Below, one piece after another: positions 1 through 64,000 of a stretch of 64,000 nucleotides of DNA. The translations under genes were made by a program, and so were the position numbers. How positions within the stretch are numbered: the stretch's first letter is position 1; each line of letters opens with the position of its first letter. The stretch is from an uncultured Acidobacteriota bacterium (GTDB lineage Bacteria > Acidobacteriota > Terriglobia > UBA7540), in the NCBI GenBank assembly GCA_963804995.1, contig CAWDSK010000005.1, positions 1,254,457 to 1,318,456 of the forward strand, written 5' to 3'. The notes beneath the pieces were generated by a model, which saw only the letters and a program-made list of their open reading frames with translations, was not told the DNA's origin and did no database searches.

Positions 1-718
1 TGATCTCCTGGCCCGCGCCTCGACTCAGCCCTGGAGTCCCCGCCAGTTATTGGAAGAAATCGCCCGCTCCGAAACCGAAGACCGGGCTCGCCGCAGCCTT
101 GAACGCCGTCTCGCCCAAGCCCGCCTCGGCCGCTTCAAACCTCTGGCCGATTTCGATTGGCACTGGCCCAAGAAGATTGACCGCCCCTTAATCGAACGTG
201 CCCTCACCTTGGACTTCCTCGCCTCCGGCCGCAATCTCATCCTCTGCGGCACGAACGGGCTGGGCAAAACCTTAATTGCCAAAAACATCGCCCATGCCGC
301 CGTGCTCGCCGGCCACTCGGTCCTGTTCCGCACCGCCGCCGATCTGCTCGCCGATCTCGATGGCGATTCCCCCGGCTTACGTCGCCGTAAGTTCCGCTTC
401 TACGCCCGCCCCACTCTGCTGGTAATTGACGAATGTGGATATCTGGCTTACGACGCCCACGCCGCCGACCTGCTCTTCGAAGTGATTAACCACCGCTATG
501 AGCGCAATTCTATTCTGCTGACTACCAACAAGGCTTTCAAAGACTGGAACACCGTTTTCCCCAACGCCACCTGCATCGCCGCGCTGCTGGATCGCCTCAC
601 TCATCATGCCGACGTAACCTTGATTGAAGGCACTTCCTACCGCGTCCGGGAAAGCGAACTGGAAGCCGCCGCGCACAAGAAAAACTCCGAAAGGAGCCCC
701 CGTGCCCACCGCTCTTGA
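1..718 (+). CDS. istB: IS21-family IstB ATP-binding protein (5' truncated by window edge)
   Basis: Walker A GTNGLGKT, Walker [18 protein letters not shown] and GTSYR motifs; frame is open to the window start. Confidence 0.9.
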
Positions 719-1049
719 AACCTATCGCCAAACGTTAATCGATCTCTATCTCCGCCTGCCCGATACCCCGCGCCGTCTGAGCCGCTTCGACCTGCGTCTG
801 GTCCGCCAACTTTGGCAGCGCCAGATTCCCCTGACGACCGTGGAAACAGCCTTCTTGTTAGCCTCATCGCGCCGCGCGGCTCGTCGCCCCGACGCCGTGC
901 CCCTCGGACCTATTCGCTCCCTACATTACTTCCTGCCCGTCATCGAAGAACTGCTCGCCCAGGCGGTCCCTGAGTCTTATCTTGCCTACCTGCGCAGCAA
1001 AGTCCCCGTCCACCCCGCAACCGGCAAAACCGCCGCCACCACGGACTGA
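702..1049 (+). CDS. Hypothetical accessory ORF inside the IS21-like element
   Basis: GTG at 702 with AAGGAG RBS, overlaps the istB stop, lies before the element end. Confidence 0.6.
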
Positions 1050-1394
1050 CGTTAAACCCCACGCCGCAAAACCGGCCTCTGTTCAAATTTCTACGTTTTT
1101 AAATGGGCGCCGACATCTGTCACCCTGCGGGAATCGGGGGCCTGGCGCGGGGGGAGTTCGCATACAAAATGTAGAAACTCCAGCATTCAGCCACTGAGTG
1201 GCTGAATTGAGGTGTGGAAGGGCGTTTGCCGTTCCCGGTCCCTCCGGGACGTGGACATGCCGGCCGGCTGGCGCAGAGCAACGCTCTGCGGTTTGATTTC
1301 TCCGTAAGCGTACGGTCAGGGCCGTCTCGACGAATCTAGAATAGGTGGGCATTCTCCAGATGGACACACTGATGGTGTCCACTTGGAGAAACAG

Positions 1395-1802
1395 ATGGAC
1401 ACTTCCCGTCCCGCAGCGATCGATCCCGTTGCCTCGCGCAAGGCACTCCCCGAAAGGAAAAGACAACATCGCAGCCCGGAGCTGAAGCGCCAGATTGTGG
1501 AAGAGACCCTGGCACCCGATGCGTCCGTAGCCCGCGTGGCCCGGGCGCATGGCGTGAACGCCAACCAAGTATTCGCTTGGCGACGGCAGTATCGCCAGGG
1601 GATCTTGGAATCTGGGAAAGGGGGGATGCCCGGGTTGCTGGCGGTGCGTGTGGCGGAAGCGGGGGCGCAGGCGAGAGACGTGCCCATACGCCGAACCCCC
1701 TCCGGGACGATTCAGATCGAGCTAGCGAAAGGGCAGTTGCGACTTAGGGGCGTGGTGGATACGGAAGCCCTGCGCGTGGCCCTGAAAGAGTTGCTGGCAT
1801 GA
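1395..1802 (+). CDS. tnpA: IS66 TnpA (HTH)
   Basis: KRQIVEETL..SVARVARAHGVNANQVFAWRR HTH motif. Confidence 0.9.
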   Translation: MDTSRPAAIDPVASRKALPERKRQHRSPELKRQIVEETLAPDASVARVARAHGVNANQVFAWRRQYRQGILESGKGGMPGLLAVRVAEAGAQARDVPIRRTPSGTIQIELAKGQLRLRGVVDTEALRVALKELLA

Positions 1803-2146
1803 TCGGCCTGGCGGCGGGGACCCGGATCTGGATCGTGGCGGGCGTGACGGATATGCGGCGGGGGTTTTTGGGACTGAGCGGAATGGTACAGACGGCCTTG
1901 GAGGAGAATCCGTTTTCCGGGCAGGTGTTTGTGTTTCGCGGGCGGCGTGGTGACCTGATCAAAGTGCTCTGGTGGGATGGCGACGGACTGTGTCTGTTTG
2001 CCAAGCGGCTGGAGCGCGGCCGATTCATCTGGCCCCAAGCCAGCAGTGGGGTGGTCTCCCTGACGCCGGCGCAGCTTGCCATGCTGCTGGAAGGGATCGA
2101 CTGGCGGCGTCCGGTGCGCAGCTACACGCCGCAGATGGCGGTGTAA
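1799..2146 (+). CDS. tnpB: IS66 TnpB accessory protein
   Basis: TDMRRGF..VFVFRGRRGDLIKVLWWDGDG..KRLERGRF. Confidence 0.93.
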   Translation: MIGLAAGTRIWIVAGVTDMRRGFLGLSGMVQTALEENPFSGQVFVFRGRRGDLIKVLWWDGDGLCLFAKRLERGRFIWPQASSGVVSLTPAQLAMLLEGIDWRRPVRSYTPQMAV

Positions 2147-2245
2147 ACCAGAAACGTTTCCTCTTGCGTATTTTGTTTGCAGATATTGCACTTTCGTGCG
2201 TTTTCTTCTTGCATATCAAAGAATATCTGGCATACTGTGGGCACG

Positions 2246-3850
2246 ATGACGGCGCGCACCACCCTTCCGGATCTCAAGACGCTCAACTCCCAAGCCTTGA
2301 AAGCTCTCATCCGCGCCCAACACCGAAGGCTGGCCTCGCAGGAGGAAGAACTCCACTCCAAAGACGAGCAACTGGCTTGGCGCCAAGCCGAGATCGAACG
2401 ATTGAAGCTGCTGATTGCCAAGCTGCGGCGGATGCAGTTCGGGCGTCGGTCGGAAAAGCTGGAACGGCAGATCGAGCAGTTGGAGTTGCAGTTGGACGAG
2501 CTGGCCACCGCACAGGCAGAGAAAACGGTTGCTTCTCCGACGGCGGGGGCTGCCGCGTCGGCGGTGGATATGGGAAAGCCCGTGCGGCGGCTGCTGCCGG
2601 CCCATCTGCCGCGCCAGGTGCGGAAAATCCTGCCCCAGGAAGCCGCCTGTCCGGATTGCGGTGGTGAGTTGAAGGCCTTGGGCGAAGATATCTCCGAGAT
2701 GCTGGAATACGTTCCGGCCCACTTCCAAGTGATCCGGCAGGTGCGGCCGAAGCTGGCCTGCTCCCGCTGTGACAAGATTGTGCAGGCCGATGCCCCGAGC
2801 CGTCCCATCGCCCGGGGCTTGGCAGGACCGGGGCTCTTGGCGCATGTCGTCGTGTCGAAATACTGCGACCACCTCCCTCTGTACCGACAGGAGGAGATTT
2901 ACGCGCGGGAAGGGGTGGAGCTGGAGCGCACTACGTTGGCGGACTGGGTGGGCGGGGCGAGCCGGTTGCTGGCGCCGTTGGTGGAGACGCTGCGGCGTCA
3001 CGTGATGAGTGCCACGAAACTGCACGCCGACGACACGCCGGTGCCCGTACTGGAACCCGGCCTGGGAAAAACCAAAACCGGGCGGCTGTGGACGTACGTT
3101 CGTGATGACCGGCCGGCCGGAGACCTCACCCCGCCGGCGGTGTGGTTCGCGTACTCACCCGATCGAAAGGGGGAACATCCCCAAGGTCACTTGCGCCCCT
3201 TCGCGGGAACGCTGCAGGCGGATGCCTATGCCGGGTTCGACCCCCTCTATGAAACGGGACGCATTCGCGAGGCCGCGTGTTGGGCGCATGTCCGAAGAAA
3301 GTTCTACGATCTTCAGGTCGCTCATAAGTCGCCGGTTGCCCAAGAAGCTCTCGAACGGATCGCCGCTCTGTACGCGACTGAGAGAGAGATCCGCGGGCGT
3401 CCGCCCAATGAGCGGCGCGAGGTCCGGCAAGCCCGGGCGCGGCCCCTGCTGGAATCGCTCCACGAGTGGCTCGAAAACTGTCTAACCAAGCTGTCGCAGA
3501 AATCCGATACGACGGCAGCGGTGAAGTATGCGCTGGGCCGCTGGGAGGCGCTGACGCGTTACGCAGAGGATGGTTCCCTGGAGATCGACAACAACGCCGC
3601 CGAACGGGCGCTGCGTGCTGTCGCCTTGGGACGCAAGAACTATCTCTTTGCAGGCTCCGATGCGGGTGGTGAGCGCGCCGCTACCCTCTACAGTCTCATC
3701 GGCACCGCGAAACTAAACAGCCTGGATCCGGAGAGCTACCTGCGCGACGTGCTCTCCCGCATCGCCGACCATCCCATCAACCACATCGAGGAGTTGCTGC
3801 CCTGGAACTTCGCCAAACAAGGCGCCGACTTCCGCTCCGACCCCCAGTAA
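2246..3850 (+). CDS. tnpC: IS66 DDE transposase TnpC
   Basis: FGRRSEK, CPDCG zinc finger, HADDTP, CWAHVRRKF, IDNNAAERALR motifs. Confidence 0.95.
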   Translation: MTARTTLPDLKTLNSQALKALIRAQHRRLASQEEELHSKDEQLAWRQAEIERLKLLIAKLRRMQFGRRSEKLERQIEQLELQLDELATAQAEKTVASPTAGAAASAVDMGKPVRRLLPAHLPRQVRKILPQEAACPDCGGELKALGEDISEMLEYVPAHFQVIRQVRPKLACSRCDKIVQADAPSRPIARGLAGPGLLAHVVVSKYCDHLPLYRQEEIYAREGVELERTTLADWVGGASRLLAPLVETLRRHVMSATKLHADDTPVPVLEPGLGKTKTGRLWTYVRDDRPAGDLTPPAVWFAYSPDRKGEHPQGHLRPFAGTLQADAYAGFDPLYETGRIREAACWAHVRRKFYDLQVAHKSPVAQEALERIAALYATEREIRGRPPNERREVRQARARPLLESLHEWLENCLTKLSQKSDTTAAVKYALGRWEALTRYAEDGSLEIDNNAAERALRAVALGRKNYLFAGSDAGGERAATLYSLIGTAKLNSLDPESYLRDVLSRIADHPINHIEELLPWNFAKQGADFRSDPQ

Positions 3851-4013
3851 CCTTATCTGAATTCCCAAGTGTCCACCCGGATCTATAAGTGGACACTTAC
3901 GCTCACACATCAACCTGTCAAGACGGCCAACTTCGGACGCTTACCAAATAACGACAAAGTCCGGAACTTATTCAGCGGTAGAAGGTTGAGCCGCACGTCG
4001 AAAGATTTACAAT

Positions 4014-4043
4014 TTGCAATCAAGTCCATTTCTTTGTTATAAG
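4014..4043 (+). promoter_or_regulatory. Probable sigma70 promoter of tRNA-Gly
   Basis: TTGCAA ... TGTTATAAG just upstream of the tRNA. Confidence 0.5.
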
Positions 4044-4058
4044 TAGGTGGCATTGCGA

Positions 4059-4133
<75 letters not shown>

Positions 4134-4468
4134 TCCTTTCAACAACCAAATCCTCCTTCAAAAGCGAATGCCGTTCGTATCCCCATTAGATGACCGCGAA
4201 GGATGTTGTGCCGCGCGGCGGGGCCGCAACCAAAACGAAACTCTCTTGGTCCTACGTGCCTCTCAAGCTCGCGTCCCCATCTGCCGATAACCGTAGCGGG
4301 GAAGTGCGTCACGGCCGGGGTGGGTCGGTAAGCGCGCCCGTTACTCTTAACTCATAACTTGTCACTGCCCTTAGCCAAGCCCGCAAGGCAACCTTGGTCA
4401 CAGATGACCAGGGGACTTCGAGCGCGGGGGCACTGCCCTCAAAATCCTTTGGGTCGGAAGTCGCACGT

Positions 4469-4493
4469 TGTAGCTTGGGTGTCCCCACCCGCG
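4469..4493 (+). repeat. REP-like hairpin (TGTAGC..GGGTGTCCCCACCCGCG family)
   Basis: Near-match to the repeats at 7897, 9721, 14046 and 15907. Confidence 0.65.
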
Positions 4494-4823
4494 ATTCGTT
4501 GCTGTAGCGGCGCTCGGCCCCGATGATCAATTTGGAAATAACGTGCTATCGGGGCTCGGTGCCTGCCCCGCCCCAGCGGGGAGCGCCGGCTTTTGGAGTA
4601 GTCCAGACTTGCCCTTGAAGACTGCGGCCCTTACTGGGTCAAGCCAAGAGCCGTGGAGTCAAAGGGAACTCCGCCCTGCGCTTTCTGCAAATGCAATCTG
4701 AGGGCGCATACGCTTTACCACTGAACTCCTTACACCTCCATTTACTTAGATGTACAATGGCTCCGCATTGGGGGTCTTATACTCTCTAAAGACGGCGGGT
4801 TTATCTCGTCGAGGTGAGTCAAA

Positions 4824-6428
4824 TTGCCAGGTAACCACAACGAAATTGAGAAGCGTCTTTGGAGTGCGGCCGACGAGCTGCGCGCCAATTCCAAGTTGAA
4901 ATCTTCTGAGTACTCCGTCCCGGTTCTGGGGCTAATCTTTCTTCGCTACGCCGACCACAAGTTCACTCAAGCTGAAAAAGAGCTGGCAAACAAGGGTTCG
5001 CAGCGGCGCTTTGTGAACAAGACGGATTATCAAGCGCGGGGCGTGATGTACCTTCCGCCCACGGCGCGTTTTTCCCATCTCTTGAAATTGCCTGAGGGTG
5101 CGGATACCGGCAAAGCCATCAACGAGGCGATGAAGGCTATCGAGGCCGACAACGAAGACCTGAAGGACGTGCTTCCCAAGACTTACAACCGCCTGGAAAA
5201 CTCCACGCTGGTCGAGCTGCTGAAGACCATGAGTTCGATTCCCATGGATATTGAGGGCGACGCCTTTGGGAAGATTTACGAATACTTCCTGGGAAAATTT
5301 GCGTTGAGTGAAGGCCAAAAGGGCGGCGAATTTTTTACCCCAACATCGCTGGTGAAGCTCATCGTCGAGGTCATTGAGCCTTACCACGGGCGCATTTTTG
5401 ATCCCGCCTGCGGCTCGGGCGGCATGTTTGTGCAGAGCGCGCGGTTTGTAGAGAACCACAAGAAGAACCCCGGCGCGGAAATCATGGCCTACGGGCAGGA
5501 GCGCGTTGCCGAAACCATTCGGCTCTGCAAGATGAACCTGGCGGTGCACGGCCTCTCCGGAGACATTCGCCAGGCCAACACATACTATGAGGACATCCAC
5601 CAAAGCGTGGGCAAGTTTGACTTCGTGATGGCCAATCCGCCCTTCAACGTGGACAAGGTGGATAAGGAAAAGATCAAGGACGATCCCCGCTTTCCCCTCG
5701 GCATGCCCAAGGCGGATAACGCCAATTATCTTTGGATTGAAATCTTTTTCAGCGCCTTGAGCGCCAAGGGGCGGGCGGGTTTCGTGATGGCGAATTCCGC
5801 CGCCGACGCGCGGGGCACGGAATTGGAGATTCGCAGGAAGCTGATCGAATCGGGCGTGGTGGATGTGATGATTTCCATCGGCTCCAATTTCTTTTACACC
5901 GTCACGCTGCCCTGTACGTTGTGGTTTTTGGATCGGGGTAAAGCTGCGCCAGCCCCGGGCGCGAAGAACAAAGAGGGCAGGGCGACCTGTCCCGGCCCAG
6001 CCGGGAGCCCAGCCCCTACGAAAGATACGGTGCTGTTTATCGACGCCCGGCAGACATTTACGCAGATTGATCGTGCCCACCGCGAATTTACGGAAGAGCA
6101 AATCCAGTTCCTCGCCAACATTGTGAGGCTGTACCGCGAGGAGCCGCTGGCGGCGTTTATTGATGCGGAGACCAAAAAGCATTTCCCCAAGGGCAAGTAC
6201 AAGGATGTGTCCGGCCTGTGCAAGGAGGCGACAGTTAAGGAAATTGAGGCGCAGGGTTGGAGCCTGAATCCCGGTCGATACGTGGGCGTGACCGAGCGCG
6301 CGGCGGATGATTTTGATTTCAAGGAACGATTGGAAGAATTGAACGAGGAACTCGAAACCTTGAACGCCGAAGCGCGCGAACTGGAAGAACGCATCGCCGA
6401 AAACGTGGCGCAACTATTGGATGAGTAG
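4824..6428 (+). CDS. hsdM: Type I R-M methyltransferase subunit
   Basis: [27 protein letters not shown] motifs. Confidence 0.96.
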
Positions 6429-6435
6429 GCCCTCC

Positions 6436-6587
6436 TTGGAGTGCGGTAGCAGCAGCTACCGCCTTTCGTTGTTACGCGGCGCGATCTTGCCGTATGAATC
6501 GAAGGTGGAAGCCCTCGCTATTTCGGGCGCATACTTCGCGGTTCTTAGCGCGTTCGGAAGGCGGTAGCTGCTGCTACCGCACTCCAA
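6436..6587. repeat. REPIN-like inverted repeat pair
   Basis: TTGGAGTGCGGTAGCAGCAGCTACCGCCTT (6436-6465) and its reverse complement (6558-6587). Confidence 0.85.
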
Positions 6588-6624
6588 AGGGGGGCGAGCC
6601 GTCCCGCCTAATAGACACGTTGAA

Positions 6625-7851
6625 ATGACAAGTCACGCCAGACCAGAATGGACCGCCAAGCGGCTCGACGAGCTGGGATTCGTTGGGAGAGGGAAGTCGC
6701 GCCATCGCCCCCGGAATGACGAGCGTCTTTACGGCGGCCCTTATCCATTCGTGCAGACGGCTGACATCATGGCAGCGGACCCTTACATTTCCAGTTACTC
6801 TCAGACCTACAGCGAGTTCGGACTCCAACAAAGCAAGATATGACCGGCAGAGACTCTTTGCATGACGATCGCAGGTGCGAATACAGCAAGGACTGCGATT
6901 CTTAAAATCGAAGCGTGCTTCCCGGACAGCGTGGTGGGGTTCATTCCTGATCCGCTCAAAGCCGACCTTTGTTTTGTCAAATACTCACTCGACTTGATGA
7001 GGAACCGATTTCTCGCTGTGAGCCGCGGCGCAACGCAAGACAATCTTAGCTTGGATAAGCTTCTTTCGTTCCCAATCATAACGCCAGGCATAGATGCGCA
7101 ACGCCGCATAGGGGCCATCCTTTCCGACTACGACGACCTGATTGAAAACAACACCCGGCGGATCAAGATTCTGGAAGAGATGGCGCAGGCGCTCTACCGC
7201 GAGTGGTTCGTCCACTTCCGCTTTCCGGGGCATGAGAAGGTTAAGATGGTGGCGTCGGCCCTTGGGCCGATTCCGCAGGGGTGGGAACTCAAGCGGTTGG
7301 GAGACGTTGCGCAAATTGTGATGGGCCAGTCGCCCAAATCTGAGTTTTACAACGAACGAGGCGAGGGCCTACCATTCCACCAAGGCGTGACCAACTTTGG
7401 CGCTCATTTCCCGACGCACCGAGTTTATTGTACTGCTGAGAACCGGCTCGCCGAGGCGGGCGATGTATTGCTAAGTGTTCGGGCACCCGTGGGCCGAATT
7501 AATGTGGCTAACGGTCGGATGGTGATTGGACGTGGCCTCGCCGCTGTCCGTGGCCGTCATGGCCATCCATGTTACTTGCTTTATCAGCTCAAACATTGTT
7601 TCAGGGAAGAGGACACGATGGGGGGAGGGACGATTTTTAAGGCCGTAACGAAGGATGATGTTCACAGCATCGAATTAATACGACCTGAGAGAGATCTCGT
7701 TGGTGGGTTCGAAGGACACTGCGCACCGCTCATGCGGCAACTCGCGACCCTCACCAACAAAAACAGCAACCTCCGCCGCACCCGCGACCTGCTGTTACCC
7801 AAGCTGATCTCGGGCGAAATTGATGTGTCGAATCTCGACATCCGGACGTAG
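6625..7851 (+). pseudogene. hsdS: Type I R-M specificity subunit with in-frame TGA at 6841-6843
   Basis: ORFs 6625-6843 and 6862-7851 share a frame; two TRDs, conserved QRRIGAIL..DDLIENN..LYREWF and RDLLLPKLISGE. Confidence 0.88.
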
Positions 7852-7944
7852 GGGTAGGGCTTGCCTTACCCCTGGCGGGCCACTGGCCCGCTGAACTGTA
7901 GCGCGGGTGTCCCCACCCGCGCCTGGCCTTTGGCCTTTTGCAGT

Positions 7945-9395
7945 TCAAGCATTGGCGTAGCAGAGGGCGGAGGCGAGGGGGAAGGTACAATTCTGGGGCT
8001 TCGTTGTAGAGGGTTGGGGAGGCGCGAAGCCGGAGAAATGATCGAGACCCAGTCCCCGGCCCCAGACCTCGGCGCGCAGTTGATGGATGGCGTGTTGGGT
8101 GGAGATGCGGGCAGTGGGGGCAGCGTGGATCCACTTGGGGCGCGGCAGCAGGCCGTGGCGGGTACGGGCGAAGGCGCGATGGGTAGCGAGGAGCAAGAGG
8201 GCATAGGCGGCCACGGTGAAGGCGGGGGCAGACTCGACCGAATGGGGGGAGCGGACCTGGGCTTGGCCCACTCCCAGCAGAGTTTTTTCATCGCGGAAAT
8301 TAACTTCAATGTCCCAGCGTTGGAAGTAAGTTGTGATGAGGAGTTGGGGGTTGAGGTTTTCGTCGGTGCAGAGGAGGAAGGCGGGTTGGCGATAGAGCAG
8401 CTTGGAACCTTGGCGCAGACGATAGGCGAGCGGCGCGATGACGACAAGTTGCAGGAATTGGTGGGCGCCGGCGGCACGCCACAGGAGGCCGGTGCGGCGC
8501 TTGAAGCGGAGTTGATGGGGAATGCCGTGATGGGTAAAGGTCAAGGTCTGCCAGGGAGCATCGTCGGTGCGGACCTGCTCGGGAGTGGGAGCGGGAGGCC
8601 CGTAGCAGAGACGGCGACCGCGCGCCTTTTGGGTTTGGGGATCGGGCCGGAACAGCAACTGAGCATCTTTGCGGAGCCGGCCGATGGCGGTGGTATGGGG
8701 AGGAAGGCGTTTGAGGACGGTGCGGTTGGTGTATCCGCCATCGAAGGCGACGAGGAGAAGGCGCGAAGCGGAGGCGGGATCGGAGTCAAGGGCCGCACGC
8801 AGATCGTGGATCTGTTCGCTGGCGCGTTGACCGAGGCGGGCAGCGCGCGCTTGGGTGCGGTACTGCTGCTGCTCGGCGGCGGGGGCCTGCCGGGAAGGCT
8901 TGCGGGGCGTGGGGGCATGGCGGAAAGCAATGGGGAGCAAGCGGCAGGAGCCGTCGGGAGTGGGGAGCGCGAGGGAGGTTTGAAGAAAACGCTGGGCGCG
9001 CACGAAGTTGGTTTGAAAGCGCGGGCCCAGCGGGTCGCGGCGCCAAGCCACCCCGGGAGTGCGCCGACCGGAACGACGCAACAGCGAGTCATCGAGGAGG
9101 GCGCAGACGGGAGCGCCGGGTGCGAGTTCGCTCACCACCGCGCGGCGCACCACGGAGAAGAGCGCCTCAACCCGCAGACGGTGCTGGGAGAAGAGCCGGT
9201 AACTGGAGGTCCAGTCACGGAACTGCAGGCCGCAAGTGGTGAGCAGACCGGTCACGGTATGGCGTCCCAGACAAAGCAAGGTGCTCAGCGCGAGGGCTTG
9301 GGCGTGCGCGGCAACGCGGCGCTGGCGGAAGCCCGGGAAACATTGGCTCCAGAGTTGTTCGAGTTCGGCGAGGACGCCGGTAGAGTTTTTTTTAG
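7945..9395 (-). CDS. DDE transposase (OrfB, IS4/IS701-like superfamily), probably reached by -1 frameshift
   Basis: LLDDS, AFDGGY, YFQRWDIEVNFRDEK catalytic motifs; coding starts at an A8 run. Confidence 0.82.
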
Positions 9396-9572
9396 CACGG
9401 AAGGCGGCGGCGAGGCTCGTCGCAGGGCCAGCAGACCTTTGTTTTCGACGAACCATTCGACCGATTCGCCGCGCGCAAACTCCATGGCTTGGGCGAGGGC
9501 GGAAGGAAAGTTGATGTACCACTGCTCGCTCGCCTGGCGTTTGATAAGCTGTACTTTGGTAGGGAACCCCAT
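9285..9572 (-). CDS. IS OrfA, AbrB/MazE-like small DNA-binding domain
   Basis: MGFPTKVQLIKR..WYINFPSALAQAMEFARGESVEW; AGGAGG RBS upstream. Confidence 0.7.
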   Translation of the reverse strand: MGFPTKVQLIKRQASEQWYINFPSALAQAMEFARGESVEWFVENKGLLALRRASPPPSVLKKTLPASSPNSNNSGANVSRASASAALPRTPKPSR

Positions 9573-9720
9573 GAGAAAAGCCTCCTTGAGGAATATCTAG
9601 TCATATAACTAGATATCAGAAGACTGGCTTTTCTGCAAGTAAATACTTTCCGACAGCCTTTATCTAGTTAAAGGCCAAAGTCCAGGCGCGGGTGTCCCCA
9701 CCCGCGCACGAATTCAACAA

Positions 9721-9745
9721 CGCGGGTGGGGACACCCGCGCTACA
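9721..9745 (-). repeat. REP-like hairpin, inverted partner of the IS target
   Basis: CGCGGGTGGGGACACCCGCGCTACA is the reverse complement of 7897-7921. Confidence 0.85.
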
Positions 9746-9802
9746 GCGGGCGGGACGCCCGCGTTACGACGATGGCGATGGCCCAGAGAGGGATAACGAA
9801 AA

Positions 9803-10051
9803 ATGAACGTACGTCTACATCCCCACGCGCAGGAACGAATCGCCGAGCGGGGCGCCACGGAAGAGGAAGTTGTGGCCACGGTGCTTGAAGGGGAGACCTT
9901 TCCCGCTAAATTCGGACGGACAGGTTTCCGCCGCAATTTTGCTTTTGACGGCGAGTGGCTGGGCCGCCGGTACGCCACCAAGCAGGTGGAAGCCTATGCC
10001 GTTGAAGAAGATGGCTGGCTTGTGATCACGGTTATTGTAAAATACTTCTGA
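9803..10051 (+). CDS. DUF4258-like small protein (putative TA toxin)
   Basis: HPHAQERIAERG..EEV..WLVITV pattern. Confidence 0.7.
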   Translation: MNVRLHPHAQERIAERGATEEEVVATVLEGETFPAKFGRTGFRRNFAFDGEWLGRRYATKQVEAYAVEEDGWLVITVIVKYF

Positions 10052-10069
10052 AGGATGGTGAGTTCCGCC

Positions 10070-10330
10070 ATGAAATTAACCTACGACCCTCGCTATAACA
10101 TCGCGTATCTCCGTTTTCAGGAAAAGACCGCTCAGGTGGAAACGCTGCATCTCAGCGACGCCCTGAATGTCGATATGGCCCCGGATGGGACCGTCTATGG
10201 GATTGAAATGCTGAACGCGGATCAGCAACTCCGGGCGGAGGACAACGGAGACTTCGTCATCGTGAACGAGGCGCTGGCGCAAAGGCAGGTCGTCCGCCTT
10301 GCCAAATCGGAGGGGAAAGGTACGCCTTGA
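10070..10330 (+). CDS. DUF2283-like small protein (putative TA partner)
   Basis: MKLTYDP..IAYLRF..NVDMAPDGTVYGIEMLNA pattern. Confidence 0.75.
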   Translation: MKLTYDPRYNIAYLRFQEKTAQVETLHLSDALNVDMAPDGTVYGIEMLNADQQLRAEDNGDFVIVNEALAQRQVVRLAKSEGKGTP

Positions 10331-10533
10331 GGAAGCGACGTAAGCCGGCGAAGCGCTTCGACTGTATCGAATTCAAGCGCCAGGCACAGGCGGAGATTTA
10401 CCAGGAAATCAAAGGGCTCACGCCCGAAGAGGAAATCGAATATTTCCGCCGGCAGGTCGCTGCCGGTCCTTTCGGCAAGTTGTGGAAGTCCCTCGAAGAT
10501 CGCTCGCGGGCCGCGGCTTGGCACCCTTCATGA
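10327..10533 (+). CDS. Small hypothetical protein
   Basis: Overlaps the upstream stop; FDCIEFKRQAQAEIYQEIKGLTPEEEIEYF. Confidence 0.55.
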   Translation: MRKRRKPAKRFDCIEFKRQAQAEIYQEIKGLTPEEEIEYFRRQVAAGPFGKLWKSLEDRSRAAAWHPS

Positions 10534-10547
10534 GATTTCGCGCAGCG

Positions 10548-10667
10548 TTTGGACTGCGGCCGCGAAGCTGCCGCTTTCCAATTTGGCGCCGAAGTTGACC
10601 CCAGCCACAACCGCTATGTTATGGCTGACGATGAGGCAAAGCGGCAGCTTCGCGGCCGCAGTCCAAA
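10548..10667. repeat. REPIN-like inverted repeat pair
   Basis: TTTGGACTGCGGCCGCGAAGCTGCCGCTTT and its reverse complement at 10638-10667; related to 6436-6587. Confidence 0.85.
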
Positions 10668-10688
10668 GCGGCTGCGCCGCACACGCCA

Positions 10689-13600
10689 ATGAAAACCACG
10701 GACTACTCCGAAGATGCGCTCGTTGAGCAGCCCGCCATTGAGCTGTTTGGCAAACTGCGGTGGGAGACGGCGAACTGTTTCCATGAGTTCGATCACGGCC
10801 CGAGTCCCCTGGGCCGGGACTCAAAAGGCGAGGTCGTCCTGGTTCCCCGCCTGCGGGCCGTGCTTAAGCTCCTCAATCCCAAGCTTCCAGAAGAAGCAAT
10901 CAATCTCGCCATTGAAGAGCTCACCCGTGGCCGCAGCACTATGAGCGCGGCAGCAGCCAACCGTGAAATCTACCGCCTGTTGAAAGACGGCGTAAAGGTA
11001 ACGTACAAAACCGACGACGGCGAAGACTCGAGCGACACGGTAAGGGTGATCGACTGGAATTCTCCCCGCAATAACGACTTCTTTCTCGCTTCCCAATTCT
11101 GGATTATGGGGGAGATGTACGAGCGCCGAGCGGACCTGGTGGGATTCGTCAACGGATTGCCGCTGGTCTTTGTCGAACTCAAAGCCGCTCACAAAGCCGT
11201 GGAGTCAGCCTATCAGAACAACCTGCGCGATTACCGCGACGCCATTCCGCACGTCTTCTGGTACAACGCCGTCACCATTCTCTCCAATGGAAGCGAAAGC
11301 CGCATCGGCAGCATGACGGCGGAATGGGAACACTTTGCCGAATGGAAACGAATCAACGAGGAAGGCGAACAGGGAATCGTGTCGCTCGAGACCATGATCC
11401 GGGGAACGTGCGACAAGGTAAAGCTGCTCGACCTGGTGGAAAATTTTACGGTGTTCGAGGAAAAGGGTGGCGGACTGGCGAAAAAAATCGCCAAGAACCA
11501 CCAGTACCTGGGCGTAAACAATGCCATCCACGCCCTTCTCGCCATCCATAACAACCAAGGTAAGTTAGGGGTCTTCTGGCACACGCAGGGTAGCGGCAAA
11601 AGCGTTTCCATGGTGTTCTTTGCCCAAAAGGTGCTGCGCAAGTTGCCGGGCAACTGGACGTTTGTGATTGTCACTGACCGGAAAGACTTGGACGAGCAGA
11701 TTTACAAGAATTTCGCCAATGTCGGCGCGGTAACCGAAAAGGAGGCCCATGCGGAGAGCGGCAAAGGGCTGCAACGCTTGCTACAGGAGGACCACCGCTA
11801 CGTCTTTACCCTTATTCAGAAGTTTGGGACGGAAAAAGGGCAGAAGTACCCGAAGCTCTCCGACCGTCCCGACATTATCGTAATGACGGATGAGGCGCAT
11901 CGTAGCCAGTACGACACGTTTGCCTTGAACATGCGGAATGCTCTGCCTAATGCTTCGTTTATCGGCTTTACGGGAACGCCGCTGATGAAGGTGGGGGAAG
12001 AAAAGACCCGTGAAGTGTTCGGCGGTTACGTCAGCATTTACAACTATCAGCAGTCGACGGAGGATGGGTCCACCGTTCCCCTCTTCTACGAAAACCGTAT
12101 TCCCGAACTTCAGCTTACCAATCAGGATTTGAATGACGACATCTATGAAGTGGTGGAAGGCGCGGAGCTCGACGAGGACCAGGAAAAGAAGCTGGAACGG
12201 GAATTTGCCCGCCAATACCACCTGATCACGCGCGACGACCGCCTGGAGAAAATTGCCGCCGACCTCGTGGAGCACTTCATGGGCCGGGGCGAGATGGGCA
12301 AGGCCATGGTGGTTTGCATCGATAAGGCGACCGCCGTCAAGATGTACGATAAGGTGCAGAAATATTGGAAGGCGCACCTCGCGAAGCTTCGCGGCGAATT
12401 GGCGCAGGCAAAGCAAAGCGAACGGCCCCTGCTGGAAAATAAAATCCGCTACATGCAGGAAACGGATATGGCCGTGGTGGTGTCGCAGTCGCAAAACGAA
12501 ATCAAAGAGATGAAGAAGAAGGGAGTGAACATTGAACCACACCGCAAGCGCATGGTGAAGGAGGACCTGGACACGGAATTCAAGAAGGACGATAGCATCT
12601 TCCGGATCGTTTTCGTCTGCGCCATGTGGATGACGGGGTTTGACGTGCCCTCCTGCTCCACCATCTATCTCGACAAACCGATGCGCAATCACACCCTGAT
12701 GCAAACCATCGCGCGGGCAAACCGGGTGTTCCGCGATAAGGTGAACGGCTTGATTGTGGATTATGTGGGAGTCTTTCGCGACTTGCAGAAGGCGCTGGCC
12801 ATCTATGCTCCTAGCACCGCCGGCGCTGGCGGTCCGGTGAAGGGCAAATCAGAATTGGTGGCCTTGCTTAAACAGGCCATCGAGGCGGCCACCGCATTCT
12901 GCGAGGGACTGGGAATCAGCGTGAACAGCATTATTGGGGCCCAGGGCTTTTCACGGGTGAAGCTCCTGGACGACGCGGTGGCGGCCATTCTGGTGAATGA
13001 TGAGACAAAACGGAAATACCACTTGCTCACCGAGGATGTGGTGAGGATGACAAAGGCGGTTAAACCCGATCCCGCGATTAATGAGTTTCTGCCCCTCAGC
13101 GTCCTATTTGCCGTAATCGATGAGACGATTCGCTCCAAGAGCAAATCGGCGGACATCTCCACCGTCATGGCAGGCATTGAACAGGTCCTGGACAAGTCGA
13201 TAGCCGCTGAGGGCTATGTGATTGAGGCGGAAACGCCCCTGGACTTGAGCAAGTTGGATGTGGACAAGCTAAAGGCCAGGTTTGCCAAGGGCCGCAAGCA
13301 GATTGAGGCGGAAAAGCTTCGGGGAGCGCTCGAACAGCAAACTTCAGAAGCTGATTAAATTCAATCGCACGCGGATAGATTATCTGGACAAGTTCCAGAA
13401 GATGATCGATGAGTACAACGCTGGAAGTTTGAATATCGAAGAGTTCTTTAAGCAGCTCGTCGCCTTCACCAAGGATTTGAACGAAGAGGAAAAGCGTGGG
13501 ATCGCCGAAAATCTGACCGAGGAAGAGTTGGCCATCTTCGACCTGCTCACCCGGCCGGAAATGAAGTTAAGCAAGAAAGAAGAACAACAGGTCAAAAAGG

Positions 13601-13827
13601 TGGTTAAGGACCTCATTCAAAAACTCAAGACGGAAAGGTTTGTTTTAGACTGGCGAAAACGGCAGCAATCCAGGGCGGCGGTTCGCGTTTGCATTGGAGA
13701 GGTCCTCGACCACCTGCCTCGGGTGTACACGCCTGAGGTTTACCAACAAAAATGTGAGCTGACCTACCAACACGTTTACGATTCGTACTTTGGGTTAGGT
13801 AGTAGCGTATACGAGAACCGGGTATAG
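10689..13827 (+). pseudogene. hsdR: Type I R-M restriction subunit, frameshifted near 13338
   Basis: ADLVGFVNGLPLVFVELK, HTQGSGKS, DEAHRSQ, TGFDVP, QTIARANR; C-terminal domain continues in another frame to 13827. Confidence 0.9.
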
Positions 13828-13993
13828 CAGCAGGCATGGCGCGAACTTGTTCCGTAGGCCCGCGGCCTTCAAGGTTAAATCCTCCCGGTCTCTTCGGCTG
13901 GCAAGCGCACGCGGTCAAAGGTTGCGTGTAGCTACGGTGTCGTTGCGGCGACCTCTTGCGCATGGCCTTTTCTCCCGCCCGAGGCCCCACGGT

Positions 13994-14037
13994 AGCTAAC
14001 AGCTAAAAGCTAACAGCTCTCAGCTTTCAGCTCTCAG
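13994..14037. repeat. Short ~7-bp tandem repeats (AGCTAAC/AGCTCTC-like)
   Basis: agctaacagctaaaagctaacagctctcagctttcagctctcag. Confidence 0.7.
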
Positions 14038-14093
14038 TTTTCTGTTGTAGCGCGGGTGTCCTCACCCGCGTCTGGCCTTTGGCCTTTTGCAGT

Positions 14094-15544
14094 TCAAGCA
14101 TTGGCGTAGCAGAGGGCGGAGGCGAGGGGGAAGGTACAATTCTGGGGCTTCGTTGTAGAGGGTTGGGGAGGCGCGAAGCCGGAGAAATGATCGAGACCCA
14201 GTCCCCGGCCCCAGACCTCGGCGCGCAGTTGATGGATGGCGTGTTGGGTGGAGATGCGGGCAGTGGGGGCAGCGTGGATCCACTTGGGGCGCGGCAGCAG
14301 GCCGTGGCGGGTACGGGCGAAGGCGCGATGGGTAGCGAGGAGCAAGAGGGCATAGGCGGCCACGGTGAAGGCGGGGGCAGACTCGACCGAATGGGGGGAG
14401 CGGACCTGGGCTTGGCCCACTCCCAGCAGAGTTTTTTCATCGCGGAAATTAACTTCAATGTCCCAGCGTTGGAAGTAAGTTGTGATGAGGAGTTGGGGGT
14501 CGAGGTTTTCGTCGGTGCAGAGGAGGAAGGCGGGTTGGCGATAGAGCAGCTTGGAACCTTGGCGCAGACGATAGGCGAGCGGCGCGATGACGACAAGTTG
14601 CAGGAATTGGTGGGCGCCGGCGGCACGCCACAGGAGGCCGGTGCGGCGCTTGAAGCGGAGTTGATGGGGAATGCCGTGATGGGTAAAGGTCAAGGTCTGC
14701 CAGGGAGCATCGTCGGTGCGGACCTGCTCGGGAGTGGGAGCGGGAGGCCCGTAGCAGAGACGGCGACCGCGCGCCTTTTGGGTTTGGGGATCGGGCCGGA
14801 ACAGCAACTGAGCATCTTTGCGGAGCCGGCCGATGGCGGTGGTATGGGGAGGAAGGCGTTTGAGGACGGTGCGGTTGGTGTATCCGCCATCGAAGGCGAC
14901 GAGGAGAAGGCGCGAAGCGGAGGCGGGATCGGAGTCAAGGGCCGCACGCAGATCGTGGATCTGTTCGCTGGCGCGTTGACCGAGGCGGGCAGCGCGCGCT
15001 TGGGTGCGGTACTGCTGCTGCTCGGCGGCGGGGGCCTGCCGGGAAGGCTTGCGGGGCGTGGGGGCATGGCGGAAAGCAATGGGGAGCAAGCGGCAGGAGC
15101 CGTCGGGAGTGGGGAGCGCGAGGGAGGTTTGAAGAAAACGCTGGGCGCGCACGAAGTTGGTTTGAAAGCGCGGGCCCAGCGGGTCGCGGCGCCAAGCCAC
15201 CCCGGGAGTGCGCCGACCGGAACGACGCAACAGCGAGTCATCGAGGAGGGCGCAGACGGGAGCGCCGGGTGCGAGTTCGCTCACCACCGCGCGGCGCACC
15301 ACGGAGAAGAGCGCCTCAACCCGCAGACGGTGCTGGGAGAAGAGCCGGTAACTGGAGGTCCAGTCACGGAACTGCAGGCCGCAAGTGGTGAGCAGACCGG
15401 TCACGGTATGGCGTCCCAGACAAAGCAAGGTGCTCAGCGCGAGGGCTTGGGCGTGCGCGGCAACGCGGCGCTGGCGGAAGCCCGGGAAACATTGGCTCCA
15501 GAGTTGTTCGAGTTCGGCGAGGACGCCGGTAGAGTTTTTTTTAG
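14094..15544 (-). CDS. DDE transposase (OrfB) of copy 2
   Basis: Same motifs as 7945-9395. Confidence 0.82.
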
Positions 15545-15721
15545 CACGGAAGGCGGCGGCGAGGCTCGTCGCAGGGCCAGCAGACCTTTGTTTTCGACGA
15601 ACCATTCGACCGATTCGCCGCGCGCAAACTCCATGGCTTGGGCGAGGGCGGAAGGAAAGTTGATGTACCACTGCTCGCTCGCCTGGCGTTTGATAAGCTG
15701 TACTTTGGTAGGGAACCCCAT
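15434..15721 (-). CDS. IS OrfA (AbrB/MazE-like) of copy 2
   Basis: Identical protein to 9285-9572. Confidence 0.7.
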   Translation of the reverse strand: MGFPTKVQLIKRQASEQWYINFPSALAQAMEFARGESVEWFVENKGLLALRRASPPPSVLKKTLPASSPNSNNSGANVSRASASAALPRTPKPSR

Positions 15722-15880
15722 GAGAAAAGCCTCCTTGAGGAATATCTAGTCATATAACTAGATATCAGAAGACTGGCTTTTCTGCAAGTAAATACTTTCC
15801 GACAGCCTTTATCTAGTTAAAGGCCAAAGTCCAGGCGCGGGTGTCCTCACCCGCGTCTTCGAGGTAACGAGACACGTAAA

Positions 15881-15931
15881 GCGCGGGTGGGGACACCCGT
15901 ATTAAACGCGGGTGGGGACACCCGCGCTACA
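15881..15931 (-). repeat. Two REP-like hairpins, inverted partners of the copy-2 target
   Basis: GCGCGGGTGGGGACACCCG and CGCGGGTGGGGACACCCGCGCTACA. Confidence 0.8.
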
Positions 15932-15959
15932 AGCCCACGGCTCACCGCCGACAGATGGG

Positions 15960-16220
15960 ACCGGGTTTAGGGATTAGGGGCTAGGATTCAGGATAACTCC
16001 TGGCTTCTGGCTCCTGGCTCCCAGCTCCTAGCTTCTAACTCCTGGCTTCTGGCTCCTGGCTTCTATCCCCCAGCCCCGTATCCCGAGTCGCGAATCCCGA
16101 TTCCAGATTCCAGATTTGAGATTGCCAAGTCCCGAATCCCGTATCCCGTGTCCCGTATCCCCAGTCCCGTATCCCGTGTCCCGAACCCCGTATTCCGGCT
16201 CCCGAGCCCTCGCCCCTCGG
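15960..16220. repeat. Degenerate heptamer tandem repeats (CTCCTGG/CTTCTGG, TCCCGTA/TCCCGTG)
   Basis: 7-bp periodicity visible throughout. Confidence 0.8.
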
Positions 16221-16623
16221 ACATTATGACCCACCGGGGTTGTCCCAGAAGTAGCCCATAGCGGGGTGTAGCGAGCGAGGTCCCACCAAAAAGCCCCTAT
16301 GTGGGACTGGCAGTACCCCGCACGGAGATTTCCGGACGCCAGAAGCATTCAGCCGTCGTCACCCACCTGACCGACTTCGCTCGCCCGTGACACACTTCCC
16401 CATATCGGATATCGGCAGGTCTGCGACGCAGGATGAAGTCGAAGAGACTGGGCGAAAGGTTCGCCGCAGGGAGGACTAGGCAGTGCCACCCCTGACTGAT
16501 TGGGACCCGGCCGTGACACACTTCCCCGTATCGGTTATCGGCAGATCGATGCCCGACCCTGAGCTCGCCAATCAAATTGGAATTTGGCAATCGCTCAATC
16601 GCCCGATGAACTGATGAGTCCGC

Positions 16624-17706
16624 CTATCGTTTGATGCGCGCCGATCCACCCTTCATCACGTGCTTCACTTCCTCCAGGGTGATCATGCTGGTGTCGCCGC
16701 GCGTCGATTGCAACAGCGCGCCGTGTGCCGCGCCCATGTCCACTGCTTCCTGCGGGGTCATGCCGCCGAGCAGGGCCAGAACGGTGCCGCTGCAGAAACC
16801 GTCGCCGCCACCCACGCGGTCTTCGATCTCCAGACCTTCGTAGCGTTTCGATTGATAAAACTGGCCCTCGAAGTAGAGGATGGCGGACCAGTTGTTCACG
16901 AGGCCACTCACCACTTCGCGTAGTGTGGTGCCCACGGCCTGGATGTGCGGGTACTTGCCCACCACCTGCTCAACCATGCGCTTGTAGCCTTCAATGGGCA
17001 GCTTCTTCAGCGACTCGTCCACGCCTTCAACTTTGAAGCCCAGAACTTTTTGGAAATCCTCTTCATTGCCGATCAGCACATCAATGAAGGGCACCAGTTC
17101 TTTGGTGACCGCGATAGCTTTCTCACTCGACCAGAGCTTGCTGCGGAAGTTGAGGTCGTAGCTGACCACGGTTCCGGCCGCGTGGGCCGCTTGCATGGAC
17201 TCCTTGGTCACGGCGGCGCTGGAGTCGCTGAGCGCCGTGCAGATGCCGCCCGTGTGATACCACCGCACCCCGCGCCCGAAAATCTTCTTCCAATCGACTT
17301 CGCCCGGCTGGATGTGCGAGGCGGCGGAGTGGCCGCGGTCATACAGAGTCACACTGCCGCGCACGCCGATGCCAACCTCGGTGAAATTCAACCCAATGCG
17401 GTCGGCCTTGCCCACGCCGTCGTAGGGTACCCAGACGACGTCACTGATATCCATTCCTGAGGCGCGAGCGTGGTTGCGGATGAACGCTCCCAGCGGATTC
17501 TCAACCAGGCGCGAGATCCACGAGGTGCGCAGGCCCAAGCGGCTGAGGGCGTAGCTGACGTTGTACTCACCGCCCCCCACCCAGGCTTCAAAATACGGTG
17601 TCAGCTCGATTCGTTGGTGGCCCGGCGGGCTCAGGCGAATCATGCACTCGCCGAAAGTCAGGACATCCAGTTGGCATTCGCTTGCGGCTTTCAGTTTCAA
17701 AGGCAT
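16624..17706 (-). CDS. kdgK: PfkB-family sugar kinase, 2-dehydro-3-deoxygluconokinase-like
   Basis: GGGEYNV, YDLNFRSKLW, GNEED, DRVGGGDGF. Confidence 0.85.
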   Translation of the reverse strand: MPLKLKAASECQLDVLTFGECMIRLSPPGHQRIELTPYFEAWVGGGEYNVSYALSRLGLRTSWISRLVENPLGAFIRNHARASGMDISDVVWVPYDGVGKADRIGLNFTEVGIGVRGSVTLYDRGHSAASHIQPGEVDWKKIFGRGVRWYHTGGICTALSDSSAAVTKESMQAAHAAGTVVSYDLNFRSKLWSSEKAIAVTKELVPFIDVLIGNEEDFQKVLGFKVEGVDESLKKLPIEGYKRMVEQVVGKYPHIQAVGTTLREVVSGLVNNWSAILYFEGQFYQSKRYEGLEIEDRVGGGDGFCSGTVLALLGGMTPQEAVDMGAAHGALLQSTRGDTSMITLEEVKHVMKGGSARIKR

Positions 17707-17878
17707 GAAAAATCCTCCATCCAGGAATTATGGCGTAAAAGAATGCTCCAGCGGGGAAGTGGATTCAAGACAAGACTGCGAGGAATCCTACGCCTTTCCC
17801 GCGCAGAATTGAATAGCACAATCTCACGAAGTTGAGAAGCCACTCGCACGCGGATCCCGCACGCCGGGGCAAAGCATC

Positions 17879-18811
17879 TCATGAGGTCGGGATGTAGTTC
17901 TGCACCTGTTTCTTAGCCACCCTCGCCATCACCCATTTGTCGACAGCCAATATGGCGGTCAGGAAGATCACGACCACCACGGCTGAAGCCGCATCGGGCG
18001 GCGCCTCACCCGGGCTCGTGTCCGGCTTGGTAATCCCCAGGGCGACCAGAATCCAAAAGACCATCGCGAAAAACACGATGGCTTCCACCAGGAAATGGGC
18101 GAGTCCGAGGAACGGGTGGCCGGTGTAGAAGAAGCCACCACCGGGAATCAGGATGGAGCGCCATAGCGCTTGCTTCTCGTCTTTGAAAGTGAGGCGGCAC
18201 CTGGGGCATTCGTAGACACTCGGCGTGAGCACCGCGCGGCACTCCGGACAGACGCTGGTTACGGACAACGCGGGAGAGGTCTCGCTGGTCGCAGAGGGAA
18301 GCAGCGCCTCCAGCAGAACCTTAATCTTATTCGAGTCGTCCCGGATCATGCCCCAATAGACTTCCTTTTTGCCGTTGCGATACTTGATGTCAAGCTTGGC
18401 GGCCAGCCATCCCTTTACCTTGGCCTCTTCCATGTCGCCCCAGCGGGCGCTGCGCACCCCTCTTTTCCAAGTGCCATTGGATTGCACAAACAATTGCAGG
18501 AGTCGCCGATTGGTCAAGACGAGCATGGAGGGAGGAGCCAGGTAATAGGCATGCCATCCCAGAAAGTAGCGCTCAACGCCAGCCAGCATGATCTGGCCGC
18601 GGGCGATATACAGGACCGCCTCTTCGGGTTCCAGGAATTTACGTAGGGGCTCCTGCAGCTTATCGATGGCCTGCTCCGCGCGCTTGCGGATGCCCTTCTT
18701 CTCACCCCCCTTGGAGTTCGTAAACGCGGTGTCCTCCCGCACTAGCACGCCGAAGTGGGAGGAAAGCCGCACGGGCTGCTCGGTGTGTACAGGAATCTGG
18801 GCACTGGGCAC
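17879..18811 (-). CDS. Hypothetical membrane protein (PH-like N-terminus, zinc ribbon, TM helices)
   Basis: CPEC..CPRC, hydrophobic C-terminal segments, GAGGT RBS. Confidence 0.7.
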   Translation of the reverse strand: MPSAQIPVHTEQPVRLSSHFGVLVREDTAFTNSKGGEKKGIRKRAEQAIDKLQEPLRKFLEPEEAVLYIARGQIMLAGVERYFLGWHAYYLAPPSMLVLTNRRLLQLFVQSNGTWKRGVRSARWGDMEEAKVKGWLAAKLDIKYRNGKKEVYWGMIRDDSNKIKVLLEALLPSATSETSPALSVTSVCPECRAVLTPSVYECPRCRLTFKDEKQALWRSILIPGGGFFYTGHPFLGLAHFLVEAIVFFAMVFWILVALGITKPDTSPGEAPPDAASAVVVVIFLTAILAVDKWVMARVAKKQVQNYIPTS

Positions 18812-18938
18812 ATGTCACCTCTCGAAACGGAGGATAGGAAAATACCGGGATGAACCGCATTCTATTTCGAAGCGGATAGCACCGCAATGATGATTGTGAC
18901 CGGTTGTAGGGGCGCTTCGGGACCTGTCCCGCTGGCTG

Positions 18939-18968
18939 GCGCAGACCCTTGTTTTTGAGGGTCTGCGC
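18939..18968. repeat. REP-like hairpin GCGCAGACCC..GGGTCTGCGC
   Basis: 10-bp stem; same family as the intron target hairpin. Confidence 0.7.
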
Positions 18969-19127
18969 TGCCCTGAAGGGGCAGGCAAGATCTGGCAACT
19001 CGATGAATCAGGCCAGGACTGTAAGTGCGCTTCTGGAACGGAATGCCGCTGAAGAATCTATACTTGAGAATGACTTGCCGGAAAGTGTCCATTTGGGACA
19101 TCGCAGACCCCAACGTGCAGGGGTCTG

Positions 19128-21040
19128 GTGCGCCGGGATAAACCGGCAGAAAGCAGAGAATGAAAATTTCTCACGAGGAAGGAGCAGCGATCCACTCGGC
19201 CCCGAGTTTTGCGCTGGGCGTCGTGAGGCGCACGGTGAAGCGTAAACAGGGGAATAGGTGGGCTGGGTATTGAGCTTCGAAAATGTCCAATCAGGACGCC
19301 GACGTTTTCAGACTAAACGGAAGGCAACATGAGGCCGGGACGCCAACGCGAGTTCCGGCACAGTCCTGCGTAGTCGTAGACCCCAGACACGCCTAGACAC
19401 TTTCTGCACGAGAACCGGGAGACCTCGGAGGCGCCGGCCGCCGTAGATCGTGGCCGGACGGCGGGAAAAGGCGATGGCCGTACAGCCCGCCTGCACGCTT
19501 TCGAGGAGTCGGACAGCGGAACAGTACCGATGAATCATTTGAACAAAGACGGGAAGCCGTTGGCGGAGAATGAGGAGGGAAGGCCGCTGATCAAGGAGAA
19601 CACCCGTTGGCCTAACACGCACCCGACACAGAGCGGGGCACGCGTGTCCCAGGGACTCGCGGGTGTGCGGAAAGCCGCGAAGGAACACAGGGAGATGAAG
19701 TTCACGGCCTTGCTCCACCACTTAACGGTCGATCTGCTGCGGGAAAGCTTTTACGCCTTGAAGCGAAAAGCTGCACCGGGAGTAGACGGCATGACGTGGC
19801 AGGAGTATGAAAGCGGGCTGGAAGGTCGACTCGTCGATCTGCACAGCCGGGTCCACCGTGGAGCATTCCGAGCGAAGCCCTCGCGAAGGGCGTATATCCC
19901 GAAAGGCGACGGGCGGCAACGTCCGTTGGGGGTTGCGGCACTGGAGGACAAGATCGTCCAACAGGCCGTGGTCACCATCCTCAATGCGATTTACGAGGAA
20001 GACTTTCTGGGCTTCTCGTATGGCTTTCGACCGGGATGCAGCCAGCATCAAGCGCTGGACGCGCTCTCGTACGCGCTCACGGTGAAGCACGTGAACTACG
20101 TTCTTGACGCGGACATTCGTGGATTTTTCGATTCGATATCCCACGAATGGATGCTCAAGTTCGTGCAGCATCGCGTCGCCGACCCCCGGATTCTCCGGCT
20201 CATCCAGAAATGGCTGAAAGCCGGGGTGAGGGAGGAAGGCGAATGGTCGGAGACGGAGATGGGTACGCCACAAGGGGCGGTGGTCTCGCCCCTGCTGGCG
20301 AATATCTATCTGCACTACGTCTTTGACCTGTGGGTGCAGGCGTGGCGCAAGAAGCACGCCCGGGGAGACGTGGTCGTGGTGCGGTATGCCGACGATACGG
20401 TCCTTGGATTCCAATCGCAGACGGAAGCCGACCGCTTTCTGGAGGATTTCCGGGAGCGGGTGGGGAAGTTTGGATTGGAACTGCATCCTGACAAAACGCG
20501 CCGGATCGAGTTCGGGCCGTTTGCCGAACTTTACCGGAAACGGAGAGGAGAAGGTAAGCCGGAGACGTTCGACTTTCTGGGCTTCACGCATATCAGCGGG
20601 AAGAACCGGAGGGGGCAATTTACCGTGAAGCGGAAGACGATCAGCAAGCGCCTGCGGGGGAAGTTGCAGGAACTCAAGCAACAACTCCGGCAGCGTCGGC
20701 ACGATCCCATCGCGGATACGGGTAAATGGCTCCGGTCGGTCGTGCAAGGCTACTTCAACTATCACGCGGTACCGGGAAACCTCGACCGCCTGCGAATCTT
20801 TCGGGAACGGTTGACCCGACTGTGGCGAACACAACTGCGTCAACGCAGTCAACGCCACCGCCTCAACTGGGACCGACTGGGGAAGCTTGCGGCCTGCTGG
20901 TTGCCTGCTCCGCACGTTGTGCATCCTTGGCCATCCCAACGGTTCGCCGCCACACATCCGAGATAAGAGCCGTATGCGCTAACCAGCGCACGTACGGATC
21001 CGTGCGGGGGGTACCGGGTAACCGGTATCCCTACCGCAAC
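19128..21040 (+). mobile_element. Group II intron with RT/maturase ORF
   Basis: 5' GTGCG at 19128; domain V GAGCCGTATGCG..CGCACGTACGGATC at 20967; domain VI ending AAC at 21040; removing it restores a hairpin. Confidence 0.92.
19530..20966 (+). CDS. ltrA: Group II intron reverse transcriptase/maturase (no endonuclease domain)
   Basis: AAPGVDG, RPLG, GTPQG, YADD, FDFLGF, GYFNYH. Confidence 0.96.
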   Translation: MNHLNKDGKPLAENEEGRPLIKENTRWPNTHPTQSGARVSQGLAGVRKAAKEHREMKFTALLHHLTVDLLRESFYALKRKAAPGVDGMTWQEYESGLEGRLVDLHSRVHRGAFRAKPSRRAYIPKGDGRQRPLGVAALEDKIVQQAVVTILNAIYEEDFLGFSYGFRPGCSQHQALDALSYALTVKHVNYVLDADIRGFFDSISHEWMLKFVQHRVADPRILRLIQKWLKAGVREEGEWSETEMGTPQGAVVSPLLANIYLHYVFDLWVQAWRKKHARGDVVVVRYADDTVLGFQSQTEADRFLEDFRERVGKFGLELHPDKTRRIEFGPFAELYRKRRGEGKPETFDFLGFTHISGKNRRGQFTVKRKTISKRLRGKLQELKQQLRQRRHDPIADTGKWLRSVVQGYFNYHAVPGNLDRLRIFRERLTRLWRTQLRQRSQRHRLNWDRLGKLAACWLPAPHVVHPWPSQRFAATHPR

Positions 21041-21370
21041 CGCCAGCCTCCGGGTGGAATCCTCTTTACGGAATCATTGTCATGACCGACGTAGTGGCGC
21101 GCGACCTGTCCCGAACTGATCGCGAAGCATCGTGGCGAAAACCTGACAGATGCGACAAACTTACCCAGGTGTCAGATGATTCCCAAAACTTTGCACCCCA
21201 AAGCGGTAACTTTTAGTTAGAATGGTGGGCCCGAGTTTGAAGTTCGGGAGTGGTACGATCCTGCTGATACGCTTTCGGCCCCGGAAGGGTTGGAGGCGGG
21301 CCCGTTCTGCAAGCGAGCCCCGCGTTGGACAAGTACCCGAAGCGCTCCAACAAATTTGCCAGGAGGTAAT

Positions 21371-22828
21371 ATGCCAAGTGCAAGTTGCGACATCGGACTG
21401 ATTGGTCTGGCTGTCATGGGCCAGAACCTTGTCTTGAATATGAACGACCACGGTTACAAGGTGGCCGTGTTTAATCGCACCGTATCCAAGGTGGATGACT
21501 TTATCAAGAATGAAGCCGCGGGTACCGAGGTAGTGGGAACGCACTCGATGGCCGAATTGGCTCAGGTGCTCAAGCGCCCCCGCCGCGTGATGCTGATGGT
21601 CAAGGCCGGTGAGGCCGTTGACAAGATGATTGAAGATCTTCTGCCCCACCTCGAAGCGGGCGACATCATCATCGACGGCGGCAACTCGCATTGGCCGGAC
21701 ACCAGCCGCCGCACCAAATACCTTGCGGGAAAGGGGTTCCTCTACATCGGCACTGGCGTTTCGGGTGGCGAGGAAGGCGCGCGCAATGGGCCGTCCATCA
21801 TGCCCGGTGGGAATCCCGCCGCCTGGCCGCATGTGAAGGCCATCTTCCAGGCCATCGCTGCCAAGGTTGAGGACGGCTCGCCCTGCTGCGATTGGGTGGG
21901 CGAGGATGGCGCCGGGCATTATGTGAAGATGGTGCACAACGGTATTGAGTACGGCGACATGCAACTGATCTGCGAGGCCTACCAGGTGATGAAAGACGCC
22001 TTGGGCCTCACCCCCGATGAATTGCACGAGGTCTTTTCCGAGTGGAACAAGGGCGAGCTCGACAGTTACCTCATCGACATCACCAGCCAGATCTTTGCCA
22101 AGAAGGATGACGATGGCACTCCGATGGTCGACAAGATCCTCGACACCGCCGGCCAGAAAGGCACCGGCAAGTGGACCTGCCTCAGCGCGCTCGACCTCGG
22201 CATGCCCGTGACTTTGATTGGCGAAGCCGTATTCTCACGCTGTCTATCGGCCATCAAGGCTGAACGCGTGGCCGCCTCAGCCGTCCTGCCCGGACCCAAG
22301 TACACTGTGACCGAGGACCGCAAGGCTTTTATCGAAGATGTGAGGCGCGCGCTTTATTGTTCCAAGATTATTTCCTACGCGCAGGGTTACATGCTTCTGC
22401 GCGAGGCGGCAAAGGACCAGGGCTGGAACCTCAACTTCGGCGGCATCGCGCTCATGTGGCGCGGCGGGTGCATCATCCGCAGCCGCTTCCTAGGCAAGAT
22501 CAAGGAAGCCTTCGATAAGAATCCCAAACTCACCAACCTGCTGCTGGATGAGTTCTTCACCAAAGTGCTGGTTGATTATCAGGCGGCATGGCGGAGAGCC
22601 ATCATGCAGGCCATCCAATGCGGAGTGCCGACGCCTGCCTTCACCACGGCGCTGGCGTTCTACGATGGTTACCGCACCGGTCGCCTGCCTGCCAACCTGC
22701 TCCAGGCGCAGCGGGATTTCTTTGGGGCCCACACCTATGAGCGCGTCGACAAGCCGCGCGGCCAGTTCTTCCACACTAACTGGACAGGACATGGCGGCAA
22801 GGTGGCCTCCGGCGTTTATAACGTGTAG
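21371..22828 (+). CDS. gnd: 6-phosphogluconate dehydrogenase (decarboxylating)
   Basis: GLIGLAVMG, KMVHNGIEYG, AQRDFFGAHTYER; AGGAGG RBS. Confidence 0.97.
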   Translation: MPSASCDIGLIGLAVMGQNLVLNMNDHGYKVAVFNRTVSKVDDFIKNEAAGTEVVGTHSMAELAQVLKRPRRVMLMVKAGEAVDKMIEDLLPHLEAGDIIIDGGNSHWPDTSRRTKYLAGKGFLYIGTGVSGGEEGARNGPSIMPGGNPAAWPHVKAIFQAIAAKVEDGSPCCDWVGEDGAGHYVKMVHNGIEYGDMQLICEAYQVMKDALGLTPDELHEVFSEWNKGELDSYLIDITSQIFAKKDDDGTPMVDKILDTAGQKGTGKWTCLSALDLGMPVTLIGEAVFSRCLSAIKAERVAASAVLPGPKYTVTEDRKAFIEDVRRALYCSKIISYAQGYMLLREAAKDQGWNLNFGGIALMWRGGCIIRSRFLGKIKEAFDKNPKLTNLLLDEFFTKVLVDYQAAWRRAIMQAIQCGVPTPAFTTALAFYDGYRTGRLPANLLQAQRDFFGAHTYERVDKPRGQFFHTNWTGHGGKVASGVYNV

Positions 22829-22905
22829 CCAAGAGCCGGCAGCTAACAGTTGGACGCTTTGGCTGTGAGCTGTCGGCTGTCAGCTTAAAATCACAAGGAG
22901 CGTAT

Positions 22906-23988
22906 ATGAAGTACGGCTTAAACATTCTTCCCAGCGGTGCCCTGGATTTCTTATCCCTGGGCGCCCTGGTGCATCGACTCGATCCAGGAATCATCCCCTT
23001 CCGCAAAGCTACCGAATGCAAGATTCATGTCAGCGGCGGGGAGTTCAATTGCGCTGCTAACCTGGCGGACTGCTTCCGAATGCAAACTGGCGTGGCGACC
23101 GCCATGGTGGACTATCCCATCGGCGATTTGATTGCCGAGCGGGTGCGCGCCATGGGCGTGAAGCCTTTTTACAAGCACTTCAAGCACAACGGCGTTACGG
23201 GGCCGAACATGGCTACCGTCTACAGCGACCGCGGCCAGGGCGTGCGCGGGCCGGTGGTTTTCTACAACCGCTGCAATGAAGCCGGCGCCATGCTCAAGCC
23301 CGGTGACTTCGACTGGAAAGCCATCTTCAGCGGCGGGGTGCGCTGGTTCCATAGCGGTGGCATCTTCGCAGCCTTGTCTCAAACCACTGGCGAGTTGATC
23401 CAGGAAGGGATGCAGGCTGCGAAGGCGGCGGGCGCCATAACTTCGTTCGATCTGAACTATCGCGCCAAGCTCTGGAACATCTGGGGCGGCCACGAACGGG
23501 CGCTGTCCGTCATTGCCGGAATCGTCAAGCACGTCGACGTCCTGGTGGGCAACGAAGAAGACCTCCAGATGGGGCTGGGAATTCCGGGTCCGGAAGTCGC
23601 GGCGAAGTCCAAGCTCGACCCCAGCGCTTTCTTTGGCATGATCGACAAGGTGATAGCCAAATACCCCCATGTCAAGATTGTCGCCACCACGCTGCGGGAG
23701 GTCCATTCCAGCAACCGGCACAGTTGGAGTGCGGTGGCTTGGATCGACGGCAAGACTTACGTGGCCCCGACGGCCGAACTTGATGTCCTCGATCGCGTGG
23801 GCGGCGGAGACGGCTATGCCTCCGGCTTCTTCTACGGCCTGCTGACCGGCGAGGAACCGGAGGAAGCCGTGAAGCTCGGCTGGGCGCATGGAGCACTGAT
23901 CACCACCTTCCCGGGTGACACGACCATGTCCACTGTCGAGCAGGTGCGAGCCTTTGCCAAAGGCGGCTCAGCGCGCATCCAGCGATAA
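22906..23988 (+). CDS. PfkB-family sugar kinase (KdgK-like paralogue)
   Basis: SGGEFN, FDLNYRAKLW, DRVGGGDG. Confidence 0.88.
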   Translation: MKYGLNILPSGALDFLSLGALVHRLDPGIIPFRKATECKIHVSGGEFNCAANLADCFRMQTGVATAMVDYPIGDLIAERVRAMGVKPFYKHFKHNGVTGPNMATVYSDRGQGVRGPVVFYNRCNEAGAMLKPGDFDWKAIFSGGVRWFHSGGIFAALSQTTGELIQEGMQAAKAAGAITSFDLNYRAKLWNIWGGHERALSVIAGIVKHVDVLVGNEEDLQMGLGIPGPEVAAKSKLDPSAFFGMIDKVIAKYPHVKIVATTLREVHSSNRHSWSAVAWIDGKTYVAPTAELDVLDRVGGGDGYASGFFYGLLTGEEPEEAVKLGWAHGALITTFPGDTTMSTVEQVRAFAKGGSARIQR

Positions 23989-24445
23989 ATAGGTCTGTAC
24001 AAAACCTCTGCGGTGACGCCAGGTTCCGCCTCCCGGGGCCGGCGTCGCCGTCGCACACTCTGGTGCGTATGGATCGTCCGCGAGCCGCGTGCCAGGCGTA
24101 GTCAGAATCTCATCAAGCCCGCAAGTATTGAACAACCCTAACCTGTGCTCGCCATCGATCCGGCACCCGCATCGTAGGAGACGGACCCAGAGCGTTTGGA
24201 ATTCACTTTGCCAGTGCAACCTGGACGCAGCAGGTTAAGGGAATATGAAATTTTCTTTACGATTGGGAAATCTTCAACTTCCTGCAATCTTGTGTTGCAA
24301 CAGTATATAATTTGGGATTCCGGTCGGCTCCTTTCTGGCTTTGGTGGCATCTAAATTGTTGTGGGGAATTCGAAAGGCCTGAGCAGGGGACTATCGGATT
24401 GCTGGGTGTTCTTAATCCGTCATATTCCTGTGGAGGACTAATCTC

Positions 24446-26491
24446 TTGGAAGGTCAAACCGCTACTTCAACCTCGAAATCCAGCCTGAGTCCGGCGCAGC
24501 TCGATCAGCTTTGCATCAATACCATTCGATTCCTTGCAGTTGACGGTGTGCAGAAGGCCAACTCCGGCCACCCTGGTATGCCGATGGGGGCCGCGCCCAT
24601 GGCATATGTGCTTTGGACTCGCTTCCTGCACCACGATCCCTTGAAGCCTGCCTGGCCGAATCGTGATCGGTTTGTGCTCTCCGCCGGCCACGGCTCGATG
24701 CTGCTTTACGGTTTGCTGCACCTGACGGGCTATGACATGCCGATCTCGGAACTCGAGCAGTTCCGCCAGTGGGGAAGCAAAACGCCGGGGCACCCCGAGC
24801 ATTGGCTGGTTCCGGGAATCGAAACCACCACGGGTCCTCTGGGGCAAGGTTTCGGCAACGGCGTGGGCATGGGGATTGCGCAAAAATATCTTGCCGCACA
24901 CTTCAATCGCCCGGGCCACGAGATTGTTGATTACAAGATTTATGCCATCGCAGGCGACGGCGATCTGATGGAGGGTGTTTCCTCGGAGGCCGCCTCGCTG
25001 GCAGGCCATCTGAAGCTCGACAACCTGATCTATTTTTACGACAACAATCATATCTCCATCGAAGGTTCAACTGACCTCGCATTCACAGAAGACCGTGGCA
25101 AGCGCTTCGAGGCTTACGATTGGTTCGTTCAGAAGGTCAGCGACGGAAACGATCTTGAGGCGATTGATGCGGCCATTCGCGCCGCCCAAGCTGAGCGCGG
25201 ACGGCCGTCCATCATCATGGTCCGCACCCACATCGGTTACGGCAGCCCCAACAAGCATGACACCGCGGAAGCCCACGGCTCGGCGCTCGGTGTGGAGGAA
25301 GTCAAACTCACCAAGCAGAATCTCGGCTGGCCACTGGCGCCGGCATTCTTGGTTCCGGACGAAGCACGTGACCATTTCCGCATGGCTATCGAAAAAGGGG
25401 AGAAAGCTGAGGCTGAATGGCAGGGCCGGTTAGCCGCCTATCGCCAGGCTTTTCCCGAACTCGCCGCGGAGTGGGACCGATTCATCAAGGGTGAGCTGCC
25501 CGCGGGATGGCAGGCCAAGATTCCGACTTTCAGCCCTACGGATAAACCGATGGCGACCCGGCAAGCGTCGGGTAAAGTTTTGAATGCCCTCTCGCCCGTC
25601 CTGCCCACCTTGCTGGGAGGTTCGGCGGACCTGGCGCCTTCTACCGACACACTGATCAAAGGTGAAAAGGATTTCAGCGCAGGGAACTACGGCTCGCGGA
25701 ATTTCCATTTCGGGGTACGCGAGCACGCCATGGGCGCCATTCTCAATGGTATGGCCCTAAGCGGATTAATTCCCTACGGGGCCACCTTCTTTGTCTTTTG
25801 CGATTATCTGCGGCCGTCGCTGCGCCTCGCGGCGTTGATGGAGGCTCACGCCATCTTCGTCTTTACGCACGACAGCGTATTCCTTGGAGAGGACGGGCCC
25901 ACGCACGAGCCCATCGAGCATCTGGCGGCTTGCCGGGCAATTCCCCAGCTCTCGATTATCCGCCCCGCCGACGCTAATGAGGTGGGAGTCGCCTGGCGCG
26001 TGGCAATCGAACATCGCACCGGACCCGTGGCGTTGATTCTTACTCAACAGGTGTTGCCCATCATCGATCGCACCAAGTACGCCTCCGCGGAGGGGCTCAC
26101 GAAAGGCGCTTACATTCTGGCGGACGCCGGCGGCAAAACCTCGGAAATCATCCTGATTGCTACCGGCTCAGAAGTGGCGCCAACCCTCAACGCTTACGAA
26201 AAGCTCACGGCAGAAGGGATAGCCGCGCGCTTGGTGAATATGCCTTCCTGGGATATTTTCGAGAAGCAATCGCAGGCGTATCGAGAGGAAGTGCTGCCAG
26301 CCAGCGTGACGGCGCGCCTGGCGGTTGAGGCTGCGTCACCTTTCGGCTGGGAACGCTACGTGGGAACCCAGGGAGCCGTGCACGGGATTAATCGGTTCGG
26401 AGTCTCCGCACCGTGGAAAGTGATTGCGGAGAAATTGGGATTCACGGGCCCCCACATCGCGAAACGCGCACACGAACTTTTAGGGCGCTGA
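24446..26491 (+). CDS. tkt: Transketolase
   Basis: [35 protein letters not shown]. Confidence 0.97.
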
Positions 26492-26644
26492 TTTTGTTCA
26501 GGGTGCAAGACCCAGGTCTAAGAATTGTGCTTCCCGCCCCTCGGTGAGGAATGCGGAACGTAGACGCTCGCTTTTGTGGCGGGCGATGCGACCCCATGAC
26601 TGTTCCAGACAAGGCGCGGGAGCCAGGAGTTGAGGAGGTGTTTC

Positions 26645-29536
26645 ATGGGCACTAATCCACTTCGAGAACTGAATCGTTTGGGGCAGAGCGTCTGGTTCGA
26701 TTACATCCGGCGTCAGGAGTTGACCTCCGGCCATATGCAGCAATTAATCGATGCGGACGGCGTTTCTGGCATCACTTCCAATCCCAGCATTTTTGAGAAA
26801 GCCATTGCCGGCAGCAACGACTACGACGAGTCGATCCGGAAACTGGTCGAGGATGGGAAGCAACCGCCCGCAATTTTTGAGAGCCTGGAGGTCGAGGACA
26901 TCCGCACCGCCGCTGACCTTTTCCGGCCCATCTATGAGGCCACTGAGGGGCATGACGGATTCGTGAGTATCGAAGTTGCGCCCACCCTCGCCCGCGACAC
27001 AGAGGCAACGATTGTTGAGGCGCGCCGGCTCTGGATCGAAGTCAACCGGCCCAACATTCTGGTGAAAGTTCCCGGCACCGCCGAAGGGTTGCCCGCTATC
27101 CAGCAACTGCTGGGTGAAGGCATCAACATCAATATCACACTCCTGTTTGCGATTGAGCGATATGCCGAGGTGGCGAACGCTTACCTTGCGGCGCTTGAAA
27201 AATTGGCGGGTGAGGGTAAGGCGATCGACCGCATTGCTTCGGTGGCAAGCTTCTTTGTGAGCCGTATCGATACGGCCACTGATCAGGAACTAGAAGCCAA
27301 ATTGAAAGAGGCGAAGAGCGAGGCGGAGAAAGCCAAGCTCTCGAACCTACTCGGCCAAACCGCTAACGCCAACGCCAAGCTGGCCTATGTGAGGTTTAAG
27401 GAAATTTTCTCAAGTCCGCGATTCAAAGCGCTGGCGCAAAAGGGTGCGCGCGTGCAACGCATGTTGTGGGCCTCAACGGGCACGAAGAATCCCAAATACA
27501 GTGACACGATTTACGTGGACCCCCTGATCGGGCCTGACACGATTAACACCATGCCCGCTGCTACGCTCGCGGCCTACCGCGATCACGGCAAGCCGCGTAC
27601 CACTATCGAAGAGGGCGTAGACGAGGCCCGCACGGCGTTAAAGCAACTGGGTGAAGTGGGGGTCGATCTCGCGGCGATTACCCGGAAGCTGGAGGACCAG
27701 GGGGTGGAGGCTTTCGCGAAGGATTACGAAAAGCTGCTCACGGCCATCGCCGAGAAGCGGCGGCACATGATTGAGGCGGCGCCCCTGCGTCCCATGACCA
27801 TGAGCAGCGGCCTGTACGAGGCGGCTTGCGCGTCAGCGGAACGGCTGGTGGCGCAGAATTTCCCGCGCCGCTTGTGGGATCGTGACCCCACCGCGTGGAA
27901 ACAGGAACCCGAGCATCAAAAGATAATTCGCAATTCGCTGGGATGGTTGACCGTGCCTGAGACCATGGTGGCGCAGGTGGACCAACTCGCGAACTTTGCG
28001 GAGGAAACCAGGCAGGCGGGCTTCACGCACCAAGTCCTGCTCGGCATGGGAGGCAGCAGCCTCTGCCCTGACGTTTTTCGCGCCACGTTCGGCGCGGCGC
28101 CAGGTCATTTGCAGTTGCACGTCCTGGATTCGACCGTCCCGGCAAGTGTGGCGGCGGTGGAAAATGCCATCGACCTCGAGCACACGCTCTTTTTGGTTTC
28201 GAGCAAGTCTGGCGGCACCACGGAGACGCTGAGCTTCTTCCAGTACTTCTACGACCGGGTACGCGCCATCAAAGGTGACCGCACGGGAGAGAATTTTATT
28301 GCCATCACCGATCCTGGAACTTCCCTCGAAGCCCTGGCGAAGGCGAAGAACTTTCGCCGCATCTTCCCGGGGCAGCCGGATATCGGTGGCCGCTATTCGG
28401 CGCTCTCAAATTTCGGCATGGTGCCGGCGGCGCTGGCAGGCTTGGACGTGCGAGGGCTTCTCGACCGCGCCAGGCACATGGCACAGGCGTGCGGGGCTTC
28501 AAAGCCCGCCGCGGAAAATCCGGGCCTCATGTTGGGCGCGGCGCTGGGTGAGGCCGGGCGCAGGGGACAGGATAAGGTTACCTTTGTAATTTCTCCTGCC
28601 ATCGCGACCTTTGCCGACTGGGTGGAGCAGCTCATCGCTGAAAGCACAGGCAAGGAAGGCAAGGGATTGCTTCCGGTGGCAGGCGAGCCGTTGGGAGATC
28701 CGGCGACCTATGGACAGGACCGGCTTTTCGTGCAGATCAGGTTGGCCGCGGACGCGGACGAAAGAACGGAGCGGACGTTAGCGGCCCTTGAGGCCGCCGG
28801 CCATCCGGTGATCCGCATTACCTGGCGCGACATTCTCGATCTGAGTGGCGAGTTCTTCCGCTGGGAGGTGGCGACCGCGGCGGCAGGCGCCCTTTTGGGA
28901 ATCGATCCCTTCGACCAGCCCAACGTCCAGGAGAGTAAAGACAACACCAAGCGCCTGCTGGAGGAGTATCGTGCCCAGGGAAAGTTCCCGGAGGATTCGC
29001 CGCTTCTGGAATCCGAAGGCCTGAAGATTTACGCTGACCCAGCGACGCGGGCGAGCCTGGGAAGGCTCAGTGGAGCGGTTCTCTCGGCTGAGGGCGCGCT
29101 GTCGGAATTTTTGAACCAGGCGCGGCCAGGAGATTATGTAGCGCTGATGGCTTATCTCCAGCCCACGACTGGACACACCGCCGCGCTTCAGATCTTACGT
29201 GTGCGGCTGCGTGAGTCTCTGCGCCTGGCGACAACGTTCGGCTATGGCCCCCGATTTCTGCATTCGACAGGTCAGTTCCACAAGGGCGGCGGGAATAACG
29301 GATTGTTTATTCAGATCACCGCGGACAACCCGCAGGACATTGCGATTCCCGGCGAGCCTTATACGTTCTCCGTATTGAAGCAGGCCCAGGCGCTGGGCGA
29401 TTTGGGTTCGCTGCTGAGCAAGCAGCGGCGAGTAGTCCGGCTGCACCTGGGCAAGGATGTCGACAAGCAATTGGAACGGCTCAAGAGGGTTTTGCACGAG
29501 GCTACCAAGCCCTTGACGCAAGCCCGGGCGGGTTAG
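26645..29536 (+). CDS. Bifunctional transaldolase / glucose-6-phosphate isomerase
   Basis: TAL motifs TSNPSIF, KVPGT, WASTGTK; PGI motifs GMGGSSL, SKSG, GGRYS, PFDQPNV. Confidence 0.93.
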   Translation: MGTNPLRELNRLGQSVWFDYIRRQELTSGHMQQLIDADGVSGITSNPSIFEKAIAGSNDYDESIRKLVEDGKQPPAIFESLEVEDIRTAADLFRPIYEATEGHDGFVSIEVAPTLARDTEATIVEARRLWIEVNRPNILVKVPGTAEGLPAIQQLLGEGININITLLFAIERYAEVANAYLAALEKLAGEGKAIDRIASVASFFVSRIDTATDQELEAKLKEAKSEAEKAKLSNLLGQTANANAKLAYVRFKEIFSSPRFKALAQKGARVQRMLWASTGTKNPKYSDTIYVDPLIGPDTINTMPAATLAAYRDHGKPRTTIEEGVDEARTALKQLGEVGVDLAAITRKLEDQGVEAFAKDYEKLLTAIAEKRRHMIEAAPLRPMTMSSGLYEAACASAERLVAQNFPRRLWDRDPTAWKQEPEHQKIIRNSLGWLTVPETMVAQVDQLANFAEETRQAGFTHQVLLGMGGSSLCPDVFRATFGAAPGHLQLHVLDSTVPASVAAVENAIDLEHTLFLVSSKSGGTTETLSFFQYFYDRVRAIKGDRTGENFIAITDPGTSLEALAKAKNFRRIFPGQPDIGGRYSALSNFGMVPAALAGLDVRGLLDRARHMAQACGASKPAAENPGLMLGAALGEAGRRGQDKVTFVISPAIATFADWVEQLIAESTGKEGKGLLPVAGEPLGDPATYGQDRLFVQIRLAADADERTERTLAALEAAGHPVIRITWRDILDLSGEFFRWEVATAAAGALLGIDPFDQPNVQESKDNTKRLLEEYRAQGKFPEDSPLLESEGLKIYADPATRASLGRLSGAVLSAEGALSEFLNQARPGDYVALMAYLQPTTGHTAALQILRVRLRESLRLATTFGYGPRFLHSTGQFHKGGGNNGLFIQITADNPQDIAIPGEPYTFSVLKQAQALGDLGSLLSKQRRVVRLHLGKDVDKQLERLKRVLHEATKPLTQARAG

Positions 29537-29749
29537 TTGTTTTGGATTTTGGATTACGGCAGCGGGCTGCCCCCGCGCCGGGACCAAAACACTTCCGTGT
29601 CCTCTGTGCTTCTCAAGGTCTGACAGAGGGCGCACGGTTGGCTCAGCGACCTTTGTGTTAAGGTTTTTCCGAGCACATGAGGACACCGCGATGCTCTGTG
29701 CATTAATCCAAAATCGAAAATCAAAATCCAAAATGGATAGAGAGGTTTC

Positions 29750-31300
29750 ATGCCGGAAACAGCCGAGCTGAGTAATCCCTTGCGGGAAGGAATCCGCCTG
29801 CGCCGCACGCCGGACCCGTGTGCCATGGTGATTTTCGGCGCTTCCGGCGACCTGACGGAACGGAAGTTGATTCCGGCGCTCTTCTATCTTTCCCGCGAAC
29901 GGATGCTGCCGGCGGGATTTTCCGTGATCGGCTGCGCGCGTACGCCCAGCACGGACGAGCAATTCCGCCAGGAGATGGCCGAAGCCGTGAAGAAGTTTTT
30001 GCACCTGACGGCTGAAAGTGACGCCTTCGTGGAGGGGTTCGGGAAGGGGTTGCACTATATTGCCGACAACTTCAACGACCCGAAGGCCTATGAGCAACTC
30101 AAAGCCGTCTTGGAGAGCCTGGACCAGGAGCGTGGGACCGCTGGAAATCGCCTGTTCTATCTCGCCACGCCGCCCAGCTTCTTTCCCGTCATCGTCAAGC
30201 ACCTGGGTGCCGCGGGATTGGCCAAACCTAAAGTTCCGGGAACGACTTGGACACGCATCATTATCGAAAAGCCGTTCGGACAGAGCCTGGGAAGTGCGCT
30301 TGAGTTGAACCGGGCGGTCACCGGTGTGTTCGACGAGGATCAGGTTTACCGGATCGATCACTATCTGGGGAAAGAGACGGTTCAAAACCTTTTGGTGTTT
30401 CGTTTTGCCAACGGCATTTTCGAGCCCTTCTGGAATCGCCGTTACATCGACCACGTACAGATTGCGGTAGCCGAGGAGTTGGGTGTTGAAAACCGCGGCG
30501 CCTATTATGAAGAGGCCGGGTTGCTTCGTGACATGATTCAAAATCACGTCCTCCAGGTGCTGAGCCTGGTGGCCATGGAACCTCCCGCGACCTTCGAGGC
30601 CACTGCCGTGCGGGATGAGAAAGCGAAAGTCATGCGCGCGCTGCGCCCCATACGCTTCGAGCGGGTGCCGGAATTTGTGGTACGGGGCCAGTACGTGGAA
30701 GGATTCGTGGGGGGCAAGAAGGTGCCCGCTTACCGGTCAGAGCCCAAGGTTTCACCCGCTTCGAACACGGAAACCTTCGCGGCGTTCAAACTCTTCATCG
30801 ACAACTGGCGCTGGGCGGACGTCCCCTTCTACCTGCGCTCCGGCAAACGTTTGCCCAAGCGCATTTCCGAAATCTCCATTCAGTTTCGCCGCGTGCCGCA
30901 TCTGCTTTTCCGCGGCGCGGGCGCGGAAGGAATTGAGCCGAACATCCTGGCGATTCGCATCCAACCCAATGAGGGCATTTCGCTGAAGTTTTGCGCCAAG
31001 CTGCCCGGAACCACCATGCAGATCCGCCCGGTGGAGATGGAATTCCTTTACGGGGAATCATTCGGCGCGGCGCCGCCCACCGCTTACGAAACCCTGCTGC
31101 TCGATTGTATGCTCGGCGATGCCACGCTGTTCAATCGGGATGACGGCGTGGAACTTTCGTGGGAATTCGTCGATCCGATTCTTGATCGCTGGAAGCAGGA
31201 CGGACCCAACGGGCTGGCTTTCTATCCGGCGGGCAGTTGGGGGCCGGCTGAGGCGGACGATTTTGTTGAACGCGACGGCCGGCAGTGGCGAAGACTATGA
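29750..31300 (+). CDS. zwf: Glucose-6-phosphate 1-dehydrogenase
   Basis: GASGDL, EKPFG, RIDHYLGKE. Confidence 0.97.
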   Translation: MPETAELSNPLREGIRLRRTPDPCAMVIFGASGDLTERKLIPALFYLSRERMLPAGFSVIGCARTPSTDEQFRQEMAEAVKKFLHLTAESDAFVEGFGKGLHYIADNFNDPKAYEQLKAVLESLDQERGTAGNRLFYLATPPSFFPVIVKHLGAAGLAKPKVPGTTWTRIIIEKPFGQSLGSALELNRAVTGVFDEDQVYRIDHYLGKETVQNLLVFRFANGIFEPFWNRRYIDHVQIAVAEELGVENRGAYYEEAGLLRDMIQNHVLQVLSLVAMEPPATFEATAVRDEKAKVMRALRPIRFERVPEFVVRGQYVEGFVGGKKVPAYRSEPKVSPASNTETFAAFKLFIDNWRWADVPFYLRSGKRLPKRISEISIQFRRVPHLLFRGAGAEGIEPNILAIRIQPNEGISLKFCAKLPGTTMQIRPVEMEFLYGESFGAAPPTAYETLLLDCMLGDATLFNRDDGVELSWEFVDPILDRWKQDGPNGLAFYPAGSWGPAEADDFVERDGRQWRRL

Positions 31301-31393
31301 AGAACGGTAGGCAGTAGGCACAAGGCAGTAGGCGCGAAGGGCCGTAGCCACGCATCGTTGTGAGCCTGCGAAGTTATTGAAAGGAGAAATCCA

Positions 31394-32533
31394 TTGGATG
31401 GCACGCTTCAGGAATTTGCCTTAGGGGAGCCTCGGCCCGCCAATATGGCGGAGATTGAAGCCGGGCTTTCCGCCATGTGGAGAAGCGCGGCGGAAGCTTC
31501 GGGCACCGAGAGCGCGGTGATGCGTGCTTCCGCGTTGACCCTGCTCGTCTACGTCGATTGTCAGAAAGCGGCGCAGGAGGTGAGCAGCATGCTTGCCGAG
31601 GTGACCCAGCAGAATCCCTGCCGTGCGGTGGTCATGGTGATGGACCCCAAGGGGTCACCCCCGGGCTTGATGGCTTCGATTTCCGCCCACTGTCATATGC
31701 CATTGGAAGGCGAAAGGCAGATTTGCAGCGAACAGATCACCTTGAACGCGCGAGGTGAGACCGGCCCTGAGCTTGCCAGTGTGGTGCTTCCCCTCACGCT
31801 TTCCGGGTTGCCCATTTACCTTTGGTGGCGGGCGGAGGACTTTGCCATGGCCCCCTATTTTGATCAGATTGTGCGGGTGACCCAGCATGTGATTGTGGAT
31901 TCGGCGCGTTTCGCCGACACCGGGGCGGACATGCGAGCGCTGGCCGCCTGGATCGAAAAGCATTCCGGCCGGATTCGCCTTTCCGACCTGAACTGGGCGC
32001 GGGCCACTCCGTGGCGCGAAGTGATGGCCCAGTGTTTTGATTCTCCCGACCGCCGGCCTTATCTCCAACGGATCCGTGAACTCCGCATCGAGTACGAAAT
32101 GGACTCGGCGCGGCTCACTACACAACGCGCGCAGAGCCTGCTGGTGACGGCATGGCTCGCGACCCGCCTGGGGTGGGATTTCCGGCGCTCTGAAACGCGG
32201 GGAGAAAACATGCCGCGCTCTCTCTATTTCCAATCGGACGGCCACGAGGTGAAAGTGGAGAGGGTTCTGAGGAAAGTGGAGGGGGGAGGGACAGGAGTTT
32301 GTTTCTCCTTCGTGATCGAGGCCGACGGCGCGCGCTTTTCCTTCTCGCGTGGACTGGATGGCAAGGTGGTGCAGACCCTTGCCGAGGTCCCCGGCCTGCC
32401 GCCCATCGGCCGGACGGTGCGGATTGAAGCTGGGGACGAAGTCGAAATTCTGAACGACGAACTAATGCTGGTCGGCCGCGACCACGTTTATGAAGAAGCC
32501 TTGGCGCTGGTGGCGCGGATGACGGGAAATTGA
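31394..32533 (+). CDS. opcA: G6PDH assembly protein OpcA
   Basis: Follows zwf; NPCR, LPIYLWW, DLNWAR..WR motifs. Confidence 0.85.
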   Translation: MDGTLQEFALGEPRPANMAEIEAGLSAMWRSAAEASGTESAVMRASALTLLVYVDCQKAAQEVSSMLAEVTQQNPCRAVVMVMDPKGSPPGLMASISAHCHMPLEGERQICSEQITLNARGETGPELASVVLPLTLSGLPIYLWWRAEDFAMAPYFDQIVRVTQHVIVDSARFADTGADMRALAAWIEKHSGRIRLSDLNWARATPWREVMAQCFDSPDRRPYLQRIRELRIEYEMDSARLTTQRAQSLLVTAWLATRLGWDFRRSETRGENMPRSLYFQSDGHEVKVERVLRKVEGGGTGVCFSFVIEADGARFSFSRGLDGKVVQTLAEVPGLPPIGRTVRIEAGDEVEILNDELMLVGRDHVYEEALALVARMTGN

Positions 32534-32616
32534 TGATGGTCGATTGACGATTGTCGATTGAAAAAAAGCAGGTGCAAATTCTTCGCTTGGCGCAGCATGA
32601 TAATAAAAGTCGCGAG

Positions 32617-33405
32617 ATGAATAAATCGACAATCGACAATCTAAAATCGACAATCAGCAATCCAGAAGTTCGCATCTTCGACAACCCTGAGCATCTGACC
32701 TGGGCAGCGGCCACGCATTTTGAACAACTGGCGCGCATCAAGGCCATCGAGAAGAAGCCCTTTACGGCGGCGCTTTCCGGTGGCTCCACTCCCAAGCCCC
32801 TTTATGAACTCCTGGGCCGCCCAACCTTTGCGGGACGCGTGCGCTGGCAGAACGTGCATCTTTTTCAAGTGGACGAGCGTTGTGTACCGCCTGACGATCC
32901 GCAGAGCAATTACGGCATGATCCGCCGGGCGATGCTGGAATCGTCACCGCTCCCCGAAGGGAACTTCCACCGCATGGCGGCGGAACGGGCGGACCGCGAC
33001 CAGGCAGCACGCGACTACGCCGAGGATCTAAAGCGCGTTTTCGAACCCAGGGGCAGGGAAGTGCCGAGTCTTGAATGGGTGCTGCTGGGTATGGGGCCGG
33101 ATGGGCACACGGCTTCTCTGTTTCCAGGCAGCGCGGCGCTCAATGAGCAAACGGCCTGGGTCGTGCCGAATTACGTTGCGAAGTTTGACTCCTTCCGCCT
33201 GACCCTGACTTTGCCGGTGCTCAATGCCGCGTCCCATGTTATCTTCATGGTTATGGGACAGGACAAAGCTGCGACCGTACGCGAGGTGCTGGAAGGTCCC
33301 GCGGGGCAATTCCCGGCGCAGCTCATTCTGCCCACGCGCGGCCGCGTAAGCTGGTTCTTGGATCGAGCCGCCGCACAGTTGTTGAGCCCAGTCACCCGGG
33401 GGTGA
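32617..33405 (+). CDS. pgl: 6-phosphogluconolactonase
   Basis: LSGGSTP, DERCVP, LGMGPDGHTASLFP; start uncertain. Confidence 0.93.
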   Translation: MNKSTIDNLKSTISNPEVRIFDNPEHLTWAAATHFEQLARIKAIEKKPFTAALSGGSTPKPLYELLGRPTFAGRVRWQNVHLFQVDERCVPPDDPQSNYGMIRRAMLESSPLPEGNFHRMAAERADRDQAARDYAEDLKRVFEPRGREVPSLEWVLLGMGPDGHTASLFPGSAALNEQTAWVVPNYVAKFDSFRLTLTLPVLNAASHVIFMVMGQDKAATVREVLEGPAGQFPAQLILPTRGRVSWFLDRAAAQLLSPVTRG

Positions 33406-33408
33406 TAC

Positions 33409-34078
33409 CTGAAAGTCAAAATTGCTCCTTCCATTCTCTCTGCGGATTTCACCCGGCTCGGTGAACAGGTGCGGATTGTCGAAGCGGCAGGTGTAGACCG
33501 CGTCCAGATCGATGTGATGGATGGCCGCTTCGTGCCCAACATCACCTTCGGACCCCTGGCGGTGCGCAGTCTGCGGCCGCTGACGCGTTTGACCCTCGAG
33601 GCGCACCTGATGGTCACTCCGCCGGAGGACTTCGTCGCGGCATTTGCGGAAGCGGGCGCCGACACGATCATCGTTCACCAGGAGTCCACCCCGCACCTGC
33701 ATCGCGTCATCGAGCAGATTCGGAGCTTGGGAAAGAAGGCGGGAGTGGCGCTGAATCCTTCTACGCCGGCTGGCACGCTTTCCGAAGTGCTCGAACATGG
33801 TGCAAATCATCCTGGTCATGACCGTCAACCCCGGCTTCGGCGGGCAGAAATTTATTCGCGCCACGCTGCCCAAAATCCGCCAGGTTCGGGATGCGCTTAC
33901 GGAGCGCGGCCTGGACTGCGAAGTGGAAGTGGACGGTGGCATCAACGAACAGACGATCCGCTGGGTGGCTGACGCCGGTTCGGATGTGATGGTGGCGGGC
34001 TCCTCAGTCTACGATGCGCCTGATGGTGTGGCGGCGGCCATAGCGCGCCTGATCGCCAGTGCGACGGCGGAGAATTAG
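33409..34078 (+). pseudogene. rpe: Ribulose-phosphate 3-epimerase, frameshifted near 33796 (real or sequencing error)
   Basis: [19 protein letters not shown], then [10 protein letters not shown] and VDGGI in a shifted frame. Confidence 0.88.
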
Positions 34079-34293
34079 TGGGCCATACGCCGGCCGGCCG
34101 AATACAACGGGCAGGGCGGGAGGACTAGGAAAAGATCGTATCTTTGTGGTGCATACCGCATCTAAATCTTTAATCACGAAAGCTGGACTGACGAAGGGTC
34201 ACCGTGCGGCGTGGGAGCTGAGCGCGGGACCGAGCCACAGGGACCAATTGGGGCAGGCGAGTGGGTGCGGGCGGGTTCAATCCGGTAACTGGG

Positions 34294-34896
34294 ATGAGTA
34301 ATTCACCTCAAGCCACAGTGTCGCGTGATGAGTCCTTGCTGGTAAGCGAGGCGAAGGCCGGGAACTATGCGGCGTTCGAAGAGCTGGTGAACCGCTACGA
34401 GAAAAAGATCTACCGGCTGGGAATGAACATCACGGGAAATCCCGAGGACGCCGAGGACGTGCTTCAGGATGCCTTCCTGAAGGCGTTTGAGCACCTGCCG
34501 GATTTCCGTGAAGACTCGCGCTTTTATACCTGGATTGTGCGCATCGCCGTAAATGAAGCGCTGATGAAATTGCGCAAGCGGCGGACCAGCCGGGAAGTGC
34601 CGATGGAAGATTCGCAGGATGAGAACGGGGAAGTCCTGGTGCGGGAATTCGCCGATTGGAAGCCGAACCCGGAGCAACAATACGCACAGACGGAATTGGA
34701 CCAGATCCTGCAGGGGGCGATGAGGACGCTATCGCCGGGATTTCGCACAGTGTTTTACCTCCGTGATGTGGAAGGATTATCGACGGAAGAAACCGCGGAA
34801 CTGCTCAATCTAAGCATCGGCGCCGTGAAGGCTCGCCTCTTTCGAGCCCGCCTGCGCTTGCGCGAGGAATTGAGCAAAATCTTTAAGCGAGGATGA
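34294..34896 (+). CDS. ECF RNA polymerase sigma factor
   Basis: DAEDVLQDAF, FYTWIVRIAVN, VKARLFRAR. Confidence 0.92.
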   Translation: MSNSPQATVSRDESLLVSEAKAGNYAAFEELVNRYEKKIYRLGMNITGNPEDAEDVLQDAFLKAFEHLPDFREDSRFYTWIVRIAVNEALMKLRKRRTSREVPMEDSQDENGEVLVREFADWKPNPEQQYAQTELDQILQGAMRTLSPGFRTVFYLRDVEGLSTEETAELLNLSIGAVKARLFRARLRLREELSKIFKRG

Positions 34897-35138
34897 AAGT
34901 GCTAAATTGCAAGAAGGCCATTAATCAGATTTCGGATTTGTTGGACGGCGAATTGGACGATGAACTGAAGCATACCCTCGAGGGCCATCTGAACAAGTGC
35001 CAGCACTGCAAGGCGGTGCTTGACACCACGAAGACGACCATCGAGCTTTACTGTGATGGCAAGATTTTCTCCCTGCCTGATGAAGTTCGCACCCGCCTGC
35101 ACGATGCCCTGAAGCGAAAGCTACAGGGGCACTCGTAA
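34893..35138 (+). CDS. Zinc-finger (zf-HC2) anti-sigma factor
   Basis: HLNKCQHC (HxxxCxxC); overlaps the sigma stop. Confidence 0.85.
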   Translation: MKVLNCKKAINQISDLLDGELDDELKHTLEGHLNKCQHCKAVLDTTKTTIELYCDGKIFSLPDEVRTRLHDALKRKLQGHS

Positions 35139-35318
35139 AGATTCTCAGAAAACCCAGGTATGGTTCCGATAAGAAAGACGGCCAGTGTCGTCCCTGCGAT
35201 TGTATACCTTTCAGGTGAGGATTCCTGCGTGAGTCAGTCGCGTAATACTTGACAGTTCTGACTCGCGACCCGTACAATTTTTGGTTCGGGCCCGCTCATT
35301 GGCGAAATAAGGGAGAGC

Positions 35319-35672
35319 ATGGACAAGAAGAAAGTTGAGTATTTCAAAAAACGCCTGCAGACTAAACAAGAGGAACTGCTGCGCCTGGTGACCAATTCCG
35401 AAAAGGATGGGCGCGAGGCCGATGAAGAGGCTACTCAGGATATCGCCGACAAGGCCGCGAATTCTTACACCAAAGAGTTCTTGTTCCACCAGAGTGACGA
35501 GAATCGCCGTGTGATGCAGCTTGTGATCGAGGCGCTCGACCGCATGAAGGACGGTACCTACGGACTGTGCATGGCGTGCCAGGAAGAAGTTCAGCAAAAA
35601 CGCCTGGAAGCTGTGCCCTGGGCTCGCCATTGCATCGAGTGCCAGGAAAAGCAAGATCAAGGCCTCCTTTAG
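35319..35672 (+). CDS. DksA/TraR family C4 zinc-finger protein
   Basis: DIAD, YGLCMAC, RLEAVPW..CIEC. Confidence 0.92.
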   Translation: MDKKKVEYFKKRLQTKQEELLRLVTNSEKDGREADEEATQDIADKAANSYTKEFLFHQSDENRRVMQLVIEALDRMKDGTYGLCMACQEEVQQKRLEAVPWARHCIECQEKQDQGLL

Positions 35673-35744
35673 CTAATCTCGAATCTCTCCCCTGCGAGGT
35701 ACATCTTCTCCCAGGTTGGTGACCACCACTCGCGCCGGACTTCA

Positions 35745-36575
35745 CTCCTTCGGGAGCTTCTCCACAGTATTGTTGCCGTCGCCTTTCCGACCGACTGCTC
35801 GTTGTGTGGCCAGGAACTCTCGAGCGATGGGTCCCTGCGAATTTGTGGCGCCTGTTGGGCAGGCTTCCAACTCTGGACAGGCCCTCTCTGCACGATTTGC
35901 GGTCTGCCGTTTGTTTCCTCCCACACTCAAGACTCAGTCACCCCACAATGCGGGTCCTGCCGTGAGGCTTTGCCCCCCTTCGACATGGCTCGCAGTTTCG
36001 GGATTTACACTGGCAAGCTTCGTCGTGTCATCCTGCACTTGAAATTCGGCCGCCGGGAACGCTTGGGCAAGCGTCTGGGCGAACTGCTGGCGGGCGCTTG
36101 GAATTCGCTCGAGGAGTTGCGTGACCACGACTCGCCAGTAATTGTCCCGGTGCCATTGCACCCTTCGCGCCAACGCGAGCGTGGATTCAATCAAGCGGAA
36201 TTGCTGGCGGCGGGCCTGCTTCATGCCTTGAGGAAGGGCAAGGGCAGGAGACATCTGCTGGTCTCAAAGGGAGTTCTCATTCGTAAGCGCGTCACTCCCC
36301 CGCAGACCGGATTGACCTTGGCTGCCCGGCGCGAAAACCTGCGTGGGGCATTTGAAGTGATCGAGCCGGAGCGAGTCAGGGAGCGCACCGTGGTGCTCAT
36401 TGACGATGTGATGACCACCGGCGCGACGCTATCCGCCTGCGCCCGGCCCTTGAAACGCGCGGGTGCGGCGTGTGTGATCGGTCTGACGCTGGCGCGCGCT
36501 ACACCCCAGTTCCCTGATATCACCTCTGCCGCCAACGACATCCCTGTTGACGGACTTGACCGGGACTGGACATAA
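35745..36575 (+). CDS. comF: ComF family phosphoribosyltransferase-like protein (start uncertain)
   Basis: CxxC zinc ribbons, VPVPLH, RGFNQ, LIDDVMTTGAT; frame is open upstream of the called 35802 start. Confidence 0.85.
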   Translation, partial: LLRELLHSIVAVAFPTDCSLCGQELSSDGSLRICGACWAGFQLWTGPLCTICGLPFVSSHTQDSVTPQCGSCREALPPFDMARSFGIYTGKLRRVILHLKFGRRERLGKRLGELLAGAWNSLEELRDHDSPVIVPVPLHPSRQRERGFNQAELLAAGLLHALRKGKGRRHLLVSKGVLIRKRVTPPQTGLTLAARRENLRGAFEVIEPERVRERTVVLIDDVMTTGATLSACARPLKRAGAACVIGLTLARATPQFPDITSAANDIPVDGLDRDWT

Positions 36576-36619
36576 TTAGGTAGGGGGCAGGTCAAGTCCA
36601 CTTTCTTTGGCGAGGTGCT

Positions 36620-37156
36620 ATGGCGGAAGAAAGTCACCAACGACTCCTGCACGAGCCCGTACTGGTACTCAACGCCACGTACGAACCCGTCAACGTCACG
36701 GCGGTGCGGCGCGCCATTGTGCTGGTTTTGAAGGGTGTCGCTACCACGGAGGAAGAGGACGGGCTGTTCGTTCACTCCTCACAGCTTGCGATCCGCGTGC
36801 CTTCGGTGATTCGCCTGGTGGAATTCCGGCGCATCCCTTACCAGACGCGGGCCCTTTCGCGCAAAAACGTCCTGCTGCGTGATCGTTATACCTGCCAGTT
36901 CTGCGGGCGCGTGATGCCCGCGCATGAGCTTACTCTCGATCACGTCATTCCGCGCTCGCGGGGCGGCCACACCGATTGGGACAACCTCGTCGCCTGCTGC
37001 CATCGCTGCAACAGTCTCAAAGGGGACCGGCTACCGGAAGAGTCCGGGCTGCGACTCTTGCGCCCACCGCGTCCCTTTACGCTGCACACCAGCCGGCAAA
37101 TCATGCGCATGATGGGCCGTTCCGATGAACGCTGGCGGAAATACCTGTTCTGCTGA
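36620..37156 (+). CDS. HNH endonuclease (McrA-like)
   Basis: [39 protein letters not shown]. Confidence 0.9.
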
Positions 37157-37230
37157 TACGACCTCATGAAACATTGGCACCCGCTTCTGGGAGTTACGCC
37201 GCACCGCAGGCTTATTCCCTCCCTTAATCA

Positions 37231-38589
37231 CTACACCTGTTCCCGGATCACCCAGGGCTCGCGGTAGGTACGCTTCAGGTAATGGTTCGCCTCCCGATCA
37301 TTGCCAAACGTCTCCGTGGCCGCATCGTAGTTGAGTTTGCGATTCCCCAGCCGGTAGGAAATGTTCGCCATATGGCCAAGGCTTGCTGAGATGTGGCCGT
37401 CCTCGATGTCGGCATTGGATCGCTTGCGGCTGCGGATGCATTCCACATAGTTCCCAATGTGCGCAGCCTGGATTTTTGCGTGCGTCTGTTTGTCCTGCCC
37501 GATTTTCTGGCCGTTCTGATCAAAAAGTTGCCATCCGGCCCCGTGCCGGCCCAGAATCATCATTCCCTTGGTTCCAAAGATTTCGACTTTCATCCCATTA
37601 AACGGATACCAATCAGGATACGCTGTCTCGCTTTGCCTTACACTTTCCGGGGTTTTAACCATATAGGGGGTCCACCATGTCTGTTCCACGATTATATTAA
37701 GCGAGCCATAATCAAACGTCGCAAGGGTTGAGTCAGGAGGCTCCACGTCATCCTTGAAGGAGAGATTCCCTCCGGCATGGTGCACCGAAGTTGGCAATTT
37801 CTTGTCGATGACCATCCGAGCAAAATCCAGTTGGTGAACCGCATCGTCAAAGAAGCCGCTGCTGAAATCCCAAAAGTAGAGCCAATTCTTGTAAGAGGTT
37901 GGATTGTAGGGCCGCGCGGCCGCGGGTCCCAACCACATTTCCCAATTCATCCCGTCCGGCGTAGGGGCATCCGGCATTTTCTGGAAGCGCTCGCGCAGGA
38001 ACATGTTGTAGACCCTGACCAAGTGGACATCGCCCAGCTTTCCGGACTGGACGTGCTCGCGCGCGCTCACGCCGTAGGAACTGCTCCGATTCTGCATCCC
38101 TACTTGCACGACGCGCTGGTATTTGCGCGCGGCTTCCACCGCCTTCCGGCCCTCCCAAATATTTTGCGTGGCGGGTTTTTCGACGTAGACATCCTTGCCC
38201 GCCTGACATGCCATCACCGTCGCCAAGGCATGCCAGTGGTCGGGAGTGGCAACCACGACGCCATCCACGTGCTTGTCATCCAGAACCCTCCGCAGGTCGT
38301 CAACCGCGGTGGGTTTGCGGCCGGTCGCGGTCTCAACCGCCTGCGCAGCCTTCAACCGGCGTTGGCTGTTCACGTCGCACACATAGGCCATATCAACGTC
38401 TGGCCGTTCGAGGAACATTCGTAGCACCTCAGTCCCGCGGCCTCCCACGCCGATGAAACCCAGGACAACTGTGTCGCTGGCGGCTGTTGCCTTCCGCGGG
38501 GACGCGAGCCCAGACATGGCGAGGGTCGCGCCCAGCCCTCCTTGAACGCTGCGCTGCAAGAATTGTCTCCGATCGGTTTTGATTGCCAT
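37231..38589 (-). CDS. Gfo/Idh/MocA oxidoreductase with Tat signal
   Basis: DRRQFL, GVGGRG, ATPDHWH, YVEKP. Confidence 0.9.
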   Translation of the reverse strand: MAIKTDRRQFLQRSVQGGLGATLAMSGLASPRKATAASDTVVLGFIGVGGRGTEVLRMFLERPDVDMAYVCDVNSQRRLKAAQAVETATGRKPTAVDDLRRVLDDKHVDGVVVATPDHWHALATVMACQAGKDVYVEKPATQNIWEGRKAVEAARKYQRVVQVGMQNRSSSYGVSAREHVQSGKLGDVHLVRVYNMFLRERFQKMPDAPTPDGMNWEMWLGPAAARPYNPTSYKNWLYFWDFSSGFFDDAVHQLDFARMVIDKKLPTSVHHAGGNLSFKDDVEPPDSTLATFDYGSLNIIVEQTWWTPYMVKTPESVRQSETAYPDWYPFNGMKVEIFGTKGMMILGRHGAGWQLFDQNGQKIGQDKQTHAKIQAAHIGNYVECIRSRKRSNADIEDGHISASLGHMANISYRLGNRKLNYDAATETFGNDREANHYLKRTYREPWVIREQV

Positions 38590-38862
38590 CACTGCCTCCT
38601 CGAATGACTTTGGACCTACATCCAATCCGCCTGCCATCCAGATTTCTAAAAAAGGCCCTTACCCGGAACCTGCTTTTTGCCTGCCTTCTCGCGCCAAATC
38701 ATACGCCGATTGGATTATCCCGCAAAGCTCAAATCGGGCCGGCCCTTCCCGTAAAGTACCCAAAATCCAACCTACTAGCCGAACGAAAGATTTTCGAGTA
38801 AACTAGTCCCGCAATTCGAATGTTGAAGGGTGTAGCCGCTTACCCTTCAACCCGCCTGGCGC

Positions 38863-38903
<41 letters not shown>

Positions 38904-39259
38904 TAAGCCAGGCCCAAATCACCCGCTCTAACTCATTGAAAACACGGGCAGGGGCACTTCCACCTTTTGACCGTTTTGCTTGGTTTTACCCCATTTTGTT
39001 AGCGAACTGTTAGCGCAAAAAGCGGCGGTTTTTGAGCCCTCCGCCCTAGCCGGAAACGACCCCCCGACCAGGCGTGCAGGCCGAGAGCCGCGCAAGAGGG
39101 AGTCGTTTCTTATCCCGCCTCAGTCCCCCGTCATTTTATCCTAACCAACCTTGTAAATCAGAGTTATAAATCTGCAAGCAGCGCACGATGATGACTCCGA
39201 AGAAGGAGTCTCGATCGATCCCGCCGAAGTAATTGACTATCTGTTTCTCAACCCCGCCA

Positions 39260-39530
39260 CCCAGCCTGATAGTAAGCCGCAGCGTCTGCGGGAATCAACC
39301 TGAGAGAGGCTGCGTGATTTCCTGGAGATGTTCGACTTGTGCAACGTCGTAGACGACCAGGATTTGAAGGGGCCGGTCGATAAGTCGCGAACCCTGCTTG
39401 AGGGCGTGAGCACAGATATGGCAGTACTCAGCGCCAAGGTGCGTGAGGGCTTGACAGAGGTCGCCGTACAGATGGACGTCCTGGTTGATGATCGCGTTAG
39501 TCGGAAGTTCCGTTTCGATGAGGAAGGAGG
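39260..39530 (+). pseudogene. Probable 3' remnant of an ICE protein gene (DUF3150-like)
   Basis: LRDFLEMFDLCNVVDDQDL..DVLVDDRVSRKFRFDEE with no N-terminal part; family recalled from memory only. Confidence 0.35.
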
Positions 39531-39538
39531 ACAAAACC

Positions 39539-39994
39539 ATGTGCCAAAGTGTGAACAAAGTCATTCTGATCGGCTTTCTTGGTGATGCGCCGGAAGTCAG
39601 GTTCAGCCAGCAAGGGAAACCGGTAGGTACCTTCAGCCTTGCGGTCAACGAGAAGTGGAAGGACACCGAAGGCGCTCCTCGCGAGAGAGTGGAGTGGTTT
39701 CGGATTGTTTGCTTCGGGCGGCTGGCTGAAGTATGTGGCGAGTTTCTGGCCAAAGGCCGGCACGTCTACCTCGAAGGCCGGTTACAGACTCGGAAATGGT
39801 CAGACCGTGAAGGCGACAAACGGACTACGGTTGAAGTCGTGGCCAACCAAATGAGGATTCTGGACCGAGCGCCCAAGAACGGAAACGGCGCAAAGGCGGA
39901 TGAATCATCGAAGGCTGCGAAGCCTGTTGACGAGTGCGATAACCCATTCAACGGGTCAGAAAGCGGGACAACTGACCAGGATATTCCGTATTGA
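39539..39994 (+). CDS. ssb: Single-stranded DNA-binding protein
   Basis: SVNKVILIG, EWFRIV.FG..AE, EGRLQTRKW, acidic tail DIPY; GGAGG RBS. Confidence 0.93.
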   Translation: MCQSVNKVILIGFLGDAPEVRFSQQGKPVGTFSLAVNEKWKDTEGAPRERVEWFRIVCFGRLAEVCGEFLAKGRHVYLEGRLQTRKWSDREGDKRTTVEVVANQMRILDRAPKNGNGAKADESSKAAKPVDECDNPFNGSESGTTDQDIPY

Positions 39995-40254
39995 GGGTAC
40001 GGCCTTCGTTTTTGTGCCCATTTACTACCTCATAGTTCTTTCCTTCCTTGCTTTCATATGAAGAGCAGCGGGAGAGGAGAATCTCCCCTTTCCCTGGCTC
40101 TGTCTTGTTGCGTTTCGGTGAGGCGCCTGGAACGAAGCCCCGTACCTCCCGAAAGGCACGCAATCATTGAAGGAAGGCTCCAGTTGCGCAGCTACCAGGA
40201 TCGCGGGGGCCAGAGCATAGCCTGAATTGCAGCCCGACCAAACGCGCTGCTTGG

Positions 40255-41310
40255 CTACTGCAACCTGGGACTTGTGGGGGAACCTGCCACGGTCGGGAGC
40301 TCGAAGATCTGTTTGAGCACCACCGATAAACGGCGCCGCCAGTGGATTCGGTCGCACGTGTAATAGAGGCTTGTTGGGCCGGCAAGCTGCGCGCCTATCG
40401 CAGCGTATGTTGTCGCTTTGTTGGGAAGATCGCAAACACGGACGGCTTCGAAGTTTGCCTCTGTCTTCATGGGGTCTGTTCCGGCACTCCATAGTTCAAC
40501 GTCGGGGAAGAAGGACCAATGGTGGATCGAATGTAGGAGATCCAACACCTTTGGGGGAAAGGCGGAAGGCAGTGAGCAGATAGGACCGGCTTCTCGGAGG
40601 GCACCCCTGGCTGTGATCACCAATCCCGATTTTGACAGCCTCGTGAAGCGGTGAAAAACGAACTTATTTGAGTGACCAGTGCAGAAAACGTCGTCAGGCC
40701 GCAAATGCATTGCTGCGTCGGGCAGTAGGAGTGTCTCCCACGATCGGAGATTTCTCTCGGCCAGGACATCTGGGAAGGAAGGATCAAATCGAGTCGCGGC
40801 CTCGGCTTCCTCAGCCCAACTTTTCAACTGCGAGAGCACGCCGGCGCCATTCGCTGCCCAAGCCCACCTCACTGGACGCTCTCGGGTCATTTCTCTCAGG
40901 ATGAAGCCGCATACTTCAAACCCATAGTGGGTGGCGCGTTTGTAGGTCTGACCCGTAAGGGAACTCACACAAGTTTCAAACCGGTTAGGGATGGGTTGAC
41001 CTAACTCATCCACGCACCAAAGCCTTGAAAGATAGGCGAAACGCGATACAAAACTGGACGCCGAGAAGTCGCCGGGAAAATCCCAAGGTATTTCAGATGG
41101 AAGGCGGATCGAGCCCCCTTCAACGGCTCCCAGTTTCTTCCGGCGGTTCTCCTGCAAGAAGAACGGCACATAGAGGCGGTAAAAAGATCGCGACGAGCTC
41201 TCTACTCTCGCGACCGGAACGACCCCTGGCGCGATATTCCGGTGTTCAAAATCGTCAAAATAATCCAACAGGAGAGCCCCAGGATCATAGACAGGCCTTC
41301 CCTCACCCAT
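40255..41310 (-). CDS. Hypothetical protein
   Basis: 351-aa ORF, no motif recognised. Confidence 0.5.
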   Translation of the reverse strand: MGEGRPVYDPGALLLDYFDDFEHRNIAPGVVPVARVESSSRSFYRLYVPFFLQENRRKKLGAVEGGSIRLPSEIPWDFPGDFSASSFVSRFAYLSRLWCVDELGQPIPNRFETCVSSLTGQTYKRATHYGFEVCGFILREMTRERPVRWAWAANGAGVLSQLKSWAEEAEAATRFDPSFPDVLAERNLRSWETLLLPDAAMHLRPDDVFCTGHSNKFVFHRFTRLSKSGLVITARGALREAGPICSLPSAFPPKVLDLLHSIHHWSFFPDVELWSAGTDPMKTEANFEAVRVCDLPNKATTYAAIGAQLAGPTSLYYTCDRIHWRRRLSVVLKQIFELPTVAGSPTSPRLQ

Positions 41311-41638
41311 ATCTTCTCAGGACTCCGTTATCAGGATTTTGCGATCCCGGGAGGGTAGTTTCTCATAGGGTGACAGATCCACGCCAGTCGGAAAAGATCA
41401 TCCGCCGAAAGCTTCTGAGAATGTGCCCAGCCACCTCCACCACCTTGACTAGAGCGCCTTTTGTACTCGGGGAGTAGTCGCGCCACAGGTCCACTCATGA
41501 AAGAGGAGTACGACATCTGTTGGGGTCGAGTAAAGGCGAATCCAGCGCCAAGCCAAGGCAGAAACAGTGGACGTGAAAGGAGCAAGCGAAGTCGTTAGTT
41601 CGGTATGGGTTGTGAAATAAGAAACGAAAGGAGACAAA

Positions 41639-42124
41639 ATATTTGTCGAATTGATGCCATTACTCGCCGGACGCACGGTGATGATCACCGTCGCCCGCGA
41701 GGACGAGAAAACGGTCCGGGTATGCGTAATCCCGAAGAAGGTGAAAGAGGACGATAACCCGGCGCTTACAACGCCGTTGAGTTACACCGGCACACCGGAG
41801 GAGCTCGACGCGGAACTGGGAAAACACTTGGCGAGCTACGTTGAGTGTCACACCCAACTGGGCAGCATGCTGGCTCAGGCCAAAGCTGAAATGGAGGCTG
41901 CGGCCAAAGCTGCCCAAGAGGAAGCCCGCAAGAAGACGGCGGAGCGCAACAAGAAAGCCGCCGAGAAGGCGCCGGTTTCCCTCAGCGGCAACTCCGCTGC
42001 TCCACAGCAAAGTTTAGAGGCTGCGGCCAAGATAAATACGCTCTTCGGAGACACCACCGCGCACGAACCCGCCGGTGCAAGCAAACCGACAGGAGGTGAA
42101 AGCCCATGCAGGCTAGCGTTATAA
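41639..42124 (+). CDS. PRTRC system protein E
   Basis: ALTTPLSYTGTPEELDAEL motif; AAGGAG RBS precedes ATA at 41639. Confidence 0.82.
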   Translation: MFVELMPLLAGRTVMITVAREDEKTVRVCVIPKKVKEDDNPALTTPLSYTGTPEELDAELGKHLASYVECHTQLGSMLAQAKAEMEAAAKAAQEEARKKTAERNKKAAEKAPVSLSGNSAAPQQSLEAAAKINTLFGDTTAHEPAGASKPTGGESPCRLAL

Positions 42125-42309
42125 GCCGTGAATTTACCTGGAATGGGGTTAAGATCCCGGACCCAGGGCGTCATCTCTCTCCGGAAGAAGTGCGCGCCGT
42201 GCTGGCGACGATGTACCCGGATATTGCCACGGCGACGATCACCGGGCCCGAAGCCGTCGGGGAAAAATTACTCTATCGTTTCGTCGCCGCAATCGGCACC
42301 AAAGGATAG
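42106..42309 (+). CDS. PRTRC system protein C (ubiquitin-like)
   Basis: REF..NG..PDP..SPEEVR..YPDI..A.I.GPE..GTKG terminus. Confidence 0.88.
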   Translation: MQASVISREFTWNGVKIPDPGRHLSPEEVRAVLATMYPDIATATITGPEAVGEKLLYRFVAAIGTKG

Positions 42310-42552
42310 GTGCCGATGAGAGCCGATCCGAAGGTACGAAAAGAGAAAGCAAAGCAGGCGGTCCTCAATGAACTCAATCGGCGTAGCGAGGACCGCCACC
42401 CCCGCAATCAAACCCTCCTCGCGAGGTTCGCCCGATGCACACACTTTCAGCAGACAGTCCTCGTCATATCACGAGCGGTCGACGCCGAACGGCGCGCTTA
42501 CAGCGCAACACCGCTTGCCCCCCCGCCCGGATGGCTGCCACCGCTTGCCTGA
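42310..42552 (+). CDS. Small hypothetical protein in the PRTRC cassette
   Basis: Abuts the protein C stop. Confidence 0.45.
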   Translation: MPMRADPKVRKEKAKQAVLNELNRRSEDRHPRNQTLLARFARCTHFQQTVLVISRAVDAERRAYSATPLAPPPGWLPPLA

Positions 42553-43562
42553 TGGGAAGCGGAGCCCATCTGCTTCTTCCAACCCTCGACTGCGTTCCAC
42601 TTGAGTATCATTTTCACGCCGGCGAGTGCGCCGCAATTCGCTTGGCACAGGCGCTACTTGAGCTCGATATCGCGGAGCCGAGCGACTGGCGACGTGTCCG
42701 CCGCGATCCAACCGACTATGTGCAGGCAACGCTCAACCGCTGGATTGATCTCCACGGCGGGAAGGCTCTTCGGCGGCGCTTCTGCCTGCTATTGATGCTG
42801 AGTGAGGTCGTGGACGAATATACGGACGCTGGCGACTCCGACCCGGATGGCCGGCGGCTTTACCTGTTTCTTCACCCGGACAGTGCCGCTTTTGTCGTAG
42901 CCGGACCGACACTCGAACTTATGGCGCAGGAGCACCCACGGTTGCCCGCAACCTTCTACCATCTGTTTACAGGGGCCCTTAACCGGTGGGTAAGGACCTA
43001 TGATTACCGTGACGCCGAAGATCGCGTCCAGATGCTGCGCGAATGGGCCGAGGGGGAAGAGGAACAATACGAGATCGCGGACGTGGCAGCATCAATGCCC
43101 GCATGCATGAAGCAGAAACTGCTTAGTTTGCGAGGTCTTCGCCGGATGGCTGCACAAGCCAGGGGAGAAGCGTCCAAGGCTCTAATTGCCGCCACGCTCG
43201 AACTCGAACGAACCTCTGCGTCGGTGCGGCGCCCGGAATTCACCGATGACATGCGCGAGCAGCTCATGGACACGAATTCACCGCTGCCTGCCGCTCTGGT
43301 TGTCTTCGCGGAGAATGATTCGATTGAGGCACAGTTTGAAGATGAATCGCAATCGTGGGGAGAGGCTGCTTCGGAGCCTAACTTGATCTTGCCTTTGAGC
43401 GCTTTTGACCTCAAGAGCATTCGGTCAGCGTTTCACACCCTGGCGGTTGTATGCCGGACCCTGGCAGCCGCCAGCCGGTTGATCGATCTCATGCCGGGAA
43501 ACGAGAAATGGGTTACAGACTCGGAGGAGGGCCATGGAAGCGCGAGTGGTAATCGGAGCTAG
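42435..43562 (+). CDS. PRTRC system protein F-like (start uncertain)
   Basis: Position between proteins C and B; HPRLPATFY motif. Confidence 0.6.
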   Translation: MHTLSADSPRHITSGRRRTARLQRNTACPPARMAATACLMGSGAHLLLPTLDCVPLEYHFHAGECAAIRLAQALLELDIAEPSDWRRVRRDPTDYVQATLNRWIDLHGGKALRRRFCLLLMLSEVVDEYTDAGDSDPDGRRLYLFLHPDSAAFVVAGPTLELMAQEHPRLPATFYHLFTGALNRWVRTYDYRDAEDRVQMLREWAEGEEEQYEIADVAASMPACMKQKLLSLRGLRRMAAQARGEASKALIAATLELERTSASVRRPEFTDDMREQLMDTNSPLPAALVVFAENDSIEAQFEDESQSWGEAASEPNLILPLSAFDLKSIRSAFHTLAVVCRTLAAASRLIDLMPGNEKWVTDSEEGHGSASGNRS

Positions 43563-44241
43563 CAGAACATTCGCCCTGAAGAATGCCGTTCTTCTGTACG
43601 GCGATGGTATGTCGATGTTCGCCACACTTCACGCCGTCATGATACGAGCGAAAAGTGGCGCCCCGCACCTTGGGCCTGGACAAGCACTGACAACAGCCTT
43701 CCTAAGGACTCTGGCCGAGGGGTTAGGAACCCGCATCACTGCGGAAATCTTTCCCGAGAACGTGTTGGCACGGACGCCAGAGACTATCACCTGGTGGACG
43801 CGGGCGAGGCGCGAGGTGATGTTCTTCGGCGGCGTCGACCTTGACGCGCGCGCATTGGACGGCGGCGCCTACCCGCACCCCGCGCTGGTCTTCAGGGTGA
43901 CACGCCGTGAACTCTTCGTGCGCGCTTTGGAGAGGGACGAGCGCCCCGCAGGAGAAACACCTCTGAAGACAGCTCCCTATTGGAATTGCGACGCTGCCGG
44001 CCGGGTTTGCCTCGGCTCGATGCGCGTGCCCAACGAGACAACGGTAGAGTCGATTAACGACTGGCAGGCCGGTTTCTTCCGGAGCCAATTCACACATGCG
44101 AACGGAGCGGTGCGCCTCACCAGTCACACGGGGGGATTCCTCGGACTGTGGAAGATCCTGAAGGGTAGCCAGGATCCTTTCCCCACCGAATTCCTGACTG
44201 ACGCGAAGGGGACGTTGCGACAGTTTGTCGAGCGGGAATGA
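43534..44241 (+). CDS. PRTRC system protein B (E2-like)
   Basis: PHPALVF, APYWN..GRVCLGS, FFRSQFTH. Confidence 0.85.
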   Translation: MEARVVIGASRTFALKNAVLLYGDGMSMFATLHAVMIRAKSGAPHLGPGQALTTAFLRTLAEGLGTRITAEIFPENVLARTPETITWWTRARREVMFFGGVDLDARALDGGAYPHPALVFRVTRRELFVRALERDERPAGETPLKTAPYWNCDAAGRVCLGSMRVPNETTVESINDWQAGFFRSQFTHANGAVRLTSHTGGFLGLWKILKGSQDPFPTEFLTDAKGTLRQFVERE

Positions 44242-44245
44242 CCTT

Positions 44246-45037
44246 ATGGAGACACACACGATTCACACGGAGTTGTTACGGCGGCGAGTACGCGTGTTAG
44301 TCGTCGGTTGCGGAGGCACCGGCAGCGCCGTGGTCGGCGGCTTGCCTTTCTTGCACCAAGCGCTGATCGCGTGGGGGCATCCCGAAGGCTTGCACGTGAC
44401 GGTTATGGACGGGGACGTGATTTCTCCCACCAACTGCGTGCGGCAGCCGTTCAGTCGTTGTGAAGTGGGAAATCTCAAAAGTGTCGTGCTCGTGAACCGG
44501 CTAAATTTGTTCTGGAATCTCGGGTGGGAGGCGGTGCCTGAGCACTTGGTCCGCAGGGAGCCGCTCGACCGGGTTGACGTTGTCATCGGGTGCGTGGATA
44601 CTCGCGCGGCCCGGGCGGTGATCCGGGAATGCACGACCCGCTGGAGTGCCACATCGTACTGGCTCGACATTGGTTCCACTGCCGACGCCGGGCAGTTCAT
44701 TCTGGGTGAGCCGTTGAACCAAGTGAACCGACGATGCAGAACTCGCCTGCGAACAGTCGCTGAGCTGTATCCTGAGACTGTGGATGGTAGCTTGGATGAT
44801 GACGAGTTGCCAAGCTGCAGCGCGATACAGGCCCTCGAAAGGCAGGGCCCGTTCGTCAATCAAGTCCTCGCCCAGCACGCTCTAGCGTTGCTGGCACGGC
44901 TCTTCCGATATGGGCACATCAGCTATCACGGTGGGTTCGTAAACTTACAGGAAGGCTGCGGCGCGAGGCTTGCGGTTGACCCTTTTCTGTGGACGCGGCT
45001 CAGGCGGCGTTGCAAACGTGAACGGAGCAGGACATGA
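44246..45037 (+). CDS. PRTRC system ThiF/E1 family protein
   Basis: VVGCGGTGS, DGD.IS..NCVRQ, GCVD, PSCS..AL..Q..FVN. Confidence 0.9.
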   Translation: METHTIHTELLRRRVRVLVVGCGGTGSAVVGGLPFLHQALIAWGHPEGLHVTVMDGDVISPTNCVRQPFSRCEVGNLKSVVLVNRLNLFWNLGWEAVPEHLVRREPLDRVDVVIGCVDTRAARAVIRECTTRWSATSYWLDIGSTADAGQFILGEPLNQVNRRCRTRLRTVAELYPETVDGSLDDDELPSCSAIQALERQGPFVNQVLAQHALALLARLFRYGHISYHGGFVNLQEGCGARLAVDPFLWTRLRRRCKRERSRT

Positions 45038-45790
45038 CGCCCGGGCCAACCGGGCGCCCCTTGGGTTTCCGTTTCCCTCTTGATTCTTTTAGGTGGCCTC
45101 GGAGATCCCTGGGGAAACCGCAATGAGCCGTGGCCTGTTGCTCGGAGAACTCGAACATACTAAATCAGTTTCGCCTCGCCGTCACGGTCGGTATGTAGCT
45201 CTCCGCCAGAACCGAATCGTCCCAGTGTTTCCGGTCGCCCCCGGCTTCCGCAACGACCGAAAGCTTCACAATTAGCTCGGCGGTTTTCTGACTCTCTTTT
45301 CGTCATGCCGATCTGTGCCTTCTACAACTCTTGACTCGCCTATGAGCCCTTGTCATCTGCAAAAAGGGCCGAATCCTATTACCCTCCCGGCATTCCCAAT
45401 TACCGCCTTGAAGGTTGCCCTGCCAGTGGCGGCGGGCGCCATGGATGATGACCGATTCGCCTAATGTCACTCGCACACTCAATCAGAACCGGAGAGCCCC
45501 CACATGTCTGCAACTCTAAACCAATTCAAAGGTTTTCGCGGCTTCCTTTGGCTGGCCGTCGGCTTCTTGCTCCTGGCGGCTGCTCTCGGAAGCGCAGTCT
45601 ATATCCTCGCGCATTTTATCAAATGTTTGTAAGCCGCCCACTTCAGACGAGACTTCTCTCACGCCACCTGGAACCGCGCAGGTTATGCGCAAGGTCAAAA
45701 CTCATCATACCTTGGAAATGGGCTTTGTTAGCGCAACTCCACATTGGAGGCTGTCAGCACCAGTGCCCGACCGTCCTGTTTGTGCTTCAA

Positions 45791-46615
45791 TTAACCGAAA
45801 ATCTGCTTCAGACCGAAATTACACCGTTCCCTCACGGCCTCTGGCGAAAGCTTTCTGGGGCCGGCCATCTGGGCAGCCTCGCGAATAGCGTCGTTCACAT
45901 TACCGAAAAGGTCGGTCGCTGCGTGTTCGATTTTTCGGACGCTGTTCGGGTGAATTCCCGGCTTCACTTGGGTGTCCCATTCAAGGCTTACATCTCCAAG
46001 CCTTGCACCGAATATTTCGAGTGTGTCATGGATGTATAGAATGTCCTTCGCGACTTTGCCGCGCCTGCGCTTATTGTGAATCAAAACTTTGTGAGCCAGG
46101 AAACTCGCCGGATTCGCAATCTGAACGTGCTTAGGCTCGACAAACGGAAATCCATTCGAGCGGTCGATGGCAACCGTCCAAGGGGCGTAAAGTAGGATTT
46201 CGAGATGGCGGAGTTGCTGTGAAACCACACCGGCTATTCGCCGCGTTACCTTTGGTTTTCCATCCCTTCCATGCTGGGCGCCAAATAACGGAGTCAAAAA
46301 CTCGGCGTAGAAGCCAGTCTTGGCGTCACCCAGGCGGTAGTGTGTCGCCGGTGGTTTGTCCTGACCTAATCGTTCCTCTTCGAATCCATTGGAGACTAAT
46401 CGTTCCCGGATGTCCTGACCTGTGACCGGCAGTCGAGGAGGGACAGCAACGTCGGTATCCAACGTCATCAACGGGATGTACGTAACCTGCTGTGCGTTGG
46501 GGTGAAGGCGATACAGCCGATAAGCCCACCCGCCAATAATCACTACATTCGCGAGCCACGGTTCAAGGGAAGCGATCAATCGAGCAAATGGCTCATTTTC
46601 GGGATGACCGTTCAT
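45791..46615 (-). CDS. Nucleotidyltransferase (GSU2403/AbiEii-like toxin)
   Basis: IIGGWA..TLDTDVA, FLAHK..KDILY; ATGA overlap with the upstream gene. Confidence 0.7.
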   Translation of the reverse strand: MNGHPENEPFARLIASLEPWLANVVIIGGWAYRLYRLHPNAQQVTYIPLMTLDTDVAVPPRLPVTGQDIRERLVSNGFEEERLGQDKPPATHYRLGDAKTGFYAEFLTPLFGAQHGRDGKPKVTRRIAGVVSQQLRHLEILLYAPWTVAIDRSNGFPFVEPKHVQIANPASFLAHKVLIHNKRRRGKVAKDILYIHDTLEIFGARLGDVSLEWDTQVKPGIHPNSVRKIEHAATDLFGNVNDAIREAAQMAGPRKLSPEAVRERCNFGLKQIFG

Positions 46616-47853
46616 CGATGCGCCTGCTGAATAGAAGGAGCCAGAACCCGTTTCCAGATTTGGTCCGCTTGTTCTTTGCCCCTCGTGGGATGATTCGACG
46701 CGTCCAACCACACCTGGAGAATATCCGACACAGCAACCCCCTCAGGTCGGACCACCGCCCGGAACACCGCCTCTTTGTTTTCCGGGATTCGAATGTATGC
46801 ATCCGGCTGTCCTTCCGCATCTTCGACCGAAAAGCCGAGCCGCTCCAGGGCGGCCGAGTTCAGATGCTCAAGGTAGATAGAAGGAGCGACTCCATGAACG
46901 AATCCGACCCCGAGCAAATCGGCCGCTGCAAACAGCCCGAGCGCGATGCGAGGAGCTGGCACAACGAGTCGGCCCACCCGCGGCTTTGGATGCCGCAAAA
47001 GGCTTCCATCCCGCCACGAGCAGTATGACCTAACAGCGGACAGAAGCTGTTCCTCACCGCCGCGGATGATCCAGCGTACCGGAACCTCACGCGCAGTTCT
47101 CTGGCTTGCGCCTTGCCACCGCCGCATCAGTTCTTCCCGCTTGACGAGGCGCAACAAACCTTTTCGATGGTCAAGGAAACCCTCGCTCAAGAGCTGTCGA
47201 ACCAAGCGGGAGGCGCTCATTACGGAAACGCCCGATGCCTGAGCAAGCTGCCTTCCGCTTCGATACTGACCGCGAGGAACGGTAAGCAGAGATTCCGGAA
47301 TGTCTTGCCCTAGCAGTATCTTGAGCATCCATTGGTTTAGATCTGAGAACAGGTACGCGGATGATTCACTCTGTATCGGCAACCCGAGTTGTGAACGGGT
47401 TGACCGCTCCGAGTTGAATTTTTCCAAGCCGAACCCATGAAAAACTCGAAATCCTTCCGAATCCATAACCCCGATTCCAACATTTGGCGCATGCCTCAGA
47501 GCGAATTGTTGGACCTGGGCGGCCACCGAATCGGAAATACGAGGGGAAGCAACTACAGCCACCGGGATGGCAGAGTTTGAAAAATGCCGCGCTGCCGCTT
47601 GTGCTTGTAGAATGGCTTGGGATAGAAGGGGAACTAGTCGGTCACGCCGACCCTCGGCGGACCGTTTGACTTCGATCACGTATTTCCGGTCCCCGGACTC
47701 TACAATCGCATCGGCTTGACCGTCGGCGGGCGGTTTGTCGTATATGCTCCAACCGGCTCGACGAAAGAGGTCCAGGAGAAGAGTTTCGAATTCCTTCTCT
47801 TGAGGGCGCTCGCGACGGTGAATCTGAGGAGGCATAGGTTGTACCGTGGCCAT
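46612..47853 (-). CDS. AbiEi-like antitoxin/regulator with an N-terminal PD-(D/E)XK-like region
   Basis: ADAIVE..VIEVK, HTH RQLAQASGVSVMSASRLV, C-terminal LQVWLD..RGKEQA; start uncertain. Confidence 0.6.
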   Translation of the reverse strand: MATVQPMPPQIHRRERPQEKEFETLLLDLFRRAGWSIYDKPPADGQADAIVESGDRKYVIEVKRSAEGRRDRLVPLLSQAILQAQAAARHFSNSAIPVAVVASPRISDSVAAQVQQFALRHAPNVGIGVMDSEGFRVFHGFGLEKFNSERSTRSQLGLPIQSESSAYLFSDLNQWMLKILLGQDIPESLLTVPRGQYRSGRQLAQASGVSVMSASRLVRQLLSEGFLDHRKGLLRLVKREELMRRWQGASQRTAREVPVRWIIRGGEEQLLSAVRSYCSWRDGSLLRHPKPRVGRLVVPAPRIALGLFAAADLLGVGFVHGVAPSIYLEHLNSAALERLGFSVEDAEGQPDAYIRIPENKEAVFRAVVRPEGVAVSDILQVWLDASNHPTRGKEQADQIWKRVLAPSIQQAHR

Positions 47854-48121
47854 GATATATACCACGGCCATGGTACATCGCTGGATGTTCCGTGTCAACC
47901 CGCCCGAGTTGTAATGCCCGAGTTGTAAAATCCGAGTCGCCTTGGCCACCAGACCAGGGAATGGGCGCGCACATGCATAGCAGCGTGTTGGTCGCGCGCG
48001 ACTACATGTTAAGCCTGGCGATTTTCCCTATCATGACAAGAACGTATGACAACGAGTTCATCTTCGGAGGCACCCATGGGATTTCAACGAGCCTGAATGG
48101 TTGATACGGCACACATGGGTT

Positions 48122-49669
48122 TCAGTTGCCGCCGGTTTCGAAGTCCATTGGTTCTTCGAGGCGAACTCTCAATTCCTTCAACCAAGTACGAGGGTTGGTG
48201 CCATGGGCGATGCGGCCCAGAAAGCGTAGTTTCCCGGCTATGTTGCAGCGGTTTTGCCGAATATCTTCCTTCGTGCCTGTAATGTAAACGGCGAGGAACT
48301 CCTCCATGGTTCGGGGCTTTGAAAAGAGATATGTAGCGTGGCCAAGCTGTGGCGTCTCTACGACCACACAATGCTCGAGCTCCAGGATGTACTCACTTCC
48401 AAAGAGATAAAGTCGCCGTGCTCGCTTGCAGAGCTCCTGGTAGAAGAAGGCATCGTAGTCCGGTTGCCAGTTAATCTGAGCGATGTCGAAGTTGCCGGGG
48501 ATGCCGAGGTTCCAACAGAGGCTGCGCAGTTGTCCCCTCTCCAACGGCTCGCGATCGATGCGGGCACGGACTTTGGCCAGGGCGTCGGAGAACTCACCGA
48601 AACGGTGGTAACTCTTCCGAGCGGTCTCAATTTGCTCAGCCATATCAGCCGGTAGCTTCACCTCGATGCGGCTCGGCAAGGCGGTTTCCCACTTAATCAG
48701 GTGCCACTCGCCACGCCGCTGGCGATACTTGCCCATTTGGACGAAGGTTCCCCGCAACTCGACCTTGGCGCCCATGAGATGTTTCCACTGGTTCCATGTA
48801 GCATCCCAAGCGATCGGCATGGCCGACTGGTCGAGTGTGACCTCAAGTTTCCTTCGGACATCGCGGTATATGGCGTGATCGTTGTGAAAGTCAAAATTGC
48901 GCAACGGCGCCCGGAAGCGGCGTTCCCGATGCTCGGGAGCGAAGGACAGGATTTGCGTGGCGAAGAACGTCTGCCCGTCCCGCGAGCGGTCTCCGGCGAC
49001 CAGAATCGAACCGAAGCCGCCATACGGGAAGAGCGCCGGTGACGAAGTGTCCTTCAGCAGCGAGTCATAACAAGCCCGTAACTCCGGCTGAGCCAGGATG
49101 TTGAAGGCTCGTTCCAAGGTGACACGATCAAGTTTGGAAGCACTGGATGCACGGAGTTCCAATTGGCGGAGATTGAAGGCAAGTCGCAGCTCAGCGGGCG
49201 ACGCAGACGCGCTGATCCGTAGAGTGTCATACAGGTTCGCTTGGCGCTCCCAGGCCTGGTGCCGTCTGGCGACATAGAAGTAATCGTGCACCACCTCGCA
49301 AGGCAGATGGATGGTGCCAATGCCCAGACGTCCCGCGGAAACCGCGGCCCGCACGTAGAGATGCTCTCGCTTGTCGGTCTTGGGCTGTGTGGCACAGCTG
49401 ATGGGAGCCTGGTAGAGATCGCGACTCCGAGTGGGGGACGAGGTCTTGTGAATGTAGAGTTCAGTCCCGGCGCCGGCGGAATTAATGGCCAGAGGGAATT
49501 CAATTTCGTCGCCGGGCCGGATATGTGCTCCCAGGAAGTTGGAGATGAGGATACTGCCGATATTGTTGAAGCAGCAGACAGTCTTGCCGCCCTCCTGCTT
49601 AAGCTCCGAGACAGAGCCACGGCGGATCGTCTCCGCCACTTCATTTGCCGATTGGGTGCTCGTCTCCAT
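48122..49669 (-). CDS. Hypothetical protein with a central J-domain-like segment
   Basis: NLYDTLRISASASPAELRLAF..AFNILAQPELRACYD, no HPD. Confidence 0.6.
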   Translation of the reverse strand: METSTQSANEVAETIRRGSVSELKQEGGKTVCCFNNIGSILISNFLGAHIRPGDEIEFPLAINSAGAGTELYIHKTSSPTRSRDLYQAPISCATQPKTDKREHLYVRAAVSAGRLGIGTIHLPCEVVHDYFYVARRHQAWERQANLYDTLRISASASPAELRLAFNLRQLELRASSASKLDRVTLERAFNILAQPELRACYDSLLKDTSSPALFPYGGFGSILVAGDRSRDGQTFFATQILSFAPEHRERRFRAPLRNFDFHNDHAIYRDVRRKLEVTLDQSAMPIAWDATWNQWKHLMGAKVELRGTFVQMGKYRQRRGEWHLIKWETALPSRIEVKLPADMAEQIETARKSYHRFGEFSDALAKVRARIDREPLERGQLRSLCWNLGIPGNFDIAQINWQPDYDAFFYQELCKRARRLYLFGSEYILELEHCVVVETPQLGHATYLFSKPRTMEEFLAVYITGTKEDIRQNRCNIAGKLRFLGRIAHGTNPRTWLKELRVRLEEPMDFETGGN

Positions 49670-50105
49670 ATGGAGTGCAGCATAGCCAGCCTGGGAGTCC
49701 GCGTCAAATGAGGTCTATTTGCTTCTAAGTTACACGTGCGTAACAAGATAATCGTGGACAAAATGGAAGGGGCGGACGCGGTGAACTTTTTTCCAGAGCA
49801 AACCAGCCGCCAGGCGTTGTGTCGTAAGGGGGAGTAACCCCTTGCTGTGGCACGATGGGTAAAGAATTACTGGAGAGGAATCCTACCAGCTATCAGGGGA
49901 CACAAGCAAAATTGCGGTAGACAATTCGGGATTTGCCTAAGGGCTTGAGCCAGAGGCAGGTCAAGAACTTCAATGGGAATCCGGCTGCCCGGCTATGTGA
50001 GTTCATAGACACTGCGGCGTTTTCTCGCGGCTAATGGTCGAGGACAGGCTCATCTACTGCGATTCTGCGCAGTTGCGGTTTTCCGGCGGGATCATAGTTT
50101 TTTCC

Positions 50106-50133
50106 TTGCATTCTTCCTGCGCCTGTAGTGTAA
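50106..50133 (+). promoter_or_regulatory. Probable sigma70 promoter of the tRNA operon
   Basis: TTGCAT ... TGTAAT, 12 nt upstream of the first tRNA. Confidence 0.6.
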
Positions 50134-50145
50134 TAGCTTGGTTGT

Positions 50146-50221
50146 GCCGACGTAGCCAAGCGTTCAAGGCACCTGCCCTGTAATCAGGAGATCGCTGGCT
50201 GAAAGCCAGTCGTCAGCTCCA
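50146..50221 (+). tRNA. tRNA-Thr(TGT)-like, atypical (C33, T-loop CTGAAAG)
   Basis: Acceptor GCCGACG/CGTCAGC, U73, CCA; loop CCTGTAA. Confidence 0.65.
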
Positions 50222-50230
50222 GAGTTGAAA

Positions 50231-50365
50231 ATGTTGAGATTCCCCAAACCCGGAACGACGTGCGACCGGCAAGGTAGGCCGTGCCGCATATTTGTGTGCG
50301 CCCATGGTCAGGTCGTCGATAACACCATCATGGCGACAAATCCAGGGCGCGGCGGGGGTGGGTAG
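50231..50365 (+). CDS. Putative attenuator leader peptide 1 (44 aa, ends PGRGGGG)
   Basis: MLRFPKPGTTCDRQGRPCRIFVCAHGQVVDNTIMATNPGRGGGG*, immediately before a terminator. Confidence 0.65.
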   Translation: MLRFPKPGTTCDRQGRPCRIFVCAHGQVVDNTIMATNPGRGGGG

Positions 50366-50394
50366 AATCCATAGCACAGTTCGGATTCCAAATC

Positions 50395-50422
50395 AGCCCG
50401 CCCAAAAAAGGCGGGCTTTTTT
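50395..50422 (+). terminator. Intrinsic terminator / attenuator 1
   Basis: AGCCCGCC-CAAAAAA-GGCGGGCT followed by a T run. Confidence 0.85.
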
Positions 50423-50424
50423 AT

Positions 50425-50435
50425 TGCTCTTTGAC
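50425..50435 (+). promoter_or_regulatory. boxA-like antitermination element
   Basis: TGCTCTTTGAC versus rrn consensus TGCTCTTTAAC. Confidence 0.65.
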
Positions 50436-50447
50436 GAACGTTCCTTT

Positions 50448-50523
50448 GCTGACGTAGCCAAGCGTTCAAGGCGCCTGCCCTGTAAGCAGGAGATCACTGG
50501 TTAAAATCCAGTCGTCAGCTCCA
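50448..50523 (+). tRNA. tRNA-Thr(TGT)-like, atypical (C33, T-loop TTAAAAT)
   Basis: GCTGACG/CGTCAGC; CCTGC-CCTGTAA-GCAGG; TCCA end. Confidence 0.72.
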
Positions 50524-50532
50524 GAGTTGAAA

Positions 50533-50667
50533 ATGTTGAGATTCCCCAAACCCGAAACGATGCGCGAACGGCAAGGTAGGCCGTACGGCATATTTGTGTG
50601 CGCCCATGGTCAGGTCGTCGATAACACCATCATGGCGACAAATCCAGGGCGCGGCGGGGGAGGATAG
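50533..50667 (+). CDS. Putative attenuator leader peptide 2 (44 aa)
   Basis: MLRFPKPETMRERQGRPYGIFVCAHGQVVDNTIMATNPGRGGGG*. Confidence 0.65.
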   Translation: MLRFPKPETMRERQGRPYGIFVCAHGQVVDNTIMATNPGRGGGG

Positions 50668-50690
50668 AATCCAGAGCACAATCGGATTCT

Positions 50691-50722
50691 AAAAAAGCCC
50701 GCCCTAAAAAGCGGGCTTTTTT
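50691..50722 (+). terminator. Intrinsic terminator / attenuator 2
   Basis: AAAAAAGCCCGC-loop-GCGGGCTTTTTT. Confidence 0.85.
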
Positions 50723-50724
50723 AT

Positions 50725-50736
50725 TGCTCTTTGACA
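50725..50736 (+). promoter_or_regulatory. boxA-like antitermination element
   Basis: TGCTCTTTGACA. Confidence 0.68.
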
Positions 50737-50756
50737 ACTGAAAGACCCAGCAGCAC

Positions 50757-50830
50757 AGGAGCATGGCGTAGTGGCAGCGCGGCGGTCTCCAAAACCGCAG
50801 GCGTGGGTCCGATTCCTACTGCTCCTGCCA
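50757..50830 (+). tRNA. tRNA-Trp(CCA)
   Basis: GCGGT-CT-CCA-AA-ACCGC; ends GCCA. Confidence 0.85.
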
Positions 50831-50831
50831 G

Positions 50832-50905
50832 GGCGCGTTAGCCAAGTGGAAAGGCATCTGCCTGCAAAGCAGACAACCTCGGTTCGATTCCGAGCCGCGC
50901 CTCCA
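50832..50905 (+). tRNA. tRNA-Cys(GCA)
   Basis: TCTGC-CT-GCA-AA-GCAGA; U73, CCA. Confidence 0.9.
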
Positions 50906-50906
50906 G

Positions 50907-51000
50907 GGTGGTCAGCACTGGTGTGCGGGCGGGCCCTATAAGCCTGTAATTGCCCCGGATCAGGGTGCACGGCAGAGTTCGATTCTCTGGACCACTACCA
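50907..51000 (+). tRNA. Atypical 94-nt tRNA, anticodon TAT (Ile codon AUA), long variable arm
   Basis: Acceptor GGTGGTC/GACCACT-A-CCA; D arm GCAC-TGGT-GTGC; GCGGGC-CCTATAA-GCCTGT; T arm CAGAG-TTCGATT-CTCTG. Confidence 0.75.
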
Positions 51001-51002
51001 TG

Positions 51003-51081
51003 GGGCTCGTAGCTCAGCCTGGAGTAGAGCGTCTCGCTACGAACGAGAAGGTCGCAGGTTCAAATCCTGTCGAGCCCTCCA
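51003..51081 (+). tRNA. tRNA-Arg(ACG)
   Basis: TCTCG-CT-ACG-AA-CGAGA. Confidence 0.92.
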
Positions 51082-51090
51082 TGTTTTTTC

Positions 51091-51169
51091 GGGCGCGTGC
51101 GGCCAAGCGGATCGGCCACCAGCCTCCTAGGCTGGCGATATGTGAGTTCGAATCTCACCGCGCCTTCCA
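51091..51169 (+). tRNA. tRNA-Arg(CCT)
   Basis: CCAGC-CT-CCT-AG-GCTGG; irregular D arm. Confidence 0.75.
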
Positions 51170-51170
51170 T

Positions 51171-51244
51171 GCCGGGCTCATCTAACGGCAAGATGTGCGC
51201 CCGATTAGCGCAACATCGAGGTTCAAGTCCTCGGCCCGGTACCA
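51171..51244 (+). tRNA. tRNA-Ile(GAT), atypical loop (C33, U37)
   Basis: TGCGC-CC-GAT-TA-GCGCA; ends ACCA. Confidence 0.78.
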
Positions 51245-51245
51245 C

Positions 51246-51319
51246 TCCTGGGTGGTTCAACGGTAGAACGCGCGGCTGTTAACCGCGAAATGGGGGTTCG
51301 ACTCCCTCCCCAGGAGCCA
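51246..51319 (+). tRNA. tRNA-Asn(GTT)
   Basis: CGCGG-CT-GTT-AA-CCGCG. Confidence 0.92.
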
Positions 51320-51325
51320 TATTGC

Positions 51326-51401
51326 GGGGCCAAGATGTTATTGGCGGCATACCCGCCTTTTAAGCGGAGAAGTCCGGGTTCGAATCCCGGTGGCCCCACC
51401 A
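51326..51401 (+). tRNA. tRNA-Lys(TTT)
   Basis: CCCGC-CT-TTT-AA-GCGGA. Confidence 0.85.
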
Positions 51402-51402
51402 T

Positions 51403-51476
51403 GCTGCGATAGCTCAGTGGCAGAGCCGCTGATTCGTAACCAGCAGACCGGAGTTCGATTCTCCGTCGCAGCTCCA
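51403..51476 (+). tRNA. tRNA-Thr(CGT)
   Basis: GCTGA-TT-CGT-AA-CCAGC. Confidence 0.88.
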
Positions 51477-51477
51477 C

Positions 51478-51553
51478 GGTGACTGAACCCAAACGGTGCG
51501 GGACCTGACTGTGGATCAGGTGTTAGCGGGTTCGACTCCCGTCAGTCACCCCA
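51478..51553 (+). tRNA. tRNA-His(GTG)
   Basis: G-1/C73; CCTGA-CT-GTG-GA-TCAGG. Confidence 0.88.
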
Positions 51554-51559
51554 AGATTC

Positions 51560-51633
51560 GGCCCTGTAGCGCAGACGAGCGCGGCTTCCTCCGAAGGAGC
51601 AGGTCATCGGTTCAAATCCGATCAGGGCCTCCA
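51560..51633 (+). tRNA. tRNA-Arg(CCG)
   Basis: GCTTC-CT-CCG-AA-GGAGC. Confidence 0.85.
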
Positions 51634-51707
51634 GCCGGCGTAGCTCAGTGGCAGAGCGCGTCCCCGGTACGGACGAAACCCGCGTTCGATTCGCGGCGCC
51701 GGCTCCA
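51634..51707 (+). tRNA. tRNA-Thr(GGT), C33
   Basis: CGTCC-CC-GGT-AC-GGACG. Confidence 0.82.
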
Positions 51708-51708
51708 T

Positions 51709-51784
51709 GCGGGCGGAATTCGAGCGGCAGAATACCCGACTCTTACTCGGCGAAGTGCGAGTTCAAGTCTCGCCGCCCGCACCA
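51709..51784 (+). tRNA. tRNA-Lys(CTT)
   Basis: CCGA-CT-CTT-AC-TCGG. Confidence 0.82.
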
Positions 51785-51790
51785 GGATTT

Positions 51791-51866
51791 GCCCCGTTAG
51801 CTCAGATGGTAGAGCGCCGGTCCTACAAACCGGAAGTCGGAGACTCGAACCCTCCACGGGGTACCA
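51791..51866 (+). tRNA. tRNA-Val(TAC), C33
   Basis: CCGGT-CC-TAC-AA-ACCGG. Confidence 0.8.
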
Positions 51867-51871
51867 GATTT

Positions 51872-51947
51872 GGGGGCGTCGTCTAATTGGGAGGACTCCA
51901 GTCCTGCAAACTGGCAACGAGGGATCGATTCCCCTCCGCCTCCACCA
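51872..51947 (+). tRNA. tRNA-Ala(TGC), C33
   Basis: G3:U70 pair; CCAGT-CC-TGC-AA-ACTGG. Confidence 0.8.
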
Positions 51948-51954
51948 AATTTGG

Positions 51955-52028
51955 GCGGTCATGGTTCAGTGGCAGAATCCGACATTGCCAGTGTCGGGGC
52001 GCGGGTTCGATTCCCGCTGACCGCTCCA
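51955..52028 (+). tRNA. tRNA-Gly(GCC)
   Basis: CGACA-TT-GCC-AG-TGTCG. Confidence 0.9.
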
Positions 52029-52029
52029 C

Positions 52030-52103
52030 GCGGCGTTGGTATATGGGGTGTGCCTCGGCCTTCCAAGCCGAAGAAGCGGATTCGATTTCCGCACGCCGCT
52101 CCA
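52030..52103 (+). tRNA. tRNA-Gly(TCC)
   Basis: TCGGC-CT-TCC-AA-GCCGA. Confidence 0.87.
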
Positions 52104-52109
52104 GATGTT

Positions 52110-52184
52110 CGGGATGTGGGGTAACGGGAGACCACCTGTCTTGGGGACAGGGCGGTGGAGGTTCAAATCCTCCCATCCCGACCA
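52110..52184 (+). tRNA. tRNA-Pro(TGG)
   Basis: C1; CCTGT-CT-TGG-GG-ACAGG. Confidence 0.87.
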
Positions 52185-52190
52185 GGTTGA

Positions 52191-52266
52191 CGGGAAGTGG
52201 CCTAGTGCTCAAGGCGCCGGTTTCGGGTGCCGGAGATCGCGGGTTGAAATCCCGCCTTCCCGACCA
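52191..52266 (+). tRNA. tRNA-Pro(CGG)
   Basis: CCGGT-TT-CGG-GT-GCCGG. Confidence 0.85.
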
Positions 52267-52272
52267 GATTAT

Positions 52273-52350
52273 TGCGGGCGAGTGGAACGGACAACCACGC
52301 GAGCCTCATAAGCTCGAAGATAACGGGTTCGACTCCCGTGCCCGCTACCA
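52273..52350 (+). tRNA. tRNA-Met(CAT), initiator-like (U1:U72 mismatch)
   Basis: CGAGC-CT-CAT-AA-GCTCG. Confidence 0.8.
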
Positions 52351-52355
52351 AGTTT

Positions 52356-52427
52356 GTCCTCATCGTCTAGCGGCCAGGATGCTTGGTTCTCAGCCAAGTG
52401 ACGCGGGTTCGAGTCCCGCTGGGGATG
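52356..52427 (+). tRNA. tRNA-Glu(CTC), CCA not encoded
   Basis: CTTGG-TT-CTC-AG-CCAAG. Confidence 0.88.
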
Positions 52428-52428
52428 C

Positions 52429-52505
52429 GGGGGCGTGGAGGAGTGGGAGTCCTCGCGGCACTGTCAATGCCGAGAACGCCGGTTCAAGTCCGGTCGTCCC
52501 CGCCA
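52429..52505 (+). tRNA. tRNA-Asp(GTC)
   Basis: CGGCA-CT-GTC-AA-TGCCG; G73. Confidence 0.9.
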
Positions 52506-52513
52506 AGTTTTGT

Positions 52514-52587
52514 GGCCTGTTCGTCTATCGGAAGGATGGCTGATTTTCAATCAGTCGAGGCGGGTTCGACTCCCGCACAGGCTACCA
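52514..52587 (+). tRNA. tRNA-Glu(TTC)
   Basis: GCTGA-TT-TTC-AA-TCAGT. Confidence 0.88.
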
Positions 52588-52597
52588 AAGGAGCGCT

Positions 52598-53800
52598 ATG
52601 CAAATCATCGACAACATTCCGGTGTGGGGAACCCAGGTTGACGAAGGTGCCTTGAAGCAAATCCGCACCTGCTACTGGATCTTCGGGCAGGCCGCGATGA
52701 TGGCCGATCACCACAAGGGCTACGGTGTTCCGATCGGCGGCGTCATTGCGCACGAATACTTAATCAGCCCCTCTGGTGTCGGTTATGACATCGGCTGCGG
52801 CAACAAAGCAGTGCTGACGGATGCCGACGCACACGACGTGCGTGCCAACATCGCCCGCATCATGGATGATGTTTGGTCAACGGTCAGCTTCGGGATCGGG
52901 CGCAAGAACCGCGAGGACGTTGACCACGAACTTTTCGAGAACGACGACGCTTGGCAGATTACCCAAGGGGCCAACAGCGCAGCATGGAAACTCACATCGC
53001 TGCGGGATATGGCTCGTGCTCAGCTTGGTACAGTTGGAAGTGGGAACCACTACGTGGACATTCTGCAGGACGAGCAGGAGCGAATTTGGGTTGGGGTTCA
53101 TTTTGGCTCCCGTGGTTTTGGCCACAAGATCGCCACGCGGTTTTTGAATCGAGCCGGCGCGAAGGACGATATGGACTCGGCTCCCGTTGCGCTTGATGCT
53201 CGAACTCAGGAAGGGCAGGACTATATCGCCGCGATGAAGCTGGCTGGCCGGTATGCCTACGCTGGCCGTGATTGGGTGTGCGATCGAGTGGTGAAAATTC
53301 TTGGCGCAAAGGCACTCGACTCAGTTCACAACCATCACAATTTTGCGTGGCAGGAGACGCACGGCGGAAAGTCGCTCTGGGTCGTTCGCAAAGGTGCAAC
53401 GCCAGCATTTCCTGGTCAGCGCGGATTTGTCGGCGGCACGATGGGCGAAAACTCCGTGATTCTGGAAGGCGTCGAGAACGACGATGCTTCACTGTCTCTC
53501 TACTCAACGATCCACGGTGCCGGTCGCGTCATGGGCCGGATGGAGGCCAAGGGCAAGCGGGACAAGGCAACCGGTGAGTGGAAGCGCCAGCCGAAGGTTA
53601 CCCAGGAGATGATGGACACCTGGGTGGGTGAAGCCAAGGTTGAACTGCGCGGTGGCGGAGTTGACGAATCGCCGCACTGCTATAAGCGATTACCGGAAGT
53701 CCTGGCCGAGCACTCCGCGTCGGTGCGAGTCCTGCACACGCTCAAGCCGCTCGGTGTTGCGATGGCTGGAAAAAACGAGTTCGATCCATTCAAAGACTGA
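52598..53800 (+). CDS. rtcB: RtcB RNA 2',3'-cyclic phosphate/5'-OH ligase
   Basis: GVGYDIGCG, QLGTVGSGNHY, HFGSRG, HNHHN, HGAGR, DESP..YK; AAGGAG RBS. Confidence 0.95.
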   Translation: MQIIDNIPVWGTQVDEGALKQIRTCYWIFGQAAMMADHHKGYGVPIGGVIAHEYLISPSGVGYDIGCGNKAVLTDADAHDVRANIARIMDDVWSTVSFGIGRKNREDVDHELFENDDAWQITQGANSAAWKLTSLRDMARAQLGTVGSGNHYVDILQDEQERIWVGVHFGSRGFGHKIATRFLNRAGAKDDMDSAPVALDARTQEGQDYIAAMKLAGRYAYAGRDWVCDRVVKILGAKALDSVHNHHNFAWQETHGGKSLWVVRKGATPAFPGQRGFVGGTMGENSVILEGVENDDASLSLYSTIHGAGRVMGRMEAKGKRDKATGEWKRQPKVTQEMMDTWVGEAKVELRGGGVDESPHCYKRLPEVLAEHSASVRVLHTLKPLGVAMAGKNEFDPFKD

Positions 53801-53876
53801 GGGAGCGTCGTCCAATCGCATAGGGCACCCGCCTTCTAAGCGGTGAATCCGGGTTGAAGTCCCGGCGCTCCTCCCA
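53801..53876 (+). tRNA. tRNA-Arg(TCT)
   Basis: CCGC-CT-TCT-AA-GCGG; begins directly after the rtcB stop. Confidence 0.8.
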
Positions 53877-53893
53877 AGCCTCGAAGAGGTTTT

Positions 53894-54436
53894 ATGTCCG
53901 ACACTCTCGTTCTCAACACGCTGGGTTTCCCGGTGGGCTTTGTCTCCTGGCAGCGGGCTATCAATTTGCAATGGCAGGACCGCGCCGTGGTGGTCACGGA
54001 AGATGCGAAGCGCATCCTCCGCTCGCCGTCCTTCGAGATGGGGATGCCACGCGTCATCAAGCTGAGGAACCATATCAGCCGGAAGCTGCGGCTGAAGGTT
54101 CCGATGTCTCGCCGTAACATCGCGATCCGCGATAACAGCTCGTGCCAGTACTGCGGCGTGGTGCTGGAAACGGCGGAGTACACCATTGACCACGTTCTGC
54201 CCAGGGCTCGCGGCGGAAGTTCGGTCTGGACGAATCTTGCGCTTGCTTGTGTCCAGTGTAACAAGCGCAAATCGGATCGAACTCCTCAAGAGGCTGGACT
54301 TACGCTCAGGCAGAAGCCTCTGGAGCCTAACCAGTTCGACCCGAGATTCAATTTCCGGCTGCACATCCACGCGTTGCGGCCGGAATGGTCGGACTACAAG
54401 GCTTACATTTATTGGAACGTCGAGCTTGAAAAGTAG
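53894..54436 (+). CDS. HNH endonuclease (McrA-like) within the tRNA array
   Basis: TLVLN, RDNSSCQYCG, TIDHVLPRARGG..WTNLALACVQCN. Confidence 0.9.
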   Translation: MSDTLVLNTLGFPVGFVSWQRAINLQWQDRAVVVTEDAKRILRSPSFEMGMPRVIKLRNHISRKLRLKVPMSRRNIAIRDNSSCQYCGVVLETAEYTIDHVLPRARGGSSVWTNLALACVQCNKRKSDRTPQEAGLTLRQKPLEPNQFDPRFNFRLHIHALRPEWSDYKAYIYWNVELEK

Positions 54437-54438
54437 TT

Positions 54439-54514
54439 CCCCGGTGAGCAAGCGCGGTCGTTGCAATGGTCTGAAAAGCCATAGAGTCCCGTTCGACTCG
54501 GGGACCGGGGACCA
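54439..54514 (+). tRNA. tRNA-Phe(GAA)
   Basis: ATGGT-CT-GAA-AA-GCCAT. Confidence 0.82.
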
Positions 54515-54519
54515 ACCAC

Positions 54520-54593
54520 TCTGGCCTCGTCTAATGGTAGGACGGCTGACTTTGAATCAGCTAATCTTGGTTCGATTCCAGGGGCCAGAGCCA
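54520..54593 (+). tRNA. tRNA-Gln(TTG)
   Basis: GCTGA-CT-TTG-AA-TCAGC. Confidence 0.92.
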
Positions 54594-54594
54594 C

Positions 54595-54669
54595 TGCGAG
54601 ATCGTTTAATGGGTAGGACTCCAGATTCTGAATCTGGCAATGCTTGTTCGAATCAAGCTCTCGCAACCA
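54595..54669 (+). tRNA. tRNA-Gln(CTG)
   Basis: CCAGA-TT-CTG-AA-TCTGG. Confidence 0.9.
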
Positions 54670-55098
54670 GGAAACCAGGAATCCGGAAGGAAACCGGGAA
54701 ACCGGGGGCGTTTACGAGAGTGCCTGGCCCCGGCATCAGAACATAACCGCCGAGCAGAAACCCCAGCCGCTACCGGGAAGCCTTCAAAACGTCGATCAGC
54801 AGCGCGTCCTCTGATTCATGGAATCGCTTGATCTTGGGGCGAAGGTTCACGCAGACGAAGAAAATGCAGTCGGTAACACGCAGCCGATGAACGTTGGACA
54901 CGCCGGCAGGTTAACACCACGTCCCCGTACCTTCAAGGAAGAACCCACGCAGAAAAGCGCTGACCGTGAAGTTACGAGCTCTACGACGCTTGTTTCAGGG
55001 CATCAAGAATCGGCAGAATCGCGCCCCAGTATTGGAACAGATCCTGCCCTCCGGTTTTTGTCACGGGATGCTCGCTCCTCTGCTTGCGGGGGCGGCGG

Positions 55099-56199
55099 TT
55101 ACTTTCCCGACCGCAGGATTTTCTCCACCGTGGGCTTCAGATCAGGAAGCATGGGCCCCTCCAGCCCATGAGAGAATGCTGTATGGAATGCCCGCGACTT
55201 CGCTTTAATGGTCGCGTACCGCCGGTACACTCGCTCCTCGAAGGGTAGGTTGCCATCTTCCACTTCCTCTTCTTGCTGCCAGGTGTCGAAGATGGATTGC
55301 TCGTCGAGCTCTGGCAACGACTCAAACCATTCAAGCTGAGAAAGCGGCGGATCTCGCTTCTGGTAGTGTGAGCGGAGGGTATTAATCTCGTCTGGGCCCA
55401 GCGCTTTCCGAAGCGGGAGGAAGTTGGATTGGTCAAAGAGCACCCCGACAGGTGGGCTGAATCCAAATTTCCGATGCAGCGCCACAGGAAAGAGGGAAAT
55501 CGGGCTGTTGTTCACTGCAACGTCGAGGATGGCCCGAACAGTAGGATGGACCAGGCTTACCCAATACCGAGTCTGAGGCCCATTTGGCACGTTTAGATTC
55601 GTTCCGCGTATTGCGGTGACAGCCTCCTTGATCAGCGGCTTGTGTGAGTATGAACATAGCCGTCTGTAAATATTCTCGAAATCCCTCTTCTTTATCGCGA
55701 CGCCCGGCACTTCAAGGGCACGAAAGATTTCGTTAATCACGCCCCTGAATGGTGGCGAATCCTTTTTCCCATCGAGCCACGAATAGAGCCGTTCATAGTC
55801 TTCCTCAAAGCGTAGCTTCTCCTTCCACCAGTAGTGAAAGGTGACTAGCTCCAGAGCAGAACGAAGGGCCGCAAAAGAAGCGTGGAGACAACCGTTGAGC
55901 CCCGCAAGAATTGCCTCGCGGAGCACAGCTATGCTCTCGAAGAAGAGGTAGTTTTTTTGGGTGAACCTCCCGCGCACTGGCAGGCGAACATCTTGGAGGT
56001 CTTGGAATTCTAGGATTGCCTGGCAACTCCACACCGTGTTTTTCCACTCGCGCTCCTCAGGGAAGCCCGCGGAGCCCAATAACCGACACGCGTGGTCCCC
56101 AACCTCGGAAAGTTCGTGGCGCTCGATTCCCCAAACGTCACGCATCGCGAGCTCGCCCACGGGCTCCCGAAATGTCCGTGCCAATACATGAATTTCCAT
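55099..56199 (-). CDS. Hypothetical protein (possible HEPN-like R..LE / Y..LCSYSH motifs)
   Basis: 366-aa ORF; ALRSALEL..IYRRLCSYSH. Confidence 0.55.
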   Translation of the reverse strand: MEIHVLARTFREPVGELAMRDVWGIERHELSEVGDHACRLLGSAGFPEEREWKNTVWSCQAILEFQDLQDVRLPVRGRFTQKNYLFFESIAVLREAILAGLNGCLHASFAALRSALELVTFHYWWKEKLRFEEDYERLYSWLDGKKDSPPFRGVINEIFRALEVPGVAIKKRDFENIYRRLCSYSHKPLIKEAVTAIRGTNLNVPNGPQTRYWVSLVHPTVRAILDVAVNNSPISLFPVALHRKFGFSPPVGVLFDQSNFLPLRKALGPDEINTLRSHYQKRDPPLSQLEWFESLPELDEQSIFDTWQQEEEVEDGNLPFEERVYRRYATIKAKSRAFHTAFSHGLEGPMLPDLKPTVEKILRSGK

Positions 56200-56381
56200 A
56201 TACTATTGCCTCCCAGGGATGTCCGAACGTTTGTTCGTGATCCGCACCAATGCCGTCATTCTCCCCGCAGACGATCCTTCTGCTTGCCGTTCTAGTCACT
56301 CATGACCGTCGACCGCGCGCAGTGGACCCTGTCGTTCCGATTGTCGGATGCGCAACTGGGAACGGAGTAGCTGGTAGCCAG

Positions 56382-56948
56382 TCAACGCTGTTGCCCGGTT
56401 GCCGGCGCTGGTTGCTTCCCAGCCTGCCTAATCTGTGCCAGGACCCAGAGCGCATGTCGCGATTGGACCGACCCTGCTGCCTCAGCGAAACCGGCAACTT
56501 GTTGTTCAAAGCTCTGATCGGAGACAAATGGCGCTAAGCGGCAATACCAACGAAATTCTCGCGGCGTTTCCTGTCCCTGAATTCGAGCAATGATGACTTG
56601 TTGCAGCCTGTTGCGTTGATCTCCATTAAGAGAAGCTTGGCGCAGAGGCTTGATCATGTCCGCCTTGAGATACCCCGACCGGAAGAACCAAGGATCGGCT
56701 TCAAGAAACTGCACCACCAGCTCAATCGTGCCGGGATCCTTCTTCGCCAGGAGAGACATTGCTCTCCCGAGCCCTCCGGGAAAAGCGAGGTTATCGTACC
56801 GAAGGTGAAACTGCAGGCACGCCTCTTCCCAAGCCTTCCTGTTACGAGCCTTCCGGCGTTTATCGCCTTCATTGCGACGGGCGAATGTGGCGTGGACTGC
56901 ATCGTCCAAGTCCTGGATTTGAGCCGCATTTGATTTAAATACGTTCAT
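56382..56948 (-). CDS. Hypothetical protein
   Basis: 188-aa ORF with GAGG before the ATG. Confidence 0.55.
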   Translation of the reverse strand: MNVFKSNAAQIQDLDDAVHATFARRNEGDKRRKARNRKAWEEACLQFHLRYDNLAFPGGLGRAMSLLAKKDPGTIELVVQFLEADPWFFRSGYLKADMIKPLRQASLNGDQRNRLQQVIIARIQGQETPREFRWYCRLAPFVSDQSFEQQVAGFAEAAGSVQSRHALWVLAQIRQAGKQPAPATGQQR

Positions 56949-57225
56949 CCTCGAAATCGCTTTTCTCTAACTCACACCCCTAAACGCTTCATTCACGGTA
57001 GACGCTAACGCGACTGTAGCCGTTCACCTCGCGTACGTCGAACCGGACCCGCAAGAATTGCTGGATGACCTGCATGTTCGTTTTGGCATGCATGTTCATT
57101 GCTACGGACGGTTGGGCGCTTTGACTGGTTTTTCATTGTGGCACTCCCCGGCCCCGGTTCATCGAAGAAGGCCGAATCTCTAATCTTAATTCCATATCAG
57201 AGTCTGTCAAAGAAAGGAAATTTGG

Positions 57226-58259
57226 ATGCGCTGGGCTGGGCGTATACGCATGGGCTATTTTCCGCTACCACTTTCCGAAGCGGAGCGGATTCGCAGATTT
57301 CTCATGTTTCCAGATCAACTCTCGTCGGCGCTAGATCCCTGCGTCGGCGACGGAGGGGCTTTCGAGGTCATACCAGCAGCGCCCAGGTGCTTCGCTATGG
57401 CATTGAGCTTGATGCATACCGCGCCGAGCAGGCCAGGGAGCGGATTGCCAACGTGCTCCAGGCCAATACATTAGAGGTGCAATGCCCGGTCGAAAGCTAC
57501 TCCCTCGGATTCTTCAATCCCCCTTATGATTGGACCCTAGAAGCTCCAGCAGAAGGTCGTAGCGGTCGCGTCGAGCAGGTTTTCCTGAGCCACACTTTTC
57601 GTTGGCTGAAGCCGGGCGGGGTTCTGGTACTCGTGATTCCCGGAGAAAGACTCGCCGACTGTGGCCAAATTCTCGTCTCACAGTTTCGTGACGTTCGGAT
57701 CTATCGGTTGGAAGCGCCTGAGTGCGTGCGGTACAAGCAGGTGGTAGTCCTTGGCTTGCGGCGGGATCGCCGCGAGCGGCAGCGTATGCATGACTCGGAC
57801 ATCACCTGTGGGCGGCTCCAACTCGCCAGCCTGGCAAGAAACGCCGCACAGCTTCCCGTCCTGCCTGCTGAACCCGATGCGCAATATGGCGTGCCACCGG
57901 GCGGGCCAGTCCAGCTTGCTTCTCGCGGACTCCCCCTTGATGAAATCGAGGACCTGCTGCCGCAATCGGCCGCTTACCGCCAGGCAGGCCGCATCCTCTT
58001 TGCCGATCAGCGCTCCACTTCGGGGCGACCACTCACTCCTCTTCACGGCGGCCACACGGCGTTACTGGCCGTGAGCTCTTTGTTGGATGGGATCTTTGGG
58101 TCAGAAAATGATCGACATCTGGCTGCGTGGCATTCGGTAAAGGTCGTAGACAAGAATGAGGAAGAGGAAGATGGCGTCGTAACGATCACCGAGCGCGAAC
58201 ATTTTTCGAATGAATTGACGCTCATTTTTGAAAGCGGCCATGTTGCCACGCTCAAATGA
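57226..58259 (+). pseudogene. SAM-dependent DNA methyltransferase (DUF6094-like), frameshifted near 57371
   Basis: GYFP..LDPCVGDG in one frame; YGIELD..NPPY..LKPGGVL in the next. Confidence 0.75.
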
Positions 58260-58403
58260 TTCCGCCGCAAACGCTGCTTCCCACCTCAGGCGAGTTTCAA
58301 AACCTGAGAGAAAGGAGGTGCAATAGGCCTCGGCCACAGGAGGTGGTGGTCGAGGCTTCTACTATGCGCGCAGTGCGCGCCGGAAAGTTGCGGAAGGAGG
58401 CCC

Positions 58404-59156
58404 ATGAGAAACGCGCATGGGCGCTTCGGGATTCTTGAATTCACGAAGCGGATGAAAGACACTACTACTCACATCCGGCTGCGCCTGGACCGGCTCGTTT
58501 GTGAGGCCGAAAAGGAGAGGTCGAAGATTCACATCCTTTCGGTTCTTGGTGGGGACTCGGACGTGGGCGCCATCTGGGCAGCTATCAAGGAAGAGAGTTA
58601 CTTCACGGTCCAGGGTCCGGGGATTGATCCGATAACCGGCAGTCTGGGCGCCGACGCACAGTGTTTTCGCGGGACGATCACCATCGCTGGTCGAAGGCCG
58701 ATTCGGCACCTGGTTGCCCTCTCTGCCGAGGTGGCAAAGACCCGGCCGGGAGCCGACCGGGAAGGCAACCGCACGGTGCTATGCGACGACGATCCGACGT
58801 TTGTGCTGTATCGCGTCGCGCAACGGTTCGGGCTGCCGGTGGTACCGGAATGGGCCGACTGGTTCAACGCGGAACTCAACCGGCGAGGGGCGGTCAGGCC
58901 GTTGTTTGGACTGGGGTGCTCGCCAGTCCTGGTGTCCGGCACGAAGAAGAGTTTTCTGAAATGGATCGGAAGGGCGCTTCGACGGAAACAAATCCAGTTC
59001 CCCGATGAAAATGGCCCGGTCCGCTGGACTCAAACCAACAGCTTCTTCCCAGTTGGGGAGACTGATTTGGAGGCGGGAAGTCAGCGGGGTGAAAGCAAAG
59101 ATAGTCCCGCCATCCCAGAGGAGCGTGAGGACACGACACCATGCGAATCGCACTAA
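58404..59156 (+). CDS. Hypothetical ICE protein
   Basis: GGAGG RBS; lies in the methylase-helicase module. Confidence 0.65.
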   Translation: MRNAHGRFGILEFTKRMKDTTTHIRLRLDRLVCEAEKERSKIHILSVLGGDSDVGAIWAAIKEESYFTVQGPGIDPITGSLGADAQCFRGTITIAGRRPIRHLVALSAEVAKTRPGADREGNRTVLCDDDPTFVLYRVAQRFGLPVVPEWADWFNAELNRRGAVRPLFGLGCSPVLVSGTKKSFLKWIGRALRRKQIQFPDENGPVRWTQTNSFFPVGETDLEAGSQRGESKDSPAIPEEREDTTPCESH

Positions 59157-59617
59157 AGGTTACCAGTAGTAACGAGAACTGCAACGGAGGGTGCGAATTC
59201 GCCCTCGTGGACCTAAATTCGGAGCTTGCTTCGCTCGCATTGAGAAGGATTGCGGTGCTCAGAGAACAGAAGAACCTCGACCCCGACATCGACGAAACCT
59301 ACTTTTGGGCTTACTTTGTGGAATGCTACTTCGATCCTTGGGCTGAGTCGTCGGATGACGTGAAGGAGAGTGACGGCGCGAGTTCCGCGGTGACGGACAT
59401 ACTCAACGATCTCGATATCGAACTTGATGAAGTCGTCTGTGTGCCCGAGAATTTCCAGGTACCACCCAGTCAGTGTGCCATCGTCGAGTGCGAGCAGATG
59501 GTAGTTTCGGCGGATTCTATTTCGTTCACGGCCATCCCGAGACATGCCAGCCTTCGCGTCGCAACAGCAGAAATTCCGATCACCATGCTCGAAACGGCGG
59601 CAGCGCCAGCGCGTTAA
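59141..59617 (+). CDS. Hypothetical acidic protein
   Basis: 158-aa ORF overlapping the upstream stop. Confidence 0.55.
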   Translation: MRIALKVTSSNENCNGGCEFALVDLNSELASLALRRIAVLREQKNLDPDIDETYFWAYFVECYFDPWAESSDDVKESDGASSAVTDILNDLDIELDEVVCVPENFQVPPSQCAIVECEQMVVSADSISFTAIPRHASLRVATAEIPITMLETAAAPAR

Positions 59618-59722
59618 TCACTCTCGTCCGACGTTTCTCCATTACCCCCTCGTCCTCACCTGCCTATAACACACCCACCCCCGCAATCCTTCATTTGACG
59701 TAACTCGAAACGGAGGAGACCA

Positions 59723-62077
59723 ATGCCCGTACCAGACAGCATCTCCGACTACCTCAGAATGTATGCCACGGAACTTGGGAATAGAATCCTGCAGTCTTTT
59801 CCGCCCCTGCACGCTGTTGACGACCCGCCATCACCCCTGATCAGCAAGCTGCTTCGCAAACCTTTCCTCGCACAGACTTTGGCCATAATGGGATTGACCC
59901 GGGTTTGGCAGCAGGCGCGTGCTGGTGCCGTGATTGCGGAATGCGGCACAGGCAAAACCCTTATCTCGCTTGGCGCCGTGCACACACATTCCGAAGGCCG
60001 GCCATACACAGCCCTGGTAATGGCCCCAGGCCACGTTACGGAGAAGTGGTGCAGAGAAGCGCTGTTGACGCTTCCTCGCGTGCGCGTGTTCATGATCGAT
60101 TCCCTGCGTAACGCTACGAACGGCGTGAGCCGTCATGGGGTGAACGAAGTGAAACTGCGCAACGGCCGGATCGTTCGTGAGGGCTTGCACACAAGTTTGA
60201 CCGAATTGCGCCTGCGTAAGAACTCTCCCTCGGCGCGCAAGCGTTGGGCATCGATCTGCTCCTGTCCATCGGTATTCGTGATCGGGCGAGACCGGGCGAA
60301 GCTCGGATTCTTCTGGCGTCACGCCTACCAGATTGCTCGCAGCGGCCGCTATCAAGGCAGTCTCGTGAATCCCGATAGTGGCGAGCCTGTCTTCCTGGGT
60401 GAAGATGGAGAGCGTCTGTTGGCCATGGACTTCAAAAAGGCGAAGCTCAGCGAAGTGCTGGGCCGCGGAGAAGGAGCCAACCACGCGCGTCGGCCGCTGT
60501 ACAGTCCCCTCTGGCAGGCGGATGGTACCAAGACGCGACGGTTTGCGCCAATCGAGTTCATCGGACGGCACATGCCGGGTTTCTTTGACTACGCCATAGG
60601 CGACGAGGTCCACGAACTGAAAGGAGGAGACACGGCTCAGGGCAACGCGCTAGGGACACTCGCCAACTGTGCTGGGCGCATCGCCGTGCTGACTGGCACA
60701 CTCTTGGGCGGCTACGCGTCGGATTTGTTCAATATCCTGTTTCGCCTGGGACCTTCACGGATGTTGGAAGAGGGTTTCGAGCACGGTGAGGCTGGCGTTC
60801 GGGCGTTTACCGAAACTTACGGTTTGCTTGAGAAGATTACCGTGATCGAGCCCGCCGACAACGCTTGTTCAGATGCGCGCGTAACCACGCGTGTCCGCCA
60901 CCGGCCGGGTGCGTCGCCGCTGCTTTTCGGCCGTCACCTGATGAGTCTCGGCGCTTTCGTATCGCTTGAGGACATTTCCGACGCCCTTCCGCCCTATCAC
61001 GAAGATGTCGTCGCAGTCGAAATGGATCAGCCGCTAAAGGAAGCGTACGAGGAGTTGGAACGGGACATTAAGGAGGCGATGCGCGAGCACCGCGGCAACC
61101 AGTCAATCATCAGCGTCGCGTTGAATGCGCTGCTGGCCTACCCTGATCGACCCTACGGATTCGGAGACCTGATGGGGCGTGAGTTCAATCCCGAAACTGG
61201 GCGGCGCGAATCGTTTCTGATCTCGGCGACGCGAGACCTGAATGAGAACTGCATCTACGCCAAGGAACGGCGACTCTTGGAAGAAATCCGAGCTTCACTC
61301 AACCTCGGAAGAAATGTCCAGGTGTATGCGGTTTACACGCAGAAGCGAGATGTGACCCGCCGGCTGGAAAGCATCCTGGCGAAAGAAGGGATCCGGGTAG
61401 CGGTGCTCACGACACAAGTGGCGCCGGAGGAGCGCGAAGCCTGGTACGAGCGGCAGTTGCGCTCCGGGGTTCAGGTGGTAGTGGGACATCCACGCCTCAC
61501 ACAAACTGGCCTAGACTTGTGGGCTTTACCTGATATTTTCTTTTATGAGACGGGCTATTCCATTTACACCCTGCGGCAGGCGAGCCGACGGTCGTGGAGG
61601 ATTGGGCAGCGCAACAACGTAAACGTCAAATTCTTCTATTACGCCGGAACCATGCAAGAGGCGTGCGTGCGGTTGATGGGCAAGAAACTACTGGTTTCAT
61701 TGGCGATGGAAGGGAAGTTCGCAAGCGAGGGCCTGCAAGCGACCGACGAAGGCGATGACATCCTGATGGCGATGGCGCGGGAGCTTGTTACAGAAAAAGG
61801 GATCGGCGAATCTGCCGATGCCGTGTGGAAAACGTTGCAAAAGCAGCAGGCGGAAGTGTTCGGAGTCCGTCCCGTCGAAACCTTCCCACCGGCAGTTGAG
61901 GCAGAACCTTCGACTGAAGATGCGCCGGAACTCATTATTCCACCGCCAGCACCGATCTCGGAAGTTGTGACGCAACTCCTGATGTTCGGTAGTTCACTCA
62001 AAGACCTGCCCAAGCACAAACCTTCACGGCGCACGACGGCTGCTACCACCCCGTCGAATCAACTGGGCCTGTTTTGA
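59723..62077 (+). CDS. SF2/SNF2-like helicase
   Basis: ECGTGKT, DEVHE, LTGT, TGLDL, QASRRSWRIGQ. Confidence 0.88.
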   Translation: MPVPDSISDYLRMYATELGNRILQSFPPLHAVDDPPSPLISKLLRKPFLAQTLAIMGLTRVWQQARAGAVIAECGTGKTLISLGAVHTHSEGRPYTALVMAPGHVTEKWCREALLTLPRVRVFMIDSLRNATNGVSRHGVNEVKLRNGRIVREGLHTSLTELRLRKNSPSARKRWASICSCPSVFVIGRDRAKLGFFWRHAYQIARSGRYQGSLVNPDSGEPVFLGEDGERLLAMDFKKAKLSEVLGRGEGANHARRPLYSPLWQADGTKTRRFAPIEFIGRHMPGFFDYAIGDEVHELKGGDTAQGNALGTLANCAGRIAVLTGTLLGGYASDLFNILFRLGPSRMLEEGFEHGEAGVRAFTETYGLLEKITVIEPADNACSDARVTTRVRHRPGASPLLFGRHLMSLGAFVSLEDISDALPPYHEDVVAVEMDQPLKEAYEELERDIKEAMREHRGNQSIISVALNALLAYPDRPYGFGDLMGREFNPETGRRESFLISATRDLNENCIYAKERRLLEEIRASLNLGRNVQVYAVYTQKRDVTRRLESILAKEGIRVAVLTTQVAPEEREAWYERQLRSGVQVVVGHPRLTQTGLDLWALPDIFFYETGYSIYTLRQASRRSWRIGQRNNVNVKFFYYAGTMQEACVRLMGKKLLVSLAMEGKFASEGLQATDEGDDILMAMARELVTEKGIGESADAVWKTLQKQQAEVFGVRPVETFPPAVEAEPSTEDAPELIIPPPAPISEVVTQLLMFGSSLKDLPKHKPSRRTTAATTPSNQLGLF

Positions 62078-62282
62078 ATCATCTGAATGCGGGGTCAGCC
62101 TAACTGACGGCGGCTCGCTCGTTGTCGCCGTCCCGCGACAAGCCTACCCCCCACATTGATCCGACCGACGATTCCCCCACAGAGACCCCCAAAAAGCTAT
62201 GACAGCCGCGCTCAGTTGCGGCGACAAGCCGTCCCATCGTTCGTCCCCGCCGTGGGGGTCACTCATACAAAAGAGGCAAATC

Positions 62283-62651
62283 ATGACCAAGACCGCGAGA
62301 CTCACCGAAGCCGATCTGAGGCAGTTCACCGGCTCCGAGAACTGGTACCGGCATCCCATCAACCGTGTCGTCCTGTTCACCGACGGCGCGAAATACCTCG
62401 CCGACCAAGGCGGCGCCTACTGGCTTCTGGACGCGATCGCCATTGCACAGCGGTATGAAAAGTGCGTTGCCGCCGAACCGTTCCAGGTCTGGACGCTCAG
62501 GGTGCATTCCGACCGGACCGCGACACTAGTCTGCTCCGACGGCAACGACAACATCGTATATAGGCAACACGTTGAGTTCACTGACTTCCCGCTCGACGAA
62601 ACCACCCTCTACTACGCAAACAACGTGATCTATCTGCCGAGCGAACATTGA
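62283..62651 (+). CDS. DUF6876-like hypothetical protein
   Basis: LRQFTGSE.WYRH..FTDGAKYLA..AYWLLD..TDFPL..LPSEH. Confidence 0.7.
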   Translation: MTKTARLTEADLRQFTGSENWYRHPINRVVLFTDGAKYLADQGGAYWLLDAIAIAQRYEKCVAAEPFQVWTLRVHSDRTATLVCSDGNDNIVYRQHVEFTDFPLDETTLYYANNVIYLPSEH

Positions 62652-62740
62652 CACGAGCGCCGCGTCAAAGGCGCAGCTTTTTTCTAGCGCTATAATCGGT
62701 TATAGCCGCCAACGAAACAGACGCTGCCACGCAAATCCAG

Positions 62741-62980
62741 TTGCAGCATAAGGGCAGCAAGCTCTTGCGCGCCATTGAGGATGCCTTAATTTGGATTCGG
62801 CACGAGAATTTCGACATCTGCGAAGAATGCGGGGAGCCGATTAGCCAGGGGCGCTTAGTAGCGGTGCGCTGGACCAGGCGGCGCAGAGACTGCAAGGGAA
62901 GGCTTTCGACGCTGAGGAACATACTTTCGCCGCCATCCGCGACAACGTTGCAGGGCGCCCCACCCCGATCGTTAATGTAG
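62741..62980 (+). pseudogene. Degenerate DksA/TraR remnant
   Basis: LRAIEDAL..ICEECGEPIS.GRL.AV.W; second CxxC broken. Confidence 0.5.
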
Positions 62981-62994
62981 GAAATATCGAAAAT

Positions 62995-64000
62995 CAGTAG
63001 TGTCCTAACGTTTGGTTCGAAATTCCGTGTAAGTGCCTACATTCTAAGGAATTGCGAGTGAAAACGGTCATAAACGATTTGAAGTTTCCGATACTCTACG
63101 GCCATTCCACGTACGCGAAAGGAATGGTCAATGAACGAGGGGGAACCGTCTTCTCCCAGCTCATGGATTTTTTGCCGCTGCACCGATTTCGCCCCTGTGT
63201 GGAGCGCTACGCCGGCGACTACAAGGTCCAAAGCTTCACCTGTCTGGACCAGTTCCTCTGCTTGGCCTTTGCACAGCTTACCTTCCGGGAAAGTCTCCGC
63301 GACATCGAAGCGTGTCTTCGTGCCCAGCAGCCCAAGCTCTATCACATGGGCTTCCGGGGACAAATTTCTCGCAGCAACCTGGCCTACGCCAACGAGCATC
63401 GCGACTGGCGAATCTTCGCCGAATTCGCGCAGGTGCTGATCGGCATCGCTCGCGACCTTTACCTATCTCTTTACGCAAGCTTGCGCCTTCTTCGTCACGC
63501 GCGCCAAAAAGAACTTGCAGTTCTACCTTCGCACCTCGCGCCCGGTCGATCGCTCCAGCGGCGTGCGGTGCGACCAAACCATTCGTCTGACCGGCATCCG
63601 GACGGCGCAGCGCTATCCCGATCTGCTGCGCCGCATCGCCTACTACGACGCCGAGAAGGACTTGCGGCTGACCTTTCTGACCAACAATTTTCTCCTTCTC
63701 CCTCTGACCATCGCCCAACTGTATCGGGCGCGTTGGCAGGTAGAATTGTTCTTCCGTTGGATCAAACAGCATCTGCACATCCGAGCTTTTTACGGCACCT
63801 CCGAGAACGCTGTGAAGACGCAAGTCTGGGTGGCCCTCTCGGTTTATGTCCTGGTAGCCATTGTCAAAAAGCAACTGGGGCTGGACCAGAGTCTCCACCA
63901 AATTCTCCAAATTCTCAATGCCACGATTTTCGAAAAAACCCCGATTTTAGAGGGTTTTTCCAATTTCAGCGCCGTCTCCTCAGACGAGGAAACTTGTATC
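62995..64000 (+). mobile_element. IS4-family element remnant (DUF4372-type transposase, frameshifted and internally deleted)
   Basis: End-like CAGTAGTGTCC; frames encode TVFSQLMDF..FAQLTFRESLRDIE and LYRARWQVELFFRWIKQHL; central catalytic segment appears missing. Confidence 0.8.

What the first reader, a model, noticed from the sequence alone, without database searches (positions are those of the whole stretch)
50146..50736. Tandem leader-peptide attenuators gating a tRNA-replacement/repair operon
Seen: two ~300-bp units, each with a tRNA-Thr, a 44-codon ORF starting 9 nt after the CCA and ending PGRGGGG*, a small hairpin (GAATCC/GGATTC), an intrinsic terminator and boxA. Both copies keep the frame, length and stop, and the terminal Gly codons differ only synonymously (GGT GGG vs GGA GGA). 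The Gly-codon stretch GGCGGG (50351-50356) is complementary to the terminator 5' arm CCCGCC (50397-50402), giving a possible antiterminator. Together the leaders use 18 amino acids (no Ser or Trp) and include the usually rare codons AGA, AGG and ATA, which array tRNAs match. Established: trp/his-type attenuation works by ribosome position. Inference: a ribosome reaching the stop masks GGCGGG and transcription terminates, whereas stalling upstream (tRNA cleavage or depletion, antibiotics) allows read-through. This would be a general translation-failure sensor with two gates in series. I do not know a description of this arrangement.
Basis: partly seen in the sequence, partly recalled or inferred. 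Interest (0 to 1): 0.92.

Follow-up and report, generated by a model that had tools for sequence, protein, structure and literature searches.

The report
Leader-peptide gates before a tRNA array
Two copies of a small, conserved, translated leader gene, each followed by a transcription stop signal, lie between the only promoter and a spare set of about 26 tRNA genes plus an RNA-repair ligase in a soil Acidobacterium, so this operon is probably switched on only when protein synthesis falters.

Summary
Window 50146-50745 carries two 92%-identical units, each with a tRNA-Thr-like gene, a 44-codon ORF, a hairpin, an intrinsic terminator and boxA. They sit between a conserved promoter and a 26-tRNA/RtcB/HNH operon.

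The ORF is really coding. It is intact in 29 of 29 copies from relatives and in 130 of 132 complete metagenomic copies. All indels are in frame. pN/pS is 0.22-0.25 over the last 17 codons, against 0.45-3.3 in the other five frames. The units almost always head a syntenic tRNA array, and there is no room for another promoter.

Folding predicts that the Gly-codon G-run pairs with the terminator's 5' arm unless a ribosome sits on the last five or so codons. That complementarity is no better than any synonymous coding of PGRGGGG would give, and covariation is absent.

My best reading (about 0.55) is a pair of ribosome-dependent attenuators in series that open when translation stalls.

The mechanism class is known (trp/his leaders, the whiB7 uORF, toiL). 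Its use on a tRNA array was not found in the papers searched. I rate it a new variant of a known kind.

The parts
50106..50134 (+). Sigma-70-type promoter: TTGCAT, 17 nt, TGTAAT, preceded by a T-run. The predicted start is about 5 nt before the unit-1 tRNA-like gene.
   Evidence: Read. The same CTTGCAT-17 nt-TAnnAT block stands upstream of the first unit in most of 53 distinct metagenome loci printed. The consensus scan did not list it, because the -35 matches only 3 of 6.
50146..50221 (+). Unit 1 tRNA-Thr(UGU)-like gene, degenerate (C31-U39 mismatch, C33).
   Evidence: Rfam tRNA 41.6 bits. Not called by ARAGORN. Absent from the first unit in many relatives.
50231..50365 (+). Leader ORF 1: 44 codons plus TAG, ending PGRGGGG.
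50351..50402 (+). Predicted antiterminator of unit 1. The G-run of Gly codons 41-42 pairs with the terminator 5' arm, and the small hairpin sits at the apex.
   Evidence: Nascent-RNA folds. This is thermodynamic prediction only; there is no covariation.
50363..50390 (+). Hairpin 1 of unit 1. Its 5' arm begins in the stop codon.
   Evidence: Changes among 113 units are mostly to G-U pairs.
50395..50423 (+). Intrinsic terminator 1: 8-bp stem with 7 G-C pairs, then T6.
   Evidence: Terminator hairpin energy averages -15.4 kcal/mol over 113 units.
50424..50439 (+). boxA-like element 1.
50448..50523 (+). Unit 2 tRNA-Thr(UGU) with C33 in place of U33.
   Evidence: ARAGORN, Rfam 65.3 bits, loop CCTGTAA. 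The divergent relative L115 has the canonical loop.
50533..50667 (+). Leader ORF 2: 44 codons plus TAG.
50653..50703 (+). Predicted antiterminator of unit 2: G-run 50653-50658 with CCCGCC 50698-50703, enclosing hairpin 50665-50691.
50690..50723 (+). Intrinsic terminator 2: GCCCGC/GCGGGC stem extended by A/T pairs, then T6.
50724..50741 (+). boxA 2. Its 16-mer is identical to the one in the 16S rRNA leader of the same genome.
   Evidence: The exact 12-mer occurs only at these two array sites in the genome.
50757..52587 (+). Gated tRNA array, first block: 21 ARAGORN calls plus two Rfam-only tRNA-like genes at 50907-50996 and 51872-51944.
52598..53800 (+). RtcB RNA ligase gene inside the operon.
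   Evidence: Pfam PF01139, E = 7.8e-71.
53801..54669 (+). tRNA-Arg(tct), HNH endonuclease gene (53894-54436), then tRNA-Phe, Gln, Gln.

Best explanation
Each unit is a ribosome-dependent (leader-peptide) transcription attenuator. The two stand in series between one promoter and a supernumerary tRNA array with rtcB and an HNH gene.

Shown:
- A conserved promoter.
- A conserved translated 44-codon ORF.
- A hairpin that starts in the stop codon.
- A strong intrinsic terminator.
- An rrn-type boxA.
- The array begins about 33 nt later, with no room for another promoter.

Inferred:
- When the leader is translated to its end, the ribosome sits on the last five or so codons and the stop. That masks the G-rich Gly codons and melts the small hairpin. 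The terminator then forms and RNA polymerase stops. This is the default OFF state.
- When the ribosome fails to get that far, the G-run pairs with the terminator's 5' arm, with the small hairpin at the apex. Possible causes are missing or cut tRNAs, ribosome-targeting antibiotics, or starvation, and possibly the rare codons AGA, AGG and ATA. The terminator cannot form and polymerase reads on.
- boxA then recruits the Nus-type antitermination complex, which protects the long untranslated transcript from Rho.
- Two gates multiply the attenuation and give a tight OFF state.
- The near-invariant C-terminal peptide (TIMATNPGRGGGG) probably slows or parks the ribosome at the end of the ORF, so the G-run stays masked until polymerase has passed the terminator.
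For: Coding:
- ATG (GTG in L114/L115), frame and TAG are kept in 29 of 29 copies from relatives.
- Among 132 complete metagenome units, 130 have 43-46 codons and 2 have an early TAA.
- The ORF has 41-46 codons in 113 of 113 aligned units. All indels are multiples of three.
- pN/pS over codons 28-44 is 0.22 (27 sequences) and 0.25 (90 sequences). The other five frames give 0.45-3.3.
- Synonymous variation is not reduced there (pS 0.22), so the constraint is on the peptide and not on RNA.

Place:
- 51 of 54 distinct loci with at least 250 nt downstream have a tRNA within 300 nt.
- Syntenic arrays follow the units in all 10 loci from relatives that were scanned.
- Only about 33 nt separate terminator 2 from the first array tRNA.

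Terminators:
- They are the two best terminator-like sites in 49600-55200.
- Hairpin energies run from -11.1 to -20.7 kcal/mol in 113 of 113 units.
- A reverse-transcriptase-bearing group II intron sits exactly after the T-run in L109. Class C introns target intrinsic terminators (passage in PMC4424553).

Switch:
- In nascent-RNA partition functions, the terminator arm pairs with the G-run (P > 0.5) in 105-113 of 113 units with no ribosome or with the P site at codons 1-36.
- This falls to 90 of 113 at codon 38 and to 0-1 of 113 at codons 40, 42 and the last codon.

Other:
- boxA is identical to the genome's own rrn leader.
- The array duplicates 26 of the genome's tRNAs, beside 46 dispersed ones. 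This matches the 'L-arrays' that in Anabaena are silent until translation is stressed and are co-regulated with rtcB (passages in PMC8421152).
- Contigs of RNA libraries from two studies cover both leader ORFs. This is weak, because they are contigs only and DNA carry-over is not excluded.
Against: - No experiment supports the model, and no raw-read 3'-end data were available.
- No covariation supports any helix. The RNAalifold covariation term is -0.73 kcal/mol. On 113 units the covariation score is 0.097 against 0.099 for shuffles, with 466 of 500 shuffles as high. Cells paired are 87.6% against 87.4%.
- The G-run/arm complementarity is what any mRNA for PGRGGGG would give. The actual duplex averages -9.98 kcal/mol against -9.62 for synonymous recodings. 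Mean z is -0.29, the median percentile is 0.53, and only 1 of 113 units falls in the best tenth.
- The antiterminator (-10 to -15 kcal/mol) is weaker than the terminator.
- In the full-length RNA without a ribosome, the minimum-energy fold has the terminator formed and the G-run paired with codons 4-8. The outcome without translation therefore depends on kinetics.
- The Shine-Dalgarno is weak (GAG, 6 nt before the ATG).
- A pure position sensor does not explain the peptide-level conservation.
- Twelve of 56 loci that can be judged have one unit only.
- Rare-codon enrichment is marginal: 5 observed against 2.1-2.2 expected, P about 0.05.
Confidence: 0.55

Rival explanations
1. The leader is a specific nascent-peptide (arrest-peptide) sensor. 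The conserved C-terminal residues interact with the ribosome tunnel, and stalling at a defined codon depends on one ligand, drug class or factor (for example release factor 1 at the invariant TAG). That specific signal sets termination or read-through, not translation failure in general.
For: The last 13-17 residues are nearly invariant across 86 distinct peptides, while third codon positions vary freely. The middle of the peptide evolves almost neutrally (pN/pS 0.74-0.85). This pattern is typical of arrest peptides, which is my recalled knowledge. The stop is TAG in 130 of 130 full-length metagenome units.
Against: No homology to any family. The G of TAG is also held by the hairpin stem, which alone could explain the conserved stop. 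Nothing identifies a ligand. A stall at the end of the ORF would mask the G-run and favour termination, so this reading needs a further unknown step.
Confidence: 0.15
2. The ORF encodes a small basic protein that acts in trans, and the terminators simply end its gene. The array behind is silent or lives on leak-through, so there is no translation-sensing switch.
For: There is peptide-level selection. Each copy has its own terminator. RNA-library contigs cover the ORFs. Gene callers have recorded it as a hypothetical protein in 10 clusters. Leader peptides with a second job in trans are known (peTrpL; abstract of PMC7298713 in the listing).
Against: It is found only at the head of tRNA arrays, in the same orientation, between promoter and array. 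It is kept in tandem copies. Half of the peptide is nearly unconstrained. No fold or family was found. The array has no promoter of its own and carries boxA directly after each terminator, which only makes sense if polymerase reads through.
Confidence: 0.12
3. The terminators are constitutive. The units are duplicated tRNA-plus-terminator modules of a decaying or transcriptionally dead mobile array, and the ORF is kept for some other reason.
For: The unit-1 tRNA is degenerate. Some lineages show decay: an early TAA together with a weakened terminator in L088/L090, and a broken T-run in the first unit of L079-L082. The distribution is patchy: 13 of 36 genomes of the family.
Against: Conservation of the promoter, ORF, hairpin, terminator and boxA over 113 distinct units down to about 62% peptide identity is not what decay gives. 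RNA-library contigs also cover array tRNAs (weak evidence).
Confidence: 0.08
4. The leader is a structured non-coding RNA switch (riboswitch-like or T-box-like, perhaps binding a tRNA), and the ORF is incidental.
For: The leader is very stable and non-random (z = -4.61). It sits next to tRNA genes.
Against: Coding signature. In-frame indels only. A synonymous Leu change, TTG to CTC, accompanies the GTG start in L115. No Rfam family reaches its threshold: there is no T-box match, and Thr_leader scores 35 bits against a threshold of 55, on the terminator part only. No covariation.
Confidence: 0.04

Closest known systems
Leader-peptide attenuators of amino-acid operons (trp, his, thr, leu, phe of enterobacteria)
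   Same: A short translated ORF lies in the 5' leader. An intrinsic terminator stands just before the regulated genes. A mutually exclusive antiterminator has one strand inside or next to the ORF. A ribosome at the end of the ORF gives termination, and a ribosome stalled upstream gives read-through.
   Different: There is no run of codons for one regulated amino acid in the sensing part; the only run, four Gly, lies in the masked part. The ORF is longer (44 codons) and has a peptide-level conserved C-terminus. The output is tRNA genes and an RNA ligase, not biosynthetic enzymes. There are two gates in series, often with a tRNA gene fused 9 nt upstream of the start, and boxA follows each terminator. 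Rfam leader models do not reach threshold.
whiB7 uORF attenuator of mycobacteria
   Same: A longer uORF of mixed composition is followed by a Rho-independent terminator and an antiterminator. It is described as a sensor of general translation stress, including knock-down of tRNAs and tRNA synthetases (abstract and passages of bioRxiv 10.1101/2023.06.02.543512).
   Different: The phylum is different and there is no sequence similarity. The whiB7 uORF varies between species and is Ala-rich, whereas this one is strongly conserved at its C-terminus. The output there is a transcription factor. It is a single gate.
toiL uORF of E. coli topAI-yjhQ
   Same: A uORF that responds to several classes of ribosome-targeting antibiotics by stalling at different codons (abstract of PMC12121999).
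   Different: toiL acts through occlusion of the ribosome-binding site and Rho-dependent termination inside the downstream ORF, not through an intrinsic terminator in the leader.
[quoted passage not shown] PCC 7120
   Same: Both are a supernumerary array of more than 20 tRNA genes beside a full dispersed set, with a link to rtcB. The Anabaena array is silent and is induced when translation is impaired (passages of PMC8421152; abstract of PMC10272220).
   Different: In Anabaena, control is by the repressor TrcR at direct repeats over the -10 box. The words leader, attenuat- and terminator do not occur in PMC8421152. The published repeat motif is not near this promoter. Here control would be by attenuation.
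rrn-type boxA antitermination
   Same: boxA follows a hairpin, and its 16-mer is identical to the one in the genome's own 16S leader.
   Different: Here the hairpin in front of boxA is a full intrinsic terminator with a T-run, and the element occurs twice in the leader of a tRNA operon.

Membership tests
Ribosome-dependent (leader-peptide) transcription attenuator | Short translated ORF in the transcribed leader | tested here: met
   A conserved promoter lies upstream. The ORF is intact in 29 of 29 and 130 of 132 copies. pN/pS is 0.22-0.25 over the last 17 codons against 0.45-3.3 in the other five frames. Translation itself was not observed.
Ribosome-dependent (leader-peptide) transcription attenuator | Intrinsic terminator between the leader ORF and the regulated genes | tested here: met
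   (50395-50417 and 50690-50723, each followed by T6). Present in 113 of 113 aligned units, at -11.1 to -20.7 kcal/mol. Units without a run of at least four T were left out of that alignment.
Ribosome-dependent (leader-peptide) transcription attenuator | Antiterminator that excludes the terminator and is controlled by ribosome position | tested here: inconclusive
   It is predicted in 105-113 of 113 units and is lost with the ribosome at codons 40 onwards. But it is no better than synonymous recodings, and there is no covariation.
Ribosome-dependent (leader-peptide) transcription attenuator | Regulatory codons enriched for the sensed amino acid | tested here: not met
   No run occurs in codons 2-37. 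The only run, four Gly codons, lies in the masked part. Rare codons are only marginally enriched (P about 0.05). This fits a general sensor, not a trp/his-type specific one.
Ribosome-dependent (leader-peptide) transcription attenuator | Read-through depends on translation of the leader | not testable with these tools
   This needs reporters, Term-seq or Ribo-seq.
L-array (long horizontally spread tRNA gene array) | More than 20 contiguous tRNA genes that duplicate a complete dispersed set | tested here: met
   26 ARAGORN tRNAs lie in the array and 46 lie elsewhere in the genome.
L-array (long horizontally spread tRNA gene array) | Patchy distribution and association with RNA-repair genes | tested here: met
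   The leader plus array is found in 13 of 36 genomes of the family and in 0 of 24 genomes of other families of the class that were searched. RtcB lies inside the operon.
L-array (long horizontally spread tRNA gene array) | TrcR-type direct repeats over the -10 box (the Anabaena mode of control) | tested here: not met
   The motif published in PMC8421152 gives one match in the window, at 22813 with one mismatch, and none near 50106-50140.
rrn-type boxA antitermination site | boxA sequence shared with the organism's rRNA leader | tested here: met
   A 16-mer identical to the 16S leader of the same genome, where it also follows a hairpin. Binding of NusB/NusE was not tested.
Ribosome arrest peptide | Peptide-level conservation of the residues nearest the peptidyl-transferase centre | tested here: met
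Ribosome arrest peptide | Demonstrated stalling at a defined codon | not testable with these tools
   This needs toeprinting or Ribo-seq.
Rfam leader, T-box or riboswitch families | Match at the family's gathering score | tested here: not met
   Only tRNA matches pass. Thr_leader scores 35 against 55 bits, and the Leu and Trp leaders score 21-25 bits, all on the terminator. There is no T-box match.

The most novel reading that the evidence does not exclude
This would be a self-contained emergency translation kit. A conserved nascent peptide parks the ribosome over the antiterminator, so two gates in series keep a mobile tRNA/RtcB operon silent. When elongation fails, for example after tRNA cleavage by anticodon nucleases or toxins, the gates open. 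The cell then receives replacement tRNAs, several with unusual anticodon loops (C33) that may resist such nucleases, together with the ligase that reseals cut tRNAs. The leader would thus be a direct sensor of tRNA integrity, coupled to tRNA supply in a feedback loop.
Probability: 0.22. Interest if true: 0.9.

Novelty: new variant of a known kind. Interest (0 to 1): 0.72.

Why it matters
Long tRNA arrays are widespread, but how they are switched on is known for a single case: a repressor in Anabaena. Here a different phylum appears to use leader-peptide attenuation, the oldest known ribosome-sensing device, to couple the state of translation directly to the supply of tRNAs and an RNA-repair ligase. 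The sensor and the remedy would then be parts of the same process.

The system is compact, about 300 bp per gate. It is abundant in peat and soil Acidobacteriota (80 metagenome loci, 86 distinct peptides). Natural variants exist with one, two or three gates, early stops and weakened terminators, which makes a clear model directly testable.

The nearly invariant C-terminal peptide ending in four glycines and TAG may be a new arrest or slow-termination motif.

Tried and rejected
1. Antisense coding. A 54-codon ORF overlaps each leader on the minus strand (50213-50377 and 50515-50679). In its frame pN/pS is 2.24 over the conserved part, and a start codon is present in only 90 of 113 units. Rejected.

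2. Homology of the peptide. Pfam on 15 members at E up to 10 gave only three unrelated single hits. NCBIfam gave one meaningless hit. The ESM Atlas gave no usable hit. A resemblance to ribosomal protein L34 that I recalled was not borne out by these scans and is dropped.

3. Wider distribution. A profile search of 400 evenly drawn genomes of the phylum gave four other weak partial matches (18-22 bits, E from 8.6e-4 to 6e-3). I take these as noise. Plasmid records gave no match.

4. Covariation. RNAalifold on 28 units and pair counts on 113 units gave nothing above the controls. A second pair count for the antiterminator alone failed on a length slip. I replaced it with the alignment-free tests.

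5. RNA evidence. Only contigs were available.
- Summed word depth was higher over the leader ORFs (about 80-670 in runs X1 and X3) than over the array (about 0-77).
- Bins 49900-50169 had no cover.
- Depth dipped at the terminators.
- By the tool's own rules these figures cannot rank expression or show ends, and DNA carry-over is possible. I give them no weight beyond 'the leaders occur in RNA libraries'.

6. The exact boxA 12-mer with one mismatch occurs 46 more times in the genome, against 39 for the reversed control. Near-matches are therefore uninformative. The rrn leader comparison settled the point.

7. Prophage or defence context. PHROGs matched only the helicase. PADLOC gave weak MADS-like and DpdE-like matches. 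No conclusion.

8. TrcR-type repeats: none at the promoter.

9. Earlier findings of this scan were not open to the session.
Full report
OBSERVATION

Two units of about 300 bp follow each other at 50146-50447 and 50448-50745. They are 92% identical over 288-290 nt. Each has:
- a tRNA-Thr(UGU)-like gene;
- a 44-codon ORF starting 9 nt after the CCA and ending PGRGGGG-TAG;
- a small hairpin whose 5' arm begins in the stop codon;
- a G+C-rich stem followed by T6;
- a boxA-like element.

ARAGORN calls only the second tRNA. Rfam scores the copies at 65.3 and 41.6 bits, so the first copy is degenerate. The two stem/T-run sites are the two best terminator-like sites between 49600 and 55200.

Upstream lies a promoter: TTGCAT, 17 nt, TGTAAT at 50106-50134. 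Downstream the array starts 33 nt after terminator 2. It holds 26 ARAGORN-called tRNA genes, plus two more seen only by Rfam. An RtcB gene (Pfam E = 7.8e-71) and an HNH endonuclease gene lie among them.

The genome has a further 46 dispersed tRNA genes covering a full set, so the array is supernumerary.

THE boxA LABEL

The 16S rRNA leader of the same genome contains a hairpin followed by the same 16-mer that follows terminator 2. The exact 12-mer core occurs in the genome only at the two array sites. The boxA label is therefore supported by comparison within the genome. Factor binding is untested.

DISTRIBUTION

The organism is an uncultured Acidobacteriota lineage, judging from the titles of near-identical contigs.

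- The unit was found in 13 of 36 other genomes of the same family and in 0 of 24 genomes of other families of the class that were searched.
- A peptide-profile search of 400 evenly drawn genomes of the phylum gave only four weak partial hits, which I regard as noise.
- A scan of metagenome contigs gave 80 loci. A nucleotide profile found 138 units in them.
- Among 63 distinct loci, 43 have two units, one has three, 12 have one unit with room for another on both sides, and 7 cannot be judged.
- Of 54 distinct loci with at least 250 nt downstream, 51 have a tRNA within 300 nt. This is nearly always tRNA-Trp or tRNA-Cys, about 35 nt after the last unit.
- One exception, L109, has a reverse-transcriptase-bearing group II intron inserted directly after the T-run.
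- All 10 loci from relatives that were scanned carry the syntenic array.
- Upstream of the first unit, most of the 53 distinct loci printed show the same T-run, CTTGCAT, 17 nt, TAnnAT block.

The leader is thus an integral, conserved head of this array family.

IS THE ORF CODING?

Yes, on comparative grounds.

- All 29 distinct copies from relatives keep the ATG, 41-44 codons and TAG.
- Of 138 metagenome units, 4 are cut by contig ends. Two lacked an ATG at the expected place. One of these, L115, uses GTG followed by CTC in place of ATG TTG, which keeps Met-Leu and a 46-codon frame. L114 shows the same sequence prefix.
- Of the 132 complete units, 130 have 43-46 codons ending in TAG. Two (one sequence, L088/L090) have an early TAA.
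- The full set of units gives 86 distinct peptides.
- Every indel in the alignment of 113 distinct units is a multiple of three. This includes two extra Gly codons in one unit and one fewer in another. For that alignment I dropped duplicates, the early-stop units and four first units without a run of four T.
- Pairwise pN/pS in the reading frame is 0.22 for codons 28-44 (27 sequences) and 0.25 (90 sequences). The other two sense frames give 0.76-3.3 and the three antisense frames give 0.45-2.24.
- Synonymous divergence there (0.22) is as high as elsewhere in the ORF. The constraint therefore lies on the amino acids, not on RNA pairing.
- Codons 10-27 are almost unconstrained (0.74-0.85) and codons 2-9 are intermediate (0.48-0.64).
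- The four terminal Gly codons vary only at third positions.
- A 54-codon antisense ORF that overlaps each leader is not supported (pN/pS 2.24, start codon in 90 of 113 units).
- The peptide has no detectable family.

RNA STRUCTURE

The leader is much more stable than shuffles (-79.9 kcal/mol, z = -4.61).

In the full RNA without a ribosome, the minimum-energy fold pairs the C-rich codons 4-8 with the Gly-codon G-run and forms both the small hairpin and the terminator.

In the nascent RNA, before the terminator's 3' arm exists, the G-run pairs instead with the terminator's 5' arm, with the small hairpin at the apex.

I masked a 30-nt ribosome footprint at different codons in partition functions on all 113 units. 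The share of units in which the arm pairs with the G-run at P > 0.5 was:

| Ribosome position | Units with pairing (of 113) |
|---|---|
| No ribosome | 109 |
| P site at codons 1-36 | 105-113 |
| P site at codon 38 | 90 |
| P site at codon 40 | 1 |
| P site at codon 42 or the last codon | 0 |

The anatomy therefore yields a switch whose threshold lies about five codons before the stop.

RESULTS AGAINST THE STRUCTURE

- Covariation is absent. The RNAalifold covariation term is -0.73 kcal/mol. On 113 units the covariation score is 0.097 against 0.099 in shuffles, with 466 of 500 shuffles as high. Only the count of pairs with a change on both sides is raised (8 against 3.9, reached by 6 of 500 shuffles), and none of these lie in the terminator.
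- The G-run/arm complementarity is not special. I recoded the last seven codons synonymously by genomic codon usage. The mean duplex was -9.62 kcal/mol against -9.98 for the real sequences. Mean z was -0.29 and the median percentile 0.53, and only 1 of 113 units lay in the best tenth.
- The pairing therefore follows from encoding PGRGGGG. Whether glycine was chosen for its G-rich codons, or the pairing is a by-product, cannot be told from sequence.
- The antiterminator (-10 to -15 kcal/mol) is weaker than the terminator (-11 to -21 kcal/mol). As I recall, this is also true of the trp attenuator.

MECHANISM

Steps shown:
- promoter, translated leader ORF, terminator and boxA stand in that order;
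- there is no room for another promoter;
- the whole is conserved at the head of the array.

The array can therefore be transcribed only by read-through of one or two strong terminators. That makes them regulatory unless the array is dead.

Steps inferred:
- A ribosome that reaches the last codons masks the G-run and termination follows.
- A ribosome that stalls earlier leaves the G-run free and read-through follows. The case of no ribosome at all depends on folding kinetics.
- boxA then makes the polymerase Rho-resistant over 4.5 kb of mostly untranslated RNA.
- Two gates in series lower the leak and sharpen the response.

What a pure position sensor does not explain is the nearly invariant TIMATNPGRGGGG end. 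My inference is that the nascent chain, or the Pro-Gly/poly-Gly/TAG context, slows the ribosome at the end. The G-run would then stay covered for the roughly 55 nt that the polymerase still has to travel. The rival is a specific arrest-peptide sensor.

The conserved rare codons AGA (26 of 27 copies), AGG (26 of 27) and ATA (23 of 27) are among the rarest in the genome's long ORFs and are read by array tRNAs. Enrichment is marginal, however (P about 0.05).

COMPARISON WITH WHAT IS KNOWN

The logic is that of trp/his-type attenuation. The closest published systems are:
- The whiB7 uORF attenuator of mycobacteria. It has a mixed-composition uORF, a Rho-independent terminator and an antiterminator, and is activated by many translation stresses, including knock-down of tRNAs (abstract and passages).
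- toiL of E. coli, which senses five classes of ribosome-targeting antibiotics but acts through Rho (abstract).
- The tRNA L-array of Anabaena. It is induced by translation stress and co-regulated with rtcB, but through the TrcR repressor at promoter repeats (passages of PMC8421152; abstract of PMC10272220). The words leader, attenuat- and terminator do not occur in PMC8421152, and its repeat motif is absent from this promoter.

Four searches found no description of a leader-peptide attenuator on a tRNA array:
- tRNA gene array / leader peptide / attenuation;
- tRNA gene operon / translational stress / arrays;
- ribosome-mediated attenuation / tRNA operon / RtcB and related terms;
- tRNA array / tRNA gene cluster / Acidobacteria / RtcB / attenuator / small ORF.

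The library lacks most subscription journals, so absence from print is not proven. I rate the finding a new variant of a known kind.

RNA LIBRARIES

Contigs from metatranscriptome libraries of two peat studies cover both leader ORFs, and some cover array tRNAs. Only contigs were available. They show neither ends nor levels, and DNA carry-over is possible, so this is a weak hint of expression at most.

VERDICT

A peptide-level role remains unexplained, and no experimental or covariation evidence supports the switch itself.

Noticed in passing
window 50448-50523, 51171-51244, 51634-51707, 51791-51866: Four of 26 array tRNAs (Thr-UGU, Ile-GAU, Thr-GGU, Val-UAC) have C at position 33 in place of the near-universal U. 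None of the 46 dispersed tRNAs of the genome does. Positions 37/38 also differ from the housekeeping isoacceptors in several others. The divergent relative L115 has the canonical loop in the leader-linked tRNA-Thr. This recalls phage tRNAs that escape anticodon nucleases through loop changes (title and start of abstract of PMC10264068, seen in the listing).
   Followed up: partly
L109 1681-3128; window 50724: A group II intron (reverse transcriptase RVT_1, E = 1.9e-41) is inserted directly after the leader terminator's T-run. The same junction letters appear as a loose end at window 50724 in RNA-library run X19. Class C introns are known to insert after intrinsic terminators (passage in PMC4424553). 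The class of this intron was not determined.
   Followed up: partly
window 50907-50996: A 90-nt tRNA-like gene with a long extra arm lies here. Rfam scores it as tRNA-Sec at 26 bits, below threshold, and ARAGORN does not call it. At the same slot in relatives, ARAGORN calls a 94-nt tRNA-Ile(tat).
   Followed up: no
window 51872-51944: Rfam finds a tRNA here (47.2 bits) that ARAGORN does not call. In relatives a tRNA-Ala(tgc) lies in about this part of the array, so this may be a degenerate copy.
   Followed up: no
L005 446-1226; several metagenome loci: The window's array lacks Leu, Ser, Tyr and Ala tRNAs. In some relatives a second array, with Tyr, Leu and Ser tRNAs, lies upstream of the promoter and first leader, and so outside the gates.
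   Followed up: partly
window 50213-50377 and 50515-50679, minus strand: A 54-codon antisense ORF overlaps each leader ORF. Substitution pattern and start-codon loss argue that it is not coding.
   Followed up: yes
G000 contig C6, minus strand, 16S leader: The rRNA leader has a strong promoter-like TTGACA/TAGTAT pair. A hairpin follows, and then the same 16-mer boxA as the array.
   Followed up: yes
window 45791-49669 and 55099-62077: The neighbours look like a mobile or defence island: Mrr_cat nuclease, NTP_transf_8, a DUF6094/MADS-like methyltransferase, an SNF2/DpdE-like helicase and several ORFs with no family. There are no clear prophage genes.
   Followed up: partly
L088 959-1168 (same sequence in L090); L079-L082 first units: Natural weakened gates exist. 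One lineage has a TAA at codon 8 together with a mismatch in the terminator stem. Another has a broken T-run in the first unit.
   Followed up: partly
L085 217-425; L042 1489-1690: The number of terminal Gly codons varies: six in one unit and three in another, always by whole codons.
   Followed up: no

Follow-up and report, generated by a model that had tools for sequence, protein, structure and literature searches.

Attenuation by leader peptides is known at amino-acid operons, with trpL, hisL, thrL, ilvL and pheM as examples. Genes for tRNA, where they occur as at least 20 genes at a density of at least two per kb, form a tRNA array unit (PMC4758250). Translation stress induces the trn operon of Anabaena PCC 7120, an L-array, together with rtcB and an HNH gene (PMC8421152). 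Its control acts on initiation, through the repressor TrcR and through promoter repeats (PMC8421152, PMC10272220), which are 9-nt direct repeats across the -10 box and the start site. The strings "attenuat" and "leader" do not occur in PMC8421152, PMC10272220 or PMC4758250, and no comparable leader or attenuator control of tRNA genes was found in the literature searched.

The window, which is the whole 64,000-nucleotide stretch of uncultured Acidobacteriota DNA that was analysed, carries 29 tRNA genes on the forward strand from 50146 to 54669 (Table 1), as an earlier note made from the sequence alone had counted them (ARAGORN, Rfam RF00005). ARAGORN, one of the checks proposed there, called 26 at its default threshold; Thr(UGU) copy 1 and Ala(UGC) at 51872 pass RF00005 with 41.6 and 47.2 bits, and Ile(UAU) at 50907 was called by ARAGORN once the threshold was lowered. 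The very short spacers described in the note measure 0-9 nt in 24 of 28 cases, and the embedded rtcB and HNH genes are recovered by Pfam profiles on the same strand as the tRNAs, with tRNA-Arg(UCU) indeed starting at the base directly 3' of the rtcB stop. With 29 genes in 4.52 kb, the array is a tRNA array unit, and it shares the single orientation, tight packing and non-periodic order of L-arrays. Its 28 distinct anticodons include none for Leu, Ser or Tyr; 26 are also present elsewhere in the assembly, as expected of supernumerary L-array isodecoders, and Ile(UAU) and Pro(UGG) occur inside the array only. Array and host tRNAs with the same anticodon share a mean identity of 66% (25 pairs), and their anticodon loops differ in 18 of 27 comparable genes.

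Table 1. Features of the tRNA array and its head, in window coordinates.
Feature	Position	Strand	Basis or remark
sigma70-like promoter, -35 TTGCAT, 17 nt, -10 TGTAAT	50106..50134	+	homology to relatives begins here
tRNA-Thr(UGU) copy 1, degenerate (altered T loop, anticodon-stem mismatch), 5' of both terminators	50146..50221	+	Rfam 41.6 bits; below ARAGORN default
Leader ORF 1, 44 codons; Gly-rich last codons are the predicted antiterminator strand	50231..50365	+	
GAATCC/GGATTC hairpin, between stop codon and terminator 1, enclosed by the predicted antiterminator helix	50365..50388	+	
Intrinsic terminator 1, hairpin -14.1 kcal/mol and T run	50396..50422	+	
boxA-like core, 3' of terminator 1	50426..50435	+	
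tRNA-Thr(UGU) copy 2, opens second unit	50448..50523	+	ARAGORN, Rfam
Leader ORF 2, 44 codons, 18 different amino acids, 34 distinct codons	50533..50667	+	
Intrinsic terminator 2, hairpin -11.3 kcal/mol and T run	50697..50722	+	
Putative boxA-like antitermination signal, 16 nt identical to host 16S rRNA leader	50726..50741	+	
23 tRNA genes: Trp Cys Ile(UAU) Arg Arg Ile Asn Lys Thr His Arg Thr Lys Val Ala Gly Gly Pro Pro Met Glu Asp Glu	50757..52587	+	
rtcB RNA ligase, 400 aa	52598..53800	+	PF01139, E 7.8e-71
tRNA-Arg(UCU), adjoins rtcB stop	53801..53876	+	ARAGORN
HNH endonuclease, 180 aa	53894..54436	+	PF01844/PF14279
tRNA-Phe, Gln(UUG), Gln(CUG)	54439..54669	+	ARAGORN

The rtcB gene is preceded by a ribosome-binding site, AAGGAG at 52588, directly 3' of tRNA-Glu, and its product scores 240 bits against the RtcB Pfam profile. 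The protein aligns to the solved chains 4dwr and 1uc2 and keeps the catalytic motifs for metal binding and guanylylation, around Asp, Cys, Asn-His, His, His, Lys, His-Gly-Ala-Gly-Arg and Glu; the Lys of the last motif is replaced by Met. Array, rtcB and HNH together are not a new combination, since the published Anabaena L-array has it (PMC8421152), and taken alone it is ordinary. RtcB is optional cargo, as locus L279 has the same array and leader type without it, and, of the loci with this RtcB type, only 10 of 80 from genomes and 11 of 80 from metagenomes have at least five tRNAs.

The earlier note overlooked the head of the array, where leader-ORF/terminator units lie at 50231-50422 and 50533-50722. 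The head consists of two tandem units of about 300 nt, each a tRNA-Thr(UGU), a 44-codon ORF and an intrinsic terminator, which are 93% identical over 234 nt (repeat search minimum, 16 nt). The distance from leader stop to terminator stem is 30 nt in unit 1 and 29 nt in unit 2, and both arms of the GAATCC/GGATTC hairpin are kept in six aligned copies. The tandem arrangement is likewise kept in G008, G031, G351 and L107, also in copies that have lost the second tRNA-Thr. The promoter was missed by a stock promoter scan; those of relatives have an identical -35 and a -10 of TAAACT, TAGCAT, TAGATT or TAGAAT, the -10 in the window being a poorer match. The exact 16-mer 3' of terminator 2 occurs twice in the 7.55-Mb assembly, in the array and 5' of the 16S gene, at 228 nt from the 16S 5' primer site; of 46 array loci, 23 have its core on the sense strand and three on the antisense strand. 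The boxA label follows the usual form of such signals and the match to the host 16S leader; the consensus has no hits in the text of PMC4807359. Identity of the units with a known ncRNA, T-box or Rfam leader was rejected on Rfam search. The best match among the Thr, Leu and Trp leader families was Thr_leader, which covers the terminator only and scores 35 bits where the cut-off is 55, and the T-box covariance model had no match at E<=1 in 49600-55200.

On computational grounds, we consider it probable (about 0.8) that these units are two ribosome-dependent transcription attenuators in series, gating a horizontally moved array of tRNA genes with RtcB and HNH. In either leader, codons 2-38 have cognates among the array tRNAs for 22 of the 28 anticodons, against a mean of 13.3 and a maximum of 21 for 20,000 random 37-codon segments of long host ORFs. 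Codons for Leu, Ser and Tyr number one and two versus 6.9 expected (P 0.004 and 0.02), and the rare codons AGA, AGG, ATA, ACA and CCA are present in both leaders. With amino acids held fixed, isoacceptor coverage gives P 0.003 and 0.018 relative to host codon usage, and 0.06 and 0.15 relative to uniform usage. None of the 11 copies from six loci (ten of 44 codons and one of 42) has a stop within the leader frame, and the two other frames contain stops in every copy, the absence of stops alone being weak evidence (P 0.26). The synonymous excess in the leaders is small (0.35 vs 0.24, P 0.047).

Comparable leaders occur across arrays, where 38 of 45 ORFs picked by position only exceed random segments at P<0.05 and seven fail. 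These leaders form 14 peptide clusters, and the blind ORF rule made two errors, a false unit at L021:6860 and a wrong frame in L027. In related arrays each tRNA module has a different leader ahead of it. When leaders were swapped among the modules of nine multi-module arrays, 22 of 22, eight of them chosen by eye, favoured the amino acids of their own module above expectation, 14 at P<0.05, with 274 own-only versus 85 other-only codons, counts which overstate independence because relatives are kin. The Leu/Ser/Tyr leader illustrates the pattern, having Gln codons in L022, with Gln tRNAs downstream, and neither in L279; elsewhere it has Cys in L191, and Cys and Trp in L040 and L186. Additionally, a sigma70-like -10 box lies no more than about 12 nt from the start of 19 of 42 leaders, compared with 20 of 3942 random host ATGs. 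Some matched leaders lack an intrinsic terminator, as in L040 and the first modules of L186 and L108. By the unit-finding rule, no leader-terminator unit was found in the Acidiphilium array L288 or in the small phage clusters L239, L265 and L284.

In computed folds, the last codons of the leaders pair with the 5' arm of the terminator, and in the window units the nascent arm is paired at 0.93 and 0.83 when no ribosome is present. With a modelled ribosome, this pairing is lost in both units from A-site codon 39-40 onward. Among representative units, 16 of 19 show pairing between the nascent terminator arm and the region of the stop codon, against 4 of 28 ordinary host terminators at equal stop distance, and masking the ribosome footprint lowers the paired arms from 33 to 3 of 43. 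Clear stop-region pairing is often missing from the Trp/Ile/Lys/Arg-module family (L154:5258, 0.05). A short ORF before a terminator, matched codons and, as judged from folds, a mutually exclusive antiterminator are all found in the window. In full-length RNA at equilibrium without a ribosome the terminator wins in both window units (P 0.99), so that the switch there would have to be kinetic; the antiterminator mostly wins in G008, G031, L107 and L279 (0.00-0.31), and G351 gives 0.50 and 0.95. In trp and his attenuators a protector (1:2) hairpin makes the absence of translation give termination; no such hairpin is evident in the window units, so that the absence of translation may mean ON there, as the paired nascent arm would suggest but the full-length equilibrium would not.

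The equilibrium result is also what would be expected if the units were structured leader RNAs, or terminators that are leaky and fixed, and simply kept a foreign array nearly silent, with untranslated ORFs as by-products and induction left to a protein regulator such as TrcR in Anabaena. The leader ORFs of the window have no clear Shine-Dalgarno sequence, the dN/dS-type signal is weak, and published L-arrays are cryptic and promoter-controlled (PMC8421152, PMC10272220). However, an untranslated RNA needs no one-frame match to downstream anticodons, which is seen in many unrelated leaders, nor an ORF that ends 20-36 nt before the stem and starts directly 3' of the promoter, and we judge this explanation very unlikely.

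Under the attenuator model, the tRNA block is probably on only when ribosomes struggle with the codons that the array reads, because the leaders use these codons and are coupled to transcription stop signals. In normal decoding, the ribosome would trail RNA polymerase beyond codon 39 and cover the antiterminator strand, whereupon the terminator would fold and transcription stop. If the ribosome lagged anywhere within codons 1-38, or failed to load, it would leave in place the antiterminator, in which the last codons of the leader can pair with the terminator 5' arm before the 3' arm exists, and polymerase would read through. Two serial units would impose the same condition twice and so reduce leak, and the rRNA-type boxA 3' of the second terminator would recruit Nus factors to take polymerase across the remaining RNA, which is about 4 kb long and for the most part untranslated. 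The output would refill and repair the very tRNA species whose shortage opened the switch, forming a negative feedback loop with tRNA cleavage, amino-acid starvation and ribosome-stalling drugs among its triggers. The inducible translation-rescue cassette proposed in the earlier note is thereby partly supported, gaining a mechanism in the computed codon-matched attenuators and fitting the Anabaena L-array. The differing anticodon loops are compatible with the protection against ribotoxins or abortive defences suggested there, but such a leader would be equally responsive to starvation or to drugs that stall ribosomes.

A rival reading is a generic sensor of translation coupling, answering to any loss of ribosome progress (antibiotics, ribosome damage, (p)ppGpp), in which the codon match would be secondary and carry no tRNA-specific signal in practice. 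Each window leader covers 16-18 of the 20 amino acids, and the modelled switch opens on a stall at any of codons 1-38 or without a ribosome. Ribosome-targeting drugs induce the Anabaena array (PMC8421152), and the vmlR and toiL uORFs sense drug stalls (PMC9226507, PMC12121999). Module-specific leaders that co-vary with module content are hard to explain without tRNA-specific sensing, and we consider a purely generic sensor unlikely. The two readings overlap, the nature of the signal being their sole difference.

Among the 19 RNA runs listed, none contained half of the sequence words. Four runs were compared at 85% likeness, and their assembled contigs, which come from relatives in peat and soil metatranscriptomes (four studies), cover parts of 50148-54670. 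Summed depth in the three leader bins versus downstream was 159-360 vs <=31 in X1, 169-321 vs <=46 in X2, 7-43 vs <=11 in X3 and not higher in X5; we give this depth no weight, since contigs do not allow parts to be ranked by depth, the leader is present in two copies and the uncovered flanks are in any case unshared by relatives.

The distribution of the array is patchy, as in L-arrays of foreign origin. Of 61 genomes searched, six (the genome of the window among them) have a near-identical rtcB, as do 4 of 401 in the class, and flanks are not common to relatives, whose similarity runs from the promoter, at about 50085-50100, to the last Gln gene, at about 54670. When the first 804 nt of the array served as a DNA query against 401 phylum genomes, all matches outside G000 were to single tRNAs, and in an HNH-led plasmid search (106 records, five examined) an array was found only in L288. 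Nearby genes include IS66/IS21, type I R-M, a group II intron RT, PRTRC genes and a SNF2-like helicase; among 15 flanking proteins PADLOC detected no complete defence system, only weak HNH and E1 domain matches. The island of the earlier note is only partly borne out, since the GC content is close to the 58% of the genome and no att pair was found, nor any tRNA-Gly(CCC) att duplication beyond the 3' end common to another Gly gene.

It could also be that the mechanism is real in the family and that the window carries a decaying passenger, spread by a homing-type HNH nuclease, as proposed for HNH genes in PMC8421152, with little host benefit. Position 33 is C instead of U in 7 of the 29 tRNAs, which may reflect decay of some parts of the array in the window; Thr copy 1 is degenerate, the -10 box is poor, and the copies in G008 and G021 are interrupted. 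The window also lacks a Tyr/Leu/Ser module that in G031 lies between Phe and Gln with its own leader and terminator, although this loss is shared with G351 and G008. Both leaders and both terminators are intact, as are boxA, rtcB and HNH; CCA is encoded in 28 of 29 tRNA genes, and no intact tRNA-Pro(UGG) gene was found in the assembly apart from that of the array. A mere passenger seems most improbable.

Returning to attenuation, we lean, with less assurance than for the switch itself, towards a broader view of mobile arrays as an evolvable feedback on tRNA supply. The leader of each module would test its own isoacceptors and be rewritten when tRNA genes move; here, serial sensors would feed Nus antitermination, measuring the level of each tRNA species, including losses to anticodon nucleases, and answering with replacement and RtcB repair. 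The purpose of large, apparently silent arrays on mobile elements is a long-standing question, which a readable switch makes testable. As the leader names the shortages that would open the array, one reporter could tell whether the selective trigger is tRNA cleavage, starvation or drug stalling. If true, leader-peptide attenuation would extend from amino-acid genes to tRNA genes, offering an all-RNA alternative to the TrcR repressor and a compact multi-codon sensor of translation stress for synthetic biology.

Compared with known systems, the locus resembles L-arrays in its 20 or more co-oriented tRNA genes, patchy occurrence, mostly redundant anticodons, HNH and rtcB neighbours and expected stress induction, but its apparent control by module-by-module translated leaders and terminators differs from the TrcR/promoter control of Anabaena. 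Phage tRNAs that counter anticodon nucleases are likewise foreign, with anticodon loops unlike those of the host (PMC10264068); leaders, attenuation and rtcB have no hits in that paper. T-box riboswitches also couple tRNA charging to antitermination (PMC2494555), yet bind one uncharged tRNA directly, whereas the window would sense many tRNAs through the ribosome. In B. subtilis vmlR and E. coli toiL-topAI, a stall anywhere in a short ORF activates a response gene (PMC9226507, PMC12121999), although these gate protein genes and sense drugs, and their abstracts mention no codon match to a tRNA set. Attenuators of amino-acid operons share the short ORF, the codons matched downstream and the setting of antiterminator or terminator by ribosome position (PMC2965389). 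The window differs from these in targeting tRNA genes rather than biosynthesis or synthetase genes, in using about one codon per isoacceptor instead of a single-amino-acid run, and in its serial units, with a tRNA gene before the leader, a boxA after it and no evident protector hairpin.

The earlier note described 29 tRNA genes on one strand with rtcB and an HNH nuclease gene embedded among them, and this arrangement is confirmed, as is the start of tRNA-Arg(UCU) at the base right after the rtcB stop codon. At its default threshold ARAGORN called 26 of these genes; the remaining three, Thr(UGU) copy 1, Ile(UAU) and Ala(UGC), were recovered with Rfam and a less strict threshold. Spacers measure 0–9 nt in 24 of 28 cases and CCA is encoded by 28 of the 29 genes. 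The 28 anticodons, which include none for Leu, Ser or Tyr, mostly recur (26/28) in the 46 tRNA genes that the assembly carries outside the array. The array RtcB has its nearest named relatives in Terriglobia and other Acidobacteriota, which makes an acidobacterial host probable.

Coordinates of the tRNA array and of other features in the window
Feature	Position	Strand	Remark
tRNA array	50146–54669	+	29 tRNA genes
tRNA-Thr(UGU), unit 1	50146–50221	+	
Leader ORF, unit 1	50231–50365		
Leader ORF, unit 2	50533–50667		
tRNA-Ile(UAU)	50907–51000	+	long variable arm, tiny D loop
tRNA-Pro(UGG)	52110	+	
rtcB	52598–53800	+	embedded in tRNA array
HNH	53894–54436	+	embedded in tRNA array
Second HNH	36620–37156		
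ssb	39485		
PRTRC genes E, B and ThiF	41651–45037		
Long ORFs	40255–41310; 42435–43562; 48122–49669; 55099–56199		
ORF pair around hsdR	7861–9600; 14079–15749		
Pentose-phosphate gene cluster	16624–33972		
Group II intron reverse transcriptase	19530–20966		

Overlooked in that note is the composition of the first 610 nt of the array, which consist of a unit present twice, the copies being 93% identical over 234 nt. In each, tRNA-Thr(UGU) is followed after 9 nt by an ORF of 44 codons, then by a short hairpin, an intrinsic terminator 29–30 nt past the leader stop codon and a boxA-like motif. Leaving RNA-run contigs out of the evidence, we put at about four in five the probability that these are codon-sensing leader attenuators which, in series, gate the array. 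Normal decoding of the leaders would cause termination at both units, and slow decoding of any codon listed in a leader would allow read-through to 27 tRNAs, rtcB and HNH, as would a ribosome never loading on the leader. Such control would involve leader translation, coupling and kinetic switching.

Among relatives, the tandem units are retained in genomes G008, G031 and G351 and in locus L107, and locus L279 has one unit only; the second tRNA is lost in G031 and G351, with its ORF and terminator retained. The leader frame is open in 11 of 11 copies, with stops in both other frames; by itself the open frame is not significant (P 0.26), and there is a slight excess of synonymous changes (18 vs 33 variants, P 0.047). 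The reading of the window copy as a decayed passenger is very improbable. The tRNA-Thr(UGU) of the window and its relatives, often degenerate, lies between promoter and leader, 8–9 nt before the ATG; leaders of other families begin almost at the transcription start. In the window's family the leader 5′ end may arise from tRNA processing. A sigma70-like −10 box occurs within about 12 nt of the leader start in 19 of 42 leaders, against 20 of 3942 random ATGs; the 11 leaders of the window's type are not near such a box because tRNA-Thr lies between.

Over codons 2–38, each window leader strictly matches 22 of the 28 array anticodons; random host windows (n = 20,000, from 2541 long host ORFs that may contain some shadow frames) average 13.3 and do not exceed 21. 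Unmatched in both leaders are Trp, Glu(CUC), Lys(CUU), Val(UAC) and Ala(UGC); GTG and GCG codons are found there, and wobble reading by the last two tRNAs is possible. Leu, Ser and Tyr codons number 1 and 2, vs 6.9 expected, and CCA is invariant at leader codon 38. With amino acids fixed, leader coverage exceeds that of host-usage recoding (P 0.003, 0.018), and the comparison with uniform recoding is not significant (0.06, 0.15).

Two array tRNAs deserve separate comment. The array tRNA-Pro(UGG) is the only intact gene of its kind found in the assembly (G000), where the housekeeping copy (C4:198873–198918, outside the window) ends after nucleotide 46 and a degenerate copy lies at C3:891364–891430. 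All 10 relatives from the genus that were examined have the housekeeping gene intact; since the assembly is 92% complete, the break may reflect either an insertion or a gap in the assembly. Genes for tRNA-Ile(UAU) are 92–94 nt long in several arrays and 78–81 nt in others, and that of the window is predicted to read AUA without lysidine.

Leaders also occur in other arrays. At least five tRNAs are present in 46 of 290 loci, of which 6 duplicating longer loci were skipped and the 40 others analysed. These contain 49 terminators no more than 500 nt from a downstream tRNA, and at 46 an ATG ORF ends 20–36 nt before the stem, a raw count that also takes in a false unit, a unit read in the wrong frame and four phage copies identical to one another. 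Where the module (the tRNA group behind one leader) has at least four anticodons, 38 of 45 leaders exceed random windows at P<0.05. The tested leaders form 14 peptide clusters at a threshold chosen in this analysis, and several, the Ser/Leu-rich ones, may share ancestry. Across nine arrays with two or three modules, amino acids exclusive to a leader's own module are above expectation in 22/22 leaders (14 at P<0.05), in a test that dropped the last 7 codons, included 8 leaders picked by eye and two starts set from promoter position, and excluded locus L028. Leader Gln codons are present in L022 and absent from L279, and codons follow the module for Asp and Glu in L154, for Cys in L191, and for Cys and Trp in L040 and L186. 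In L053 two modules are fused and the leader holds codons of both; in G031 a Leu/Ser/Tyr module with its own leader lies between Phe and Gln, and the window has neither this module nor its leader. Leader content tracks module content in these arrays. A purely generic stress sensor, set against this tracking and beside the read-through expected without a loaded ribosome, is unlikely.

On the viral contig L212 (1505–1567), a leader of 20 codons that encodes 18 different amino acids stands before an array of about 30 tRNAs, accompanied by a predicted terminator and antiterminator. Codon-matched leaders for which no intrinsic terminator was found lie at L040:3993–4150 and 7390–7479, L186:4893–4979 and L108:27–113, with the first tRNA about 5–30 nt beyond; these are possibly Rho-dependent or degraded switches.

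Computed folds bear on the switch itself. In RNA ending at the terminator loop, 33 of 43 units have the terminator 5′ arm paired with upstream sequence, the partner lying at −25 to +12 of the leader stop in 30 of the 33, and a ribosome footprint at the stop leaves only 3 paired arms. The arm pairs with the stop region in 16 of 19 hand-picked representatives; the figure for ordinary host terminators at equal distance is 4 of 28 (Mann–Whitney P 5e-7, treating kin as independent). This pairing, built from unrelated sequences in different families and a poor fit for the Trp-module family, reaches 0.99 and 0.92 in the window units, values reached by 1 and 3 of 60 shuffles. With the footprint moved stepwise, the antiterminator (the leader's last codons paired with the 5′ arm) holds in unit 1 for A-site codons 1–38, apart from a single dip at codon 14; in unit 2 it is complete as far as codon 36 and partial as far as 38. 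In both it is lost at A-site codon 39–40, the boundary of the codon-diverse part and the Gly-rich end. At full-transcript equilibrium the window units favour the terminator (0.99) and most of their close copies do not. That the units are inert terminators is improbable.

The 16-mer GCTCTTTGACAACTGA after terminator 2, which we take to be a boxA, is found exactly twice in the assembly, its second site being 228 nt before the 16S gene. Two more boxA-like sites (C9:216696 and C9:288408) precede non-tRNA leaders, the second of which, by eye, resembles a cobalamin riboswitch. BoxA is bound by NusB/NusE for rRNA antitermination, according to PMC4807359, and Nus loading may likewise occur on the array transcript.

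Sequence comparisons indicate that the rtcB/tRNA-array cassette forms a discrete mobile unit. One search recovered near-identical rtcB from 6 of 61 genomes and another from 4 of 401, and the relative L279, which lacks rtcB, sits on a viral contig. Nine related loci resemble the window in DNA over about 50085–54676, the sole match beyond being one of 66% to a nearby helicase gene. Neither att sites nor a GC anomaly of the cassette relative to the genome could be shown. Elsewhere in the window, the second HNH gene shares 39% identity over 140 aa with the array HNH, and PRTRC genes, typical of mobile regions, lie near ssb. Four long ORFs, two of them flanking the cassette, have no match in Pfam, NCBIfam or PADLOC. 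Two further long ORFs, of like overlapping-frame pattern and without Pfam match, flank the type I hsdR and are probably a duplicated insertion element with one copy inside the restriction–modification operon. The group II intron reverse transcriptase lies within the pentose-phosphate cluster.

The earlier note proposed an inducible translation-rescue cassette. Protection from tRNases is plausible: array anticodon loops are unlike the host's in 18 of 27 (compare PMC10264068). In the proposed mechanism the array tRNAs would be charged and RtcB would act in repair. PMC8421152 describes L-arrays whose HNH and rtcB neighbours are induced together with them under translation stress via promoter repeats, so that the combination belongs to a known kind; PMC10272220 and PMC4758250 name a repressor, TrcR, and give the array definition, respectively. 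Full-text searches, mainly of literature outside subscription journals, returned nothing on control of tRNA genes by leader peptides. The tRNA array itself is known, and its proposed control is a new form of leader-peptide attenuation.
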